From assembly GCA_040767195.1 (NCBI GenBank), contig JAXGPA010000003.1, positions 96,001 to 160,000 of the forward strand: a stretch of 64,000 bases of DNA, given 5' to 3'. Positions 1 through 64,000 of the stretch are shown in pieces (position 1 is the first letter of the stretch; the number at the start of each line of letters is the position of its first letter). The position numbers and the translations under genes are program-made. This stretch comes from Syntrophales bacterium. GTDB taxonomy: Bacteria > Desulfobacterota > Syntrophia > Syntrophales > UBA6807. The notes under the pieces were generated by a model, which searched no databases, had not been told where the DNA came from, and worked only from the letters and a program-made list of their open reading frames with translations.

Positions 1-1462
1 CGGCATACCATTTCCTCATGGCCCAGACCGCCCCGGCGTAAACGGTGCGAAGGGGCCGCACTTCCCAGGCGAAACGCTCCCGGATACGGCGGTTCGGGTG
101 GTCCTTGTAGCGCTGCCATCCCTTGAGAAACGTCCGGATCAACCGGGCCAGGCTCGGGCCATTGACCACGAAATCCCGCCGAAAGGCATCGAGAAGGTAC
201 TGTTCTTCCCGGCCGCCGTCGATGTGACGGTGACGATAATTGAAACGATACTGGCCATGCGTGTCCGCCGGAGGAAAAACATCTTCCGAATAGAGGGTGC
301 CGGCTTTTCGATGTTCCTCGTAGAGAGGGGTTCCCGGAATGGGCGTGTAAAGCATGAACTGGTGAAAATCGGTGTCGTGACTGACGGCATAGTCGATGAC
401 CCGGTCCATGTTTTCGGGCGTGTGGTTTTCGAGACCGATGATGGAAGAGCCGAGGACGCGGATTCCGTGAGATTGGAGCGTTCTCACCAGATCCACCGTG
501 TCCACGTTTTTGAGTTTTTCGTAAGCGTTGTTCTCTCCTTCCAGGCCCATCCATACCCAGGAAATCCCGAGCCCTGCCAGTTCCTCCAGGGTGTATGAAC
601 GGAGGACCCGGGCGGAGCTGAAGACGAAAAGGGCCCAGCTCTTGCCGTTTTCTTCCATGAGCTCGAGAAGCCGGAGGGCCCGCTTCCGGTGAAGGAGAAA
701 ATTTTCATCCATGACGAAGAAGGATTTCACTTGCAGTTTTTTTTCCATGTTTTCCATGACTTCGAAGAGTTCATCGCCCGTTTCGTAAAAGTGAACGGCT
801 TTTCCCTTCCCGCCGAAGAGGGCTGAAGTCGAACAGAAATTACACCCCACGGGACAGCCAACGGAAGGAATGAGCATGGCCGCCGTGTTTCCCGGCCTGA
901 GGGGTAGGGTGACGCCAAAAACACGGGCGCCGAAGCCCGAATGAACCAGGGGGTGACGGATCGGGTCTTTTTCCTGCTGTCCGAGAAAGCGCCGAAACCA
1001 GCGGACGCCTTCGCCCCGGCAGATGTAGTCGACGTCAATCAGGTTTGAGAGGTCTTCCTTCCCCGCAATGTGACCGCCGACGACAATGGTTGCCCCGGGC
1101 TGATGTTTCCGGACAAGCCGGCACATTTCCCGGACCTTGCCGATGTTGGGGAGGATGGAACTGATGCCGACGATGTCGTAGGTGTTGTTCCGGATCTCCG
1201 ACGTGAAGCGGTCGAGGGAGGGAAAATCGAGAAGGGTGCACGGTGCGTCGATATTGGACTGGATCATCATGAGACCGAAGGAGCGATGGAACATGCGCAG
1301 CGAGAACCCGCCCTGAACCCGGGTGACCTGGTTGTGATAAAGTTCCATGGGATTGATGGTCCGGCTTCCGTATTCGTCGTCTCGGGCGTAAGGTCCGAAG
1401 ACACCGGACAGAAGCACCCGGGCCCGAAGGCCCCGGGGATGTACGGGAGGAAGAGAGGTCAT
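1..1462 (-). CDS. B12-binding-domain radical SAM protein (3' end runs off the window)
   Basis: Not in the ORF track; translated manually from ATG 1462 (RBS AAGGAG): MTSLPPVHPRGLRARVLLSGVFGPY...IVVGGH...GEG...SVGCPVGCNFCSTS (CxxxCxxC)...FFVMDENF. Confidence 0.85.
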   Translation of the reverse strand, partial: MTSLPPVHPRGLRARVLLSGVFGPYARDDEYGSRTINPMELYHNQVTRVQGGFSLRMFHRSFGLMMIQSNIDAPCTLLDFPSLDRFTSEIRNNTYDIVGISSILPNIGKVREMCRLVRKHQPGATIVVGGHIAGKEDLSNLIDVDYICRGEGVRWFRRFLGQQEKDPIRHPLVHSGFGARVFGVTLPLRPGNTAAMLIPSVGCPVGCNFCSTSALFGGKGKAVHFYETGDELFEVMENMEKKLQVKSFFVMDENFLLHRKRALRLLELMEENGKSWALFVFSSARVLRSYTLEELAGLGISWVWMGLEGENNAYEKLKNVDTVDLVRTLQSHGIRVLGSSIIGLENHTPENMDRVIDYAVSHDTDFHQFMLYTPIPGTPLYEEHRKAGTLYSEDVFPPADTHGQYRFNYRHRHIDGGREEQYLLDAFRRDFVVNGPSLARLIRTFLKGWQRYKDHPNRRIRERFAWEVRPLRTVYAGAVWAMRKWYA

Positions 1463-1632
1463 GGGTTCTCCTTTTGGGACAGATTTTTTTGCGCGTGTTG
1501 CTTATAACCCCGGGAAGAAAGGAAAGACAGGCCCCTGGGAGGGGTTTTACATTTGTTTTACAATCAGGCCGGGGAAACGCGTCCCTTTACCCTTCCTGTT
1601 GACAGAAAACAGGCCCTGTTATAGGGACAGAT

Positions 1633-2595
1633 ATGATCGATCGAACGAAGTGGTTTTTTCACCCTGTCTTAATCTTCGTTTTTTCCGTCACCGCCCTGGC
1701 GGCATCCCTTTTTCTTTATATTTACTGGTACGTGGAAGCGAGTGCCGGTATCGCGGACATCGTCCGGCGATTCAATCTCGACAGGTCACAGATCATCACC
1801 GCCCAGACATGGCTGGTCATCCTGACCCTCTCCCTTCTCGTGGGCGTTATCCTGGCGGGCATCTTCATCATTTTCGTTTACAACCGAAAGCTGATACAGC
1901 TTTACCGAATGCAGTACAATTTCATAAACAATTTCACCCATGAGCTGAAAACACCCCTGACATCGATGAACCTTTATATCGAAACCTTTTTGCGTCACGA
2001 TCTCTCCAGAGAGGATCAGGTCCGCTATCTTCATTTCATGCTCCGGGACGTCAGGCGCCTCGAGGACGACGTCAGCCGCATACTGAACCTGGCCCGGATC
2101 GAAAGCGGCAGTTATGAAGACACCCTCGTCACCGCCGATCTCGTCGAAACGGTGAAGCATTTCTATGAACAGAACGGGCATCTCTTCCGGAACGGTGAAA
2201 TACGGATCAGCAACCCGTCGGGAAGATCCTTTCCCTTTCCCATAAGACCCTCCCTGTTTGACATGCTCCTGATGAACGTGACGACGAACGCCCTGAAATA
2301 CAACGACGGGGATGTTCCAAAACTGGACATTACGTTCGTCCCCGAAAACAAAAGGCTTCGTATCCGGTTCGAGGACAACGGCATCGGGCTGGAAAGAAAG
2401 CAGCTGAAAAAGATTTTCCGGAAATTTTATCAGGCCGGAAGCCCGGACAACATGACGGCCAGGGGAAGCGGGATCGGGCTGTATCTCGTCCGGCATATCG
2501 CCCGGATACACAGGGGGCGGATTGTCGCGGAAAGCGAGGGGCCGGGGAAGGGCTCCGTCTTCACCCTGACGCTGCCCTTGAAATCAACAGAATGA
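1633..2595 (+). CDS. Membrane sensor histidine kinase
   Basis: Two TM helices, H-box NNFTHELKTPL, N-box NALKY, DNGIG and GSGIGL motifs. Confidence 0.95.
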   Translation: MIDRTKWFFHPVLIFVFSVTALAASLFLYIYWYVEASAGIADIVRRFNLDRSQIITAQTWLVILTLSLLVGVILAGIFIIFVYNRKLIQLYRMQYNFINNFTHELKTPLTSMNLYIETFLRHDLSREDQVRYLHFMLRDVRRLEDDVSRILNLARIESGSYEDTLVTADLVETVKHFYEQNGHLFRNGEIRISNPSGRSFPFPIRPSLFDMLLMNVTTNALKYNDGDVPKLDITFVPENKRLRIRFEDNGIGLERKQLKKIFRKFYQAGSPDNMTARGSGIGLYLVRHIARIHRGRIVAESEGPGKGSVFTLTLPLKSTE

Positions 2596-2602
2596 GCGGG
2601 TT

Positions 2603-3334
2603 GTGAAGCAGACCGGGAAAAAAAGGATCCTCATCATCGAGGATGACCGGCACATCGCCGAAGGGATGAGGCTCAACCTGAACCTCCAGGGGTACGATGT
2701 GGATATAGCCCCAGACGGCCTTTCCGGGCTTGCCGGCTGGAAAGAGAAGAGGCCGGACCTGATCGTGCTGGACATCATGCTTCCCAAAATGGACGGGCTC
2801 ACGGTCCTCCAGAACATCCGCCTGGAAGACGAAAGGATTCCCGTCCTCATCGTTTCCGTCAAGGGCGCTCCAGGAGACAGGGTGAAAGGCCTGTCCTTCG
2901 GTGTGGACGATTACCTGACCAAACCTTTTCATCTCGATGAGTTCCTTCTCAGGGTCGAGCGGTTGCTGACCCGCGTGTCCTGGTACCGCCGGGAAGGAGA
3001 TCCCGGTGAGGGAACGGACAGGGAATTTCCCATGATCTACGCCTTCGGGGCGAATCGAATCGATTTCGGAAAAGGCAGGGCGCAAAGCCCGAGAGGGGAT
3101 ATCGCCCTGACGGAACAGGAGTTGAAACTTCTGAAGCTCTTCATCACCCACCGGGGGAAACCCCTTTCGAGGAAGAAACTTCTCGAGGTCGGCTGGGGAT
3201 ACTCGAAGGGCACGACAACGAGGACGGTGGATAATTTTCTGGTCCGATTCAGGAAATATTTCGAGGACAACCCTCATGAGCCGGTTTATTTCATAAGTAT
3301 CCGGTCGGTGGGGTATCTCTTCGACCACGATTGA
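2603..3334 (+). CDS. OmpR-family response regulator
   Basis: Receiver motifs IIEDD, LDIMLP, DDYLTKPF; winged-helix C-terminus TRTVDNF...RSVGY. Confidence 0.95.
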   Translation: MKQTGKKRILIIEDDRHIAEGMRLNLNLQGYDVDIAPDGLSGLAGWKEKRPDLIVLDIMLPKMDGLTVLQNIRLEDERIPVLIVSVKGAPGDRVKGLSFGVDDYLTKPFHLDEFLLRVERLLTRVSWYRREGDPGEGTDREFPMIYAFGANRIDFGKGRAQSPRGDIALTEQELKLLKLFITHRGKPLSRKKLLEVGWGYSKGTTTRTVDNFLVRFRKYFEDNPHEPVYFISIRSVGYLFDHD

Positions 3335-3377
3335 ACAGGCAGGCGTGGAAAAATCCGTGACGGAGGCGAAGCGTCCC

Positions 3378-3722
3378 ATGAAGGAACGTTTGAGGCAGAT
3401 TGCACGGCAGCGTAAAAAGGCCCACGGAAGGCTTCTGGATCTGGATTCCAAAGCGTACAAGGCCTTTCTGATCCTGGAAGAAAAGACCTTTTCCGACGGC
3501 CGTCTTCCCAAAAAGACGAAAGAGCTGATCGCCCTGGGCATATCCGTGGTCATCAACTGCGAGTCCTGCATGCAGTGGCACATCGAGCAGGCGGTCGCCG
3601 CGGGGGCGTCCGAGGGCGAAGTGCTCGAAGCCGTGGAAGTCGGCATCGAGATGGGGGGCGGTCCCGCCACCGTGTCGGCCCGGTTCGCCCTGGAAGTCAT
3701 GGAATCGGTGTTTTCAGGCTGA
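3378..3722 (+). CDS. Carboxymuconolactone decarboxylase/AhpD family protein
   Basis: KTKELIALGIS..CESCMQWH motif; ATG 3378 follows GGAGG (alternative GTG at 3345). Confidence 0.85.
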   Translation: MKERLRQIARQRKKAHGRLLDLDSKAYKAFLILEEKTFSDGRLPKKTKELIALGISVVINCESCMQWHIEQAVAAGASEGEVLEAVEVGIEMGGGPATVSARFALEVMESVFSG

Positions 3723-3961
3723 CTGGCGGGGCACCCTTCCGCATGTTATCGGGAACGGCCTTGCGATCTCATGAAGTTTCACCGGCCGAGGATATCCCCG
3801 ATTGCGGTTCGATTGTTCTTTGAAAAAAAAGATCGGAACGTTTAAAATACAAAAAGACGTCGTGCCGACGGTGTTGAAAGAAGTGGAGAAACGGTGATTT
3901 CGACAAGAATTTCAGGGGGCTTTCGGGTTCCTCTGACGAATCGATGAGGGAGGGCTTGTTC

Positions 3962-4528
3962 ATGAAACCCATAGGACCCTTGATGTGGGAACACAGGCTT
4001 ATCGAGCAGATGGTTCCCCTCATGAAAAAAGAAATAGAACAAATCGGAAAGAATCACATCGCTAACGTCTATTTCATCAGCATTGCCGTTGATTTTTTCA
4101 GGACCTACGCCGACCGGACCCACCACGGAAAGGAGGAGGACATCCTCTTTAGCGAACTGTCAAAGAAAAAGCTGGCGAAAGAGCACAAGAGGATCATGGA
4201 TGAACTCGTCGAGGAGCATCGCCTGGCGCGAGAGACGGTGAAGCGTCTTGTGGACGCCCGGGACCATTACCTGAAAGGGCAGGGATTCAATCTCGAGATC
4301 ATTAAAAAGACCATGACCGAGCTTGTCAATCTCTATCCGGAGCACATCCGGAAAGAGGACAAGGAATTCTTTTTTCCCGTCATGGAATATTTCACAGAAT
4401 CTGAACAGGAGGACATTCTTCGGAGATTCAGGGACTTCGACAGGCAGATGATCCACGAGAAATACGAGGGCATCATTTCCGATCTTGGCGGGAAGGTTTT
4501 AAAGAGGCCCCCGCTGAAAGGAGAGTGA
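3962..4528 (+). CDS. Hemerythrin/HHE cation-binding domain protein
   Basis: EHRLI, HHGKEEDILF, EEH, HIRKED motifs. Confidence 0.9.
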   Translation: MKPIGPLMWEHRLIEQMVPLMKKEIEQIGKNHIANVYFISIAVDFFRTYADRTHHGKEEDILFSELSKKKLAKEHKRIMDELVEEHRLARETVKRLVDARDHYLKGQGFNLEIIKKTMTELVNLYPEHIRKEDKEFFFPVMEYFTESEQEDILRRFRDFDRQMIHEKYEGIISDLGGKVLKRPPLKGE

Positions 4529-4557
4529 GGAGGAAACGCTCCCTTTCGGAGGCATCC

Positions 4558-6120
4558 ATGCGTGTATTTCAGAACGCCCGCTTCATTTCCTGCGAGGAAA
4601 AAAACCGCGTTTTTTCCCTCATGGCCGTCGATGGGGGAAAGATCGTCCACACCGGTGACACCCTGCCGGAGAAATTCAGGGGGGCGGGACGGACCGATCT
4701 CGAAGGGGCGTCCGTCGTCCCCGCGTTCGCCGACACCCATATCCATTTCTCCTCTTTCAGCCTCTTTCACGCCGGCCTGGACTGCCGGGATGCCTCCGAT
4801 TTTTCCGACCTGAGACGTCTCGTTCTGGAATACGCAAAAGCGAACCCCCGCCGTAAAATGATCCTCGGCTTCGGGTGTTCCGCCCATTCGGTAAGGGAAA
4901 AGAGGCTGCCCGACCGGGAGGTCCTTGACGGCGTCACCTCCCGGCCCCTTCTCATCGTCAAGTACGACGGTCACGGGGCGGTGGCCAACAGCGCCCTCAT
5001 CGCGTCTCTTCCCCGGGACGTGACGGCCGCCCGGGGCTGCCAGGAAAGCGCGGGCTGGTTTTACCAGGAAGCGTTTTTCCGTCTTGTCGATGGGATCACC
5101 CGCTCGATAAACCTCGGCGATGTTTTCAAAAACCTCATCCAGGGGAGTCATTTCATGGCCTTGAGGGGCATCGGCCTGATCCACACGGTGGAGGGGGTCG
5201 GGTTTCCCCGGGACCTCGATGTGGACATGATGCGTTTCGCCGCCCGGGGGCTCCCCCAGGAATTCCGTATTTATTTTCAGACCCTGGATTCTGGAAAAGT
5301 CCTCCGCAGAAAAATGCCCCGCATCGGCGGCTGCTTCGCCACGGCCCTGGATGGGTGTTTCGGTTCCGAAGACGCCGCATTGAGGGAACCCTACCAGAAT
5401 GATCGGGCGAACAGGGGCGTCTTGTTCTACACCGGTGAACAGGTCGACGCCTTCGTCAGACAAGCAAACCGGGCCGGGCTCCAGGTGGCGGTTCACGCCA
5501 TAGGGGACGCCGCCGTCGATCAGGCCCTGGCGGCATTCGACGGGGCCTTGAAGGTCCACCCCCGGGAAGATCACCGTCACACCATCATACACGGCTGTCT
5601 CATGGATCCGGGACAGATCGAACGGGCGGCCCGTCTTGGGGTTCACCTGGCCGTTCAGACCCCGTTTCTCCACTGGAACCTGGAACCCCTGTCCTACCTT
5701 GAAAGCCTGCTGGGGGCGAGAACCGTAAACCTCTCGCCCCTCAAATCCATGGTCGACGCCGGGCTGCGGCCCGGAAACGGGTCCGACGCTCCCTGTACCG
5801 TGCCCGACCCCGTCCGCGGCATCTGGGCGGCCTGCAACCACCCCAACCCATCTGAAAGCCTGACCGTCCTCGACTCTCTGCGGATGCACACCCTGTGGGC
5901 CGCCCGGCTCTCCTTCGACGAAAAGGAAAGAGGGAGCCTGACGGAGGGGAAGCGGGCCGATTTCACCGTCCTCGACAGAAACCCCCTGGAAATCCCCGTC
6001 GCCGATCTCGATCAAATCCGGGTTCAGGACCTGTATCTCGAGGGAGAGCGCTATGTCACCCCGCCTGCAGGCCCTCTCGATCTCGCCGTGGCCTGCCTCC
6101 GGGGTCGGAAACAGCCTTAA
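4558..6120 (+). CDS. Amidohydrolase (YtcJ-like, amidohydro_3)
   Basis: PAFADTHIH, VHAIGDAA, GSDAP, GSLTEGKRADFTVLD. Confidence 0.9.
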   Translation: MRVFQNARFISCEEKNRVFSLMAVDGGKIVHTGDTLPEKFRGAGRTDLEGASVVPAFADTHIHFSSFSLFHAGLDCRDASDFSDLRRLVLEYAKANPRRKMILGFGCSAHSVREKRLPDREVLDGVTSRPLLIVKYDGHGAVANSALIASLPRDVTAARGCQESAGWFYQEAFFRLVDGITRSINLGDVFKNLIQGSHFMALRGIGLIHTVEGVGFPRDLDVDMMRFAARGLPQEFRIYFQTLDSGKVLRRKMPRIGGCFATALDGCFGSEDAALREPYQNDRANRGVLFYTGEQVDAFVRQANRAGLQVAVHAIGDAAVDQALAAFDGALKVHPREDHRHTIIHGCLMDPGQIERAARLGVHLAVQTPFLHWNLEPLSYLESLLGARTVNLSPLKSMVDAGLRPGNGSDAPCTVPDPVRGIWAACNHPNPSESLTVLDSLRMHTLWAARLSFDEKERGSLTEGKRADFTVLDRNPLEIPVADLDQIRVQDLYLEGERYVTPPAGPLDLAVACLRGRKQP

Positions 6121-6272
6121 AAAGCTTTATCTCCCAAGGATTTTCTAAAAAACATACGGGAAACCTGTCTGATAAAAGAAAGAGAGGAATCTAACATTTC
6201 ATAGAGGCTTTTTTATAACGCTTCAATCCATATGGTCTTTTATGCTCTCACATTCCGTCATTACTTCTTTTC

Positions 6273-6309
6273 TTGACAGAAAAAGAAAGTCGTCATACAA
6301 ATTGACGAC
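6273..6309 (+). promoter_or_regulatory. Sigma70-like promoter with an inverted-repeat operator flanking the -10 element
   Basis: TTGACA at 6273-6278, 17-bp spacer, TACAAA; GTCGTCA-N7-TGACGAC at 6289-6309. Confidence 0.5.
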
Positions 6310-6344
6310 AGAAGATTATCTTTTCCGTAAAGAGGGAGGGGAAT

Positions 6345-6545
6345 ATGAGCGTTGACGACAAAGGGGCGGGTCTTGCAGAAATGATCAAGAAGGCCATCGA
6401 GGACGGGGAACTGACGACGAGCGAATACGACCGGATCCTGGCTCTGGCGGACGCCGATAAAATCATCGATTCCTATGAAAGGAACCTCCTCACCCAGCTT
6501 CAGGAGCTTCTGGCGAACAAGACCGTAAAGAAGGTGTCAGGCTGA
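6345..6545 (+). CDS. Small hypothetical protein (66 aa)
   Basis: Strong RBS GAGGGAGG, own promoter and terminator, protein-like composition. Confidence 0.75.
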   Translation: MSVDDKGAGLAEMIKKAIEDGELTTSEYDRILALADADKIIDSYERNLLTQLQELLANKTVKKVSG

Positions 6546-6561
6546 AATCCCGATGGACTGC

Positions 6562-6591
6562 AAAAAAACCCGACTTCGTCGGGTTTTTTTT
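6562..6591. terminator. Bidirectional intrinsic terminator
   Basis: AAAAAAACCCGAC-TTC-GTCGGGTTTTTTTT between convergent genes. Confidence 0.9.
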
Positions 6592-6724
6592 CGAGAGCGG
6601 GGATCAACAGCCACGTCCATCGGGCCATCCTTTCTTTGTATTTTTTCATACGGGGAAAATCGACCATATCCTTAAGATCCCGTGAAAAGCAAGATTCCGC
6701 AGAATCCTGGATACGATGAAGCGA

Positions 6725-7318
6725 TCAGGCGGGAGAAACACCGCCGTTCATCAGGGCCGTCAGCTCGTCGGGAGAGTAGGGCAGGTATCTGAAAAGACAC
6801 GCTTCCAGGATTTTTGTCCTCTCCCAGGTGTCGATAATCCGTTGAATGTCGCCGGGACTTCTTCCGTATCGTTCCAGGATATAGGTCATCCTTTCCTCGA
6901 GGGACGTGATTCTCTCGTGGAGAACTCTCTTGTCGGCATAGTTGACGATCTCCGCTTCACCGGGGACCCGCAGATCTTCATAGGAGGAAAGCCTGACGTG
7001 CTCACCGATGATTTTCCCGACCTCGGGATACCCCCGGCCTGCCAGAAGCTCCGCTCCGGTCCGGGCATGATCCTCCCCCGTCCGGAGACTTCTCGTCTTA
7101 GTGATGTCGTGAAGGAGAGAGGACGTCCGGACAAGATCCGTGTCCAGTAAAAGACCCTGCTCTTGAAGGGAAGCCGTCATAAAGAGGGCGACCCGGCAGA
7201 CCTGCCGGGAGTGTGCGACGATGTGTTTTATCATGCCCGTTTCCCTGATGAGGGCGAAACACGCCTCCTCCGTGAGAACGGGAATCTTCCTCTCCGCCCG
7301 GGGCATCAGGGATTCCAC
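6725..7318 (-). CDS. HD-domain phosphohydrolase (HDIG-like)
   Basis: HIVAHS, LLHDITK, HARTGA, YADK motifs. Confidence 0.85.
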   Translation of the reverse strand: MESLMPRAERKIPVLTEEACFALIRETGMIKHIVAHSRQVCRVALFMTASLQEQGLLLDTDLVRTSSLLHDITKTRSLRTGEDHARTGAELLAGRGYPEVGKIIGEHVRLSSYEDLRVPGEAEIVNYADKRVLHERITSLEERMTYILERYGRSPGDIQRIIDTWERTKILEACLFRYLPYSPDELTALMNGGVSPA

Positions 7319-7321
7319 CGG

Positions 7322-8038
7322 TTAAGTCATCTCCGCCGAATCCGCCTTTTCGATGAGCAAGGTCGACGGGTCAAGAAAAAGCCGGACTGGGGGCATCTTC
7401 CCGGCAGGACCCTTGACCATTCTCACGGGAATCCGCTCACCGTCCGGCTGGAGAAGGATGAGGGTGTCGAAAAGGTCGGACACGGGATCCAGTGAAGCGG
7501 GGAGACCGCCTCCGGTCACACCGTCGTGCCGGTGGATGTGGGCGGTAAACCACAGGGCTACGGAAAACCGCGCCGCCAGGCCCTTGAGTGCCTCGAGCTT
7601 TTCCCGGACGGACGTGTCGAAGTGGAGACCGTCCATGATGATCATTTTCGGGTGAAAGATATCCTGGACGGTCAGATCGGTCAGTCTCTCCTCCAGCTTC
7701 GGGACGGTGAAACTGTCGATTTTGAACGTCATGATGAACCGGTGAGGCATGATTTCCTGCCACATGTCGTCGACCCGGGACATTTTGCTTTGGCGGGCCA
7801 TATTGACGAAGAGTTCCCGGTACCAGAGGTCGATCTTGTTCACGGGATCATGGAGGCTCACGTGGAGGACGTCAAAATCGTTGAGCATGGCGTGAAGGGC
7901 CACCTGGACGAGGAATGCCGTTTTCCCGACACCGGCCCTGGCGAGAACGGCCCCGAACCCCGGGGGCGGGAGCAGGTCTTCCGACGTGAAGCCGGCGTCC
8001 TGTATGGGGTGATGGGTGAGAAACTCTTTTTTCAGCAT
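7322..8038 (-). CDS. RecA/KaiC-like P-loop protein, function unknown
   Basis: Walker-A-like ARAGVGKT and IIMDG; likely start MLKKEF at 8038. Confidence 0.7.
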   Translation of the reverse strand: MLKKEFLTHHPIQDAGFTSEDLLPPPGFGAVLARAGVGKTAFLVQVALHAMLNDFDVLHVSLHDPVNKIDLWYRELFVNMARQSKMSRVDDMWQEIMPHRFIMTFKIDSFTVPKLEERLTDLTVQDIFHPKMIIMDGLHFDTSVREKLEALKGLAARFSVALWFTAHIHRHDGVTGGGLPASLDPVSDLFDTLILLQPDGERIPVRMVKGPAGKMPPVRLFLDPSTLLIEKADSAEMT

Positions 8039-8128
8039 GTGCCTGCACCTGTCTTTTAAAAAAAGGATTTTACCGGGTCTGGCGGGGGAAACCAACAGGG
8101 TCATGGACGATACGGTTTTCCTTCCCTG

Positions 8129-10216
<2,088 letters not shown>

Positions 10217-10235
10217 GTCCTTCTTTTTTTCCTTT

Positions 10236-10321
10236 AAAAAATAAAAACCCCCCGGAAGACGGAGAGTTTCGACCGAAGCACGAATTTTGTGGCTTATAGC
10301 CTCACAGTCGCCATTTGTCAA
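10236..10321 (-). promoter_or_regulatory. fusA promoter and leader containing a terminator-like hairpin
   Basis: Minus strand: TTGACA-17-TATAAG, then AAACTCTCCG-TCTTC-CGGGGGGTTT followed by a U-rich tract ahead of the RBS. Confidence 0.6.
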
Positions 10322-10433
10322 GGGGTTTTTTTACGGAGAAAACCATTGCGGTGGAGAGCGGAAAAAAGATACAGTTGCCCTGCCTCACCCATGGAACCGA
10401 AGTATTTCGAAAAGGGGTCTTGCCGTGATAAGA

Positions 10434-11012
10434 ATGGAGCTTCGCGTTGCCGGAATCGGTCCCGTGACTTTCCAGAGAAGCCGCCGGGCCAGGAATCTGC
10501 GCATAACCGTGCAGCCCCTTCAGCCGGTTCGGGTGGTTCTCCCGCCGGGTGTTTCCCTTGAAAAGGGTAGAGACTTTCTACAATCCAAAAGGGCCTGGAT
10601 CGCCCGGCAGCTCAAAATACACGAGGAGGTCCTCAAACGGCATCAGTCGCTTTTGTCGTCCGTGAAGCCGGTGAATCCTGAAACGGCCCGGCGCCGGCTT
10701 GCCGACCGGCTGGAGGCGCTTGCCTCCCGGTTCGGTTTTTCCTACAAGAAGTGCCTGATCCGGCAACAAAAAACCTGCTGGGGCAGCTGCTCCGCGGAGA
10801 ACACCATCAGCCTGAACATCCATCTGGCGAAACTCCCGGCGAGTCTCGCCGATTATGTCATCCTTCACGAACTCATCCACACGCGCGTCAAGAGCCATGG
10901 ACCGGTCTTCTGGAAAGCCCTGGAGGACGTTCTTCCGGGCGCGAAAGAGCGAGCGGGGGAGTTGAAGAAATATTCCCCGGCATTGTTTTCCCTGAACGGG
11001 GACCCTGAGTAG
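10434..11012 (+). CDS. M48/SprT-like (YgjP/DUF45) metal-dependent hydrolase
   Basis: QKTCWGSC and DYVILHELIH..H...FW (HExxH). Confidence 0.88.
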   Translation: MELRVAGIGPVTFQRSRRARNLRITVQPLQPVRVVLPPGVSLEKGRDFLQSKRAWIARQLKIHEEVLKRHQSLLSSVKPVNPETARRRLADRLEALASRFGFSYKKCLIRQQKTCWGSCSAENTISLNIHLAKLPASLADYVILHELIHTRVKSHGPVFWKALEDVLPGAKERAGELKKYSPALFSLNGDPE

Positions 11013-11021
11013 GTACCGGTC

Positions 11022-11903
11022 ATGACACCCCCTTGTGCCGTCCTGTGGGTTTTTGTGAGAGCCGCTTTATGGGTCTTTGTTCCCCTCGTGTTTTTTTTCT
11101 TCATCCTCTATCTGTTCCAGGGACGGTTTGTCTTTTTTCCCACGGCAGTCCTGGAGGGGACCCCGGCGGACAGGGGCCTTTCTTTCGAGGACATCCATTT
11201 CACCGCCGCCGATGGAACCCCTCTCTCGGGATGGTTCGTCCCCGGCGGCCGGGAGGGCCCGCCGCAAGGCACGGTTCTCTTCTGCCACGGCAATGCCGGC
11301 AACATATCCCACCGTGTGGAGTCCATCCTTCTTTTCCATGAAATGGACCTTGACGTGTTCATCTTCGATTACCGGGGATACGGCGGAAGCGCCGGGAAAC
11401 CCTCGGAAGAGGGCACCACGAGGGATGCCGAGGGAGCATGGCGCTACCTCACGGAGAGACGATCGATTCCCCCGGAGCGCATCGTTCTTTTCGGCCGATC
11501 CCTGGGCGGGTCCGTGGCGGCCTGCCTGGCCGCCAAAACAGCCCCGGCGGGCCTTATCGTCGAATCCGCCTTCACGTCAATTCCCGACCTGGCGGCCCAT
11601 CTCTATCCTTACCTGCCCATGCGCCCGATCCTGAAACTGCGCTTTCCCACCCGAAACTGCCTGCAGCGGGTCAGTTGCCCCGTTCTGGTTATCCACAGCC
11701 GGGATGATGAAATCATCCCGTTTCGCCATGGAAAGGCCCTTTATGAGGCCGCCGCCGGGCCTAAACGTTTTCTTGAAATCGGGGGCGGGCACAATGACGG
11801 GTTTTTCCTTTCCGAAAACGTTTACCGGGAGGGGTTGAAAGAATTTTTTCTTTTCCTGAGGGAGAAAGGGAGTTTCGGGACGAAAACCGGCACGGAACCG
11901 TGA
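11022..11903 (+). CDS. Alpha/beta hydrolase (ABHD13/17-like)
   Basis: HGNAGN, DYRGYG, GRSLGG, DEIIP, GGHND; N-terminal TM helix. Confidence 0.9.
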   Translation: MTPPCAVLWVFVRAALWVFVPLVFFFFILYLFQGRFVFFPTAVLEGTPADRGLSFEDIHFTAADGTPLSGWFVPGGREGPPQGTVLFCHGNAGNISHRVESILLFHEMDLDVFIFDYRGYGGSAGKPSEEGTTRDAEGAWRYLTERRSIPPERIVLFGRSLGGSVAACLAAKTAPAGLIVESAFTSIPDLAAHLYPYLPMRPILKLRFPTRNCLQRVSCPVLVIHSRDDEIIPFRHGKALYEAAAGPKRFLEIGGGHNDGFFLSENVYREGLKEFFLFLREKGSFGTKTGTEP

Positions 11904-11981
11904 AAAGCCATGACCGCCGCTTGACATTTTCATGGGCCGGGCATTACAAGAAAACGAAGCACGAAACCAAAGGAGAGGAAA

Positions 11982-12332
11982 ATGGAAAACTACAAGCTCG
12001 TTCAACCCGATGAAAGAAAGTGGGACCCCCATCCGCAACTGCCCGGCGTCGAGGTTTCCTACCTCTTGTCGAGACGGGAGGACAATGTCGATATGACAGG
12101 CGCCCTCGTTCACCTGCCCGTCGGGTCGGAACCGGCCAGGCACCTGCATGAAAACTCGGACGACATCCTTCTGGTTCTGAAGGGCAAGGCGAAGATGTGG
12201 GTTGATGGGGTCGGGGACGTGCCCCTGGTTCCGGGAACCTTTCTGAGAATCCCGAAAGGGACGCTTCACCAGCCCCATGACATCGAAGAAGATTTCATCG
12301 CCTATGACATCTGGTTTCCCGCGCTGGTCTGA
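11982..12332 (+). CDS. Cupin domain protein
   Basis: HLHENSD..VLKG and IPKGTLHQ motifs. Confidence 0.85.
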   Translation: MENYKLVQPDERKWDPHPQLPGVEVSYLLSRREDNVDMTGALVHLPVGSEPARHLHENSDDILLVLKGKAKMWVDGVGDVPLVPGTFLRIPKGTLHQPHDIEEDFIAYDIWFPALV

Positions 12333-12374
12333 AAGGACAAAATCCAAGGACACAAACAAAAGGAGGCATACGTA

Positions 12375-13334
12375 GTGGAAGAAAAAATCAAGCTCCAACC
12401 CCTCGACAAAATAGAGATTCTCACGCTTCAGGACAATTATGTCGAGGTGACCGCCATGGACAACTCGGAGGTCGTCAAGCGGGCGACGGCCATCCAGGAC
12501 AATAAAATTCAAAGGTCCATCAGCGCCGAGCACGGGTTTAGCGCCGTCGTGAGGGCCCACGGAAGTTCCGGTGTGAGGACCCTCCTTTTCGATTTCGGTT
12601 TTTCCGAGAAAGGCGCCGCCGAAAACGCGAAACGTCTCGGTGTGGACATGACGGAAGTCGAAGCCATGGTCCTTTCCCACGGTCACAGCGACCACACGGG
12701 CGGCATCGAAACCCTGACGGGGATGATAGGGAAGAAGGGCATCGAACTGTTCCTTCATCCCGGCGCGTTCCGGTCGTCGAGACATCTCAAGTTCCCCGGG
12801 GGGCTTGAGTTTGCGTTTCCCGAATTTACCCGGGAACGGCTGGAGAAGGCGGGCGTCCGGATTGTCGCATCCGAACGGCCCCGCCTCCTGCTCGACGGGA
12901 CCGTTCTCTACCTGGGGGAGATCGAGAGGACGTCCGATTTCGAGCGCGGCATGCCCAACGCTTTCCGCCGGGAAGAGGGGGGTGAGACCTGGGACCCCAT
13001 CGAGGACGACACCGCCGTGGCTTTCCATCTTCGGGGGAAGGGGCTCGTGGTCCTGTCGGGATGCTCCCATTCGGGGATCGTGAACACCGTCACCTACGCG
13101 CGCAAGATTACGGGGATCGAAAAAGTTCACGCCGTCATGGGGGGGTTCCACCTTTCCGGTCCGGCCTTCGAATCCATCGTCCCCAGGACGACGGAAGAAC
13201 TGAAAAAGATGAACCCGGCCTACGTTATCCCCTGCCACTGCACGGGACGGAAACCCATCCATTACATGGAAAAGGAAATGCCCGAGGCTTTCATCATGAA
13301 CATGGCGGGAACGCGCCTCACCTTTCGAGCCTGA
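12375..13334 (+). CDS. MBL-fold hydrolase (dihydropterin-ribofuranosyl-aminobenzene-P synthase-like family)
   Basis: AEHGFS, LSHGHSDHTGG, GCSHSG, GGFHL, PCHCTG. Confidence 0.85.
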   Translation: MEEKIKLQPLDKIEILTLQDNYVEVTAMDNSEVVKRATAIQDNKIQRSISAEHGFSAVVRAHGSSGVRTLLFDFGFSEKGAAENAKRLGVDMTEVEAMVLSHGHSDHTGGIETLTGMIGKKGIELFLHPGAFRSSRHLKFPGGLEFAFPEFTRERLEKAGVRIVASERPRLLLDGTVLYLGEIERTSDFERGMPNAFRREEGGETWDPIEDDTAVAFHLRGKGLVVLSGCSHSGIVNTVTYARKITGIEKVHAVMGGFHLSGPAFESIVPRTTEELKKMNPAYVIPCHCTGRKPIHYMEKEMPEAFIMNMAGTRLTFRA

Positions 13335-13426
13335 GGAAAAGACGGCGGCATTCGGCTTAGCGACAGTCCCTTTCGTCGGCGGCTTGATACAAAGATTTCC
13401 AAGGCCTGTGGCGTCTCACGGGGATC

Positions 13427-14212
13427 TTACTTCTTTTTTCCAAGGAACCGGGCCAGGCTGTCGTACTGGGGCGGCATGGCCGGCTCGCACAAAATGTTGA
13501 GCGCCGGAGTGGGTACGCGGTTGGCCCCGGCCCTGTGGCTTTCCTCCAGGCCCCGGGCGAAGCTCCCGAAGAGGCTTTTCGGCACGGCAAAACTCATCTC
13601 GAAGTCCTGGGTTCCCGCGAAGGCCCTTTCCCCGCCCCCGGGGAGGATCACCTGGTACCGACCCGTCACGATGGGGAGAATAATCTCGTACCCGCAGTTG
13701 GCGCGGCCGGGGAAGGAAGAGGCGACGGGTTCCCCCGTCTGCCAGAGAGCGCCCTGAACGCAGCGGGCGATCTGTGACGGCATGCCGTAGATGACGGCGA
13801 CGTCAGGATCGAAATCGGCGCGCCCGCCCCCGGCGATGATGATCGTTTGGGCTTTCCCCTGGGGAAGCTGGGGCATGGCGTTTTGAAGGCTTATGCCTCC
13901 TTCCGGTGTTTCCGTGTAAAGGGGGCAGGCGATCTCGCCGTCCATTTCAGGAGGGCGTTTGCCGCCGAAGCCGAAAAAAGACATCCCCACGGCACACCCC
14001 CAATCCTCCTCGTGAAAGGCGATTTTCCAGCCGAACCGCCGGGCCAGGGCGATGCCCTGGCAGAGGGCCAGGGAATGGCCGAACGCCGAAAGGGGGGTTC
14101 GGGCCTTCGGGACCGCCTCCTTTCTGTCAAGGACGGCCACGGCCACCGGAAACGTGAGCGGTTTCACGTACCGGTCCACTGTTTCGCACAAATTCTTCCA
14201 TTCCATGGTCAC
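13427..14212 (-). CDS. DUF169 family protein
   Basis: PVAV, LCQGIALARR.GW, C..G, PGGGER pattern. Confidence 0.75.
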   Translation of the reverse strand: MTMEWKNLCETVDRYVKPLTFPVAVAVLDRKEAVPKARTPLSAFGHSLALCQGIALARRFGWKIAFHEEDWGCAVGMSFFGFGGKRPPEMDGEIACPLYTETPEGGISLQNAMPQLPQGKAQTIIIAGGGRADFDPDVAVIYGMPSQIARCVQGALWQTGEPVASSFPGRANCGYEIILPIVTGRYQVILPGGGERAFAGTQDFEMSFAVPKSLFGSFARGLEESHRAGANRVPTPALNILCEPAMPPQYDSLARFLGKKK

Positions 14213-14348
14213 CTCTCCTTTTGTTTTTTGCCGTTGACCATAACACGGAACGAAAAGGGAAGGAAAGCGCCGGCAGTGTGATTTTTTTCGTGAAACGGGA
14301 CGAATTTGAGGGTAATATGACGGCAGCTTAATGGAGGAGGTTTAAATA

Positions 14349-14852
14349 ATGAAGAAAACCGGAATGATCGCCATTGGGGTCCTCATCGTGGCGATTTTAA
14401 TGCCGTTTACGGTCGTTTCGGGAGGCGGCGGGATGGAGGATGAGGTGTTTTACAACGACAGGGGCCTCACCCACTACAACAGGGCCTATTATGATTTCCT
14501 GGCGTCGGGTAGGACGGCGCTGGCGGACGAGGCGTTCGAAAAGGCCGCCGCCGACTTCCGGGAAGCCATCAGGATCAACGGTGACTTCGTCGAGGCCTAT
14601 CGCAACCTGGGCCGGGTGTACACGGTCCAGAAGAAGGACGACCTGGCCGTTGAAGCTTACAGGAAGGTGGTAGCCCTGGATCCGGAAAACGTGGAAAACT
14701 ACCTCCCCCTGGCATCGTCCCTGCAAAGGGCCGGGCAATGCGGCGAGGCCCGGGACGTCCTGGCCCGGGCGAAATCCCTCACCGCGGACCCTGCGGTTCG
14801 AGACGCCCTGGACAAGATGATCGAAAAAATGAAGGATCTGGGGGAGCGTTGA
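14349..14852 (+). CDS. Exported TPR protein
   Basis: Signal peptide; TPR repeats (AYRNLGRVY, AYRKVVALDP). Confidence 0.85.
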   Translation: MKKTGMIAIGVLIVAILMPFTVVSGGGGMEDEVFYNDRGLTHYNRAYYDFLASGRTALADEAFEKAAADFREAIRINGDFVEAYRNLGRVYTVQKKDDLAVEAYRKVVALDPENVENYLPLASSLQRAGQCGEARDVLARAKSLTADPAVRDALDKMIEKMKDLGER

Positions 14853-16183
14853 TGAAGCGGTTATTGAAATTATTCCGGAGAGGCGTCACTATCATCGGCT
14901 GTTTTCTGATCCTTTCGTCGCTTTTTTTCACGTACGGGGGCGCGGCGGAGGCGGCGAATCCCGAAGGTGCCTATTACAGTGCCGTTAACAACCGGGTTTT
15001 CTGGTTCGTTGTCGCCGCCGACACCCATGTCGGCAAGAAAAACGGCCAGGGTGAGGCGAACCTCCAGTGGCTTCTGACAGAGGGCCGAACGGTCATCGAC
15101 CCTTCCTTCATCGTCCTGGCGGGGGACCTCACCGATTCCAGCAACGGAGGGCTTTACCCCAACGGACCGTGGCTCGAGGAGTGGATCCGCTACCGGAACA
15201 CCGTGGATGGGGCGGGGGCGACAGCGGACTATTTTTTCGACGTCCCGGGAAACCATGACGAATACAACGACGGCGGCCTGTCCTTTTACCGGAATCATTC
15301 CGTTCAGGGCCGGGCCACGGGACAGACCCAGGCCTCGTGGACCCGGACGTTTTCCTTCGGCACCTATCATTTCATAACCGCCTGCACGGCCGGTAACGAC
15401 GGGGCCCCTTTCAGCATTTTTCCCCCGACCTTCGGAGATCACGCAGGGCTTGACGACGGGGAGATCAATTTCATCGAAAACGCCCTGGAACTCAACAAGG
15501 ACGCCGAACTCAGTCTCATCTTCGGTCATCACCCCCTGGTGAAACCGGAACTGTCCCCGGAAAACTGGACGGACACGGCCCTGACCTACGGGCTTGAAGC
15601 GTTTACCGGGCTCATGGACCAGTACGGGGTGTCGCTCTACGGTTACGGTCACACCCACATCTACCAGGAGCAGTTTTTCGTGGAGGACATGACGGAAGGG
15701 GTCATTTACCTTAATACGACGGCCCTGGGGGAAGTGAAAGACAACGCCTACGCCCTCGTGGCCGTGGACTGCAATGGAATTTCCCTGCGCAGCCAGCCCG
15801 TCGGGAGCTGGCCCCTCGTCCTCATAACGGCCCCCCTGGACCCGAATCTCGGCATGGAAAAGGATCCTTACACATACGACATTCCCCGGGTCGGGCCGGG
15901 AAACCCCGTCCGGGCCCTGGTCTTCGACATCAATCCCGTCCTTTCCGTGGAATACCGAATCGGCGGGCAGGGGAGCTGGCTCCCCATGACACCCGTTCCC
16001 GGAAATTCCCGTCTGTGGGAAGCCGAGGCCTCGGTCGACCTGGCCGACCAGTCTCATATCGTCGAGGTTCGGGCGACAGGGTCGACCATCCAGTATGACC
16101 GGATTCCCACGGGAGACCCCCCGGAGCCGGTGGAGGAAGAAGGGGGGAAGGGCTGCTTTATCAGGACGATCGGGGGGCGATGA
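14852..16183 (+). CDS. Exported calcineurin-like metallophosphoesterase with C-terminal GCFI motif
   Basis: DTH, GDLTD, GNHD, GHH, GHTH motifs; signal peptide; ends PPEPVEEEGGKGCFIRTIGGR. Confidence 0.85.
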   Translation: MKRLLKLFRRGVTIIGCFLILSSLFFTYGGAAEAANPEGAYYSAVNNRVFWFVVAADTHVGKKNGQGEANLQWLLTEGRTVIDPSFIVLAGDLTDSSNGGLYPNGPWLEEWIRYRNTVDGAGATADYFFDVPGNHDEYNDGGLSFYRNHSVQGRATGQTQASWTRTFSFGTYHFITACTAGNDGAPFSIFPPTFGDHAGLDDGEINFIENALELNKDAELSLIFGHHPLVKPELSPENWTDTALTYGLEAFTGLMDQYGVSLYGYGHTHIYQEQFFVEDMTEGVIYLNTTALGEVKDNAYALVAVDCNGISLRSQPVGSWPLVLITAPLDPNLGMEKDPYTYDIPRVGPGNPVRALVFDINPVLSVEYRIGGQGSWLPMTPVPGNSRLWEAEASVDLADQSHIVEVRATGSTIQYDRIPTGDPPEPVEEEGGKGCFIRTIGGR

Positions 16184-16976
16184 GGCGCCTCGTCAAACCG
16201 AACACGGCCTCCATGTAGGCCCTGAATCCACGAAGGAAAAGATCATTGTGGTTGGCCCCGGCGATCTTCAGAAAACGCTTTTCCTCTGAAGGGCAGGCGG
16301 CGAAGAGAGCTTCCCCGTCCGACAGGGGGATGATGTGATCGTGTTCCGCGTGGATGATGAGGACCGGCTTTTCGAAGGTGGAAATCCGGGAAAGATTGAA
16401 ACGGTCTTCTCTTTCCGTTATTTCAGGGGGGATGGGGGTTGCCCCGACAAGACGGAGAAGGGGGACGATCCGGGCGAACCCGCTTTCGATGATGAGCCCG
16501 TCGATCCGGTCCTGGAAAGCTGCGGCGATCTCCAGGGCCGAGGCGCTCCCGAGGGATCTTCCCATGACGACGAGAGGGCCGCTGAATGATTCACGGGCGA
16601 GAAGATCCAGGAAAAAAGTGAAGATTTCCCGTGCGTCGCCGAGCATGGCCGATACGGTGGGAGACCCCGTTGAACGGCCGTACCCCCGGTAGTCGGCGAC
16701 GATGAAATTGAGACCGAGGCCGGTGTAAACGGGGGCGAGATCATCGTAATCGGCTGCGATCTCACCATTTCCATGAAAGAAGAGAACATGGGGACCTTCC
16801 CGATTGTCCCCGTGAAACCGGGCCCCGACGACGTCGCCTCCGGTCACGGGAATGAGATAATCCCGGCTTCCCGGCCGCGCCCCCGGGCCGCTCACCTCGG
16901 GCCTGGGATGGAAGAGCCTCTCGGAAACCAGGGGCGTGTCAAGAAAAGTGAGATTTGAACGATCGGTCATGATCAC
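16161..16976 (-). CDS. Alpha/beta hydrolase
   Basis: HGNGE, DYRGYG, GRSLGS, GANHND. Confidence 0.9.
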   Translation of the reverse strand: MIMTDRSNLTFLDTPLVSERLFHPRPEVSGPGARPGSRDYLIPVTGGDVVGARFHGDNREGPHVLFFHGNGEIAADYDDLAPVYTGLGLNFIVADYRGYGRSTGSPTVSAMLGDAREIFTFFLDLLARESFSGPLVVMGRSLGSASALEIAAAFQDRIDGLIIESGFARIVPLLRLVGATPIPPEITEREDRFNLSRISTFEKPVLIIHAEHDHIIPLSDGEALFAACPSEEKRFLKIAGANHNDLFLRGFRAYMEAVFGLTRRLIAPRSS

Positions 16977-17013
16977 ACTCCTTCCTCCTTCCTCCGTCCA
17001 CCCGTCCCGCCCG

Positions 17014-18744
17014 TCAGCTCGAAACGGCCGCGTCCCGCAGCTTTAATTGAATGGTGGATACGCCGTTCCAGCGGTTCGTCTGGGGCGTGAAGGCGATGTC
17101 CATCCTGTCGCCGCAGGACATCTGCCGGAAAAGGTGGGCTTTTTTGAACCAGATGGACCCGTGGGAGGTCTCCCGGTCCTGGACCTGCATCTTCAGGTGG
17201 TTGTTTTTCAAAACCACCGGGGATGTGACCCGGATGTCCCGGGCACAGAGAACAGGCTCCGGGTTGGCGTTTCCGAAAGGGGCGAGCTTAGCGAAATCCT
17301 CCATGAGCTTCCATCCGATCTCTTCGAGGCCGCACTCGGCGTCGATGGACGTCCGCGGAATGAGTTCGGAAAGATGGATGCTTTCAAGGATGGCCTTGTT
17401 CAGGGTCGAAGACAGTTCGTCGATGTCTTCCTCCCGGATGGAAAGTCCCGCCGCGTAACGGTGGCCGCCATAACCGAGAAGGAAAGGCTCGCAGGACTTT
17501 TTCAGCCACTCGTAGAGATTGAATTCGGCGATGCTTCTTCCCGAACCTTTTCCGATCCCCTCCCGAAGGCTGATGAGAATGGCGGGGCGGTAAAACCGGT
17601 CCACCAGCTTCGAGGCCACGATCCCGATGACGCCGGGATGCCAGCTTTCCGACGCGAAGACGAGAAAACCCCGTTTACGCAGGCTTTCGTCGGACCGCAT
17701 GCGAAGGAGGATGTCCTCGAAGATGTTCCGCTCGATTTCCTGGCGCTCCCGGTTGAAACCGTCCAGGCGTTCCGCCAGTCTCGCCGCTTCCAGCGGGTCG
17801 TCAGTGAGAAGGAGGCGGACGGCATCTTCCGCGGACCCCAGCCGGCCGGCGGCGTTGATTCTCGGCACCAGGTAAAAAGACACGTCGACGGCGTCCAGGG
17901 GGCCCGACGGGGCATAGGTCGCCCTGTCCTTCAGGGCCCGGATTCCCGGACGTTTTCCCTCGTTGATGAGATCCATGCCGATCTTGACGAAGATCCGGTT
18001 CTCGTCGAGAAGGGGAGAGATGTCGCCCAGGGTGCCGATGGTCACGAGGTCGAGATACTCCCGGAGGTTGGGATAGGGTCTGCCGGTCCAGAAACCGGCC
18101 GTTCGAAGGGTTCCCCGCAGAGCGATGAGAAAATTGAACACAATGCCGACGGCGGCCATGTATTTGAAGGGGAAGGGGCAATCGGATCTCTGGGGGTTGA
18201 TGACGGCCGCCGCACGGGGAAGGCTGTCGGGCACCTTGTGGTGATCAAGAATGACCGTGTCCACACCGGTGGACCGGGCGTATTCTATGGCGTCGTGATC
18301 GGTGATGCCGCAGTCCACGGTGATGATCAGCCGGGCCCCCCGGCTCCGGATATCATCCACGGCTTCCCGGTTCAGGCCGTACCCCTCGGAAAGGCGATGG
18401 GGAATGTAGTAGGAAACCCGGGGGTGAATTTCCCTCAGAAATTTAACGAGACAGACCGTGGACGTGATGCCGTCGGCGTCGTAATCCCCATAGACCGCAA
18501 GGGGTTCCTTCCGGTAGAGGGCCTCCACGACCCGGTCCACGCCCCTTTTCATGTCAACCATGAGGAAGGGGTTGTGAAGATCCGCCAGGACGGGGTTGAA
18601 AAATTTTTTCGCCCGGTCTGTGTCGACAATGCCGCGGTTCACCAGGATACGGGAAGTGAGCGGCTCTACACTCAGTTCTTCCCGAAGCGCCCTTTCGGCG
18701 TCTCCATCGGGCCTGGGAAAGTTCCACCGGGTTGTGGGAATCAT
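17014..18744 (-). CDS. recJ: ssDNA exonuclease RecJ
   Basis: GDYDADG, ITVDCG, DHH, PRINAAGR, GSGRS, GGH, PFGNANP. Confidence 0.96.
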   Translation of the reverse strand: MIPTTRWNFPRPDGDAERALREELSVEPLTSRILVNRGIVDTDRAKKFFNPVLADLHNPFLMVDMKRGVDRVVEALYRKEPLAVYGDYDADGITSTVCLVKFLREIHPRVSYYIPHRLSEGYGLNREAVDDIRSRGARLIITVDCGITDHDAIEYARSTGVDTVILDHHKVPDSLPRAAAVINPQRSDCPFPFKYMAAVGIVFNFLIALRGTLRTAGFWTGRPYPNLREYLDLVTIGTLGDISPLLDENRIFVKIGMDLINEGKRPGIRALKDRATYAPSGPLDAVDVSFYLVPRINAAGRLGSAEDAVRLLLTDDPLEAARLAERLDGFNRERQEIERNIFEDILLRMRSDESLRKRGFLVFASESWHPGVIGIVASKLVDRFYRPAILISLREGIGKGSGRSIAEFNLYEWLKKSCEPFLLGYGGHRYAAGLSIREEDIDELSSTLNKAILESIHLSELIPRTSIDAECGLEEIGWKLMEDFAKLAPFGNANPEPVLCARDIRVTSPVVLKNNHLKMQVQDRETSHGSIWFKKAHLFRQMSCGDRMDIAFTPQTNRWNGVSTIQLKLRDAAVSS

Positions 18745-18866
18745 GAACGGCCCCTTCCTGTTCTCAAAAATAACCAAGTTTGTTTCTCTGTGTATATGAA
18801 CGATGGACCCCGGCGTGTCAAGCGGGAAATCGGGCGGATTCACAAATTATCCCTTGATCTTTCGCA

Positions 18867-19130
18867 GTGCCGGTGTTACAAAAATCCCGTCCGGAGGAAC
18901 CGGTGGCCGCATCGTGGTGTCGAAAAATCGTCGAGGTCAAGCGCCGGGAGATCTCTTACCTGAAATTCATTCTCGAGGGTTATGACGGTCTCGTCACGGT
19001 GACGACGGTGGACGGGAACCGCGGGTGGGTGTCCTTGAGCTTCCCCCCTTCCGTATTACCCGACGTGGAGAGAGTTCTCGAGGCGCTGAAAGAGGAAATT
19101 GCCCTTGCCGAGATAAAGTTTCCCCCTTGA
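18867..19130 (+). CDS. DUF4911-like small protein
   Basis: RREISYLKFILEGYDGLVTVTTVD signature; start uncertain. Confidence 0.7.
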   Translation: MPVLQKSRPEEPVAASWCRKIVEVKRREISYLKFILEGYDGLVTVTTVDGNRGWVSLSFPPSVLPDVERVLEALKEEIALAEIKFPP

Positions 19131-19143
19131 GGAGAATGGGTCC

Positions 19144-19593
19144 ATGAAATCATCACCCCGTTTTTATCTCTTGATGATCCTGCTGCTCGTTCCGCTGGTC
19201 ACGGGCATGGGGTCCCTTTTCGGTGACGAGCCGGCGGGCAAAATCCCCGAGCCTGATGAAAAACAGGAAGCCCTCTTTGTGGATCAGATGGGGGTGGCCA
19301 CGGCCTGCCGGGACGTCAGCATCGACGGAAACACTTACATAGAGGGAAAGAGGGGTTCAGGAACCTACACGGTCCCCTTCGACAGGATACGGGAGATCGT
19401 CTTTTTCATGAAAGAGGGGGTCTTGAAAGGGGTGGTGAGCCTGAAAACGGGGGATTCGGTGGAACTCGTTTTGAAGAGTGACCGGAAGGCATACGGCAGA
19501 ACGGCCTATGGAACGTTCCGTATCCCCCTGGGGGAACTCCGAAAGATGTCCTTCTCCCCGTCGAACGGCGGGGAAAAGGAGAAGGAGAAATAA
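19144..19593 (+). CDS. Exported hypothetical protein
   Basis: RBS GAGGAG, hydrophobic N-terminus. Confidence 0.75.
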   Translation: MKSSPRFYLLMILLLVPLVTGMGSLFGDEPAGKIPEPDEKQEALFVDQMGVATACRDVSIDGNTYIEGKRGSGTYTVPFDRIREIVFFMKEGVLKGVVSLKTGDSVELVLKSDRKAYGRTAYGTFRIPLGELRKMSFSPSNGGEKEKEK

Positions 19594-19623
19594 AAAATCC
19601 CGGTCCCGCAGGGGAACCGGGAT
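19592..19623 (-). terminator. Intrinsic terminator downstream of rpmB
   Basis: Minus strand ATCCCGGT..ACCGGGAT hairpin followed by a T-tract. Confidence 0.75.
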
Positions 19624-19640
19624 CGTCTCAACAGGGTTTT

Positions 19641-19838
19641 TCAGAGCGCCTTCTTGACGAATCCCGACTTGATGCACCGTGTGCAGACCTTCATCCGCTT
19701 CACGCCCCCCGTCTTGGGGTTGACGACACGAAGCCGCTGAAGGTTCGGGTACCATACCCGCTTCGTCTTGTTGTTCGCGTGGCTGACACTGTGCCCCACG
19801 GAGGGCTTTTTACCGCATACTTCACAGATTCGAGACAT
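19641..19838 (-). CDS. rpmB: 50S ribosomal protein L28
   Basis: [31 protein letters not shown]. Confidence 0.98.
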
Positions 19839-19908
19839 TTTGGGCTGCTCCTTCCGGAAATTGGAGAGACTTCATAAAACATATCGTCCAACAATTCAAG
19901 CTTTTTCT

Positions 19909-21210
19909 TCATTTCATCACCGGGGGCTGACCGGTGGCCTCCAGGACGCGCATCCATAAGACCCCCTGGGGATCCACTTTTTTCCGCTTTGTCACCGTCT
20001 TTATGGGCAGGTGAACGTACTCGCCGTTGTAAAGCCCGACCACCATCCCCGTTTTTCCCGCCATCCCCGCGTGGACGGCGTAATGACCGAGTAGCTCGCA
20101 GTACAGGCTGTCGATGGCCCCGGCGGGAACGCTGCGGATCGTGTAACTCGGGTCAAAATATTTCAGGTTGATTTCCCAGTTCCGTTTCTCGAAAAATCTT
20201 TCGATTTCCGTCTTCAGGTGAAGACCGATATCGAACAGCCTGAGGTTTCCCGACGCGTCCCGGCCCTGGAAACCGTCGCTGGAGAAGAAGTCCTGGCCGG
20301 CCCCTTCGGCGACGAGAATGACGGCATGCCCCCTTTTCCTCAACCGCTTCGCCAGCACGGAGAGAAACCCCTTTTCGCCGTTCAGGGCGAAGGGAACCTC
20401 GGGGATGAGGACATAATTGACGTCGTTCTGGGCCAGGGCGGCCGACACGGCGATGTGACCGGACTGCCGTCCCATGATTTTAACGAGACCGATCCCGAAG
20501 GGGGCCCCCTTGGCTTCCACGTGGGCGCATTGAATGACTTTTACGGTTTCTGAAATGGCCGTGTCGAAGCCGAAAGTCCTGTCAATGAGATTCAGGTCGT
20601 TGTCTATGGTCTTGGGTATTCCTATAACGCTTATGGTAAGGCCTCTGCCGGTGATTGTCTCGGTGATTTTCTCCGCCGCCTTCATCGTCCCGTCGCCGCC
20701 GATGCAGAAAAGGAGGTTGATGTCCCGGGCCGTCAGCGTATCCACGATGGCGTCGATGTCCTGCCCCCCCCGGGAAGAGGACAGGATGCTTCCTCCCAGT
20801 GTGTGAATATCCTTGACATAATCAGGAGTAAGCGGGACCACTTCATGACCGTAGCGGGGAATGAATCCCTGGAGCCCGTAGCGGATACCCTCGATACGGG
20901 TCACCCCGTATCGATAGGTGAGCTGCATGACCACGGAACGGATGACATCGTTGATTCCCGGGCAAAGGCCTCCGCAGGTGACGATGGCGGCCGTCACTTT
21001 CTGCGAGTCAAAAAATATTTTTTCCCGCGGTCCGGCCACTTCCAGAGAGGCGGGCGCGCCGCCCTGGTCCAGGACGAGATTGTAATCATCGGTGAAATGT
21101 CGGAAGAGAACCCGCCGCGTTTCAGGAACGAACGTGGTGGCGGAAAGAGGGCAGGCGATCCCCGGAACCCCCAGTTGGCGAATGCTGAAATCCGTATTTG
21201 TCTCATTCAT
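19909..21210 (-). CDS. pfkA: 6-phosphofructokinase (ATP-dependent, long N-terminus type)
   Basis: TCGGLCPG, IGGDGT, PKTIDND, MGRQSG, DPSYTIRS. Confidence 0.92.
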   Translation of the reverse strand: MNETNTDFSIRQLGVPGIACPLSATTFVPETRRVLFRHFTDDYNLVLDQGGAPASLEVAGPREKIFFDSQKVTAAIVTCGGLCPGINDVIRSVVMQLTYRYGVTRIEGIRYGLQGFIPRYGHEVVPLTPDYVKDIHTLGGSILSSSRGGQDIDAIVDTLTARDINLLFCIGGDGTMKAAEKITETITGRGLTISVIGIPKTIDNDLNLIDRTFGFDTAISETVKVIQCAHVEAKGAPFGIGLVKIMGRQSGHIAVSAALAQNDVNYVLIPEVPFALNGEKGFLSVLAKRLRKRGHAVILVAEGAGQDFFSSDGFQGRDASGNLRLFDIGLHLKTEIERFFEKRNWEINLKYFDPSYTIRSVPAGAIDSLYCELLGHYAVHAGMAGKTGMVVGLYNGEYVHLPIKTVTKRKKVDPQGVLWMRVLEATGQPPVMK

Positions 21211-22666
21211 GACGCGTACCTCCAAGAATCGCATCGGCTGAAAAAATACCCGAAAGAATCTCCCCGTCGAAACCCAGCTCGGGAAACTGGAGGCCGCCGG
21301 TGAGAAAGACCTGTTCCAGAGGCGTTTTCGAGGGGAAACCGGACAGGGGGGAAACCCAGGAGAGAGGAGCGCCATACTTGTGGTTCAGCATTTCCTGGTA
21401 CTTCCGAGAAAAATCCATGGACCAGGACGGGTCCAGAAAGACCAGCCTGTCTCTGAGGAAGGGTAGAAAAACCAAAACATTCCGGAGCACGGTCTTGAAA
21501 ACATCCTCCAGTTCGGCGTCGCCGAGCCTCCACGGTGACTGGTGAAGGAAAACGGTTGCGGAAAGGGCCCGACCGTCGCCGCCGAAGGACGCTTCGTTCT
21601 CCCCGGGACCTGCGCTGAGATAGATGAGTTCATGGGCCATCAGGGGGTGTTTTTCGTTTTCCAGAAGAACAATGGACCGTCCCGCCTGCTCGGGAAGCGC
21701 TTCCTGCCGGATGCCCATGTGGAGCGTCAGGGGATACCCGGTATGGAAGACTCTTGACCACTTCTTTTCAAGGGCTAAGAAACGGGTTCCCCTCAAGAGG
21801 ATCGGGCGCAGTTTCTCCCACTTGGTGCTCAACACGGCCCTGTCCCCCTCTATGGTCCAACATTCTCCGTCCCGGGACAGGTCCACTTCAATGCGGCGCT
21901 TGACCCGGAACCTCATGACCGTGCACCCCGAAAGAGAGACACTCCCCCCGGAGGAACAGAAACCTTCGAGAACGCGATCAAGCTCACCTTTCTCCCCCCA
22001 GATTCGCCTTCCTCCCCCGAACGAGGCCATAAAGGCGTAAGGGGAAGAAAAAGGAGGCTTCTCCGCCAATGCGGCATTGGAGAACAGAAACCCGTTCGCA
22101 TGGAGAATTTTTCCGAGCCCGGGGTGGGACTCTTCCAGGCGCTTCCTTGTTCTGCGGAAGCCAAGCCCGTTCTGTTTCTGAAGGGCCAGGTTCTTCAGCG
22201 AAAAAGCCGGGGTTTCGGTCATCCGGCCTGGCGCTTCGAAGGATCGGGAAAAAACATCGTCGAGGCAGCGGATTATTTTTTCCCCCCTGGCGTATAGTTT
22301 CTGCCAGAGGTCGGGGGAAACGTCGAATTCCCGGACGAATTCGGTGACCGTTTGCGCAGGATCGTCGAAGAGGTTCAGGCGATGGTCCCTCAGGATGAAC
22401 TGTTGACCCGGACCAGCCGGATCCCCCGCCGTCGCGGAAAAGGGGATCCCCCTTCGACGGAGCCCCTCCACGGCCAGTCCGTTTGAAACCACGCCCGGTC
22501 GGGGCAGGGGATCGGCATCGAAGAGGAATCCCCCTTTTTCGACGCGGCCCGGCATAGAATTTTCACTGAGGCGCAGGGTTTTCACTCCCGCCCTGGAGAG
22601 AACGGCGGCCGCCGTGAGACTGCTCAAGTCGCTCCCGATGACGATGCAATCGTAACGCTGGTTCAT
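21203..22666 (-). CDS. Phytoene-dehydrogenase-like FAD/NAD(P)-binding protein (divergent)
   Basis: YDCIVIGSDLSSL..A..LS N-terminus, GF.FD, C-terminal TPL..VFLTG...P.LG. Confidence 0.65.
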   Translation of the reverse strand: MNQRYDCIVIGSDLSSLTAAAVLSRAGVKTLRLSENSMPGRVEKGGFLFDADPLPRPGVVSNGLAVEGLRRRGIPFSATAGDPAGPGQQFILRDHRLNLFDDPAQTVTEFVREFDVSPDLWQKLYARGEKIIRCLDDVFSRSFEAPGRMTETPAFSLKNLALQKQNGLGFRRTRKRLEESHPGLGKILHANGFLFSNAALAEKPPFSSPYAFMASFGGGRRIWGEKGELDRVLEGFCSSGGSVSLSGCTVMRFRVKRRIEVDLSRDGECWTIEGDRAVLSTKWEKLRPILLRGTRFLALEKKWSRVFHTGYPLTLHMGIRQEALPEQAGRSIVLLENEKHPLMAHELIYLSAGPGENEASFGGDGRALSATVFLHQSPWRLGDAELEDVFKTVLRNVLVFLPFLRDRLVFLDPSWSMDFSRKYQEMLNHKYGAPLSWVSPLSGFPSKTPLEQVFLTGGLQFPELGFDGEILSGIFSADAILGGTRHE

Positions 22667-22744
22667 GATACGAGGTTCCAAGGAAGAAGCCCTTCCATCC
22701 CTGTAACCGGACGAAAAGGCAACGTTGAGGGGTTGACGGGAAAT

Positions 22745-23422
22745 TCAGAAACGGGTGAGGGGCGGGTTGTGGAGTGGCCGGTTCTCGGCTCTCCCCCCTC
22801 CGGTCAGGCGCACTTTACGCCCGACGATTTCCAGTTTTCCCTCGGCGTAATACTGGATGGCCTGAGGATAAATCCTGTGTTCTTCTTTCAGGATCCTTTC
22901 CGCCAGGACGTCCGCCGTGTCGTCGTCAAAGACGGGGACGACGGCCTGAATGATGACCGGCCCCGTGTCGACGCCCTCGTCGGCGAAGTGGACGGTGCAG
23001 CCGCTGAACTTGACCCCGTAGTCAAAGGCCCGTTCCTGACCGTGAAGCCCCTGAAAGGAGGGAACCAGGGCCGGGTGAATGTTCATGACACGCATGGGAA
23101 AGGCCTGAAGAAAAGCCGCCGTGAGCACCCGCATGAAGCCGGCCATGACAACGAGTTCGACATCGTGCTCTTTCAGAACGGCGATCATGGCTTCGTCAAA
23201 AGCCAGCCGGTCCGAATAGTCCCGGTGGTCCAGCACCACCGCCGGAATACCGTGTTTCCTGGCCCTTTCCAGCGCATAGGCCCCGGCATTGTTGCTCACG
23301 ACGACCCGGATGACGGCGTCCAGCTTCCCTTCTTCCGTCTTGTCGATGATGGACTGGAGGTTGGATCCGCTCCCCGAGACAAGAACGCCGATGCCGAGTT
23401 TCAATGTCCTGCTTTCAGGCAA
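22745..23422 (-). CDS. purN: Phosphoribosylglycinamide formyltransferase
   Basis: SGSGSNLQ, AGFMR, NIHPAL, GCTVH, D.GP.I.Q. Confidence 0.97.
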   Translation of the reverse strand: MPESRTLKLGIGVLVSGSGSNLQSIIDKTEEGKLDAVIRVVVSNNAGAYALERARKHGIPAVVLDHRDYSDRLAFDEAMIAVLKEHDVELVVMAGFMRVLTAAFLQAFPMRVMNIHPALVPSFQGLHGQERAFDYGVKFSGCTVHFADEGVDTGPVIIQAVVPVFDDDTADVLAERILKEEHRIYPQAIQYYAEGKLEIVGRKVRLTGGGRAENRPLHNPPLTRF

Positions 23423-24461
23423 TGATGACCCCCTTCCGGCTGTCGTCTTTTTTATCCACCGTGCCGATGACCCATGCCTTCTCCCCGAGGACGGAAAGGC
23501 GGTCCAGGATATCGCCGGACTCCTTCTCGGGAGCGACGAGTATCATCCCGATGCCCATGTTGAAGACACGGAACATCTCCGTTTCCTCGATGCGGCCCAT
23601 GTCCTGGAGGACAGGGAAGACGGGAGGCACATCCCAGGTTCCCCTGTGAACGAGGGCCCGGCAGGGATCGGGAAGAATCCTCGGGATGTTGTCGTAAAAA
23701 CCGCCGCCGGTGACATGAACGATTCCCTTGATGTTGAAATTCTTGATGAGATTCAGGACCGCCTTCACGTAGATCCGCGTCGGCCGGAGGAGTTCCTCTC
23801 CCACGGTTATCCCGAGTCCCGGCATCTCGTCGTGTACGGTGAGTTTTCCTTCTTCGAAAACGACCTTTCGAACCAGGGAATACCCGTTGCTGTGAATGCC
23901 GCTGGAGGCGATTCCAATGAGGACATCGCCCACCCGGACCGCCGAGCCGTCTATGATTTTCTCACGGTCCACGATTCCCACGGCAAATCCCGCCAGGTCG
24001 TACTCGTCTTCCCCGTAAAACCCCGGCATTTCGGCTGTTTCTCCCCCGATGAGGGCACAGCCCGCCTCGAGGCACCCCCTGGAAATCCCTTCGACGATGG
24101 CGATGTTCCGATCCACGTCCATCTTCCCGATGGCCATGTAGTCGAGGAAAAAAAGGGGTTCCGCCCCCTGGACCACGAGATCGTTCACGTTCATGGCCAC
24201 GAGATCGATGCCGATGGTGTCGTGCTTCCCCAGCCACTGGGCGATCCTGAGCTTGGTTCCCACGCCGTCGGTGCAGGAAACGAGGACGGGATATTTCAGG
24301 CGGCTCATGTCAAGGTGGAAGAGGGCCCCGAAGCCCCCGATATTTCCCAGGACCTCCTTGCGAAAGGTGGATTTGACAAGAGGTTTTATTCTTTCGACGA
24401 AAAGGTTGGCGCCGTCGATGTCGACGCCGGCATCCTTATAAGAAAGGGACCGGTCTTTCAT
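23415..24461 (-). CDS. purM: Phosphoribosylformylglycinamidine cyclo-ligase
   Basis: YKDAGVDI, TDGVGTK, GGETAEMP, SNGYSLVR, FNMGIG. Confidence 0.98.
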   Translation of the reverse strand: MKDRSLSYKDAGVDIDGANLFVERIKPLVKSTFRKEVLGNIGGFGALFHLDMSRLKYPVLVSCTDGVGTKLRIAQWLGKHDTIGIDLVAMNVNDLVVQGAEPLFFLDYMAIGKMDVDRNIAIVEGISRGCLEAGCALIGGETAEMPGFYGEDEYDLAGFAVGIVDREKIIDGSAVRVGDVLIGIASSGIHSNGYSLVRKVVFEEGKLTVHDEMPGLGITVGEELLRPTRIYVKAVLNLIKNFNIKGIVHVTGGGFYDNIPRILPDPCRALVHRGTWDVPPVFPVLQDMGRIEETEMFRVFNMGIGMILVAPEKESGDILDRLSVLGEKAWVIGTVDKKDDSRKGVIIA

Positions 24462-24606
24462 GAAATCCCCCCGGAAATGAAGTGAAAGTCAGCGGCAAGA
24501 ATATTTCAAATATGTGAAAAAGTCAAATCCAACTTGTAAATGTGTAAAAAATATGTTAGGAATTTTGAACATTTATACCGCTTCCACGGGGTTTGTCTCC
24601 AGGGAT

Positions 24607-27072
24607 ATGGAAAACCTTCGAGATCTTTTCGAAAAGATTGAAAAGCCTCTTCTTTTTTCATGCCGGGATCGTTTTCGACGCCTTTCGTCGATCCGGGACC
24701 TGGAGGGAACCCTTCGGCTTTACTTGCAAAAGGGACGGGATTTTCTTCCCCTCATGCCCCTTTCCCTGGAAGAGAAGCGGGCGCTGGAAGACCGTCTCGA
24801 AGACATGGAGCGCCTCTTCACCGGTTTTGACGCCCTTCCGGCAAGGGAGAAGGAAAAGAGGATTCTCCAGGCGCTGGACCGGCTTTCCGGTCTGAAGATG
24901 ACAGTGGCTGAAAAAAAGGAGGGCTCCCGTCCGGAAGAGCCTGAAGGGGCGGACCCCTTTCTCCCTGAAGAACGGGAAAGGGCGCTTGCCGCCCCCACCC
25001 GTTCCGTCCGCGGTGTCGGCCCCCGGACAGCGGTCCTTTTAGAACGGAAAGGGCTGAAGACCGTCGAGGACCTGCTCTATTTCCTGCCGAGACGCTACGA
25101 GGACCGCCGGCAGGTGGCGGCGATGGGACAGCTTGTCCCCGGAAGAAAAGAGACTGTCCTCGGGACGGTGACCCAGGTCCGGGAAACCCGGTACGGCCGT
25201 ACCCGGAACCTGGAGGTCTTACTCACCGACGGGACGGGCATCCTCAAGGCCCGTTGGCTCAAGGGAAATTTCGCCTATCTCCGGAACCTCATCCGGCCGG
25301 GGACCCGTCTCGTCATGACCGGCCAGGTCCGGGCCTGGTTTGCCGGCCGGGACATGGTCCACCCCGATTTTGAGGTCCTCGACGACGGGGAGGGCGAGAC
25401 CCTGCACTTCCGGCGGATCGTTCCCGTCTACTCGGAAACGGAGGGACTGCACCAGAAGATCCTGCGCCGGATTCTCGCGGAGACGCTGACCGGTTTCGGC
25501 AAATACCTGTGGAGCCCCATACCGGCCGGGTATTCCGGCGGCCGGGGTGTCCCGTCTTTCCGAAAAGCCCTGGAGAGCCTTCACTATCCCGACGGGTCCG
25601 AAAACATCGATTCCTACAATGCCTTTCAATCGGAGGCGCACCGCCGCGTCATTTACGACGAGCTGTTCTTCTTTCAACTGGCCATGGCGTTCCGAAACCG
25701 GGGAGCCCGCCGTGAAAGCGGCCTTCCCTTCGAGACAGGCGGTACCCTGGTGCGGCGTTTCGTCGCGGGACTTCCTTACGCCCTCACCGGGGATCAGAAA
25801 CGGGTGATCGCCGAAATCGATCGTGACCTGGCCCGATCCTGGCCCATGCACCGTCTTCTTCAGGGCGACGTGGGGTGCGGCAAGACGGTGGTTTCCATGA
25901 TCCCTATGATCACCGCCTGCGCTAACGGCTGCCAGGCGGCCCTCATGGCGCCCACGGAGATCCTGGCCGAGCAGCACCATGCCCGGATCGCTCCCTGGGC
26001 GTCACGGCTCGGACTCGAGGCGGGCCTGGTGACCGGAAGCCGCCGCGGGCGAATACGGGAAGAAGTTCTCGAAAAAATCGGCAGGGGAGACATCCATCTT
26101 GTGGTGGGGACCCATGCCCTGATCCAGGAAGGGGTGGCCTTCCGGAAACTCGGGCTTGTCGTCATCGACGAGCAGCACCGGTTCGGGGTTCTCCAGAGGG
26201 CGACTCTCCGGGAAAAGGGTTCTTCTCCCCATGTCCTCGTCATGACGGCCACCCCCATCCCCCGCACCCTGGCCCTGACGGTCCACGGGGACCTGGACCT
26301 TTCCACGATCCGGGAACTTCCCCCCGGGCGGGAAGCCATCCGGACCCAGATCCTCACGGAACGGAATCGTCCGATGCTTTATGAGAGAATCCGCCGCGCC
26401 GTGAAGACGGGAAACCAGGCTTTTATCGTGTATCCCCTGGTGGAGGGGTCGGAAGCCCTGGATCTCAAGGACGCCACAGGCATGGCCCGGGAACTTCAGG
26501 AACGGGTTTTTCCCGAATACCCGGTGGGGCTTCTCCACGGCCGGATGAAAGGGCGCGAGAAGGAAGAGATCATGGCGGCCTTCCAGAAAGGCGAGATTCC
26601 CATCCTCGTCTCGACCACGGTCATCGAAGTGGGCATCGACGTTCCCACGGCTTCCCTGATGGTGGTGGAGCATGCCGAGCGGTTCGGGCTTTCACAGCTT
26701 CACCAGCTCCGGGGACGGGTCGGTCGGGGCGGCGGTGCCGCGCAATGCCTGCTCATGGCGGGCGATCCCCTTTCCGCCGTTTCCCGGAAAAGGCTCAAGG
26801 TCATGGCGGAAACGAACGACGGATTCCGCATCGCCGAGGAAGATCTCGAAATCCGGGGACCGGGGGAATTCATGGGAACACGGCAGTCCGGTCTCCCCGA
26901 TTTCCGGGTGGCCGACATCCTGCGGGACCGGGCACTTCTCGATGAAGCCCGGGAAGCGGCCTTCCTTGCCGCTGACGAAATGGAGAAAGAGCCGGCGGGC
27001 CGTTACGTAATCCTGCGGAAGGAACTTTTCCGCCGGTGGCGGGAGCGGCTGGCGCTCGCGGAAACGGCATGA
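24607..27072 (+). CDS. recG: ATP-dependent DNA helicase RecG (N-terminal extension)
   Basis: LQGDVGCGKT, DEQHRFG, MTATPIPRTL, QLHQLRGRVGRG, RGPGE..G.RQSG. Confidence 0.96.
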   Translation: MENLRDLFEKIEKPLLFSCRDRFRRLSSIRDLEGTLRLYLQKGRDFLPLMPLSLEEKRALEDRLEDMERLFTGFDALPAREKEKRILQALDRLSGLKMTVAEKKEGSRPEEPEGADPFLPEERERALAAPTRSVRGVGPRTAVLLERKGLKTVEDLLYFLPRRYEDRRQVAAMGQLVPGRKETVLGTVTQVRETRYGRTRNLEVLLTDGTGILKARWLKGNFAYLRNLIRPGTRLVMTGQVRAWFAGRDMVHPDFEVLDDGEGETLHFRRIVPVYSETEGLHQKILRRILAETLTGFGKYLWSPIPAGYSGGRGVPSFRKALESLHYPDGSENIDSYNAFQSEAHRRVIYDELFFFQLAMAFRNRGARRESGLPFETGGTLVRRFVAGLPYALTGDQKRVIAEIDRDLARSWPMHRLLQGDVGCGKTVVSMIPMITACANGCQAALMAPTEILAEQHHARIAPWASRLGLEAGLVTGSRRGRIREEVLEKIGRGDIHLVVGTHALIQEGVAFRKLGLVVIDEQHRFGVLQRATLREKGSSPHVLVMTATPIPRTLALTVHGDLDLSTIRELPPGREAIRTQILTERNRPMLYERIRRAVKTGNQAFIVYPLVEGSEALDLKDATGMARELQERVFPEYPVGLLHGRMKGREKEEIMAAFQKGEIPILVSTTVIEVGIDVPTASLMVVEHAERFGLSQLHQLRGRVGRGGGAAQCLLMAGDPLSAVSRKRLKVMAETNDGFRIAEEDLEIRGPGEFMGTRQSGLPDFRVADILRDRALLDEAREAAFLAADEMEKEPAGRYVILRKELFRRWRERLALAETA

Positions 27073-27080
27073 AATATGTT

Positions 27081-27108
27081 TTGACAAACGGCGGCAAACT
27101 GATATAGC
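27081..27108 (+). promoter_or_regulatory. Putative sigma70 promoter of the hom operon
   Basis: TTGACA-16-TATAGC. Confidence 0.4.
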
Positions 27109-27144
27109 AAAACGGTTTGAATCATTTTCAAAGGAACGGCAGCC

Positions 27145-28464
27145 ATGACAGGAAAAAAGATCTGCGTGGGCCTTCTCGGGCTCGGTACGGTGGGGATGGG
27201 CGTCGTGAAGCTCCTGAGGGAAAACGGCGACCTCATCAAAAAACGTCTCGGGGCGGAACTGGTTATCAAGAGGATTGCCGACATCGAGCCGGACCGGCCC
27301 CGGCCTGTTACGGTGCCTCCCGGGATCATGACGACCGACGCCGGGGAGGTCATCGGGGACCCCGACATAGCCATCGTCCTGGAACTGATCGGGGGGTTCG
27401 AGCCGGCCCGGACCTTCATTCTCGAGGCCCTGGGAAAAAAGAAACACGTGATCACGGCCAACAAGGCCCTCCTTGCCACTTACGGCGATGAAATTTTCCG
27501 GGCCGCCGTGGAAAACGGCGTGGACATCGGGTTCGAGGCCAGCGTCGGCGGAACCATCCCCATCATCAAGACGCTCCGGGAAAGCCTTGTGGGGAACCGG
27601 ATCCGGTCCATTTTCGGGATCATGAACGGGACCTCCAATTATATCCTCACCAAGATGACCGATGAGGACCTTCCCTTTGAGGAAGCTCTCCGGACGGCCC
27701 AGGAACTCGGTTTCGCCGAGGCCGACCCGACGTACGACATCGAGGGGATAGACACGGCCCACAAGCTGGCCATATCCCTTTCCCTGGCTTATGGAAAAAG
27801 GGTCCGGCTCGAGGACATCTACCGGGAGGGGATTTCGGGGATCAGCGGCCGGGATGTGGAATTCGCCAGGGAACTGGGGTATAAAATCAAGCTTCTGGCC
27901 ATCGCCTTTGACCGGGGTGACTTTGTCGAGGCCCGGATCCACCCCACCATGATCCCCTTCGACCACCTCCTGGCCAACGTGAGCGGCAATTTCAACGCCT
28001 TTCACTTCATCGGGGACGCCTCCGGGTCGGTGTTCCTTTACGGACAGGGCGCCGGAATGGACCCCACGGCCAGTTCCGTGGTCTGCGATCTCGCCGACAT
28101 CGCCCGGGACATGCTCTGCGGCATTTCCGGCCGCGTGCCCCCCCGGTCTTACCCGGAGGCCCGGATCGACGACATCCGCATCCTGCCCATGGAAGAAATC
28201 GAGACGAATTATTTTTTCCGGTTCACCGCCGTCGACCGGCCCGGTGTTCTCTCGAAAATATCGGGAATCCTGGGCCGCCACAATATCAGCATCGCCGCGG
28301 TGATCCAGAAGGGACGGAAGATCGACGGCGTCGTCCCGGTGGTGATGACCACCCATGAAGCGAAGGAAAAGGCCGTCCGGGAAGCCCTCCGGGAAATCGA
28401 CCGGCTCGACATCGTGGGGGACAGGACGGTCCTGATCCGCATTGAAGACGAGAGGCTCCAATGA
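27145..28464 (+). CDS. hom: Homoserine dehydrogenase with ACT domain
   Basis: GLGTVG, TANKAL, FEASVGG.IP, NGTSNYIL, AEADP, DRPGVL. Confidence 0.96.
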   Translation: MTGKKICVGLLGLGTVGMGVVKLLRENGDLIKKRLGAELVIKRIADIEPDRPRPVTVPPGIMTTDAGEVIGDPDIAIVLELIGGFEPARTFILEALGKKKHVITANKALLATYGDEIFRAAVENGVDIGFEASVGGTIPIIKTLRESLVGNRIRSIFGIMNGTSNYILTKMTDEDLPFEEALRTAQELGFAEADPTYDIEGIDTAHKLAISLSLAYGKRVRLEDIYREGISGISGRDVEFARELGYKIKLLAIAFDRGDFVEARIHPTMIPFDHLLANVSGNFNAFHFIGDASGSVFLYGQGAGMDPTASSVVCDLADIARDMLCGISGRVPPRSYPEARIDDIRILPMEEIETNYFFRFTAVDRPGVLSKISGILGRHNISIAAVIQKGRKIDGVVPVVMTTHEAKEKAVREALREIDRLDIVGDRTVLIRIEDERLQ

Positions 28465-29687
28465 AGTACGTCATTCTGCTAGGCGACGGCATGGCCGACG
28501 AACCCCTGGAGGAACTGGGAGGCAAAACCCCCCTGGAGCAGGCCCGAACCCCTCACATGGACGAGCTGGCGGGACAGGGAACCCTGGGGCTCATCGACAC
28601 CATACCGGAAGGATTCGCGCCGGGGAGCGATGTGGCGAACCTGTCCGTCCTGGGATACGACCCCCGGGCGTTCTTTACCGGCCGGGGGCCCCTCGAGGCG
28701 GCCAGCATGGGGGTTTCCCTTGGGCCGGAAGACATCGCCTTCCGGTGCAACCTGGTCACCCTCGACGGCGGTTTTGACGGGGTGATGGAAAATTTCAACG
28801 CCGGCCACATCTCCTCCAGCGAAGGCGCGGAGATCATGGAGAGCCTGAACGAAGCCCTGGGATCCCCGGAGGTCCGTTTTTTCCCGGGCGTCGGATACCG
28901 CCACCTTCTGGTCTTCCGCGGAAGCGATTTCGACCTTGAAACCACCCCGCCCCACGATATCGTGGGGCAAAAAGTCCGAACACATTTGCCCCGGGGAACG
29001 GGCTCGGAGAAGGTTCTTTCCCTCATGAAGGCCTCCCTGGATATTCTTAAAAATCAAGAGGTTAACCGTATACGGCGGGAACAGGGTAAGCTCACCGCCA
29101 ACGCCATCTGGCCCTGGGGGCAGGGGAAGGCCCCCCGGATGCGTCCCCTGACCGAACGGTTCGATCTTCGCGGCGGCGTGATCTCCGCCGTGGATCTTCT
29201 CCGGGGCATCGGCGTTTACGCGGGCCTGGAAAACATACCCGTTGAAGGCGCCACGGGATACACGGACACGAATTACCTGGGCAAGGCGGAAAAAGCACTG
29301 GCCTTCCTGAAAGACCACGACCTCGTCTTCGTTCACGTGGAGGCGCCCGACGAAAAGGGACACGAGGGGGACGTCTGGGGGAAGATCGCCGCCATCGAGG
29401 ACTTCGATGAAAAAATTGTGGGAACGGTGTTCCGGGGTCTCAAGTCCCTCGGGGCCTTCCGGATCCTCGTCCTCAGTGATCACCCCACGCCCATCCGGTT
29501 AAAGACCCACGTGGGAGACCCCTCGCCCTTTGCCCTGTACTCGTCGGAACGGGGGGAAAACCTGCCCAGGGGGGTCTCCTTTTCGGAGAAGAACGCCCGG
29601 GAAGGGGGGATCGTGGTGACCCCCGGCTGTCTCCTGATGGAGCATTTCATTGGCGATTGGAGACGATATATTGAGGGTTCGCGTTAA
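28461..29687 (+). CDS. apgM: Cofactor-independent phosphoglycerate mutase (ApgM family)
   Basis: GDGMAD, PGSDVAN, GRGPLEA, HVEAPDE.GH, DHPTP. Confidence 0.9.
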   Translation: MKYVILLGDGMADEPLEELGGKTPLEQARTPHMDELAGQGTLGLIDTIPEGFAPGSDVANLSVLGYDPRAFFTGRGPLEAASMGVSLGPEDIAFRCNLVTLDGGFDGVMENFNAGHISSSEGAEIMESLNEALGSPEVRFFPGVGYRHLLVFRGSDFDLETTPPHDIVGQKVRTHLPRGTGSEKVLSLMKASLDILKNQEVNRIRREQGKLTANAIWPWGQGKAPRMRPLTERFDLRGGVISAVDLLRGIGVYAGLENIPVEGATGYTDTNYLGKAEKALAFLKDHDLVFVHVEAPDEKGHEGDVWGKIAAIEDFDEKIVGTVFRGLKSLGAFRILVLSDHPTPIRLKTHVGDPSPFALYSSERGENLPRGVSFSEKNAREGGIVVTPGCLLMEHFIGDWRRYIEGSR

Positions 29688-30108
29688 CGTCCGTGTGATT
29701 TACGGCGACACCGACGCCATGGGGATCGTATACCACGGGAATTACCTCCGTTGGTTCGAGGTCGGCCGGACGGAGCTTTTCCGGACGCTGGGCATTGTTT
29801 ACCGGGACCTGGAAGCCCGGGGGTACTATCTTCCCCTGACCAAGGCCTATTGTCATTATCACGCCCCGGCCCGGTACGACGACATCCTCGTCATCGAGAC
29901 GTCCATCGCCGACTGGGGAAGGGCGAGCATCCGCTTCGATTATGTCGTCTGGGACGAGGGGGGGGCGAAGCGCCTTGTGGAAGGGTATACCCATCACGCA
30001 TTCACCAACGCCGGGGGCCGTGTGGTCAGGGCCCCCATGGAAATCATCGCCCTGATCCGGGACGCCTGCGAGCCGTCGAAAGATCGGGAAGAAGAAAAGG
30101 AAAGATGA
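29650..30108 (+). CDS. Acyl-CoA thioesterase (YbgC/4HBT family)
   Basis: RV.YGDTDAMGIVYHGNYLRWFE.GR. Confidence 0.9.
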   Translation: MAIGDDILRVRVNVRVIYGDTDAMGIVYHGNYLRWFEVGRTELFRTLGIVYRDLEARGYYLPLTKAYCHYHAPARYDDILVIETSIADWGRASIRFDYVVWDEGGAKRLVEGYTHHAFTNAGGRVVRAPMEIIALIRDACEPSKDREEEKER

Positions 30109-30109
30109 A

Positions 30110-30829
30110 ATGGCGAAGAAACTGACGAAAAAGGAGTTGAAAGAACCGGACGAGTTTCAGACCTTTTCCATGAAGGTGCTCCAGTACGTGACGGAGAACA
30201 GAAAACGGCTGTATCTCCTCGGCGCCGTCTTTCTCGCCGTGGTCCTGGCGGCGGGAGGCTATGCTTACTACCAGCAGAGCTATGAGGCCAAGGCCCTGGA
30301 GCTTTATACCGAAGCGGCGAATGCCGTTTCCTTTTCCCCCGGCCCTGTTCCGGAAGAGGCCCTGAAACCGTACGAGAGACTGTTGACGGCCTACCCCCGG
30401 AGCGCTGTGGCCCCCCTGGCCCATTATCACCTCGGAAATCTTCACTATGACAGGGATGAATACACCGAGGCTGTCGACGCTTATGAAAGATTCATCAGCA
30501 AAGCTTCGGGACGGGAAAAGGAACGGTTCCTCGTTTCCCTGGCCCATTACGGAGTGGCCTACAGTTACGAAAACCTGAAGGAATACTCGAAAGCCCTGGA
30601 AGCCTTTCAGCGGGCTGCGGAAACAACGGTCGACCCCGCTTTCCAGGCCATGATGGACCGGAACATGGGGCGGGTTTCGGAAGCCATGGGCAATGTTGAA
30701 AAAGCCCGGGAATATTACGAAAAGTCACTGGTCAATGTCAATGACCCGCTCATGGAGCAGGTCATCAGGGTTATTCTGGCGCGACTGGGAGAACAAGCCC
30801 CGGGAAGGAGCGTGGAGAAGCCATCATGA
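30110..30829 (+). CDS. Membrane-anchored TPR protein (YfgM-like)
   Basis: KELKEPDEF N-terminus, single TM helix, TPRs. Confidence 0.8.
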   Translation: MAKKLTKKELKEPDEFQTFSMKVLQYVTENRKRLYLLGAVFLAVVLAAGGYAYYQQSYEAKALELYTEAANAVSFSPGPVPEEALKPYERLLTAYPRSAVAPLAHYHLGNLHYDRDEYTEAVDAYERFISKASGREKERFLVSLAHYGVAYSYENLKEYSKALEAFQRAAETTVDPAFQAMMDRNMGRVSEAMGNVEKAREYYEKSLVNVNDPLMEQVIRVILARLGEQAPGRSVEKPS

Positions 30830-32622
30830 AAGTTCTCATGTCGGGAAACGAAGCCATCGCCCGGGGCGCCTACGAATGCGGCGTCACCTTCGCCGCCGCC
30901 TATCCCGGGACGCCAAGCACGGAAATCACGGAGGAATTCTCGCGATACGAAGGGGTTTACGCCGAGTGGTCGCCCAACGAGAAAGTGGCCCTCGAGGTGG
31001 CCATCGGCGCGGCCCTGGCGGGCGCCAATGCCATGGCCGTCATGAAACATGTCGGTGTCAACGTGGCCGCCGACCCTCTTTTCACGGTGAGCTACACGGG
31101 AACGAACGGCGGGCTCGTCGTGATTTCCGCCGACGACCCCTCGCTCCACAGTTCCCAGAACGAGCAGGACAACCGCAATTACGCGCGCTTCGCCAAGATC
31201 CCCATGATCGAACCTTCCGACAGCGCCGAGGCGAAGGAATTCATCAAGCTGGCCTTCCGGATCAGCCGGGAATTCGACACCCCCGTGTTTCTCCGGTCCA
31301 CCACCCGGCTCTCCCACTCCAAATCGGTGGTGGATCTCGAGGAGGTGACCCGTCCTGAGGAAGTCCGGGAAATCAAGCATCAGCCTCAGAAGTACGTCAT
31401 GGTTCCCGCCAACGCGAGAGTCCGGCGGGTGGTCGTGGAAGAACGCATGAAAAAACTGGCCGCCTTCGCCGAGACCTTCCCGGAAAACCGGATCGAAATG
31501 GGCGACCCGTCCGTCGGCATCATCGCCGCCGGCATGGCCTACAGCTACGCCCGGGAGGCTTTTCCCGGCCATTCCTTCCTCAAGCTCGGCATGATCCACC
31601 CGCTCCCCGTGGGGATGATTCGGAAATTCGCGGAAAAGGTGGACAAGCTTTACGTGGTGGAAGAACTCGACCCCTTCATCGAGGACCAGATCCGGGCCCT
31701 TGGCATTCCCGTGACGGGAAAAGCGGTGTTCCCTTACACCCATGAATTCGACCCCGGGGTCGTTGAAGAGTCCATCACGGGAGAAAAACGGGAGCTGAAG
31801 CCGCTTCCCCCGGTGAAAATCCCCCCCCGGCCCCCGAACCTCTGCCCCGGGTGCCCCCACCGGGGCCTTTTCTACGCCCTGGGAAAAACGAAAACCTTTG
31901 TCGCCGGGGACATCGGGTGCTACACCCTGTCATTCATGAAGCCCCTCGAGGGTCTTCATTCGTGCATCTGCATGGGGGCCAGCATCGGCATGGCCCACGG
32001 CATGAGCAAGGCCCTGGGGGAACCGGGAAAGGGGAAGGTTGTCGGCGTCATCGGCGATTCCACGTTCATCCACTCGGGGATCACGCCCCTTCTGAACACG
32101 GCCTACAACCGGAGCGATGTGGTCATCGTCATCTGCGACAACCGGACCACGGCAATGACGGGAATGCAGCATCACCCGGCAACGGGATACACGCTCCAGG
32201 GGGCGAGGACCCGGGAACTGGATCTTCCCGCCCTGGGCAGGGCGCTGGGCATCGAGAATGTCCGGGTCATCAACCCTCTCGATCTCAAGGAAACCCGGGC
32301 GGTCATGAAGGAGGAACTGGAACGGGAAGGCCCGTCCCTGGTGGTCGCCCAGTCGCCCTGTGCCCTTCTGCTCAGGAAAAAAGGCGGCGAGGAAAAGGCG
32401 TTCCAGGTGGACATGGATGTCTGCACGGGCTGCAAGGTGTGCCTGGGATTGGGCTGCCCCGCCATTTCCTGGAGAAAATTCGACGGGGAACTGGAAAAGA
32501 AAATCACGAAAAAGACGAAAAAACAGGAGGGAATATCCGTCATCGACCAGGATCTGTGCAACGGCTGCACGCTGTGCAGCCAGGTCTGCAAAATCGGCGC
32601 GATCAAGGAGGTGATCTCATGA
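30826..32622 (+). CDS. iorA: Indolepyruvate:ferredoxin oxidoreductase alpha subunit
   Basis: GNEAIARG, YPGTPSTE, MKHVG.NVAAD, SSQNEQD, CPGCPH, GDIGCY, GDSTF.HSG, two C-terminal 4Fe-4S motifs. Confidence 0.95.
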   Translation: MKVLMSGNEAIARGAYECGVTFAAAYPGTPSTEITEEFSRYEGVYAEWSPNEKVALEVAIGAALAGANAMAVMKHVGVNVAADPLFTVSYTGTNGGLVVISADDPSLHSSQNEQDNRNYARFAKIPMIEPSDSAEAKEFIKLAFRISREFDTPVFLRSTTRLSHSKSVVDLEEVTRPEEVREIKHQPQKYVMVPANARVRRVVVEERMKKLAAFAETFPENRIEMGDPSVGIIAAGMAYSYAREAFPGHSFLKLGMIHPLPVGMIRKFAEKVDKLYVVEELDPFIEDQIRALGIPVTGKAVFPYTHEFDPGVVEESITGEKRELKPLPPVKIPPRPPNLCPGCPHRGLFYALGKTKTFVAGDIGCYTLSFMKPLEGLHSCICMGASIGMAHGMSKALGEPGKGKVVGVIGDSTFIHSGITPLLNTAYNRSDVVIVICDNRTTAMTGMQHHPATGYTLQGARTRELDLPALGRALGIENVRVINPLDLKETRAVMKEELEREGPSLVVAQSPCALLLRKKGGEEKAFQVDMDVCTGCKVCLGLGCPAISWRKFDGELEKKITKKTKKQEGISVIDQDLCNGCTLCSQVCKIGAIKEVIS

Positions 32623-33209
32623 CGGACCGGATCCGAAGCATCCTGATCGCCGGCGTGGGCGGGCAGGGCGTCCTGAAGGCGAGCGATATCCTGTCCGCGG
32701 TCATCATAGAGGCGGGACTCGATGTCAAGAAGAGCGAGGTCCATGGAATGGCCCAGCGGGGCGGGTGTGTAACCAGCCACGTCCGCTACGGGAAGCGGGT
32801 TTTTTCACCGTTGGCCCGAAAGGGGGATGTGGATGTCCTTCTCTCCTTCGAGAAGCTGGAAACCCTCCGTTACCTGGATTACCTGAAGGAAGAGGGGAGG
32901 GTGATCATCAACGACCTGGAAGTCTATCCGCCTTCCGTGAACATGGGCGAGGCGGAATACCCGGAAAACGTCATCGACCTGGTGAGGGACAGGGTACATG
33001 CCGTGGAGGTCCTCAATGCCTCCGACACGGCCTCGAAGCTGGGGGATGCCCGAATGGTCAACACCGTCCTTCTGGGTGTCCTTTCCCGTTACATGGAAAT
33101 CCCCGGGGAAATATGGGAAAAGGTGCTTCGGGAAACCTTTTCCCCCAAGGTCGTGGAAAAAAACATCGAGGCCTTTCGCACGGGCCGTGAAAAAAAGGAC
33201 CGTTCTTAA
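32619..33209 (+). CDS. iorB: Indolepyruvate oxidoreductase beta subunit
   Basis: GVGGQG, SEVHGMAQRGG; ATG overlaps the iorA stop. Confidence 0.93.
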   Translation: MTDRIRSILIAGVGGQGVLKASDILSAVIIEAGLDVKKSEVHGMAQRGGCVTSHVRYGKRVFSPLARKGDVDVLLSFEKLETLRYLDYLKEEGRVIINDLEVYPPSVNMGEAEYPENVIDLVRDRVHAVEVLNASDTASKLGDARMVNTVLLGVLSRYMEIPGEIWEKVLRETFSPKVVEKNIEAFRTGREKKDRS

Positions 33210-33233
33210 ATAAGGCGTGTCTCGGGTTTATTC

Positions 33234-34208
33234 ATGAAAGGATCGGAAAAAAGGAAACAGCGGCCAGGGGGTCTGTCCCGGGGGGCAGATTTATCCTTGT
33301 TATTTCTAGCTGTTATCCTTCTTCTCCTGTTTTTTCCATTTCATTCGGTCCCGGCCCAGGACGTTTCACCAGCGGAAAGACAGTTTGCCTTTGCCGAAAG
33401 CCTTTTCGAAGAGAAGGACTATTTCCGGGCCATTACGGAATACAAGAGATTTCTATTTCTTTATCCCGAGGATGAAGGCCGGGTGGAACTTTCACGGTTC
33501 CGAATCGGTGAATGTTACATGAGGGCGGAACGGTGGGAGGAAGCCGTTGCGTCTTTCAATTTTTTTCTCAGACACTATCCGGAAAGCCCCCGGGTGGACG
33601 AGGCGCTCCTCTTCCGCGGCACGGCGGAGAAGAAGCTGAAGCGATTCGATGAAGCCCTGTCCTCTTTTAACGCCGTCGTCGACAGGGATACCCGGAAATA
33701 CCGGGACAGGGGGCTTTATGAAGGGGCCCTGCTTCTCCTGGAGCAGGGGGACTGGCCCCGGGCCCGGGAGCGTTTTCTCGAAGTCAGCGTCGTAAGTCCT
33801 CTTTACAGACCCGCAGGCGTTTACGCCGAAGGACTGGCGAGGGAAGGCGACATTCCCTCTAAATCGCCGGCCGTGGCGGGAACCCTGGCCGCCTTCCTTC
33901 CCGGCGCCGGTCATGTGTATACGGGGCGCCCCAAGGATGGTCTCGTCGCTTTTCTCCTGAACGGCGCGTTTATCTGGGCGGCCATCGAACTGTTCGATGA
34001 CGGAAATGAGGTCGCGGGCGGCGTGGTTACCTTTTTTGAGCTGGGCTGGTACACGGGAAACATCTACAGCGCCGTGAGCAGCGCCCACAAGTACAACCGC
34101 AGAACGAGAGAGGATTTCCTTAAAATTCTCGAGGAAAAAGCCCTCCTGTCAAAGCGTTACGAACATGAAACACATCCTTTGGGCTACGCGCTCGTCATTC
34201 CGTTTTAA
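33234..34208 (+). CDS. TPR protein with C-terminal membrane segment (BamD-like TPRs plus TM2-like region)
   Basis: Signal peptide, AITEYKRF..YP repeats, KSP..A..L...PGAGH.Y. Confidence 0.75.
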   Translation: MKGSEKRKQRPGGLSRGADLSLLFLAVILLLLFFPFHSVPAQDVSPAERQFAFAESLFEEKDYFRAITEYKRFLFLYPEDEGRVELSRFRIGECYMRAERWEEAVASFNFFLRHYPESPRVDEALLFRGTAEKKLKRFDEALSSFNAVVDRDTRKYRDRGLYEGALLLLEQGDWPRARERFLEVSVVSPLYRPAGVYAEGLAREGDIPSKSPAVAGTLAAFLPGAGHVYTGRPKDGLVAFLLNGAFIWAAIELFDDGNEVAGGVVTFFELGWYTGNIYSAVSSAHKYNRRTREDFLKILEEKALLSKRYEHETHPLGYALVIPF

Positions 34209-34641
34209 GTCGATTTTCGTCGCCGCCTGGGTCCTTTGCCTCCTGCTGAACCCACTGCAGGGGATCGCCCGGGCGGAAGGGGGCTTCACGCCCTGGGATT
34301 TCAAGGGCCCGACGGTTTCCGGACAAGAACCTGAAAAGGAAAAAGAACCGGCCGGTTTTTCAGCGAAAATACTCCTTGCGGGGGTATCTTTTTTCACGGA
34401 TCACATCTCCCGCGTCGACGGAGACCGGTGTCCCATGATGCCCACCTGTTCCGCCTACAGTAAGCTGGCTATCCAAAAGCACGGTTTTTTTGTCGGAATC
34501 ATGATGACCGCAGACCGGCTCATACACGAGGCGAACGAGATGGAACAGGCCCCCCTGGTGAGGGTCGGAGACAAAATCCGCTTCTATGACCCCGTGGAAA
34601 ACAACGACTTCTGGTGGACGAGCCCCTCTGCGAAGAAATAA
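34165..34641 (+). CDS. YidD-like membrane protein insertion efficiency factor domain protein
   Basis: IS..DG.RCP..PTCSAY...AI.KHG...G.MMTADRL; N-terminal hydrophobic extension. Confidence 0.75.
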   Translation: MKHILWATRSSFRFKSIFVAAWVLCLLLNPLQGIARAEGGFTPWDFKGPTVSGQEPEKEKEPAGFSAKILLAGVSFFTDHISRVDGDRCPMMPTCSAYSKLAIQKHGFFVGIMMTADRLIHEANEMEQAPLVRVGDKIRFYDPVENNDFWWTSPSAKK

Positions 34642-34756
34642 GAAAATAAACAAGACATATTAGTAGTCTATTCAATATGATATAATATTATGTATAAAGT
34701 ATATTCTAGCTATTTGCGCTCGGGTTTTCAGGGGAACCGGCGACACCTTTCAGGAT

Positions 34757-35692
34757 GTGTCCATCATGTCCGATGACTACTACCGGATTCTCGGCGTGGA
34801 AAAAAACGCCGGCCCGGACGAGATCAAGAAAGCCTACCGGAAACTGGCGCTCCGCTACCATCCCGACAAGAATCCCGGAAACCGGGAAGCGGAAGAAAAG
34901 TTCAAAAAAATTAATGAGGCCTACGCCGTTCTGAGCGATCCGGAAAAACGCGACCAATACAACCGGTTCGGGTCAGAGGCCTTCAGCCGCCGCTTCAGCC
35001 AGCAGGATATCTTCAGAAACTTCGACCTGAACAGGGTCTTCTCGGAAATGGGCCTCGGCGGGTTCGGCCGCCGGTTTTCCACGAGGCGGGGGGCCGGGCA
35101 TGCGGATCCCTTCGGCGACCTTTTTTCCGATTTCATGGGTGGCGGCCCGGGCCACTCCCGGGTGCCTTCCAAGGGGGCGGACCTGACCCATGTCCTCCCC
35201 GTATCACTCGAAGAAGCTTACAGGGGAACAGAGAAGACCGTTCTCGTATCCCGTGGATCGCAACGGGAAGAGATCCGGGTGAAAATCCCAGCCGGCGTGA
35301 CGCCTGGGCAGAAATTGCGGGTGGCCGGCAAGGGGCGGCCCCACCAGGGCGGCGGGCGGTCGGGAGATCTGATCATCCGCGTCGAAATGAAGCCTCACGA
35401 TCTTTTTTCCCGTGTTGAAGATGACGTGTACATCGGTAAGACCATATCCTTTTCCCAGGCCGCCCTGGGTACCGTCGTGCCCGTCGAGACCCTGGAAGGT
35501 GAAACGAAGCGCGTCCGAATCCCCCCGGGCACCCAGGGAAGCACCAAGATCCGAATCAAGGGATACGGCTTCCCAAAGCGTGACAAGTCAGGCCGGGGAG
35601 ACCAGTATATCCGTATTGCCATCGAAATCCCTAAAAAACCAACCCCGGAGCAGGTCGAGCTGATCCGAAAGCTTTCGGAATCCGGATTGTAA
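34757..35692 (+). CDS. DnaJ class-II/CbpA-like co-chaperone (no zinc finger)
   Basis: J domain DYY.ILGV...YHPDKN, G/F-rich linker, C-terminal DnaJ domain. Confidence 0.92.
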
Positions 35693-35741
35693 AACATTCC
35701 GGCAACATGCCTCTTACCCCTCGAAACAGCCTGAAAATATA

Positions 35742-35769
35742 TCGTCTGATAAGATATCTTATGTAAACT
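35742..35769 (+). other. Candidate XerC/XerD dif site
   Basis: 11-6-11 layout TCGTCTGATAA-GATATC-TTATGTAAACT; right arm resembles XerD arm TTATGTTAAAT; intergenic at a gene-orientation convergence. Confidence 0.75.
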
Positions 35770-35959
35770 TTTATTTCGTTTCCAGGGATGTGTTATTTTA
35801 TCTTATCTTAGAAGAGCGCCCCCTCTCCCCCCGAAGACGATCCAATTTTTCGAACCCACATTCTCACAAGTTGTCTTCTTGAAACGGATCTCATTGAAAA
35901 AACATCGGGGAACAAGATGATAGCGTTAATGTTTCATAAGACGGCACGATCTTCCGGTG

Positions 35960-35992
35960 CTTGACTTGGTCCGACCCCGGTTAGAGCCAGCG
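35960..35992 (+). repeat. Isolated TIR plus livF 3'-end fragment; direct repeat of 36301-36343
   Basis: CTTGACTTGGTCCGACCCCGGTTAGAGCCAGCG. Confidence 0.9.
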
Positions 35993-36161
35993 CAGAAGTT
36001 GCTGCAGACGACAATATCTTCCGGCTTCATGGCCGTGTCATGTGGGTCCCCGTCCCCTTTTTTATGAAATGAACGGAGGGATACTATGAGACCTTACAGT
36101 TATAGAAAGGAATCGAAAAAGGAATTTTGGGCCTCTTCCGCTCGTTCAAGAAGCATAGGGA

Positions 36162-36319
36162 GGTCAGACCCTGGCTTAAAGGAGGGTTTAAGGGGTTAAA
36201 AAGGAAAACGACTCTTAAAAGAGGGTTTTGGGGGTCAAAAAAGGCCTTCTAAGGCCAAAAAAGAGCAGAAAAAAGGCGTTATCGTAAAATAAAACAGATA
36301 CTTGACTTGGTCCGACCCC
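36162..36319 (-). mobile_element. Diverged, shortened member of the GGGGTCGGACCAAG TIR element family
   Basis: Exact 14-bp TIR at 36306-36319; internal GCCTTAGAA(C)GGC and TTTAAGCCA shared with other copies; other end GGTCAGACCC. Confidence 0.6.
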
Positions 36320-36331
36320 GGTTAGACCCGG

Positions 36332-37135
36332 TTAGAGCCAGCGTTTGCGGCGCTTGTAGGACTTGACGGTGTCGTAGGATTTCCGTTCGCCGTCGGCCTT
36401 GGTGCCCAGGTAGAACTCGCGGATGTCCGGGTTTTCGCGAAGGTCCTCCGCCCTCCCCTCCATGACGATCTTGCCGTTTTCCATGACATAGCCGAAATGG
36501 GCGATCTGGAGGGCCATCCGGGCGTTCTGCTCCACCAGGATGATGGTCGTTCCCTGCTCCTCGTTGATCCGCCGGATGATGCCGAAGATTTCCTTCACCA
36601 CCAGGGGGGCGAGCCCCAGGGAGGGCTCGTCGAGAAGAAGGAGCGCCGGCCTGGCCATGAGGGCCCGGCCGATGACCATCATCTGGAGTTCGCCGCCGCT
36701 GCAGTAACCGGCCAGGGCCTTCCGCCGCTTCACCAGGGCGGGAAAATAATCGTAGATCATGTCGAGGGTCTCGGCGCCCGGCTTTTTTCGGAGGGCCGCC
36801 GTCCCGACCCGGAGGTTTTCCTCCACCGTCAGGTACTTGAAGGGCTGCCGGCCTTCCAGGACCTGGATGATCCCCTTCCGGGTGATGTCCTCCGGCATGG
36901 CGTTGGCGATGTTCACACCCTCGAAATGTATGGTGCCGTCGGTCACCTTCCCGTTTTCCGGCTTCAGAAGCCCCGAGACGGCCTTCAGGGTCGTTGTCTT
37001 GCCCGACCCGTTGCTCCCCAGGAGGGAAACGATCCGGTTTTTCTCGACGGACAGGGAAACCCCCTTCAGCACCTGGACCACGTCGGAGTAGACGACGCTG
37101 ATGTTGTTCACTTTGAGGAGAACCTGGTCGTTCAT
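36332..37135 (-). CDS. livF: ABC ATPase, LivF-like
   Basis: GSNGSGKTT, SGGE.QM, DEPSLGLAP, VEQN. Confidence 0.85.
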   Translation of the reverse strand: MNDQVLLKVNNISVVYSDVVQVLKGVSLSVEKNRIVSLLGSNGSGKTTTLKAVSGLLKPENGKVTDGTIHFEGVNIANAMPEDITRKGIIQVLEGRQPFKYLTVEENLRVGTAALRKKPGAETLDMIYDYFPALVKRRKALAGYCSGGELQMMVIGRALMARPALLLLDEPSLGLAPLVVKEIFGIIRRINEEQGTTIILVEQNARMALQIAHFGYVMENGKIVMEGRAEDLRENPDIREFYLGTKADGERKSYDTVKSYKRRKRWL

Positions 37136-37145
37136 GGAAGAAACC

Positions 37146-38216
37146 TCAATAGGAGAAAGGCCACAGCCGGAAACTGGACCGGATCACCCGCCAGACCTCG
37201 GCGAGACCCTTGGGCTCGAAAAGGATGAAAAGGACGATGGCGAGCCCGAAGACGAACTGGCGAAGGGCCGCCGGGTTGAGATCCAGGCCCTGGAGGGCCG
37301 GAAGATTGGTCAGAATGTCCGAGAGGGACCGTAGGATTTCGTTCAGGCCGGAGATGAAGACAGCCCCGAAAATCGAACCGGTAACGCTTCCCAGCCCGCC
37401 GATGATCACCATGGCGATGTATTCGATGGAAAGATCGAGGTTGAACGGTTCGGGGGTGATGCTCATGGTGTAGTAGGCCCACAGGGCCCCGGCGATGCCG
37501 GCATAGAAGGAGCTGATACCGAAAGCGAGAAGCTTGTAGGGAAAGATGGGGATCCCCATCCCCTCGGCGGCCCGGTCGTTATCGCGGATCGCCATGAAGG
37601 CCCGGCCGGAACGGGTCCGGAAAAGATTTTTCGCCATCCACGTCATGAGGACGACGAGACCGAAAATAAGGAAGAAAAAGGCCCGGTCTCCCGATATGGA
37701 AAGACCGAAAAGGGACGGCTCGGGAAGGACGATTCCCTGGGTGCCCTGGGTGAGCCCCTCCCACTGGATGAGAACGTATTCGATGATGAATTGGCCCGCC
37801 AGGGTGGCGATGGCCAGGTAAAGCCCCTTCAGGCGGACCGACGGGACCCCGAAAATCATTCCCACGGCAGCGGTAAGGATGCCCGCCATGGGAAGAGAAA
37901 CGAAGAGGGGAAGATTCCAGGAGGTGGCCAGGATGGCCGCCCCGTAGGCCCCGACGCCGATGAAGGCTCCGTGGCCCAGGGAAATCTGGCCCGTAAACCC
38001 GATGAGAATATTCAGTCCCAGAGCCCCGATGGCGGTGATCCCGGTGAGGTTGATCACGTAAAGAAGGTAGGGGGAAGACACGAAGGGCACGACAAGAAAA
38101 AGAAGAGCGAAGCCGCAGAGCATGGCCGCCCGGCCGAAGTCGGTTTCGAAGATCCGTAGCTCTTCCCCGTAAGATTCCCGGTAATTGCCGCAGGGATGAA
38201 ACCGCAACCGTCTCAT
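37146..38216 (-). CDS. livM: ABC permease, LivM-like
   Basis: G.TGQISLGHGAF, RLKGLYLAIATLA, GRAF.AIRD. Confidence 0.85.
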   Translation of the reverse strand: MRRLRFHPCGNYRESYGEELRIFETDFGRAAMLCGFALLFLVVPFVSSPYLLYVINLTGITAIGALGLNILIGFTGQISLGHGAFIGVGAYGAAILATSWNLPLFVSLPMAGILTAAVGMIFGVPSVRLKGLYLAIATLAGQFIIEYVLIQWEGLTQGTQGIVLPEPSLFGLSISGDRAFFFLIFGLVVLMTWMAKNLFRTRSGRAFMAIRDNDRAAEGMGIPIFPYKLLAFGISSFYAGIAGALWAYYTMSITPEPFNLDLSIEYIAMVIIGGLGSVTGSIFGAVFISGLNEILRSLSDILTNLPALQGLDLNPAALRQFVFGLAIVLFILFEPKGLAEVWRVIRSSFRLWPFSY

Positions 38217-38220
38217 GGGC

Positions 38221-39105
38221 TCACACCCTTTCAATTTCGACGAGGCCGAAGAGCCCGTAAGGCCTGACCAGAAGGATGAAAACGAGAACGCCGTACGGGA
38301 CGACATCTTTCAGGGATGGCGAAAGATACCCCCCCGTAAAGGCCTCCAGAAGGCCGATGATGAGGCCGCCCAGGATGGCCCCGCCGATACTTTCAAGGCC
38401 CCCTAAAATCACGACGGGAAAGACCTTGAGGCCGATGGAGGCGAGATCGTGAACGTTGATCCCGTTGATGATTCCCAGGACGACACCGCTCATGGCCGCC
38501 ACCAGGGCGGCGATGGCCCAGGACAGGGCGAAGACCCGGCGGACATTGACGCCCAGGGAGAGGGCCGCCGGCTGGTTGTCCGCCACGGACCGCATGTAGA
38601 TCCCCTGGGAGGAATACTTGAAAAAGAGCCCGAAAAGAACGAGAAAGACGAGGCCGACGGCGGTGGACAGGATGTACACGGGGGGAATGGTGATCCCCGC
38701 CCACTGAAGGGACAGCCAGGACGGAAGAAATTCCGGAAACATGTAGAGGTTGCCGCCGAAGATGAAGAGCATGATCCCCTTGAACATGGCCGCCAGCCCC
38801 ACGGTGAGCATGATGACGAAGATGAGGGATTCCCCGATGAGGGGCCGGAGGAAGACCCTCTCGATGACGAACCCCAGGGCGAAACTGCCCGCGAGGGTCA
38901 GGGGGAAGGCCAGGAGGACGGGGACTTTCGCCCAGGACACGAGGGTCAGAAAAAGGAAGGCGCCGATGGCCACCAGTTCGCCGTGGGCGAAATTCAGGAC
39001 GCTGGAGGACTTGAAGATCATGACAAACCCAAGGGCCGCCAGGCCGTACAGGAAACCGATGCTGATGCCGCTGATGAGAAGCTGAAGAAAGAATTCCATG
39101 GTCAT
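38221..39105 (-). CDS. livH: ABC permease, LivH-like
   Basis: LNFAHGE, ILGGL.S..GA..GG, RPYGLFG. Confidence 0.85.
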   Translation of the reverse strand: MTMEFFLQLLISGISIGFLYGLAALGFVMIFKSSSVLNFAHGELVAIGAFLFLTLVSWAKVPVLLAFPLTLAGSFALGFVIERVFLRPLIGESLIFVIMLTVGLAAMFKGIMLFIFGGNLYMFPEFLPSWLSLQWAGITIPPVYILSTAVGLVFLVLFGLFFKYSSQGIYMRSVADNQPAALSLGVNVRRVFALSWAIAALVAAMSGVVLGIINGINVHDLASIGLKVFPVVILGGLESIGGAILGGLIIGLLEAFTGGYLSPSLKDVVPYGVLVFILLVRPYGLFGLVEIERV

Positions 39106-41060
39106 TCCTCCACATCGTGGATCCGGACGGTCGTCTCGATGACCCCTGTCCGGCCGTCGCGGTAGCGGACCTTGCCCTTGACGGCGATTTCCCGCTTTCC
39201 GGCGTACATGGCCTCGATGATGTCGACGTAAAGCCCGTAGACAAACCGCCTCCTCACCTTCCCCGTTCGTGTCAGTTCCTCGTCGTCGGCGTCGAGGAGC
39301 TTATAGAGAAGGACGAGTTTCCGGATCTTCATGGGACCCGGGAGTTCCCGGTTCACCCGGCGGACCTCCCCGAGTATGAGCGTTTCAACTTCCTCCTGCT
39401 GGGACAGGTCCGTGTAGGTCGTGTAGGGGATCATCCGGTCCTCCGCCCAGTTACCCACGTTGCCCATGTCGATGTTGATGAAGGCGGTGAGATAAGGCCG
39501 GCCCTCGCCGAAGATGACCGCCTCCTGGATGTAGGGGCTGAACTTGAGGCGGGTCTCGATGAAATCGGGGGAAAAGACATTTCCCGCTTTGTCCCGGATG
39601 ACCTCCGCCTTTCTCCCGATAATGACCAGGTGTCCGTCCTCGTTGAGGACACCGGCATCCCCGGTCCGGAGCCAGCCGTTTGAAAAGGCCTCTTCCGTCG
39701 CCTGATAATCCCTCAAGTATCCCTTGAAGACTGTCTCACTTTTTACAAGAACTTCGCTATCTTCCGATATCATGACCTCACTTCCCGGAAGGCTCAGGCC
39801 CACCGTGTCGAGTTTCGGCGAGTGGTCCGGCTGGGCCTGGAAAATCCCCCCCGACTCGGTGAGCCCGTAGCACTGCTTCAGGTTGAGGCCCATGGCGCGG
39901 AAGAAAAAGATGACATCGGGGCTGATGGGGTGACCCCCGGTATAGGCGCTCTGGATCCGTGAACATCCCACCCGGTCGAGGAGCGGCCGGAAAACGGTCT
40001 TGTCCGCCAGAAACAGGGGAAGGCTCCAGGAACGGGGTACCCTCCCCTCTTCCATCCGGACCTTCTCCACCCGCCGTCCCGTCCGTTCCGCCCAGTGGAA
40101 GGCTTTTTTCTTGAGCCACCCCGCGTCGGCCATGCGGACCCGGATCCGGGAGGCCAGATCCTCCCAGAACCGGGAGGAGGTGATCATCACCGACGGGCCG
40201 ATTTCCCGGAGATCCTCGGGGATGGTTTCCGCCGTTTCGGGGAAGTTCATGGTGAACCCGCCGACGAGGGAGACCCCCAGGCCCCACATCTGGTCGACGA
40301 TCCAGGCCGGCGGCGACAACGACACCCAGTCGATGTTTTCCGAGGGGGGGAGGGTGTCGAGCCACTGGAGGCCCATGTGGACGAAGTTCCCATGGGAGAG
40401 CATGGCGAGCTTGGACAGGCCCGTGGTGCCCGAGGTGAGCATCATGACGGCGATGTCGTCCTGCCGGCCCCGCATCACCTCTTTTTCAAAGACCCCGGGA
40501 TGGCTTTCCCCATACTGTTCCCCCAGGGACAGAAGGTCCCGGAAACTGATGAGCCAGGGATCGTCCCGGTAGCCGTCCATGCCCGTGGGGTCCACGTAGA
40601 TTACTTTCTGGACCAGGGGAATCCTGTCCCGGACCTCCAGGAGCTTGTCCACCTGTTCCTGGTCCTGGACGAATACATGGGAGGCCTGGATGCGCTGCAG
40701 GGTCTGGGAGAGTTCCGTCGCCACGGCGGAGGTGAAGAGGTTGACCGTCACACCGCCCAGGGCCTGGACGGCCAGTTCCGAGAAGAGCCACTCGGGGCCG
40801 TTGTCCACGATGAGCCCCGCCGTGTCCTTTCTCCGGAAGCCCAGGGATTTGAGTCCCAGGGCGACTTTTTCGACATAATCCCGGTAGCTTTTCCAGTCAA
40901 CGGCCTGCCAGACACCCCAGGCCTTCTCCCGGATCGCCGGCGGCCCTCCCCTTCCGAGGGCTTCGGCCTGCTTGAGAAGAATCTGGGGAAGGGTGCAGTT
41001 CCTGAGAAAAGACGCCGTTTCTTCGTTCGTTCTGCTTTCTCTGTGAAACAGCCTTCCCAT
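39102..41060 (-). CDS. AMP-dependent acyl-CoA synthetase (long-chain-FACS-like) inside the ABC operon
   Basis: TSGTTGLSK P-loop, YGLTE, GWLRTGD, ELTRTGK; start MGRLFH at 41060. Confidence 0.9.
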   Translation of the reverse strand: MGRLFHRESRTNEETASFLRNCTLPQILLKQAEALGRGGPPAIREKAWGVWQAVDWKSYRDYVEKVALGLKSLGFRRKDTAGLIVDNGPEWLFSELAVQALGGVTVNLFTSAVATELSQTLQRIQASHVFVQDQEQVDKLLEVRDRIPLVQKVIYVDPTGMDGYRDDPWLISFRDLLSLGEQYGESHPGVFEKEVMRGRQDDIAVMMLTSGTTGLSKLAMLSHGNFVHMGLQWLDTLPPSENIDWVSLSPPAWIVDQMWGLGVSLVGGFTMNFPETAETIPEDLREIGPSVMITSSRFWEDLASRIRVRMADAGWLKKKAFHWAERTGRRVEKVRMEEGRVPRSWSLPLFLADKTVFRPLLDRVGCSRIQSAYTGGHPISPDVIFFFRAMGLNLKQCYGLTESGGIFQAQPDHSPKLDTVGLSLPGSEVMISEDSEVLVKSETVFKGYLRDYQATEEAFSNGWLRTGDAGVLNEDGHLVIIGRKAEVIRDKAGNVFSPDFIETRLKFSPYIQEAVIFGEGRPYLTAFINIDMGNVGNWAEDRMIPYTTYTDLSQQEEVETLILGEVRRVNRELPGPMKIRKLVLLYKLLDADDEELTRTGKVRRRFVYGLYVDIIEAMYAGKREIAVKGKVRYRDGRTGVIETTVRIHDVEE

Positions 41061-41062
41061 GT

Positions 41063-41890
41063 TCAGGCCTCCTCCGCCGGCCCCAGGTAGGCCCGGGTCA
41101 CCTCGGGGTTGCCCTGGATCTCCGCCGGGGTCCCCTCGGCGAGCTTTTCCCCGAAATTGAGAACGGCGATCCGCTCGGAAAGGCTCATGACGATGGACAT
41201 GTCGTGTTCCACGAGAACGATGGTCCTCTTCCACACCCCGTGAAGCTCCCGGAGAAACCGAACCATGTCCTCCTTCTCTTCCAGGTTCATCCCCGCAAAG
41301 GGTTCATCCAGGATCAGGAGCTTCGGTTCCAGGGCGAGGGCCCGGCCCAGTTCCACCCGTTTCCGGAGGCCGTAGGGCAGCGATCCTACGAGACGGTGCC
41401 GGATGGACTGCATTTCGAGAAAATCGATGATCTCCTCCACGATCCGCCGGTGGCGCACTTCTTCCCTCCGAACCGACGGAAGGAAGAAGGCGGCGGACAG
41501 GAAATTGTACCCGTAGTGGATGTGCCGGGCCAGGAGAAGATTGGAAAGGACGGACAGGCCCGGGAAAAGCTCGATGTTCTGAAAGGTTCTTCCGATACCC
41601 ACCCGGACGAGTTCATGAGGCGGGTGCCGGGTGACGTTTTTCCCGTTGAAGGAAATGATGCCCTCCTGGGGCCGGTAATAACCGGTGACGCAGTTGAGGA
41701 GGCTTGTCTTGCCCGCCCCGTTGGGACCGATGACGGAGAGGAACTCCCCGGTGCGTACATCGAGGGTCACGTCGTGAACCGCCACGACGCCGCCGAACCG
41801 CAGGGTGAGCCCCTCGATCCGCAGGTCCGCCCGGTCCCGGTCCCGGGAGGTCAATCGGAAGATTTCCGGATCGGCCCGGAACGCTTTCAT
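41063..41890 (-). CDS. livG: ABC ATPase, LivG-like
   Basis: GPNGAGKT, RTFQN, LPYG..KRVE..RAL, DEP.AG, VEHDM. Confidence 0.85.
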   Translation of the reverse strand: MKAFRADPEIFRLTSRDRDRADLRIEGLTLRFGGVVAVHDVTLDVRTGEFLSVIGPNGAGKTSLLNCVTGYYRPQEGIISFNGKNVTRHPPHELVRVGIGRTFQNIELFPGLSVLSNLLLARHIHYGYNFLSAAFFLPSVRREEVRHRRIVEEIIDFLEMQSIRHRLVGSLPYGLRKRVELGRALALEPKLLILDEPFAGMNLEEKEDMVRFLRELHGVWKRTIVLVEHDMSIVMSLSERIAVLNFGEKLAEGTPAEIQGNPEVTRAYLGPAEEA

Positions 41891-43116
41891 TATTTTCCTG
41901 CCTCCTGGAGGAGAACGATCGGTTCCTTCCCGGGTGTGAAGAAATTGGAGAGGGGAACGAACCGGCCGTCTTCGTGGACCCGGACAATCCGGGCCTTGAA
42001 GGAGCCCTCATGGTTATCCTTCGAGTAGGATACGTCGGGAACCAGGCCGCCCATGGACTCGCCCCGGAAAGATTCCAGGGCCTCGTTGATGGTCTCTCTC
42101 GTGACCTTTCCGGAGCGCTCCGCCGCTCTTTGGACGGCTCTTTCCATGATCATGGCGACAGCCACACCCTCCCAGTAGGAAGCATCGAAGGATTCTATGG
42201 TCTTGTAACGCTTCACGAGTTCTTCAAACACCTTGATCCCCGGGGTCCCGTCGGAGGGAAGCCCGCCGGGGAACTGGATGACGAGGCGGTCACCCAGAAG
42301 CCCCTGCCCCATCCTGAAGAAATCGGGGTCCGTGGACGTCCAGGTGCCCAGGAACTGGGGCCGGTACTCGATCCGGTCGGCGCTCTTGAGGGTGGTGATA
42401 ATCGCCGCCGGCAGCATCTGGAGAACCACGTAGTCGGCGCCGCTTTTCTTGAGCCTCAGAAGTTCCGTGGTGAGGTCCACCGTCTTGGCGGGAAACTCCT
42501 CGACGGCCACGATGTCGATCCCGATCTTTTCCGCGTATTCCCGGCTCGGTTTGTGGATGGACCGCCCGTAGGCGTTGTTGTACGTCAGGAGCCCCACCCT
42601 GGCCGGTTCTTTTCCCTGGTGCACCGCCTTGATGTAGTCGAAGATGGCGTAACAGTCAAGCTTGTAGCTCCCGAAGGGCAGATAGATGTAATCGACAGGC
42701 GGTTCGAGAATCTCCCAGCCCGTGGAGAAATTGATCGTGGGAATGCCGTACCGTTGAAGGATCGGCTTCGCCGCCAGGCCTTCGCCGGTGCTCCATGTGG
42801 CCATCATGTCCACGTTTTCCTGGGTGGCGAACTTTCGAACCGCCGCCAGGGCCTCGGGCACCTTGTAGGCCGTATCCACGAGGATCCAGTCGATTCGGCG
42901 GCCCGCGACGCCCCCTTTTACCTCGTTGACATAGGTGAGATAGTCCTGGAATCCCTTGGCGTGATACTGGCCGAAGGTGGAGGCCGGGCCGGTGAGATTG
43001 ATCGCCGCCCCGATCTTCACGGGTTTGGCCTCCTCCGCCCCGGCGGCGACCGCCGACGCGACCAGGAGAATGAGGGAAAGAAGCACGACTCTTTTCATGA
43101 CGTTCCATCCTTTCAT
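41890..43116 (-). CDS. ABC substrate-binding protein (LivJ/K, PBP1 fold)
   Basis: Signal peptide, KIGA..NLTGP, GGV.GR.I, DT.YK. Confidence 0.88.
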   Translation of the reverse strand: MKGWNVMKRVVLLSLILLVASAVAAGAEEAKPVKIGAAINLTGPASTFGQYHAKGFQDYLTYVNEVKGGVAGRRIDWILVDTAYKVPEALAAVRKFATQENVDMMATWSTGEGLAAKPILQRYGIPTINFSTGWEILEPPVDYIYLPFGSYKLDCYAIFDYIKAVHQGKEPARVGLLTYNNAYGRSIHKPSREYAEKIGIDIVAVEEFPAKTVDLTTELLRLKKSGADYVVLQMLPAAIITTLKSADRIEYRPQFLGTWTSTDPDFFRMGQGLLGDRLVIQFPGGLPSDGTPGIKVFEELVKRYKTIESFDASYWEGVAVAMIMERAVQRAAERSGKVTRETINEALESFRGESMGGLVPDVSYSKDNHEGSFKARIVRVHEDGRFVPLSNFFTPGKEPIVLLQEAGK

Positions 43117-43137
43117 GACTGTCCTCCTTCGTTGATG

Positions 43138-43167
43138 AAAAAAGCCGTGGGGCTGGCCACGGCTTTT
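43138..43167 (-). terminator. Second (distal) leader terminator of the ABC operon
   Basis: Minus strand AAAAGCCGTGG-CCAGCC-CCACGGCTTTT followed by TT. Confidence 0.75.
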
Positions 43168-43208
43168 AAAAATAAAAACCGCGGGCGGCTTGGGGTCCGC
43201 CCGCGGCT
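43168..43208 (-). terminator. Attenuator terminator in the ABC operon leader
   Basis: Minus strand AGCCGCGGGCGG-ACCCCAAG-CCGCCCGCGGTT followed by TTTATTTTT. Confidence 0.8.
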
Positions 43209-43238
43209 CTCGATTCCTTTTACGGGACTACGAGCCTG

Positions 43239-43304
43239 TCAGGCAGACCTCCTTCTAAAGCTGAAAAAAAAGCAAAAGATGCCAGACAGTCTCGAACGTT
43301 TCAT
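43239..43304 (-). CDS. Putative Phe-rich attenuator leader peptide MKRSRLSGIFCFFFSFRRRSA
   Basis: ATG AAA CGT TCG AGA CTG TCT GGC ATC TTT TGC TTT TTT TTC AGC TTT AGA AGG AGG TCT GCC TGA; upstream AGGGAG; TTGACA at 43364-43359; terminators follow. Confidence 0.75.
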   Translation of the reverse strand: MKRSRLSGIFCFFFSFRRRSA

Positions 43305-43394
43305 GTGAGATGACTCACTCCCTTTTATGGTTTCTCCCCTATCGGAAGAAAGAGGAAATGTCAACGGAAAAATGACATTCCCCCGCCGGCGGCG

Positions 43395-44267
43395 CTATTT
43401 TCCCGCTTTTCCCGTTTTGCTGCCGAGGTGCCGGAAGAAGGCGTCCTCCGGGCTGACCACCAGGGTGGTGTCCGTTTTCATGGATTTCCGGTAGGCTTCC
43501 AGGCTCCGGATGAATTCGTAAAACTCCGGTTCCTGCCCGTAGGCTTCGGCGTAGATCCGGATCGACTCGCTGTCGCCCTCCCCTTTCATCTTCTCCGCCT
43601 CTTCATAGGCCTTCGCGAGAATGATTTCCCGGTCCCGGTCGGCGGCGGCCTTGATCTTCAGGGACTCTTCCTCTCCCTCGGACCGATACTGCTTGGCCTG
43701 CCGTTCCCGTTCCGCCCGCATCCGCTCGAAAACGGACTTTTCGTTCTGTTCCGGCAGGTCGGCCCGCTTGATCCGGACATCCACCACGTCGATACCGTAG
43801 CTCTTGGCCAGCTCATCGGATTTTTTCGTCACGATGGTCATGATGTCGTTTCGGGTCGTGGAAACGATGTCTTCCATGGTATGCCGGCCCAGTTCCACCC
43901 GGAGCTGGGCGTAGACGATGTCGTCGAGCCGAAGCTGGGCCCCCGTTTCGTTCCGCACCGTCTTGTAGAAAGTAAGAGGCTCCCGGATCCGCCACTTGGC
44001 GTAGTTGTCCACCAGGAGGTTCTTCTTGTCCTTGGTCAGGATTTCCGTCGGTTCCGCGTCGTAAAGAAGGATTCGCTTCTCGAACCTGATGACCTCCTGG
44101 ATGATGGGGATCTTGAAATGGATGCCCGGTCCGTAGGTCCCTTCCAGGGGTTTCCCGAGCTGGATGACGATGGCCTGCTCGGTCTGGTCGACGGTGAAGA
44201 GCGACTGGGAGAGGACGAGGGCCCCGATAAAAAGCAGAACGGTTATGAAAAACGACTTTCCTTTCAT
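43395..44267 (-). CDS. hflC: FtsH protease modulator HflC
   Basis: SPFH domain, TKDKK.L.VD, RM.AERER.A...RSEG, EFY.F.RSLEAY. Confidence 0.95.
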   Translation of the reverse strand: MKGKSFFITVLLFIGALVLSQSLFTVDQTEQAIVIQLGKPLEGTYGPGIHFKIPIIQEVIRFEKRILLYDAEPTEILTKDKKNLLVDNYAKWRIREPLTFYKTVRNETGAQLRLDDIVYAQLRVELGRHTMEDIVSTTRNDIMTIVTKKSDELAKSYGIDVVDVRIKRADLPEQNEKSVFERMRAERERQAKQYRSEGEEESLKIKAAADRDREIILAKAYEEAEKMKGEGDSESIRIYAEAYGQEPEFYEFIRSLEAYRKSMKTDTTLVVSPEDAFFRHLGSKTGKAGK

Positions 44268-44277
44268 GGGGTCCTCC

Positions 44278-45324
44278 TTACGGTTTTTCCGGCGCCTTCG
44301 GATTGACGAGAGGCACGTGGGGTAAAATGTTCCGTCCCAGGCCGGGGTCCATGACGATCTTGTTGATCCCCGGGAGGATCTCCTCCATGGTTTCGATATA
44401 GAGCCGTTTCCGCGTCACGTCCCGGGCCTGCCGGTACTCGGCGAGCATCTGGGTAAAACGGCTGGCGTCCCCGTTGGCCCGGATGATCTTAGCCTGCTTG
44501 TACGCCATGGCCTCATTCACGATCTGGGAGGCCCTTCCCTTGGCCCGGGGAATCAGCTCATTCTGATATCCCTGGGCCTCGTTGATCATCCTGGCCCTGT
44601 CTTCCTTGGCGCTGGCCACGTCCTTGAAGGCCGCCATGACCTGGTCCGGGGGGTGGACGTCCTGAAGCTGCACGGCCACCACCTGGATTCCCGATTCATA
44701 GCCGTCGAGAATTCTCTGGAGACTTACTTTCGTGTCCTGCTGAATCTTGAACTTTTCCGTCGTCAGGATATCGTCGATGTCGTTCTCCCCCACGGTTTCC
44801 CGCATGGCCGCTTCGGCGGCGTCCTTGACGGTTACGTCGGGAAATTTCACGTTGAACAGGAATTTCATGGCATCATTGATCTTGTATTGGACAATGAAGC
44901 CGAGGTTAACGATGTTCTCCCCCTTGGTGAGCATAAGGCTCTCGTCGGGAACGACCCGGCTTCTGCCCGTGGCGCCCTCCCCGATGGTCCTGAAACCGAT
45001 TTCGTATCGCCTCACCTGGGTCACTTTCGGTTTCAGAACCGTTTCGATGGGATAAGGGGCGTGATAGTGAGGCCCCGGAAGGGTGGTCCGAACGGCCTCG
45101 CCGAAGCGCTTGACCACGCCGACTTCATCGGGGGCGACGAAATAAATCCCCGAAAGAAGCCACAGAATGACGATGATGGCGAGGAGCGCCGGAAAGGCGC
45201 CGAATTTCCCCGCCAGGGGCAGGCTGTGAATGGGAAAAGCCTGTTTCAGCTTCCTCAATGTTTCCTCGATATCGGGACGGTTCCGCCCGCCCCAGGGGTT
45301 TCCTTGATCTCCATGCCATGCCAT
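44278..45324 (-). CDS. hflK: FtsH protease modulator HflK
   Basis: MAW...NPWG, MLT..EN, PP..V..AF.DV, VTR.RLY.ETME. Confidence 0.95.
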   Translation of the reverse strand: MAWHGDQGNPWGGRNRPDIEETLRKLKQAFPIHSLPLAGKFGAFPALLAIIVILWLLSGIYFVAPDEVGVVKRFGEAVRTTLPGPHYHAPYPIETVLKPKVTQVRRYEIGFRTIGEGATGRSRVVPDESLMLTKGENIVNLGFIVQYKINDAMKFLFNVKFPDVTVKDAAEAAMRETVGENDIDDILTTEKFKIQQDTKVSLQRILDGYESGIQVVAVQLQDVHPPDQVMAAFKDVASAKEDRARMINEAQGYQNELIPRAKGRASQIVNEAMAYKQAKIIRANGDASRFTQMLAEYRQARDVTRKRLYIETMEEILPGINKIVMDPGLGRNILPHVPLVNPKAPEKP

Positions 45325-45576
45325 GGCTTTTTTCCTCCGGAAGATTTCTAATTGTCGCCTGTCGCCTTGTGAAACGGCGAGAGGTAAGGCGTTTCGTAAC
45401 ACGGGCGCCCCGCCGTGTCAATGCACCCTGTCTGCGACCTTGAAAAAACGACGGGATCATGCTATTTTCATGACGATTCTGAAGATATCTCCCCGACAGT
45501 TTACGGCACGCCGCTTCCATGAACGGCAGGGGACTGGACGGCCGTTCCTGTCCGCCAGAAAGAGAGGGGTTCCGTC

Positions 45577-46947
45577 ATGTTCAACATATCCCAGAAGCAT
45601 ACCAGGGTTACCACGTTCTACGTTCTGTCCCGGGAAACGAAGGACCTCGCGCCGAAACTCAAACTGAGTTCCCGGCGGAAGAAGACGGTCCTCGTCATAC
45701 CGACCCTGGCGACGGAATTCACCCTGGAGGAAAATCGCCCTGTTTTTCTGAATATCCTCAAGCACATCAGCCGCTTGACCTATCTTTCCAACATCATATT
45801 CGGCCTTGACAGGGCCACCGACCAAGAGGCCCTGGAACTCGCCATCCTGTGCAAACGCCACGGTATCCGCAATTTTGTCATCCAGCACAACGAGGGCGCG
45901 GACTTCCGGCGGCTTTATGACCAACTGAACGAAGCGGGCTTCGATCTGACCCTTCCCGGGAAAGGCAAGAACATGTTCATGTCCTTCGGCGTGGCCCAGG
46001 CGCTGGGGGCCCGGTGTGTCGGCGTGGTCGACGCCGACATCCGGACCTTTCACCGCCGCCAGGTGGACCGCCTCTTCTATCCCGTTCTGGCCCTGGATTA
46101 CCAGTTTTCAAAGGCTTTTTACGCCAGGATCGGGGACAATCGCATGTACGGCCGTGTCAAGCGCCTCCTGGTGGACCCTCTGCTGCTCGCCTTCAAGCGA
46201 AAATTCTCCGAATCAGGAGAGGAAAAGTTTCTCCGGATCATCGACTACCTGCTCATGTTCAACTACCAGCTCTCCGGCGAGGTGGCCTTCGACATCGGGC
46301 TTCTCAAGAAGATGCATTTCGCCATGAACTGGGGCGTGGAGATCTTCACGCTCATCGAGGTTTTCAGAAAAGCGAGCAGCATCGCCCAGATCCAGTTTTC
46401 CACACACCCCTTCGATCACAAGCACCAGAGCGTGTCCATGGACGACAAGGACAAGGGGCTCCACAAGATGGCCATCGACATCGTGACCACCATTCTGTCC
46501 GCCCTGGTTATCGAGGAAGGCCTCGAGATATCCGACTATTTCATGCAGGACCTGACGCTCACCTATATGAACGTGGCCGATGAACTGATCAAGAAATACG
46601 CCGACAACTCCTCCTTTTCAGACCTTCACTACGACCGGAACGCCGAGGAGGCCATCGTGCGGCGGATATTCAAGGACGCCATCCTGGCGGCGGGGGATTA
46701 CCTGACGACCCCCCAGCGGTCGACGGAACGGTTTCTCCGGGTGCTGTCGAGCCACGAGCGGTTCCGGAAATACCTGGAGGCGGGAATATCCGAGGATCTC
46801 ATAGCCTACGAGAAGGAAAACCGGACCCAGCTTTTTGAAACGCCCCAGACCGTTTCCTGGGAACGGATCATCATGAAACTTCCGAGAATCCTATACGATA
46901 TCGGCGATGTGGTGGAAAAGCAGAGATCCTTCTACGCCAAGGCCTGA
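45577..46947 (+). CDS. gpgS: Glucosyl-3-phosphoglycerate synthase-like glycosyltransferase
   Basis: PGKGKN, DADI, KAFYAR, GRV.RL, Y.LSGE, WGVEI, DHKHQ. Confidence 0.75.
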   Translation: MFNISQKHTRVTTFYVLSRETKDLAPKLKLSSRRKKTVLVIPTLATEFTLEENRPVFLNILKHISRLTYLSNIIFGLDRATDQEALELAILCKRHGIRNFVIQHNEGADFRRLYDQLNEAGFDLTLPGKGKNMFMSFGVAQALGARCVGVVDADIRTFHRRQVDRLFYPVLALDYQFSKAFYARIGDNRMYGRVKRLLVDPLLLAFKRKFSESGEEKFLRIIDYLLMFNYQLSGEVAFDIGLLKKMHFAMNWGVEIFTLIEVFRKASSIAQIQFSTHPFDHKHQSVSMDDKDKGLHKMAIDIVTTILSALVIEEGLEISDYFMQDLTLTYMNVADELIKKYADNSSFSDLHYDRNAEEAIVRRIFKDAILAAGDYLTTPQRSTERFLRVLSSHERFRKYLEAGISEDLIAYEKENRTQLFETPQTVSWERIIMKLPRILYDIGDVVEKQRSFYAKA

Positions 46948-47089
46948 CAGCCCCGCGAAAAAGCCCCGACCGGTGCGCCGCCCCCTGCGGGCCGTCATGG
47001 CGGCACAACGCCGTGCTTCCTTCTCGCATTTCTGAAACCGGTCGCCTTGTCTCCGGCGGTTTTTTCAAGCCGCCCGCCAGGGTCTCCTT

Positions 47090-48412
47090 TCAGGGGACGA
47101 TGACGATTCGGAGGTCCATGACGTTCGTCATCGTCGGTCCCGTTTTCACGAGATCCCCCAAGGCCTCGAAGAAATGATAGGAATCATTGTCTGCCAGGTA
47201 CCTTGCCGCTGAAAGGCCCTGCTCTTCCGCCCGGGCCAGGGTTTTTCCGTCTGCCACGGCGCCGGCGGCGTCGGTGGGGCCGTCGGTCCCGTCGGTCCCG
47301 GCGCTGAAAACGACAACCTGGGGAAGCCCGCCGATTTCCATCGCCGCCGCCAGGACGAATTCCGTGTTCCTGCCGCCCAGGCCTTTTCCGCGGAGGGTCA
47401 CCGTGGTTTCGCCGCCTGAAATGACACACCCGGGTCGGCTCACGGGCTGGCCCGTTTTCAGGATTTCCTTGCCGATGGCGGCGTGAACCCGGGCCACATC
47501 CCGTGTCTCACCTTCGATCATGGACGACAGGACAAGGGTGTTGTAACCCCTGCGGCGGGCCTCCTCCCTCGCTGCGGTCAAGGACATGCCCGCGCTCCCC
47601 ACGATGACGGCCTGGGTCTTCTCGAAAACCGGGTCTCCCGCCTTGGGCGTTTCGGCCTCGTCGCCCCTGGTACCCCTCCTGAAACGAGCCAGGACGCTTT
47701 CGGGGACCCGTTCCTTCAGGTTGTATTTATCCAGGATCTCGAGGCACTCCCGGAAGGTCGAACGGTCCGGTACGGTGGGGCCGGAGGCGATAGTGTCCAG
47801 ATCGTCGCCGATGACATCGGAGAGGATGAGAGAAACGAGGGTTCCCGGCCAGACGGCTTTCGCCAGGCCACCCCCCTTGATGGCCGACAGGTGTTTTCGT
47901 ATGGCGTTGATTTCGTGTATCGTCGCGCCGCTGGCGAGAAGCTCCCGGGTGGTGGCCTGTTTTTCCGGGAGCGTGATGCCCGGGGCCGGCAGGGGAAGAA
48001 GCGCCGACCCACCGCCGGACAGAAGGCAGAAAACGAGGTCTTCCTCCGTCACGTCTTCCAGGAGGGACAGGATGTCCCGGGCCCCCTTCTCCCCTGCCTC
48101 GTCGGGAACGGGATGGGCGGCCTCCCGGAGCTGTACGGTTTCGAGGGGCATGTCATGGCCGTATTTGGTGACGACGAGTCCCTTGGCGATGCGGGAACCG
48201 AACCGGTCCTCGAGGGCACGGGCCATGGGGGAGGCGGCCTTGCCGCCCCCGATGACGAGGATGCGCCTGTAGCGCCCGGCGTCGTAAGACCTTTCGGCTA
48301 CCGTAATGCGGTTCTCTTTCACCTGAAGGGTTCTTTCCACGGCGGCGAACGGGTCGGCCGCCTTCAGTCCCTCTTGAAAGATGGCCAGGGCGTCTTTTCG
48401 TGGATCTTTCAT
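47090..48412 (-). CDS. Glycerate 2-kinase / MOFRL family (TtuD/GckA)
   Basis: GGGKA, LSGGGSAL, SDVIGD...IASGP, GGETTV, GGRN, GTDG.DG, TNVMD. Confidence 0.9.
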   Translation of the reverse strand: MKDPRKDALAIFQEGLKAADPFAAVERTLQVKENRITVAERSYDAGRYRRILVIGGGKAASPMARALEDRFGSRIAKGLVVTKYGHDMPLETVQLREAAHPVPDEAGEKGARDILSLLEDVTEEDLVFCLLSGGGSALLPLPAPGITLPEKQATTRELLASGATIHEINAIRKHLSAIKGGGLAKAVWPGTLVSLILSDVIGDDLDTIASGPTVPDRSTFRECLEILDKYNLKERVPESVLARFRRGTRGDEAETPKAGDPVFEKTQAVIVGSAGMSLTAAREEARRRGYNTLVLSSMIEGETRDVARVHAAIGKEILKTGQPVSRPGCVISGGETTVTLRGKGLGGRNTEFVLAAAMEIGGLPQVVVFSAGTDGTDGPTDAAGAVADGKTLARAEEQGLSAARYLADNDSYHFFEALGDLVKTGPTMTNVMDLRIVIVP

Positions 48413-48442
48413 GGTCACCCTCCTCCGTCTTCGGCGCCCGGC

Positions 48443-48805
<363 letters not shown>

Positions 48806-48875
48806 TTATTTAAGTCAGGTTTGCAAAGCCCCACCGGGCGCATCACCGTTAAGGGAAGCGAGAAAATTTGTCCCC

Positions 48876-49358
48876 ATGAAACGTAGAGGCAACCCCAAGG
48901 ATCCTCTCCTTCCCGTCGGTGAGGTTCTCCGCAAGTGGTTCAACAAGCGAAAATTCAGGGTCCACTTCCTGGACCGGGCCGTTGTCGACGGGTGGAAGAA
49001 GGCCGTCGGCCCCCAGATCTCCGGCAACACCCGCCCTTTCATGCTAAAAGATCGCGTCCTCTTTGTAAAGGTGTCCAGTTCCGTCTGGATGCATCAGCTC
49101 CAGTTCATGAAAGGCGACATTGTTGAAAAGCTGAACGAGCGCCTCGGGGGAAAAACGCCCGTCGTAAATCTTTTCTTTTCAATCGACACTTTCGATAAGC
49201 CCGTTGAAAAGGTTTCCCGCCCCCATCCTCTCTCGGACAGGGACCGGAAATGGATCGACTCCCAGGTGTCCGGCCTTCGCGACGAGGAACTCAGAGAAAT
49301 CCTGAAAAAAACAATGGCCAGGTCGCTTACGTCGGGCAAGGAACGGAACAGGCGCTGA
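48876..49358 (+). CDS. DUF721/DciA-like protein
   Basis: W...VG..I...TRP...L.V.V.SS.W..QL pattern. Confidence 0.8.
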   Translation: MKRRGNPKDPLLPVGEVLRKWFNKRKFRVHFLDRAVVDGWKKAVGPQISGNTRPFMLKDRVLFVKVSSSVWMHQLQFMKGDIVEKLNERLGGKTPVVNLFFSIDTFDKPVEKVSRPHPLSDRDRKWIDSQVSGLRDEELREILKKTMARSLTSGKERNRR

Positions 49359-50085
49359 TGTTCCTGAAAAGGGCTTCCGCCTCCGGGGAGTAGCGGCCGT
49401 CGTCGCCGTAAAGGAAAAGCGGGGGCAGGATTTTCAGTTCCTCTCCCCCGTTTTTGACCCCCCGGGCCAGGATGAGGTCCCCCCGGGAGCCTTTTCGCGA
49501 ATGAACCACCCGGACGGTCTTGGGTTCCAGGGCTGTTTCCCGCATGCGGTGAAAAAGCTCCACCGCCCGGGCGGCGGGATAGACGAGATAAACATCGCCG
49601 CCGTCCTTGAGTCCCTTGAAAGCGGCTTGAAGAAACAGGGCCAGGGACCCGCGGACTTCATGGCGGGCCACCGTTTTTTCCGGGCTTGCATTGGTCCGGC
49701 CCGTCCTGTTTTTGCGATAGGGTGGGTTGAAAACGACGACATCGAAATGCCGGGGGGAGAAAAGCGTTTCCATGTCAGCGGCGTCTCCCGTGAGAATCCG
49801 GACGGTGTTCCCGAGGCCGTTCAGAACCACGGTACGACGGGCCATGTCGGCCAGGGTTTCCTGGATTTCAATCCCAACGATTTCCCTGGGTTGAAAACGG
49901 ACGGCGAGGAGGACGCTTAGGATGCCGCTTCCCGTTCCCAGGTCGAGGACCCGGTCCTTTTTCCGCAGGTTGACAAATCCGGCGAGGAGAAGGGAGTCGA
50001 CGGAAAAGCGGTATCCCCGGGCTTTCTGAAGGACGGTCAGTTTCCCGCCGCACAGGATGTCGGCCGTTTCATCGTCGTTAATCAT
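49327..50085 (-). CDS. tRNA1(Val) A37 N6-methyltransferase-like (TrmN6/YfiC)
   Basis: GYRFS.DS.LL, LDLGTGSG, NPPY, ARHE. Confidence 0.88.
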   Translation of the reverse strand: MINDDETADILCGGKLTVLQKARGYRFSVDSLLLAGFVNLRKKDRVLDLGTGSGILSVLLAVRFQPREIVGIEIQETLADMARRTVVLNGLGNTVRILTGDAADMETLFSPRHFDVVVFNPPYRKNRTGRTNASPEKTVARHEVRGSLALFLQAAFKGLKDGGDVYLVYPAARAVELFHRMRETALEPKTVRVVHSRKGSRGDLILARGVKNGGEELKILPPLFLYGDDGRYSPEAEALFRNISACSVPCPT

Positions 50086-50092
50086 GTCTTTC

Positions 50093-50220
50093 GGGGTCGG
50101 ACCAAGTTATCCTACTGATATCTAATAATAATCGCTCAAAAAAGAGGCGTTTTTAAGCCTTAGAACGGCTATTTCAAGTGTAAAATTGACCCTCTAAAGT
50201 AAACCTGCACGGCATTCACT
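50093..50220 (+). mobile_element. TIR element copy A (left part only)
   Basis: GGGGTCGGACCAAGTTATCCTA...TAATCGCTCAAAAAA.AGGCGTTTTT.AGCCTTAGAACGGC, closely matching 53922 onward; truncated before the psd stop. Confidence 0.8.
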
Positions 50221-50231
50221 ACCCCCCCTCT

Positions 50232-51572
50232 TCATTCGACAACCCGGGCGATTTGGTCCCTGACCGGTATGTTTTCCGAGTGAAGACCGGGGGTCTGCCC
50301 GTGCAGATCGAATTTCAGGTTGACCCCCGGCCTGAAAACGAGGCAGTGAGTTGACCCGCCAAAGTGGAACATTCCCAGCTGATCCCCTTTTTTCACGTGC
50401 TGTCCCTCGCGGACGGTGATTTCATTGGACGACACTTCGGCCATGCCGACAAAGACGGCGCACATGAGACCGATGGCCGGATTGTCGGCTTCGATGAAGA
50501 TTAGTGCCCGCGACGCCACCTGGGTGATGTAACCCTGAGAATCGTTAGGACCCGCCGGGTCGAACCCTTCGGACAGGGCTTCGGCATAATAGGAGCCATC
50601 GATCACGCGGGTCTTGACAATCTTTCCGCTGACGGGACTGTGCCATCGGTGATAGCTCAAGGCACTCAGAAACGCCTGATAAACCGTGCCGCCCGCAAAC
50701 TGCCCGGCGAGAGGGTCCATCGCCATCATATGCTGCAGCGAATACGGTTGTGCCTTTATCCAGAACCGGTCAAGGAGCTTTACGTTTCTGGCGATCCTGT
50801 AAGGGGCGGACTCACAGGCGTTCGCTATGACCGAATTGTCATCGGGACTTGCCACCGGGCGGCGGCCCGCCCGGAAGGTCCTCGTGAAAAAATCATCCCA
50901 GGAGGAAAACCCGTGGTAGGGCAAGGAGGGATCACAAACAAAATCCTCCACGAAAGATGGCATCGCCGCCCTGGCGTCCCTTCCGAACCACCCGCTTTCG
51001 GGATCATCGTTCAACACGTAGCGGGATTCGGGAGAACCCAGGAAGCGGGCCCACTGGTTGAGAATTTTTTTCAACTGGCGGTTAACTTTTTCATTCAGGA
51101 AAACGGACGTCCCCGCGGGGGTGCCCATGGGCCAGGCGAGAATGGCGTTGATGGGGAACCCGACGAGGCCTGTTTTGTTGAATGCGGGGGACATGGTCAA
51201 AATCCGGCTCATGACCTGAAGCATCTGGTCGTAGTTCCGGAGCCGGAGGTTTCCCGTGGGGTCTTTCCTGAAGGACGCGCTGTCGGGGACCTGCTCGAAC
51301 ATCTGGTTGAAGAGCATGTACAGTTGCGGGTCTTCTTCAATCAACACCTTGAATTCCTGAATGACGGGCGCCAGGGGTTCATCCACCGATTTGTTGCCCG
51401 CGATCAGGTTTTCCATCCACTGATCAAAAAAAGCCTGATCCGACGGCAGCCACTTCCCGGCGAAATAAGGCGCCGGCTTTTCGGGGGATCCGGCGACGCC
51501 TTCCTGTCCGGAAAAAAGGCTGAAGAAAGCCAGTGTCAACAGGGAAATGAAGATGAAGACTCGTTTTGTCAT
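50232..51572 (-). CDS. Phosphatidylserine-decarboxylase-family (PSDC/PsiD-like) pyruvoyl enzyme, with signal peptide
   Basis: FFTR, YHRWHSPV, GMFHFGGSTH self-cleavage motif; hydrophobic N-terminus. Confidence 0.85.
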   Translation of the reverse strand: MTKRVFIFISLLTLAFFSLFSGQEGVAGSPEKPAPYFAGKWLPSDQAFFDQWMENLIAGNKSVDEPLAPVIQEFKVLIEEDPQLYMLFNQMFEQVPDSASFRKDPTGNLRLRNYDQMLQVMSRILTMSPAFNKTGLVGFPINAILAWPMGTPAGTSVFLNEKVNRQLKKILNQWARFLGSPESRYVLNDDPESGWFGRDARAAMPSFVEDFVCDPSLPYHGFSSWDDFFTRTFRAGRRPVASPDDNSVIANACESAPYRIARNVKLLDRFWIKAQPYSLQHMMAMDPLAGQFAGGTVYQAFLSALSYHRWHSPVSGKIVKTRVIDGSYYAEALSEGFDPAGPNDSQGYITQVASRALIFIEADNPAIGLMCAVFVGMAEVSSNEITVREGQHVKKGDQLGMFHFGGSTHCLVFRPGVNLKFDLHGQTPGLHSENIPVRDQIARVVE

Positions 51573-51669
51573 GACTTTTTGCTTCTCCACGGTTTCGGTT
51601 TGATGCAGGATTTCTCCCGATAAATTATCAATCGTCATGGTTTCGGGGAGGCAACCCTTCCCCTTTCCG

Positions 51670-52116
51670 CTAATCGTAGGAAAGACGCGTTTCTTCATCG
51701 GCCAGTGTCGGTGCGATGATGTCTTTCCACCGGGGAGCATCCCACGTGCCGAGCCGGTCGTGCATGTCCAGGTATTTTTGAGGTATCGGGTGGGTGCCGT
51801 ACACGACCTCGAGGCCGTATTTCGTTTTTATGAAGTCATGGAAGTAGGCTAAGTGCGGGCATGGGGGGTAGCCGACCACGAGCCCCGTGGCGAAGTGTAT
51901 GACCTCCGCCCCGTTTCTTTTCATCTCATCCACCGCATATTCGATATTGCCGCCGGGGCACCCGTCGCAGCTGGTGTAACCGACAACCTCGACTTCCGTG
52001 TTCCCGTAGCGGCTGAAAGCCCCTTCCCTGTTGCGCAGTGACCTGAAGCATTTCCCACCTGCGCACCGGCGGTAACGGTCGCAGATGATGATCCCGATCT
52101 TCGTTTTCTCTTCCAT
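51670..52116 (-). CDS. CGGC-domain Cys-rich protein
   Basis: IGIIIC...C.GGKC, CDGCPG, CP, GTH. Confidence 0.85.
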   Translation of the reverse strand: MEEKTKIGIIICDRYRRCAGGKCFRSLRNREGAFSRYGNTEVEVVGYTSCDGCPGGNIEYAVDEMKRNGAEVIHFATGLVVGYPPCPHLAYFHDFIKTKYGLEVVYGTHPIPQKYLDMHDRLGTWDAPRWKDIIAPTLADEETRLSYD

Positions 52117-52191
52117 CTCGTCTCCTCCGGACATTGGTTTTCGTGGTTCCCTTACGCTGGTCCAAGTTATTGTCACCGAAAGCAGGATTTT

Positions 52192-52286
52192 AATCAACAG
52201 CCTGACGGTACCCCCTTCAGACACGCTGCCGGCGGCCGCCTTCTAGAGAATGATCCCGACTGTCGCCGTCACTGACTTTGTTATAA
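52192..52286 (-). other. Degenerate attC-like site
   Basis: Minus strand TTATAAC..TGACGG...CCGTCA..GTTGATT downstream of the hydrolase stop; imperfect boxes. Confidence 0.3.
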
Positions 52287-52311
52287 GCCGATAAGGTGCT
52301 TTTCCCGGGCT

Positions 52312-53433
52312 TCAATTTTTCGGCGTAATGTCCTCGATGTCCTGTTCCCCTTTAGGTTCAAGGGCCAGGCGGACAAGACCGTCGCCGGTCTTTGAAAAAT
52401 CAAGTTCCGTCAAATGCAGGGCCCGGACACGCCGGTTGTGCTGCGTGTGATAATAAAGAACCTTTTCGGAAAGGTCCCACGCCGTCGTCCATATGGTGGA
52501 ACTGCGCATGCCTTGCGTTCCGGCGGAGCCGTCGGACCCTTCGGCGGAGCCGAGAGGTATGTTGAAATTATCGAGGATCCTGAAAACCTCGTACACCGTT
52601 TCAGAAGATGTCGCCGTAGGGCGTGCCGTCTGTGTCCAGGCGACGGCGCGGACAAACCGGGAAGGAGGCGTGTTGTCACCGGGCAACCCGATCATTCCGC
52701 TGCCTCCCCCCAGGGGTTCGAAATCGAGATTTTCAATTTTCTTGTCCGGCAGGGCGACGGGCGAAAGATTCAAATAATTCCTCAAATTGGTCATGTGCCA
52801 GTCGTAAGTCGGCCCGTTCGTGATGACCCCGAGGGGATTGTCAAATATCTTCATCCCGCCGTCCTTGAACTCGATGACGACGGATTTTCCCTCGGGGCCT
52901 GTGATCATCCAGTGCGCGTAAACGGGGATTCCGATGGCGTCTTCCACGACGGGAACGACCCTGACTTCTCTCAAGCCTGCGAGAGCCTCATCCACCGTTG
53001 CAAACCGCGTGAGAATGAAGTTCGTCACATCGAGGGCCGTGATGGACTTAGCCGCCTTGTTCCTTTCGTATTCCGGGTAATCGGCGAATCCCATGTGGTA
53101 GAAAAGTCCCGCGGCCAGCCCCTTCTCGTTCATGCCGTCGGCGACGTAATTTTTCCCGAGCATATCCAGCCCGACGACGCCATATTTTGCTTTCCAGGTC
53201 ATGCCGTTCATTCCCTCCGGGGTCAGTCCGGTCAGGGAAAAGCCACGGGGAATGATCATGACACGGGATTGGAGGTCAAATTTACCCCACTCCATAGTAC
53301 GGCCGTAAACGACCCCCCCATCGGCGGCCGTCAACCGGATTCCGGTGCAGGCCCGGCCCGAGTTCACGGAAATTGCGAGGAGAAACAGGAGAAGCAGGAG
53401 CCCCGGAATGAACATGGTTCTGTTCAGCTTCAT
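52312..53433 (-). CDS. Choloylglycine hydrolase / penicillin V acylase family Ntn-hydrolase, exported
   Basis: Signal peptide followed by CTG, GRTME, DGMNEKGL, TN.P, LPGD.TP.SRF.R. Confidence 0.92.
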   Translation of the reverse strand: MKLNRTMFIPGLLLLLFLLAISVNSGRACTGIRLTAADGGVVYGRTMEWGKFDLQSRVMIIPRGFSLTGLTPEGMNGMTWKAKYGVVGLDMLGKNYVADGMNEKGLAAGLFYHMGFADYPEYERNKAAKSITALDVTNFILTRFATVDEALAGLREVRVVPVVEDAIGIPVYAHWMITGPEGKSVVIEFKDGGMKIFDNPLGVITNGPTYDWHMTNLRNYLNLSPVALPDKKIENLDFEPLGGGSGMIGLPGDNTPPSRFVRAVAWTQTARPTATSSETVYEVFRILDNFNIPLGSAEGSDGSAGTQGMRSSTIWTTAWDLSEKVLYYHTQHNRRVRALHLTELDFSKTGDGLVRLALEPKGEQDIEDITPKN

Positions 53434-53503
53434 TTTGCCTCCTTTTGCATGACGGATTTGCACCTATGACAGCTCTCATCCACCGGCCGGGAATCCTCGC
53501 AGT

Positions 53504-53872
53504 TCATTTCCCGTATTCCGCATCCAGAAAAGCCTCCAGACGCTCCATGGTTTGTTCGGCCACCTTTTTTTCTTTGGTAAAATAGCGCCGCAATCGCTCA
53601 ACAAGGAGCCTTTGTTTCGTTCTGTCATCAGAATAATATTCATGCTTCAACAACTTTTCCACCCAGGCCAGATTCGATCCCACTTCTTCAGGAATGCGTT
53701 CCCCGTCATGACGGACGGCGTCGCTCGGGCAGATGTCGTGACAGACCCCGCATCGTATGCACTCGTCTTCATTGATGAAAGCAACGTCTTCCTTCATAGA
53801 AATAGCGCCGACGTAACATTCATCGACGCAGATCCCGCATCCGTTACAAAGTTCTTTTTTGATCCAGGGCAT
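53504..53872 (-). CDS. 2x[4Fe-4S] ferredoxin-domain protein
   Basis: CNGCGICVDEC and CIRCGVCHDICP plus helical C-terminus. Confidence 0.88.
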   Translation of the reverse strand: MPWIKKELCNGCGICVDECYVGAISMKEDVAFINEDECIRCGVCHDICPSDAVRHDGERIPEEVGSNLAWVEKLLKHEYYSDDRTKQRLLVERLRRYFTKEKKVAEQTMERLEAFLDAEYGK

Positions 53873-53921
53873 CTCGATGTCTCTCCTCCTTAAATATTTT
53901 AGGGTTTAGGGGTCGGGTTTA

Positions 53922-54220
53922 GGGGTCGGACCAAGTTATCCTATTGATATCGAAAAGTAATCGCTCAAAAAACAGGCGTTTTTGAGCCTTAGAACGGCAA
54001 TTTCAATGGTAAAATCGATCCTGTAAAGAAAACCAACCCATCATTCATTGATGACACATCACACATATCCGAAGATGCGAGGTCTATTTACCCATGGCAT
54101 TGTATGACTCGAATCTTAAAAAGCCATTTTTAACGTTAAAAATGCTGGTTTAAGCCAAAAAATCAGAGAAAATTTGTCTACTATTGGAATAATATTAAAT
54201 TGTTATCTTGGTCCGACCCC
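53922..54220. mobile_element. TIR element copy B (complete, 299 bp, MITE-like)
   Basis: Perfect 14-bp TIRs GGGGTCGGACCAAG / CTTGGTCCGACCCC; AT-rich non-coding interior with palindrome CATTTTTAACGTTAAAAATG. Confidence 0.85.
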
Positions 54221-54274
54221 AGTGATCCCAATAATCGTGACTCCCGCGAGCTAAAGGGCGTTTTTCATTACAAA

Positions 54275-55462
54275 TCAATCCGGGGCCAAACCCTTATCCT
54301 CCGCTGAAACAAATTGCCGGTACAGGTATTCGATGACCTCCCGGTCCAGCGGGAATTGGCCCGGCCATTCACGGATCTTTGCCTGTCCTTTTGAGAGTTC
54401 CCCGCGGGGAACGACAACACGAACGCCGAAGGGAGTCTGCACCTCTAAGGCGTTCTTTTCGGCCACCTGATGGGAACCGTCCAGTTTCAGGGCAACGGTG
54501 CCTGAACGGGTAATGAGCTTTTGGTTGGCAAGCCTTTCATCCCGGCAAGGCGCACAGACACTGCGACAAAAGCCGCATACCGTATAGTAGAACCAGTCAG
54601 GATCGAAAACGGCCTTCCGATAGTTGGAGAAGTAGCTTCCGGCGTCCTGCATCTGGGGATCTGACTTCTGCAGACTGATACACAGCGCGTCAAGCTCCCT
54701 CTTGTCTTCGGGTATCGATCGACCAAGGCGGTAGGGACTCCAGTTCGACCATGCACCTGAGGCGGCAGTCCCCTCATATCCGGTGCAGCCTATCCAGCAG
54801 CAGGTATTGGGCCGCTTGCGTGATATGGTTTCGGTGATGCCGGCGACGGTGACTTGGGTCGACGTCTTGGGGTGAATCATTCCCACAGGGCAGACGAGGC
54901 TGCACATTTTGCACTTGTCACAGGGGTGTTTTTTGTCCGGGATCGGTACGTCAGGCGTTAAAATGGCGGAGGTCAGGACACTCCCAAGCTCAACCAGCGC
55001 ACCGTATTCCCTGGTCAGCAAATTGCCGCTCCAGCCTAACCGCCCTATTCCAGCTGCAACAGCTCCGTAACGGTGAGAAAAAACCGGGTGAAACTCGGTC
55101 ATCTCAGTGATGTCTGCGGCGTTTTTCTCAGGCCGAAAATTGTTGTTGAGGTCAACATTGACAGCTTCGAAGCCTTCCGATCGCAGTTGCCCGGCAAGCC
55201 GGTCGCCGATTTTATAGAGTTTCCGCGCAACGTCTTTTCTGTTTTCGCAGTGAGGACGCCATTTTTTCTTACTGATAAAATCGTTTGCCGTTTCCCTGTC
55301 CAGTGAGACCGCGAAAGAAATAACCGAGTTTGCCGACGGCAAAAGATAGCGTGGATCGGCGGAGGGCGGCCCGTCAGCCATAACGCGCCTCGACGTGATG
55401 CCAATCAGATCGGCACCACAATTCCTGGCCAGGGATTTCAGTTTCGTTTCAGCATGTCCCAT
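54275..55462 (-). CDS. Epoxyqueuosine-reductase/RdhA-like Fe-S protein
   Basis: GAD.IGI, A.SVIS, SHRY.AVAAG.G.LG, CDKCKMC..VCP, CGFCRSVC. Confidence 0.75.
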   Translation of the reverse strand: MGHAETKLKSLARNCGADLIGITSRRVMADGPPSADPRYLLPSANSVISFAVSLDRETANDFISKKKWRPHCENRKDVARKLYKIGDRLAGQLRSEGFEAVNVDLNNNFRPEKNAADITEMTEFHPVFSHRYGAVAAGIGRLGWSGNLLTREYGALVELGSVLTSAILTPDVPIPDKKHPCDKCKMCSLVCPVGMIHPKTSTQVTVAGITETISRKRPNTCCWIGCTGYEGTAASGAWSNWSPYRLGRSIPEDKRELDALCISLQKSDPQMQDAGSYFSNYRKAVFDPDWFYYTVCGFCRSVCAPCRDERLANQKLITRSGTVALKLDGSHQVAEKNALEVQTPFGVRVVVPRGELSKGQAKIREWPGQFPLDREVIEYLYRQFVSAEDKGLAPD

Positions 55463-55490
55463 CGCTTTAGTTCATCGCTCCTATGCTTTT

Positions 55491-55563
55491 GTCCAATGTC
55501 GCCATCACCTTTTGAGTGAAGTGCAGCGGTACTCATTCACGTGCTTGTATTTGTCGGTTAGCC
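55491..55563 (-). other. Degenerate attC-like site
   Basis: Minus strand GGCTAAC just after the stop codon, internal hairpin, ends ATTGGAC (imperfect GTT box). Confidence 0.4.
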
Positions 55564-55569
55564 ATCATC

Positions 55570-55935
55570 CTAGCTCGATAACCAGGCTTCTGCCTCTGCC
55601 TTTTGATCCCTATCAAAAGCTCTAATTTTCAGACCTGGAAACAACGCCCCTTCGAATTCACTCACTTTCTTCAACCAGGTTCTGTCAGTCAACACCGCCG
55701 CTCGGTCAAACTTCTTCATGAGACCAACCATTGAAGGAAAGCGCGAAAACTCAATTGCAATTGCACCAAGCGATGGCAGATGAAAGTCTTCAATTTCATA
55801 CAACATTCTTCCATTTTCGATATTCTTCGACTTGTTGATTAGTTCATCTAGAGCAATTTTCATTGCTTCAGTGTCCAACTTCCCACTCAACCAAATATTT
55901 AAACGATTCATACCATGTCGTTCTACTTTAAACAT
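55570..55935 (-). CDS. STAS/SEC14 (SpoIIAA-like) domain protein
   Basis: LSGKL, FDRAAVL.D..W, I.AF....AEAEAWL. Confidence 0.85.
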   Translation of the reverse strand: MFKVERHGMNRLNIWLSGKLDTEAMKIALDELINKSKNIENGRMLYEIEDFHLPSLGAIAIEFSRFPSMVGLMKKFDRAAVLTDRTWLKKVSEFEGALFPGLKIRAFDRDQKAEAEAWLSS

Positions 55936-55948
55936 GAATTTCCACTTT

Positions 55949-56256
55949 CAGGTCAGACCAGGTTATCCGAGTTATCTTATTGGTATCCAAAAATAATCGC
56001 TCATAATAACTAGAGTTATGAAGCCTTAAAATGCCAATTTCAGACGCAAAATTGAGTTTGTAAAAAAACAACCCTGCATTCACTGATGACAGGTCAAACG
56101 CATCAAAAGAGGTAACCTCCATTTACCCCATGGCATTATATGAATCAAAGCTTAAACCGACATTTTTAACGTTAAAAATGTCGGTTTAAGCCAAATAATC
56201 AGAGAAAATATGTCTATTATTGAAGTTATATTAAACCGTTACCTTGGTCCGACCCC
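55949..56256. mobile_element. TIR element copy C (complete, ~308 bp)
   Basis: Colinear with copy B; degenerate left TIR CAGGTCAGACCAGG, perfect right TIR 56243-56256; perfect 42-bp palindrome at 56150-56191. Confidence 0.85.
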
Positions 56257-57959
56257 GAGGACCCAGGAAATTCGAAGACGAATCGGGAATGAGACCTGTC
56301 CTGCTGTTCCTGGAAGTCCCCGCCGTGGTTCTGCATGGTACGCTGAATGATGCGCAGTTGTCGTCCTTCCAGAGGAGCGGTTTCCGGTGATGTCGCGGCC
56401 GAGATGCGGAGCCACGATTTCCCGCGAGTCTCTCCATAAACGAGCTCGATGTGCTCGAATCCCCTAACGGCAAGCCGCTCGAAGAGGATCAGGAGAAGAT
56501 CCTGAAATACGGCCCTGTCCATCCGAACCTGCGCCGCTTGACGGCATGAGGGGTCCAGATCAAACCGGACCCCTTCAAAGAGCGGATGCTCGGCGATCCG
56601 GGAAGCAAGCGCCTTGAGGAAGGTCCCGCCCGCTCCTGTAGCCTCCAGGACGGCCTCGTCGCTGAACAGGGGTTCGCGCGCCTTGCTCACCACCTCCTCC
56701 ACGGCCTCGGACAGGTCGAATCCTTCTTCCGGAAGAACGAACCGGAAACCATAAGTCGCGTGGTAAAACTCGGAGAAAAGGGTCTTTATCCGTCGCAGCA
56801 GAAGGGGGTTCATCAAATAGGAAACGCTCTCCGGGGAGAACGTCTTGTCGAACCGGGCCATGAAGTGAAGCGCCCGAACCAGGATGACATTCTTGAGTTC
56901 CTTACCCTTGAAGTCCTCCACGAAGTAGTGAAAATCATCGATCAGGCGTTCCACGGCCGGCAGATCGATGGCATTCTGAAGGTTGCCCGCCTCCTCCTTT
57001 TCGTCCAGGATTTCAAGCCAGTGTGCTGTCTTGAGGAGCCGTGCGGACACCACGGCGAAGAGGACGCTGATCTCATCCAGGACAATGCCCGCATAGTCCA
57101 GAAGATCAAGCAATCGCTGACGGTTCAGGGGGATCAGGTCCGAGAGCGTCTTAAGCTGCCGTTCCTGGCGATGAATGATCTTCTCGAACTGGTCAAATGA
57201 AAACGGCTTTCCATGCCCCGGAACGACCCACTCGATCTCCCGATTCCGGCCCAACCAGCGCAGCAGGCTCAGCGTTTCGTCGAGCGCTTCCGGATCCCAC
57301 CCCACGGCACCGGCCACGCCGATGTCGGTCGCAAAAGGAAGGTCTCCCACAAAGAGGCACTTTCCCACAAGGAAACTGACACCGTCCGGACTGTGTCCGG
57401 GCGTCTGAAAGATTTCCATCCGGTCGTGACCGTTGACGGCCACCTGAACCGTGGGGACAGAAGATCCCGCCTGAATCTCCACCCGTTCCGGCTGAAACAT
57501 TTCCTCGAAGGGGTGGTAAGCCGGAGGGCCCGCCTCAACGGGTTCCTCGGCTCCGAAAATACCGGCCCACACGTCGCAGGCCGGTACGTCGAGCGCGTGC
57601 AGGTCGGACACCGTCACCGCACGATCCCGCCTGCTCAATAGCCGGGCCCCCTCGGCATGGCAGATCAACCGCGCCCCCAAAGCTCCTTCAAGCAGGAATG
57701 GCACCGCGAAAAAATGATCGATGTGGCAATGACTCAGGTAGACAAACACCGGTTTCGAAGCTTCCGCCAGGAGGGACGTCAGAATCTTCCCGATCTCGGC
57801 GATCTGAAGGGTGTCGGCCCCTGGATCCATGACGATGATCTGAGAGGACGTGGCCAGAACGAAGCTGTTCGAGCAGAGAATGCTGGGCTGTCGGATCAGC
57901 GGATAAATCTGCACCTCCCGTGTCCCTGGAACCTGAGTCCATTTTCCGTTTTCAATCAA
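56226..57959 (-). CDS. MBL-fold hydrolase fused to a helical region and a degenerate HATPase-like C-terminal domain
   Basis: SHCHIDH, TPGHSPD, GD, PGHG; C-terminus F.L.E.V.E.V...HGG....F.FEFP; last residues are encoded by element C. Confidence 0.75.
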   Translation of the reverse strand: MIENGKWTQVPGTREVQIYPLIRQPSILCSNSFVLATSSQIIVMDPGADTLQIAEIGKILTSLLAEASKPVFVYLSHCHIDHFFAVPFLLEGALGARLICHAEGARLLSRRDRAVTVSDLHALDVPACDVWAGIFGAEEPVEAGPPAYHPFEEMFQPERVEIQAGSSVPTVQVAVNGHDRMEIFQTPGHSPDGVSFLVGKCLFVGDLPFATDIGVAGAVGWDPEALDETLSLLRWLGRNREIEWVVPGHGKPFSFDQFEKIIHRQERQLKTLSDLIPLNRQRLLDLLDYAGIVLDEISVLFAVVSARLLKTAHWLEILDEKEEAGNLQNAIDLPAVERLIDDFHYFVEDFKGKELKNVILVRALHFMARFDKTFSPESVSYLMNPLLLRRIKTLFSEFYHATYGFRFVLPEEGFDLSEAVEEVVSKAREPLFSDEAVLEATGAGGTFLKALASRIAEHPLFEGVRFDLDPSCRQAAQVRMDRAVFQDLLLILFERLAVRGFEHIELVYGETRGKSWLRISAATSPETAPLEGRQLRIIQRTMQNHGGDFQEQQDRSHSRFVFEFPGSSGSDQGNGLI

Positions 57960-58097
57960 GGGATTCTCCTTTCCCCCCGAATTCGGGGCTACCGACGGGA
58001 AATGTCACCCATCGCCTATCATGCGCTTAACGATCCTGCAGGTTTCACATCGAGTCGGCACGATATCTCGTGCTTAAAGTGACTTATTGTTTGGTGG

Positions 58098-58158
58098 TGC
58101 TGACGTTCCGGTTCAGCGGCGGCGCGCCGGCAACGTCCGCTGGAACCGGTTGTTATGG
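58098..58158 (-). other. attC site
   Basis: Minus strand CCATAAC-AA-CCGGTTCCAGCGG...CCGCTGAACCGG-AAC-GTCAGCA: long stem with a single bulged C, 61 bp. Confidence 0.75.
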
Positions 58159-58194
58159 CGTATTCCAGGAGCTGCGTTTTTTCGCTCTGGAACG

Positions 58195-58764
58195 TCACAA
58201 GCCGGCCCGTCCCAACCAATACAGTAACAAAAGAATCAGCCCCGCCACGAAAACAACGACGAACCAATCGTGGACCTTAAACAGCTGCGGCAGGGTCAGG
58301 TCGCCGAAATCGCCTTTCTTCAGAATACCCTGATTGAGTCGGGGATAGAGTGCGGCGAAAAGACTGGTGCCGATCAGAATGCCCGCCAGCCCTCCCACCG
58401 CCGCGTCCAGGTAGCCATTCCCGATGGCGCCCGCGATGGTTCCAGGACAATAGCCCAACACCGCAAATCCGATCCCGAAAATCAGCCCGCCAATGATGTT
58501 CATGCCCGCCGAACCGGTTTTGGGATTCAGTTGTACCCAGCCCAACGATTTCATGGCATAGATCCCGATCATTCCGGTCAGGACGGCGGATAGCATGATT
58601 TTCAGGACAGTGAAATCAGTAAGCAGAAGTTGTCCGAGGATCACGTCGTACTTTGTCGCGCCTCCTTTCTGCAGCAGAAAGCCGAACACGATGCCAAACA
58701 CCAATCCCCAAAGCAAAGTGGGTTTGTCTTCAAATCGTGCTGTTCCCGGATTCTTTGCATGCAT
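58195..58764 (-). CDS. YeeE/YedE sulfur-compound transporter family protein
   Basis: GIVFGFLLQKG, GG.IFG.G....GYCPGT. Confidence 0.9.
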   Translation of the reverse strand: MHAKNPGTARFEDKPTLLWGLVFGIVFGFLLQKGGATKYDVILGQLLLTDFTVLKIMLSAVLTGMIGIYAMKSLGWVQLNPKTGSAGMNIIGGLIFGIGFAVLGYCPGTIAGAIGNGYLDAAVGGLAGILIGTSLFAALYPRLNQGILKKGDFGDLTLPQLFKVHDWFVVVFVAGLILLLLYWLGRAGL

Positions 58765-58775
58765 GTGTCTCTCCG

Positions 58776-59297
58776 CTAACCGATCAATCTGAAAATCAGA
58801 TGCGCCGTCAGGATCCCGCCGATGAAAAAGCAAGCAGCAGAGATCCAGCTCGAAACAGCCAGTTGCAGCGTGCCGCTGATGCCATGCCCGCTGGTACATC
58901 CGTCGGCCCACCGGCTGCCGAAACCGATGATAACACCGCCCAGCAGCGCCGTACCAACTCGCAGCAAGGGCGCGCTGCCAAATCCGCTTTCCCAGGTTGA
59001 AGGGACCCATTGCCAGCGAAAATCACCGGACAGCAGCGCTGAAAACAACGAGCCGATGACAATGCCCAGAACCAGCATCATCTGCCAATCCACAACAAGC
59101 TGTAACTTTTTATAGTAAGGCTTCTGCTCCACTTTATCACCTCGAAAGAGCATTTCGATCATGCCGCCCAGCTTGGCAAATGTGGTCGAGCAGGCGATGG
59201 GTCTTTTGGAGATGAAAAAGGTGAGCCAACTGAGGATGCCGATACTGATCCCAACCCCGTAGGGAGACCAGCGGACTTGAGTGAAAAGATCCATCAT
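58776..59297 (-). CDS. YeeE/YedE sulfur-compound transporter family protein
   Basis: WSPY..G, GSRWADGCTSGHGISG. Confidence 0.9.
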   Translation of the reverse strand: MMDLFTQVRWSPYGVGISIGILSWLTFFISKRPIACSTTFAKLGGMIEMLFRGDKVEQKPYYKKLQLVVDWQMMLVLGIVIGSLFSALLSGDFRWQWVPSTWESGFGSAPLLRVGTALLGGVIIGFGSRWADGCTSGHGISGTLQLAVSSWISAACFFIGGILTAHLIFRLIG

Positions 59298-59312
59298 GTT
59301 TAACCCCAATTC

Positions 59313-60764
59313 TTATGCCGCATCCCAATGTCGTTTGACTTCGCTTAAATTCGTGAAGAACCTGGAACCGTGTGGATTGACACAAGCCCGGCAATCCCGG
59401 GTATAACCGGCTGCGCTGTAGCCTGTCATTCCACCGGCAATATTGTACACATCCTTGAATCCATGCTGTTCGAGGAGGCTGGCGCCGAGACTGGAACGAT
59501 TGCCTGTGCTGCAGATAAGGACGGTCGTTTTGTCCCTGTTCAACTCGTTGTAACGGGTGCGCAGGTCGGCCACCGGGATGTTGATGGCGCCCTCGATATG
59601 GTTGTCTTCATATTCCAGTGGAGCGCGCACATCGAGCAGCACAAAGTCAAAATCGCCGGCGATCATATCTTGCAGATCTTCTGCGGAGAGCAGTTTGATG
59701 CTGCGGGTCTTGAGGCCAGCCAACGCCCAGGCCACCATGCCGCTGTCCAGGTAGCCCACGATGCGATCTACCCCAACCCGTCGGGCCCAGGTGATGGCTT
59801 CCAGCGCTGTGCTGTAATCATCCGCCACCAGCAACACATCTTTGTCGGTGGGCAGGACCCAGCCGGCAAAGGTGGGAAAATTGCCGTTGAGATCGAGATG
59901 CCAGGCGCCGGGAATGTGCTGGCCGGCATAAGCATGGTAGCTGCGGGTATCCAGCACCAACACCCCGGGATCGCTCATACGCTCTTTGAATTGGCTTGTA
60001 CTCAACTCTTCGACAGCAAGGAGTTCATCAAGCCTTGCCGGGCCGTGCCGGTTGATGTCGCTGCAGCGGCTGAAATGATCAGGCGCGGGCGGCATGTTCT
60101 CGGTAAGCGACTTGACGAACGCGGACTTGTCTTTAATTTGCAGGGTCGTGTTGAATTTGCGCTCGTAGCCGATGGTGCTGGTCCATTTAGCGCCCATGGC
60201 GCGGCCGCACAGGGACCCGGCCCCATGGGCCGGGTAGACCTCAACATAATCGGGCAACTGCAGCAACTTGTCATGCAGGCTGTGGTAGAGTTGCCCGGCC
60301 AGCTCCCGGGCGATGTCGGGAAACAGGTCCGGTCGGCCCACATCCCCCACAAAGAGCGTATCACCCACGAACACGCCGATCGGGCTGTCGGAGCGGGATT
60401 TATCGATCACGACATAACTGAGATGTTCCGGGGTGTGGCCCGGCGTTTCCAGGACCTTGAGAACCATGTCCTCCAGCTCGATGGTATCGCCTTCCGACAG
60501 GGCAACATGGTTGAAAGTGCATTGTGCTGATTGCGCCACATAGATCTTGGCCCCGGTCTTCTGCGCCAGATCCATGTGCCCCGAAATGAAATCGGCATGA
60601 AGATGGGTTTGTAGAATGTGGGTGATATCAACCCCCAGGGCGCGGGCCTCCGTGATGTAGAGATCCACATCACGCTGGGGGTCGATCACGGCACAGCTGT
60701 TCTTGCCGGCGAGGATGTAAGAGCTGTGTGCGATTTTACCGGTGAAGAAGTGCTTGAGTAACAT
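59313..60764 (-). CDS. MBL-fold persulfide-dioxygenase-like domain plus two rhodanese domains (CstB/Blh-like)
   Basis: THLHADF.SG, TPGHTPEH, GD.GRPDL, PAHGAGSLCG, C-terminal CSTGNRS. Confidence 0.9.
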   Translation of the reverse strand: MLLKHFFTGKIAHSSYILAGKNSCAVIDPQRDVDLYITEARALGVDITHILQTHLHADFISGHMDLAQKTGAKIYVAQSAQCTFNHVALSEGDTIELEDMVLKVLETPGHTPEHLSYVVIDKSRSDSPIGVFVGDTLFVGDVGRPDLFPDIARELAGQLYHSLHDKLLQLPDYVEVYPAHGAGSLCGRAMGAKWTSTIGYERKFNTTLQIKDKSAFVKSLTENMPPAPDHFSRCSDINRHGPARLDELLAVEELSTSQFKERMSDPGVLVLDTRSYHAYAGQHIPGAWHLDLNGNFPTFAGWVLPTDKDVLLVADDYSTALEAITWARRVGVDRIVGYLDSGMVAWALAGLKTRSIKLLSAEDLQDMIAGDFDFVLLDVRAPLEYEDNHIEGAINIPVADLRTRYNELNRDKTTVLICSTGNRSSLGASLLEQHGFKDVYNIAGGMTGYSAAGYTRDCRACVNPHGSRFFTNLSEVKRHWDAA

Positions 60765-60913
60765 GAGGTTTCTCCTATGCGCTTTGGGTTACAGGTAAAA
60801 AGGACAGAATACAGTTACTGCCACAAGCAAGAAAAAAAAGGTCATCCGCTGCCAGCCTTAATGCAGTCCGCGTTGCGATGGCCGCCTGTGGACATCTGCA
60901 GCTTCAATAGTCA

Positions 60914-60934
60914 GATTCCCTCTTTCGCGGGAAC
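60914..60934. repeat. REP-like short palindrome
   Basis: GATTCCCTCTTTCGCGGGAAC resembles the GATTCCCGC-N4-GCGGGAAT class; single copy here. Confidence 0.35.
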
Positions 60935-60949
60935 GAAACATTGGACAGC

Positions 60950-61327
60950 TTAATAATTTTTTGCGAGACCATCAAATTTAATATGCAGGCTGTCAGCTAC
61001 TTGTTCCAGTTTCTTGTCAAGTGTCCAAAATGGAATGCCCGTTAATAGAGCGGATGCAATCAGTTGAACATCCACATAACCGATACCTTTTCCCATTAAA
61101 CGGTTATTCTCAATAAAAGACAGTACTTCTTCATGTTCGGCTTCAATGCTCATTGGTAATAGTCGGAGAAAGGAAAGTATAACGTCTCTGTCCTTGAGAT
61201 TCCCGCAAGCCAGTTCTCCAACAATTAATGGATGGCATATTACCCTGCCGTTATGAAGCAAATCTGCCAATTCAGCATTCCCATCTCGTAAATGCGAGAC
61301 CCAGACAGACGTGTCCGCCAGAACCAT
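60950..61327 (-). CDS. vapC: VapC PIN-domain toxin
   Basis: VLADTSVW, HP...GELACG, G.GYVD, WTLDK. Confidence 0.92.
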   Translation of the reverse strand: MVLADTSVWVSHLRDGNAELADLLHNGRVICHPLIVGELACGNLKDRDVILSFLRLLPMSIEAEHEEVLSFIENNRLMGKGIGYVDVQLIASALLTGIPFWTLDKKLEQVADSLHIKFDGLAKNY

Positions 61328-61333
61328 GAGCTG

Positions 61334-61525
61334 TTATGCTCCCTTTCTTCTTGGTATTTCCTGAAGTTTTTTTTGAGTTCCACCCAGCTTCGCAAGCCTC
61401 CGGGCGCTTTCCTTCTCAATCAGCGCTTCCAGGCCCAGTTTGACGAGTGTTGTTTTCTCTTTAATTCCGGTAATTTTAATTGCTTTATCGAGTAAATTAT
61501 CTTCGATATTCAACGTTGTTCTCAT
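61334..61525 (-). CDS. vapB: VapB antitoxin (DUF2191-like)
   Basis: MRTTLNIED.LL..A...TGI.EKT.LV..GLEALI. Confidence 0.9.
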   Translation of the reverse strand: MRTTLNIEDNLLDKAIKITGIKEKTTLVKLGLEALIEKESARRLAKLGGTQKKLQEIPRRKGA

Positions 61526-61552
61526 GCGATCACCTCATACAAATGTGATGCT

Positions 61553-61583
61553 ATAATATGTACATATTATGCATATATGTCAA
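61553..61583 (-). promoter_or_regulatory. vapBC promoter with autorepression operator
   Basis: TTGACA (61583-61578) and perfect 18-bp palindrome ATAATATGTACATATTAT at 61553-61570. Confidence 0.65.
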
Positions 61584-61593
61584 GGATATTTTA

Positions 61594-61649
61594 TGATAAC
61601 GTGCTGGTCACCGCAGCTGAAAGCCGTCCGCTTGTGTAGCTGGTTATGA
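61594..61649 (-). other. attC-like site
   Basis: Minus strand TCATAAC (contains the GNAT stop) ... GTTATCA, 56 bp, imperfect stem. Confidence 0.6.
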
Positions 61650-62087
61650 GTTGTACTCCATTAATATTTCCATATGACCTGTATGCTTGTCGACTTTTTC
61701 CTCGATGATTAAAAATCCACATTTTCTATAAAAATCAACGCTCCTGGGATTCTCTTGGTACACAGTGAGATACAATTTCTTTCTCAAAGATTTTGCCTTC
61801 TTCATCAATTGCTGTCCAATGCCTTTACCCTGGGCATCTGGAGAAACGAACATTGCCGCTAACGACTCTCCATTGAGCGAGATGAAACCCTTAACAGTTC
61901 CGTTCTCCGAAAAGACGTACGTATCCGAAGCTGGAATATATGTTTCACGCATGTCGCAAACTCTTGATTCCCAGAACTCTTTTCCAACAAAGCCATGCGC
62001 CCTGATTGTGGCTTCCAGCCAAATATTCAAGACATCATTCATATCCGATGATTCAAAAGTGCGTATCATGTCAGTCCTCAGACTCAT
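61644..62087 (-). CDS. GNAT acetyltransferase (YjaB/YiaC-like)
   Basis: IWLEA.I.AH.F....W, FVSP..QGKGIG, V...N.....FY. Confidence 0.9.
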   Translation of the reverse strand: MSLRTDMIRTFESSDMNDVLNIWLEATIRAHGFVGKEFWESRVCDMRETYIPASDTYVFSENGTVKGFISLNGESLAAMFVSPDAQGKGIGQQLMKKAKSLRKKLYLTVYQENPRSVDFYRKCGFLIIEEKVDKHTGHMEILMEYNS

Positions 62088-62143
62088 AACGAATTAAATC
62101 AACGGGGCGGTTTTGCCGCATTTGCTGGATCTGCTTGTCAGCG
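62084..62143 (-). other. attC site
   Basis: Minus strand CGCTGAC-AAGCAG-ATCCAGC..GCGG-CAAAA-CCGC..GTTGAT-TTAATTC-GTTATGA; L boxes pair with one bulged C. Confidence 0.65.
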
Positions 62144-62630
62144 TCTTCGACATTTCCACACATGCCATTTGCCTTCCCGTTGGTAACTGGAAAAAACCTT
62201 CAAGGAGTTGGGTGTATCCGTGTTTCTGATAAAACGTCTTAGCATTCAGAGACGAATCCAGTTTAAGTTTTGCATGGCCTTTTTGAAGGGCAATTTTCTC
62301 AAGTTCCTGAAGCAGCCTCTTGCCAATGCCCCGTCCAGTAAACGCCGCCTTCACATAAATCGCCCCTATACGCTCTTGATATAAATCGAGTATGCCAAAT
62401 CCTGCAGGTTCATCGTTTAAGTAACCAATCAGCCCGACAGAATGGCTTTCAGCCATCTTCTGCTTGAGGTCACGGATTCGCTGCTTTGTCACCGGCGGAG
62501 ACCAGTCATTTAATATCTCTTGTCCGTAAAATTGCCGAGCTTCCCCTTGATGGACGGCGTCGTGGTGGATACGAACAACCGTTTCTACAATCTCTGATTC
62601 AGCAGATTCTGTTTTGAACAATTTCATCAT
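62094..62630 (-). CDS. GNAT acetyltransferase (YafP-like)
   Basis: IYV.....GRGIG..LL..LE, SSLNA..FY..HGY; C-terminus reads through the attC site. Confidence 0.88.
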   Translation of the reverse strand: MMKLFKTESAESEIVETVVRIHHDAVHQGEARQFYGQEILNDWSPPVTKQRIRDLKQKMAESHSVGLIGYLNDEPAGFGILDLYQERIGAIYVKAAFTGRGIGKRLLQELEKIALQKGHAKLKLDSSLNAKTFYQKHGYTQLLEGFFQLPTGRQMACVEMSKTLTSRSSKCGKTAPLI

Positions 62631-62633
62631 GTG

Positions 62634-62655
62634 TGCTAACGGCGGAGCTAAGCGG
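62634..62655 (-). other. Right half of an attC site (L' and R' only)
   Basis: Minus strand CCGCTTAGCTCCGCC-GTTAGCA, 3 nt before the GNAT ATG; no matching left arm upstream. Confidence 0.5.
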
Positions 62656-62739
62656 AGAAAACGATCAATATACGATTATACCTCTTATACCAGCTTCAGG
62701 AAAAATGCGTCATTGAAATTGGATGAATTTTCAAATCCT

Positions 62740-62850
62740 TTTAAAAATCAAATAATTATTATTGAAGAATGAACGTAAAATGTGTTTAAAAATCAAATAA
62801 TTGTTATTGAAGGAAAACGTAAAATGTGTCTATTATCAGCACGTAAAATG
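62740..62850 (+). repeat. AT-rich tandem repeat (2 x ~45 bp plus partial)
   Basis: TTTAAAAATCAAATAATT(A/G)TTATTGAAG...AACGTAAAATGTG at 62740 and 62785; ACGTAAAATG a third time at 62841. Confidence 0.85.
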
Positions 62851-62961
62851 GATAATCAGAAACATTCGGCACGTCATATTGAGAATGTGTGGTTCGTATT
62901 ATCGGGAACGGTGCTGAGCGGATCAAGGAAACCACCCCCGAGCGATCACGGTGAAACATGA

Positions 62962-64000
62962 ATGGGAAAAAAACCGAATCAATCAATTACGTACAGCACG
63001 TCAAAAACCATAAAAAACCGATTGGGAAACTCCCGTCAAAATCGACTTCAATCCCGAATTCCACCGTGCCGTCTGAATCCCGAACTGGAACTCATGGAGA
63101 AGACGGACAGGCACGTCTTCGTCACGGGCCGGGCGGGCACGGGAAAATCGACGCTCCTTCAATATTTCCGCAGCCGCACGGGCAAGAACGCCGTGATCCT
63201 GGCGCCGACGGGCGTGGCCGCCGTCAACGTGGGCGGGCAGACCATCCACTCCTTTTTCCATTTCAAGCCGAACGTGACGCCGGCGTCCATCCGCAAGAAG
63301 CGGCGTGCGGAACAGGGCAAGCCGACGATTTACAAGAAGCTGACCACGATTGTGATCGACGAAGTCTCCATGGTGCGGGCCGACCTGCTGGACTGCGTGG
63401 ACAGGTTCCTGCGGCTCAACGGTCCCGATCCGAAAAAACCCTTCGGCGGCGTGCAGATGATCCTCATCGGCGATCTGTATCAATTGCCCCCCGTCGTCTC
63501 CGGCCGGGAAAAGGAGATTTTCCGCGGGCATTATGAAAGCCCGTACTTCTTCAGCGCCGCCGTCTTCGATCAAATGAACCTGGAATTCGTCGAACTCGAA
63601 AAAGTGTATCGCCAGAAGGACGACGAGTTCGTCCGCCTGCTCAACGCCATCCGCAACCGCACGGTGACCGATGACGACCTGGCGCTCCTGAACCGGCGCT
63701 GCGATCCCGCCTTTGAAGCCCCTGCCGAAGCCTTTTACATATCTCTGACCAGTGTCAACAAGACGGCCGATCGGGTCAACGAGGAGCAGCTGGCCCGGCT
63801 GCCAGGCCGGATATGGAAAGCCCACGGTCTTATGGAAGGGGAATTCGACCGGGACTATCTTCCGACGGCCACGGAACTGAAACTCAAGAAGGGCGCCCAG
63901 ATCATGCTCCTGAACAATGACTCTTACGGGCGCTGGATCAACGGCACCATCGGGAAAGTCAAGGGCTTCAAGAAAGACAGGGAGGGCGAGGACGTTATCA
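62962..64000 (+). CDS. PIF1/RecD-like SF1B helicase (runs off the window; start uncertain, alternative ATG 63094)
   Basis: Translated manually: FVTGRAGTGKST, LAPTGVAA.N.GGQTIHSFF, IDEVSM, PFGG.Q....GDLYQLPPV. Confidence 0.9.
   Translation, partial: MGKKPNQSITYSTSKTIKNRLGNSRQNRLQSRIPPCRLNPELELMEKTDRHVFVTGRAGTGKSTLLQYFRSRTGKNAVILAPTGVAAVNVGGQTIHSFFHFKPNVTPASIRKKRRAEQGKPTIYKKLTTIVIDEVSMVRADLLDCVDRFLRLNGPDPKKPFGGVQMILIGDLYQLPPVVSGREKEIFRGHYESPYFFSAAVFDQMNLEFVELEKVYRQKDDEFVRLLNAIRNRTVTDDDLALLNRRCDPAFEAPAEAFYISLTSVNKTADRVNEEQLARLPGRIWKAHGLMEGEFDRDYLPTATELKLKKGAQIMLLNNDSYGRWINGTIGKVKGFKKDREGEDVI

Follow-up and report, generated by a model that had tools for sequence, protein, structure and literature searches.

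We found that an operon for a LIV-type ABC importer in a Syntrophales bacterium carries an embedded acyl-CoA ligase gene and is preceded by a leader with the features of a Phe attenuator. Our preferred reading, tentative and judged a little short of evenly probable, is that this Phe-attenuated system imports a Phe-related acid, such as phenylacetate, and that the ligase converts it to a CoA thioester on the way to Phe. The best single reading is that the operon helps to supply Phe from an imported acid, because a Phe-codon attenuator is found together with an importer coupled to an apparently intact ligase. The cargo is likely a phenylacetate-like acid that is imported and CoA-activated, and the Phe-switched operon likely brings in a Phe precursor acid, or perhaps Phe itself, when Phe is short. 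Direct observation, starting from a window of 64,000 nucleotides, covers the genes and the order in which they stand, the leader with its terminators, the alternative pairing, and the conservation of all these. A sequence-only reading of this window had proposed aryl-acid salvage by the operon and the nearby iorAB genes. Its Phe attenuator and its coupling of an importer to a ligase are supported; its use of iorAB proximity, of a missing PaaK and of an aryl-type ligase is not.

Table 1. Features of the operon and of the iorAB region, in positions of the window.
Feature	Position	Strand	Evidence or remark
TPR gene upstream of iorA	30110-30829		translationally coupled to iorA
iorA	30826-32622	+	TIGR03336, 701.1 bits (cut-off 650.9)
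iorB	32619-33209	+	NF005322, 250.2 bits (cut-off 237)
Second TPR gene, 3' of iorB	33234-34208		
cbpA (DnaJ/CbpA)	34757-35692		
Terminator-like hairpin and T-run 3' of livF	36235-36256	-	operon end in this genome
ABC ATPase, LivF type	36332-37135	-	ABC_tran
Permease, LivM type	37146-38306	-	BPD_transp_2, match begins at residue 81
Permease, LivH type	38221-39105	-	BPD_transp_2
Embedded acyl-CoA (AMP-forming) ligase, 652 aa	39102-41060	-	AMP-binding and AMP-binding_C_3
ABC ATPase, LivG type	41063-41890	-	ABC_tran and BCA_ABC_TP_C
Substrate-binding protein (SBP), 408 aa	41890-43116	-	Peripla_BP_6, E 1.5e-53
Terminator 2, second hairpin and T6	43138-43167	-	21 nt 5' of the SBP start codon
Intrinsic terminator 1, 15-bp stem and T-run	43174-43211	-	conserved
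Antiterminator 5' strand, GGTCTGCC	43242-43249	-	within the end of the leader ORF
Leader ORF, 21 codons, MKRSRLSGIFCFFFSFRRRSA	43239-43304	-	5 Phe codons in 7 positions (43277-43257)

Genes of the operon and iorAB were called from Pfam and NCBIfam profile matches, which confirmed the order SBP-livG-acyl-CoA synthetase-livH-livM-livF, about 3 kb from iorAB, that had been described from the sequence. The unit lies on the minus strand (36332-43304) and comprises the leader, SBP, livG, the ligase gene, livH, livM and livF. The ligase gene starts with an ATG at 41060; the start of livM is uncertain, the longest ORF sharing 86 nt with livH. An SBP of the Peripla_BP_6/LIVBP fold, encoded in the same operon as two BPD_transp_2 permeases and a pair of ABC ATPases, places the system in the HAAT family. 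We rejected the LivJHMGF equivalogs, that is, the branched-chain amino-acid transporter proper, because all five NCBIfam scores were under the cut-off (LivF, 213 of 441 bits; LivM, 145 of 366; LivH, 119 of 379; LivG, 257 of 362; SBP, 46.5 of 477).

The six-gene order was kept in all 20 loci of relatives within contig reach (16 complete and 4 cut by contig ends), and all complete loci had the ligase gene between livG and livH. Orthologues of the operon were present in 31 of 40 relatives, and its genes are core genes of Syntrophales. Contigs matching operon genes were found in RNA libraries from anaerobic digesters, and contigs in RNA libraries from two studies cover the operon. One of these (38911-43277, 2 mismatches) spans both terminators; such contigs show neither levels nor ends.

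The leader region combines a Phe-run ORF, an intrinsic terminator before the first structural gene and an overlapping, mutually exclusive antiterminator. The partner of GGTCTGCC is GGCGGACC (43194-43201), in the 5' arm of terminator 1. When the sequence was folded with nucleotides 1 to 45 or 50 masked, the antiterminator helix formed; masking to nucleotide 57 or more gave the terminator. In an alignment of the leader region across 31 loci, terminator 1 had a compensatory change at columns 202/226 (UA in 15, CG in 12), and terminator 2 was conserved with pairs altered on both sides. The eight pairs of the antiterminator could form in 99.2% of 248 cells from the 31 sequences, compared with 25-55% in slid controls, and no covariation was supported for it (200/500 shuffles, 31 sequences). 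The proposed antiterminator thus rests on invariance, not covariation. The Phe-rich leader was present in 21 of 21 loci and, in a larger set of related Syntrophales loci, in 74 of 78 (at least 4 Phe within a 9-aa window), so that the Phe attenuation noticed earlier is both present in the sequence and retained. It is the sole Phe-run leader of such architecture in this genome, and there were no matches to Rfam Phe_leader at E ≤ 1 between positions 33000 and 46000. We predict that a shortage of charged tRNA-Phe opens the operon by way of the leader and the two terminators.

The embedded ligase has a Pfam AMP-binding domain (E 1.4e-52) together with AMP-binding_C_3. Residues T209-K217, Y398-E402, T466-D468, G482-R483 and T599-K601, which we take to be the motifs TSGTxGxxK, YG(LT)E, TGD, GR and TGK, were invariant in 22 of 22 orthologues. 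The AMP-binding domain and the core motifs, including the C-terminal catalytic Lys, identify an acyl-CoA synthetase of the ANL superfamily. Judged by these motifs, the ligase is predicted to be catalytically intact, and by its presence in all complete loci it is integral to the operon. Its best NCBIfam match was FadD11 (NF038343), at 248.9 bits against a cut-off of 950, and an identity as FadD11 fatty-acid--CoA ligase was rejected because the score was under this curated cut-off. The PaaK model TIGR02155 (cut-off 646.3 bits) was absent among the best 25 of 55 NCBIfam matches. No model supported the aryl-acid type assumed earlier; the protein resembles long-chain fatty-acid ligases, not aryl-acid ligases.

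We also predicted the complex of LivG with the ligase. The ipSAE was 0.55 (best control, 0.00), with at least 88% contact agreement between runs and a partner pLDDT of at least 85. Of 157 solved complexes, 116 attain the ipSAE mark, as do 2 of 215 mismatched pairs; however, scores of 0.60 or under include only 18 of those 157 solved complexes and both passing mismatches. The models lend weak support to docking of the ligase on LivG.

The resemblance to FadD11 favors a different reading, in which the operon, like its Syntrophales paralogues, imports and activates fatty or organic acids in general for catabolism, and the Phe leader is secondary tuning for a cargo unrelated to Phe. There were 19 paralogous ligase genes in ABC operons of Syntrophales, and most orthologous operons beyond Syntrophales had no Phe leader. 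The fatty-acid binding protein 4n03 ranked third by fold against the SBP. We consider this reading improbable. The leader kept in nearly all related Syntrophales loci was found at 0 of the 17 paralogous operon fronts for which there was sequence upstream (contig ends truncated 2 others), and the ligase orthologues formed one long-branched group apart from the paralogues with 100/100 support. In addition, it is hard to see why the catabolism of fatty acids should respond to Phe starvation.

The best PDB match of the SBP was 3lkb, a Thermus thermophilus binding protein (E 2.3e-39, 27% identity), and its structure model (pLDDT 85.7) gave Foldseek TM scores of 0.81/0.86 to the same entry. All of the best 50 Foldseek hits had the Peripla_BP_6/LIVBP fold. 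The title of 3lkb reads 'with bound valine' and the ligand was modelled as valine, which counts against the phenylacetate-like cargo proposed earlier. The operon could instead encode an importer of Phe, or of aromatic amino acids, induced by Phe starvation, with an SBP that binds L-Phe, phenylpyruvate or phenyllactate and ligases that have another role. Inducing the uptake of an amino acid when that same amino acid is scarce is common in regulation, which counts against the acid reading, and the Phe attenuator suits such uptake equally well. By its title, 4dqd is a protein of the same fold from Rhodopseudomonas palustris that binds 3-phenylpyruvate. However, ligand specificity does not transfer at 27% identity, and valine and 2-oxoisovalerate are hard to distinguish in electron density. 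Uptake of Phe also gives no reason for two ligases that are conserved, catalytically intact and present at every locus. Furthermore, the genome already has two canonical five-gene LIV systems without a ligase, whose SBPs match 3td9 (E 1e-111) and LivJ/LivK (E 1e-38 to 1e-48); the operon SBP had no match to LivJ/LivK entries at E ≤ 1e-5. These two systems favor an acid over an amino acid as cargo of the operon. On balance, we regard the Phe importer as the less likely reading, but as a serious rival.

A further line of evidence, new here, came from placing the operon within a seven-gene module that combines an ABC importer with two ligases, one long and one short and PaaK-like. In most relatives a gene for the short ligase follows livF; in the genome analyzed here (G000) it has moved away from the operon and lies on another contig, without a leader. 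The same module occurs on a Deinococcus taeanensis plasmid (NZ_CP083456.1) and an Azospirillum brasilense plasmid (NZ_CP059452.1), annotated only generically. The operon is one branch of a widespread two-ligase module found in at least three phyla, whose SBPs differ strongly between branches. Because the Deinococcus long ligase is 43% identical to ours despite 25% identity between the SBPs, the embedded ligase says little about the acid carried. The operon-linked short ligases of relatives scored 167-183 bits against TIGR02155, and the PaaK-like seventh gene, as a generic part of the module, is no evidence for an aryl substrate.

The two plasmid modules bear on acid versus amino acid in different ways. 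The Deinococcus SBP is a close orthologue of 3lkb (E 3.9e-142), and with the valine in that structure this indicates that a two-ligase module may carry an alpha-amino acid, as the Phe importer would. Neighbors of the Azospirillum module encode isobutyryl-CoA dehydrogenase, 3-hydroxyisobutyrate dehydrogenase, an aldehyde dehydrogenase and isovaleryl-CoA dehydrogenase. They are also genes of valine and leucine catabolism, but the steps are those downstream of an acyl-CoA, and the listing for the 18 kb around the module includes no branched-chain oxo-acid dehydrogenase, which favors an acid over an amino acid.

The proximity of iorAB had been offered as functional evidence, with the caveat that it could be coincidental. 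The alpha and beta equivalogs identify an indolepyruvate:ferredoxin oxidoreductase (IOR), and, as had been noted, iorAB has no PaaK-like neighbor in the window. If operon and iorAB formed one functional cluster, the embedded ligase would replace a missing phenylacetate-CoA ligase. We consider this very improbable, and the synteny comparison largely refutes it. The 3122 nt (3.1 kb) between the end of iorB and the livF stop hold a TPR gene and the DnaJ/CbpA gene, two unrelated genes, along with terminators; the two units are convergent and iorAB is outside the operon. iorAB is part of a housekeeping-type syntenic block (PFK-purN-purM-recG-hom-apgM-TPR-iorAB-TPR-cbpA) that is collinear between families and between G000 and G015, another genome compared; in G015 the operon is on the opposite side of this block. 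In ten relatives iorA was 14-23 kb from the ligase gene on the same contig, which would favor a cluster; in a genome of the same genus the two were on separate contigs. Neither iorA nor iorB was found in the fetched flanks of 20 relatives' loci or of 80 further Syntrophales loci. There was thus no conserved uptake-ligase-iorAB linkage of the kind expected for Methanococcus maripaludis-type salvage, and the 3-kb spacing is best explained by local genome rearrangement, in line with the caveat.

Outside the order, iorAB was in the flanks of 2 of 20 loci, both in one family. In these two genomes, G171 and G231, the genes that come after the orthologous operon on its own strand encode TRAP DctPQM, a 3-hydroxyacyl-CoA dehydrogenase, IorA, IorB, a PaaK and an FAD/FeS oxidase, with iorAB-paaK within 4 kb 3' of the operon, which would likewise favor a cluster. 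IorA was present in 33 of 33 genomes with an SBP orthologue, compared with 201 of 268 other genomes of the phylum sample; within the order, IorA scored over its family cut-off in 30 of the 32 genomes that have the operon and in 3 of the 9 that lack it. The expected co-occurrence was therefore found, but because IorA is so common in the phylum (234 of 301) and related genomes are not independent, it is a weak test.

Nor does the genome lack PaaK-like ligases. A check for paaK found three PaaK-like genes elsewhere in the genome, two of them each followed by an ACT-pair gene, and four matches to TIGR02155, all under its cut-off (623.7, 472.5, 171.9 and 48.8 bits). The two PaaK-ACT pairs could activate phenylacetate without the operon. 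The suggested check for pheA located it in a supraoperon preceded by a Trp (WWW) leader, and a full shikimate cluster is present, so any salvage route would be supplementary.

In the mechanism we propose for import of a Phe-related acid, a ribosome stalled at the Phe codons would leave GGUCUGCC available for base-pairing with terminator 1 in its 5' arm, and read-through would follow. The SBP would capture the solute, and LivHM and LivGF would import it. The embedded ligase, which may work docked on the ATPase LivG, would form the CoA thioester, in most relatives jointly with the PaaK-like short ligase. IOR would then reductively carboxylate the arylacetyl-CoA to the arylpyruvate, and transamination would yield Phe. 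IOR and transaminase would be encoded elsewhere, and the nearness of iorAB would play no part. A broader and rather doubtful possibility is that the module is a widespread, undescribed machine for amino-acid-derived acids released by fermenters (isobutyrate, isovalerate, phenylacetate), trapping them at the transporter as CoA thioesters, with a phenylacetate branch in Syntrophales that is Phe-tRNA-attenuated and turns the waste acid into Phe via IOR.

If the cargo is phenylacetate, then syntrophs in methanogenic communities would rebuild a costly amino acid from a by-product of fermentation, attenuation by an amino acid would govern scavenging rather than synthesis, and a two-ligase ABC module of at least three phyla would gain a function. 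If the cargo is Phe, the question shifts to the role of two conserved ligases inside an amino-acid importer.

The set of genes downstream of the operon in G171 and G231 resembles the catabolic phenylacetate/phenylpyruvate module of Desulfococcus multivorans, which has TRAP DctPQM, 3-hydroxyacyl-CoA dehydrogenase, IorAB and CoA ligases, and a lactate-dehydrogenase-like oxidase that also recurs in the G171/G231 set (PMC5109826). This resemblance favors an acid over an amino acid. Among the rows covered, the supplement lists no genes of a LIV-type ABC system, and FadD4, given there as 518 aa, is another type of ligase than the embedded one (PMC5109826). The operon in G000 has no adjacent cluster of this kind. 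M. maripaludis converts aryl acids to aromatic amino acids via IOR (Porat et al., cited in PMC4162585); with IorA in every SBP-bearing genome, this precedent indicates that the aryl-acid route exists in principle. G000 likewise has IorAB, PaaK-like ligases and coexisting de novo synthesis, a likeness of gene presence only. The passages on the M. maripaludis route describe no uptake system or regulator (PMC4162585), unlike the operon here.

Among transporters, the HAAT system LIV-I of Escherichia coli (LivJ/LivK-LivHMGF) shares with this operon a Peripla_BP_6 SBP, a pair of BPD_transp_2 permeases and a pair of ATPases, of which one has a BCA_ABC_TP_C tail. Unlike LIV-I, the operon has the gene for the 652-aa ligase between livG and livH and is controlled by a Phe-codon leader. 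The Deinococcus and Azospirillum modules also hold livG, the long ligase, two permeases, SBP, livF and the PaaK-like short ligase, with the SBP gene fifth rather than first. Identities to the G000 proteins are 43% and 38%, respectively, for the long ligase, 32% and 37% for the short ligase (against the third PaaK-like protein), and 25% and 22% for the SBP. The protein of 3LKB is the best match of the SBP by both sequence and fold, yet far from identical.

The leader-peptide attenuators of enterobacteria include pheL-pheA and pheM-pheST. Like these, the leader described here has a short Phe-run ORF, a terminator and an overlapping alternative helix. Unlike them, it has two tandem terminators and precedes an uptake/ligase operon instead of pheA or pheST. 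Recycling switched on by Phe starvation would, if true, follow the same logic as the T-boxes of Clostridia.

The source genome is a 2.39-Mb Syntrophales assembly in 13 contigs, of which the window covers C7:96001-160000. On the plus strand the window carries a series of recG, hom, apgM, a TPR gene, iorA, iorB, a second TPR gene and a DnaJ/CbpA gene. A six-gene minus-strand operon, in which an AMP-binding ligase is embedded between livG and livH, converges on the iorAB side and has a terminator-like hairpin after livF. The gene content and order first described for this stretch were confirmed to the base, with all six operon genes and iorAB located and both IorA and IorB over their cut-offs. 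Upstream of the operon (43395-48418) are hflK-hflC, a gene weakly similar to mannosyl-3-phosphoglycerate synthase and a glycerate-kinase-like gene (DUF4147/MOFRL). These genes are syntenic with the operon family-wide.

Coordinates of the leader, the operon and iorAB in the window
Feature	Coordinates	Strand	Remark
Leader ORF, 21 codons, MKRSRLSGIFCFFFSFRRRSA	43304-43239	-	between hflC and binding-protein gene
Binding protein	41890-43116	-	
livG	41063-41890	-	
AMP-binding ligase, 652 aa	39102-41060	-	start is the ATG behind GGAGGAGG
livH	38221-39105	-	
livM	37146-38306	-	
livF	36332-37135	-	
iorA	30826-32622	+	passes NCBIfam equivalog cut-off
iorB	32619-33209	+	passes NCBIfam equivalog cut-off

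We consider the Phe attenuator of the operon, proposed in the sequence-only reading, to be solid. Downstream of the Phe-codon-rich leader ORF come a 15-bp terminator and then a second hairpin with a T-run. A stalled ribosome was mimicked in RNA folding by masking 5' nucleotides. When nt 1-45 or 1-50 were masked, GGUCUGCC from the terminal part of the leader ORF base-paired with the 5' arm of terminator 1; once at least 57 nt were masked, corresponding to a ribosome at the stop codon, the terminator formed. A Phe-rich leader was present in all 21 loci of the first set and in 74 of the 78 Syntrophales loci having sufficient upstream sequence. In an alignment of 31 loci, conservation extended to the Phe-codon run, to GGTCTGCC and the segment complementary to it, and to both terminators, which had compensatory changes. 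The antiterminator pairing was possible in 99.2% of cells of the alignment, on the basis of invariance and not of covariation; covariation of the antiterminator had no support, the observed values being reached by 200 of 500 shuffles.

A genome-wide scan for a Phe-run mini-ORF followed by a terminator returned seven candidates, of which the operon leader alone had the leader architecture; the one at C6:344526 was a T-run located 60 nt ahead of a GTPase gene and lacked a downstream terminator. Beyond the Syntrophales, a Phe leader was clear in two loci (L161 and L164), short F/L-rich ORFs in five more (L167, L171, L174, L177 and L180) were unconvincing, and the remaining loci examined had none. 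An Rfam scan of 33000-46000 at E ≤ 1 gave zero matches, and no published account of the operon or its control was found among CC-licensed PMC papers and bioRxiv. RNA libraries of two studies contain contigs that cover the operon as well as iorAB, and one of these extends from livH across both terminators as far as the leader. This contig is compatible with read-through, in data where level, strand and ends are invisible and DNA carry-over is possible.

The functional proximity of the operon to iorAB, which had been part of the original proposal of aryl-acid import, ligation and carboxylation to Phe, did not hold up. Neither iorA nor iorB was found in the flanking sequence retrieved for 20 relatives or for another 80 Syntrophales loci. 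In ten relatives iorA shares a contig with the operon, 14-23 kb from the ligase gene, which reflects general synteny. The block PFK-orf-purN-purM-recG-hom-apgM-TPR-iorA-iorB-TPR-cbpA is collinear between the source genome and G015, a genome of another family. Relative to this block, the operon is found past the PFK end in G015 and, in inverted orientation, past the cbpA end in the source genome; in a same-genus genome, iorA and the operon are on different contigs. The convergence of the operon and iorAB is most likely an accident of rearrangement. IorA did occur in all 33 genomes of the phylum sample that have a binding-protein orthologue, but this complete co-occurrence is weak evidence because IorA is found in 234 of the 301 genomes.

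The TPR-repeat genes lie on both sides of iorAB (30110-34208), the upstream one overlapping the iorA start by 4 nt. Since TPR-iorA-iorB-TPR-cbpA is kept in G015, the arrangement suggests that the TPR proteins belong with IOR. A second iorAB-like pair is present in the source genome (L016:7192-10923; C1:364-368 kb), with an IorA model score of 578 bits, under the cut-off, and a preceding FrhB/FdhB-like gene. The statement that no phenylacetate-CoA ligase was at hand is correct locally and incorrect for the genome as a whole, which contains two PaaK-like genes, scoring 624 and 472 bits where the TIGR02155 cut-off is 646; an ACT-domain-pair gene comes after each of them (L014:6256-9580 on C1 and L015:7377-9400 on C8). 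The first of these units is divergent from an MFS transporter gene and is possibly a separate unit for aryl-acid uptake and activation.

A check of the genome for pheA found it in the cluster trpEGDCF-aroG-aroB-pheA-aroD-aroE-aroA-aroK-aroC-tyrA. The Trp leader (…EMSWWWRSH…), with a terminator, is at C6:53707-53790 (L058:15707-15790, minus strand), and the 14-gene aromatic supraoperon (trpE-G-D-C-F, DAHP synthase, DHQ synthase, pheA encoding CM/PDT, aroD, aroE, aroA, aroK, aroC and tyrA) extends downstream to L058:2198. Therefore, pheA lies behind a Trp-codon and not a Phe-codon leader. Because pheA is present in 39 of the 41 genomes of the order, any salvage would be an addition to synthesis.

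We found that the operon is often accompanied by a second ligase gene. A 415-aa PaaK-like gene (the short ligase) follows livF on the same strand in 25 of the 49 Syntrophales loci having 3 kb or more of sequence past livF, and in 12 of 20 relatives' loci. The gap after livF is 25-680 nt, and none of 29 such gaps contained a terminator-like hairpin. The best solved relatives of the short ligase are phenylacetate-CoA ligases (E 1e-41 to 1e-44), and it scores far under the PaaK cut-off. Orthologues were found in 23 of 31 operon-bearing relatives versus one of nine operon-less ones, the latter genome being 86% complete. In the source genome the orthologue (60-63% identical) lies at C6:86039-87280, on a different contig from the operon, where it follows an ABM-like small gene and lacks a leader. 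In loci lacking the short ligase, livF is followed by recJ (convergent), by GNAT and LPG_synthase_C genes or by a CoA-transferase gene, none of them informative about cargo. LPG_synthase_C (aminoacyl-tRNA-dependent transferase) genes lie downstream on the same strand in seven of these Syntrophales loci (L106, L123, L132, L135, L145, L152 and L154, the last judged from ORF sizes only), preceded by a small GNAT-acetyltransferase gene in both loci scanned (L106 and L135).

The Syntrophales also have numerous paralogous ABC/ligase operons, whose genes are arranged differently and whose binding proteins share just 19-26% identity. A long branch sets the orthologous ligases apart as a group of their own. 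An amino-acid-rich leader was sought in front of 19 paralogous operons and was absent from all 17 fronts with upstream sequence (two ended at contig ends); we therefore abandoned the hypothesis of a family in which each amino acid has its own attenuated salvage importer. A PaaK-like short ligase (L061:8527-9783; 40-41% identical) likewise comes after one paralogous operon (G026:C5), which has a ligase 40% identical and the order livG-lig-livH-livM-SBP-livF seen in Deinococcus and Azospirillum. A predicted complex of LivG with the ligase scored 0.55 against 0.00 for the best control, a pass that by the tool's calibration is oftener wrong than right unless the pairing is likely beforehand. The pairing is plausible in advance because paralogous ligase genes always adjoin an ATPase gene, and the prediction gives weak support to docking.

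Outside the Syntrophales, a binding-protein orthologue was found in 33 of 301 sampled phylum genomes. Loci there retain the order of the six genes, with the short ligase after livF or ahead of the binding-protein gene in eight of 20. Relatives of the long, embedded ligase (E ≤ 1e-60) were found in 88 plasmid records. A Burkholderia plasmid match (H1) was an ordinary five-gene LIV operon with no ligase. The same seven genes as the operon plus short ligase occur in other phyla, on plasmids of Deinococcus taeanensis (NZ_CP083456.1, L181; long ligase 43%, short ligase 32% and binding protein 25% identical) and Azospirillum brasilense (NZ_CP059452.1, L183; 38%, 37% and 22%). Thus, the operon is one branch of a wider two-ligase ABC module whose most variable part is the binding protein. 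Because the PaaK-like gene is generic in a module with a variable binding protein, we withdrew it as a sign of an aryl substrate. The two-ligase module is the part most deserving a bench test.

Two readings of the cargo were weighed. Salvage of an aryl acid is the best single reading, tentative and somewhat short of an even chance, and what now supports it is the Phe signal together with the kind of module involved, rather than the neighborhood. A serious rival, somewhat less probable, is that the operon imports Phe itself. Uptake of an amino acid induced by starvation for that amino acid is a common design. In addition, the best solved relative of the binding protein, 3LKB, is titled as holding valine, and the binding protein of the Deinococcus module is a close orthologue of 3LKB (E 3.9e-142). 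Behind 3LKB, binders of amino acids, pyroglutamate, fatty acids, aromatic acids and phenylpyruvate scored alike in a fold search, which thus favors neither reading. A carboxylic-acid cargo is favored by the ligases, which no locus lacks, the long one having catalytic motifs invariant in 22 of 22. Two ordinary LIV systems of five genes each are already present in the source genome, and their binding proteins strongly match amino-acid binders, whereas the operon binding protein has no such match. Furthermore, the Azospirillum module is surrounded by genes for isobutyryl-CoA dehydrogenase, mmsB, an aldehyde dehydrogenase and isovaleryl-CoA dehydrogenase, which act on isobutyryl-CoA, isovaleryl-CoA and downstream products, and no oxo-acid dehydrogenase is listed nearby. 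For salvage of an aryl acid, this acid-favoring context, the Phe signal and the IOR route for aryl acids (Porat et al., as cited in an excerpt of PMC4162585) together point to phenylacetate.

In two other genomes, G171 and G231, the operon orthologue runs on into TRAP-3HCDH-IorAB-PaaK-oxidase genes, a further point in favor of a carboxylic acid as cargo. The iorA beside the operon in G171 (L165:11786-13582, C1) has an in-frame TAG that leaves ORFs of 313 and 256 aa, and may reflect a sequencing error or a broken gene. Among the supplement rows of PMC5109826 searched for Desulfococcus multivorans there were no Liv genes, and its FadD4 (518 aa) was rejected as a relative of the embedded ligase. 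As far as the excerpted parts of PMC5109826 describe it, the phenylacetate/phenylpyruvate module of D. multivorans resembles the TRAP-3HCDH-IorAB-PaaK-oxidase set of G171 and G231.
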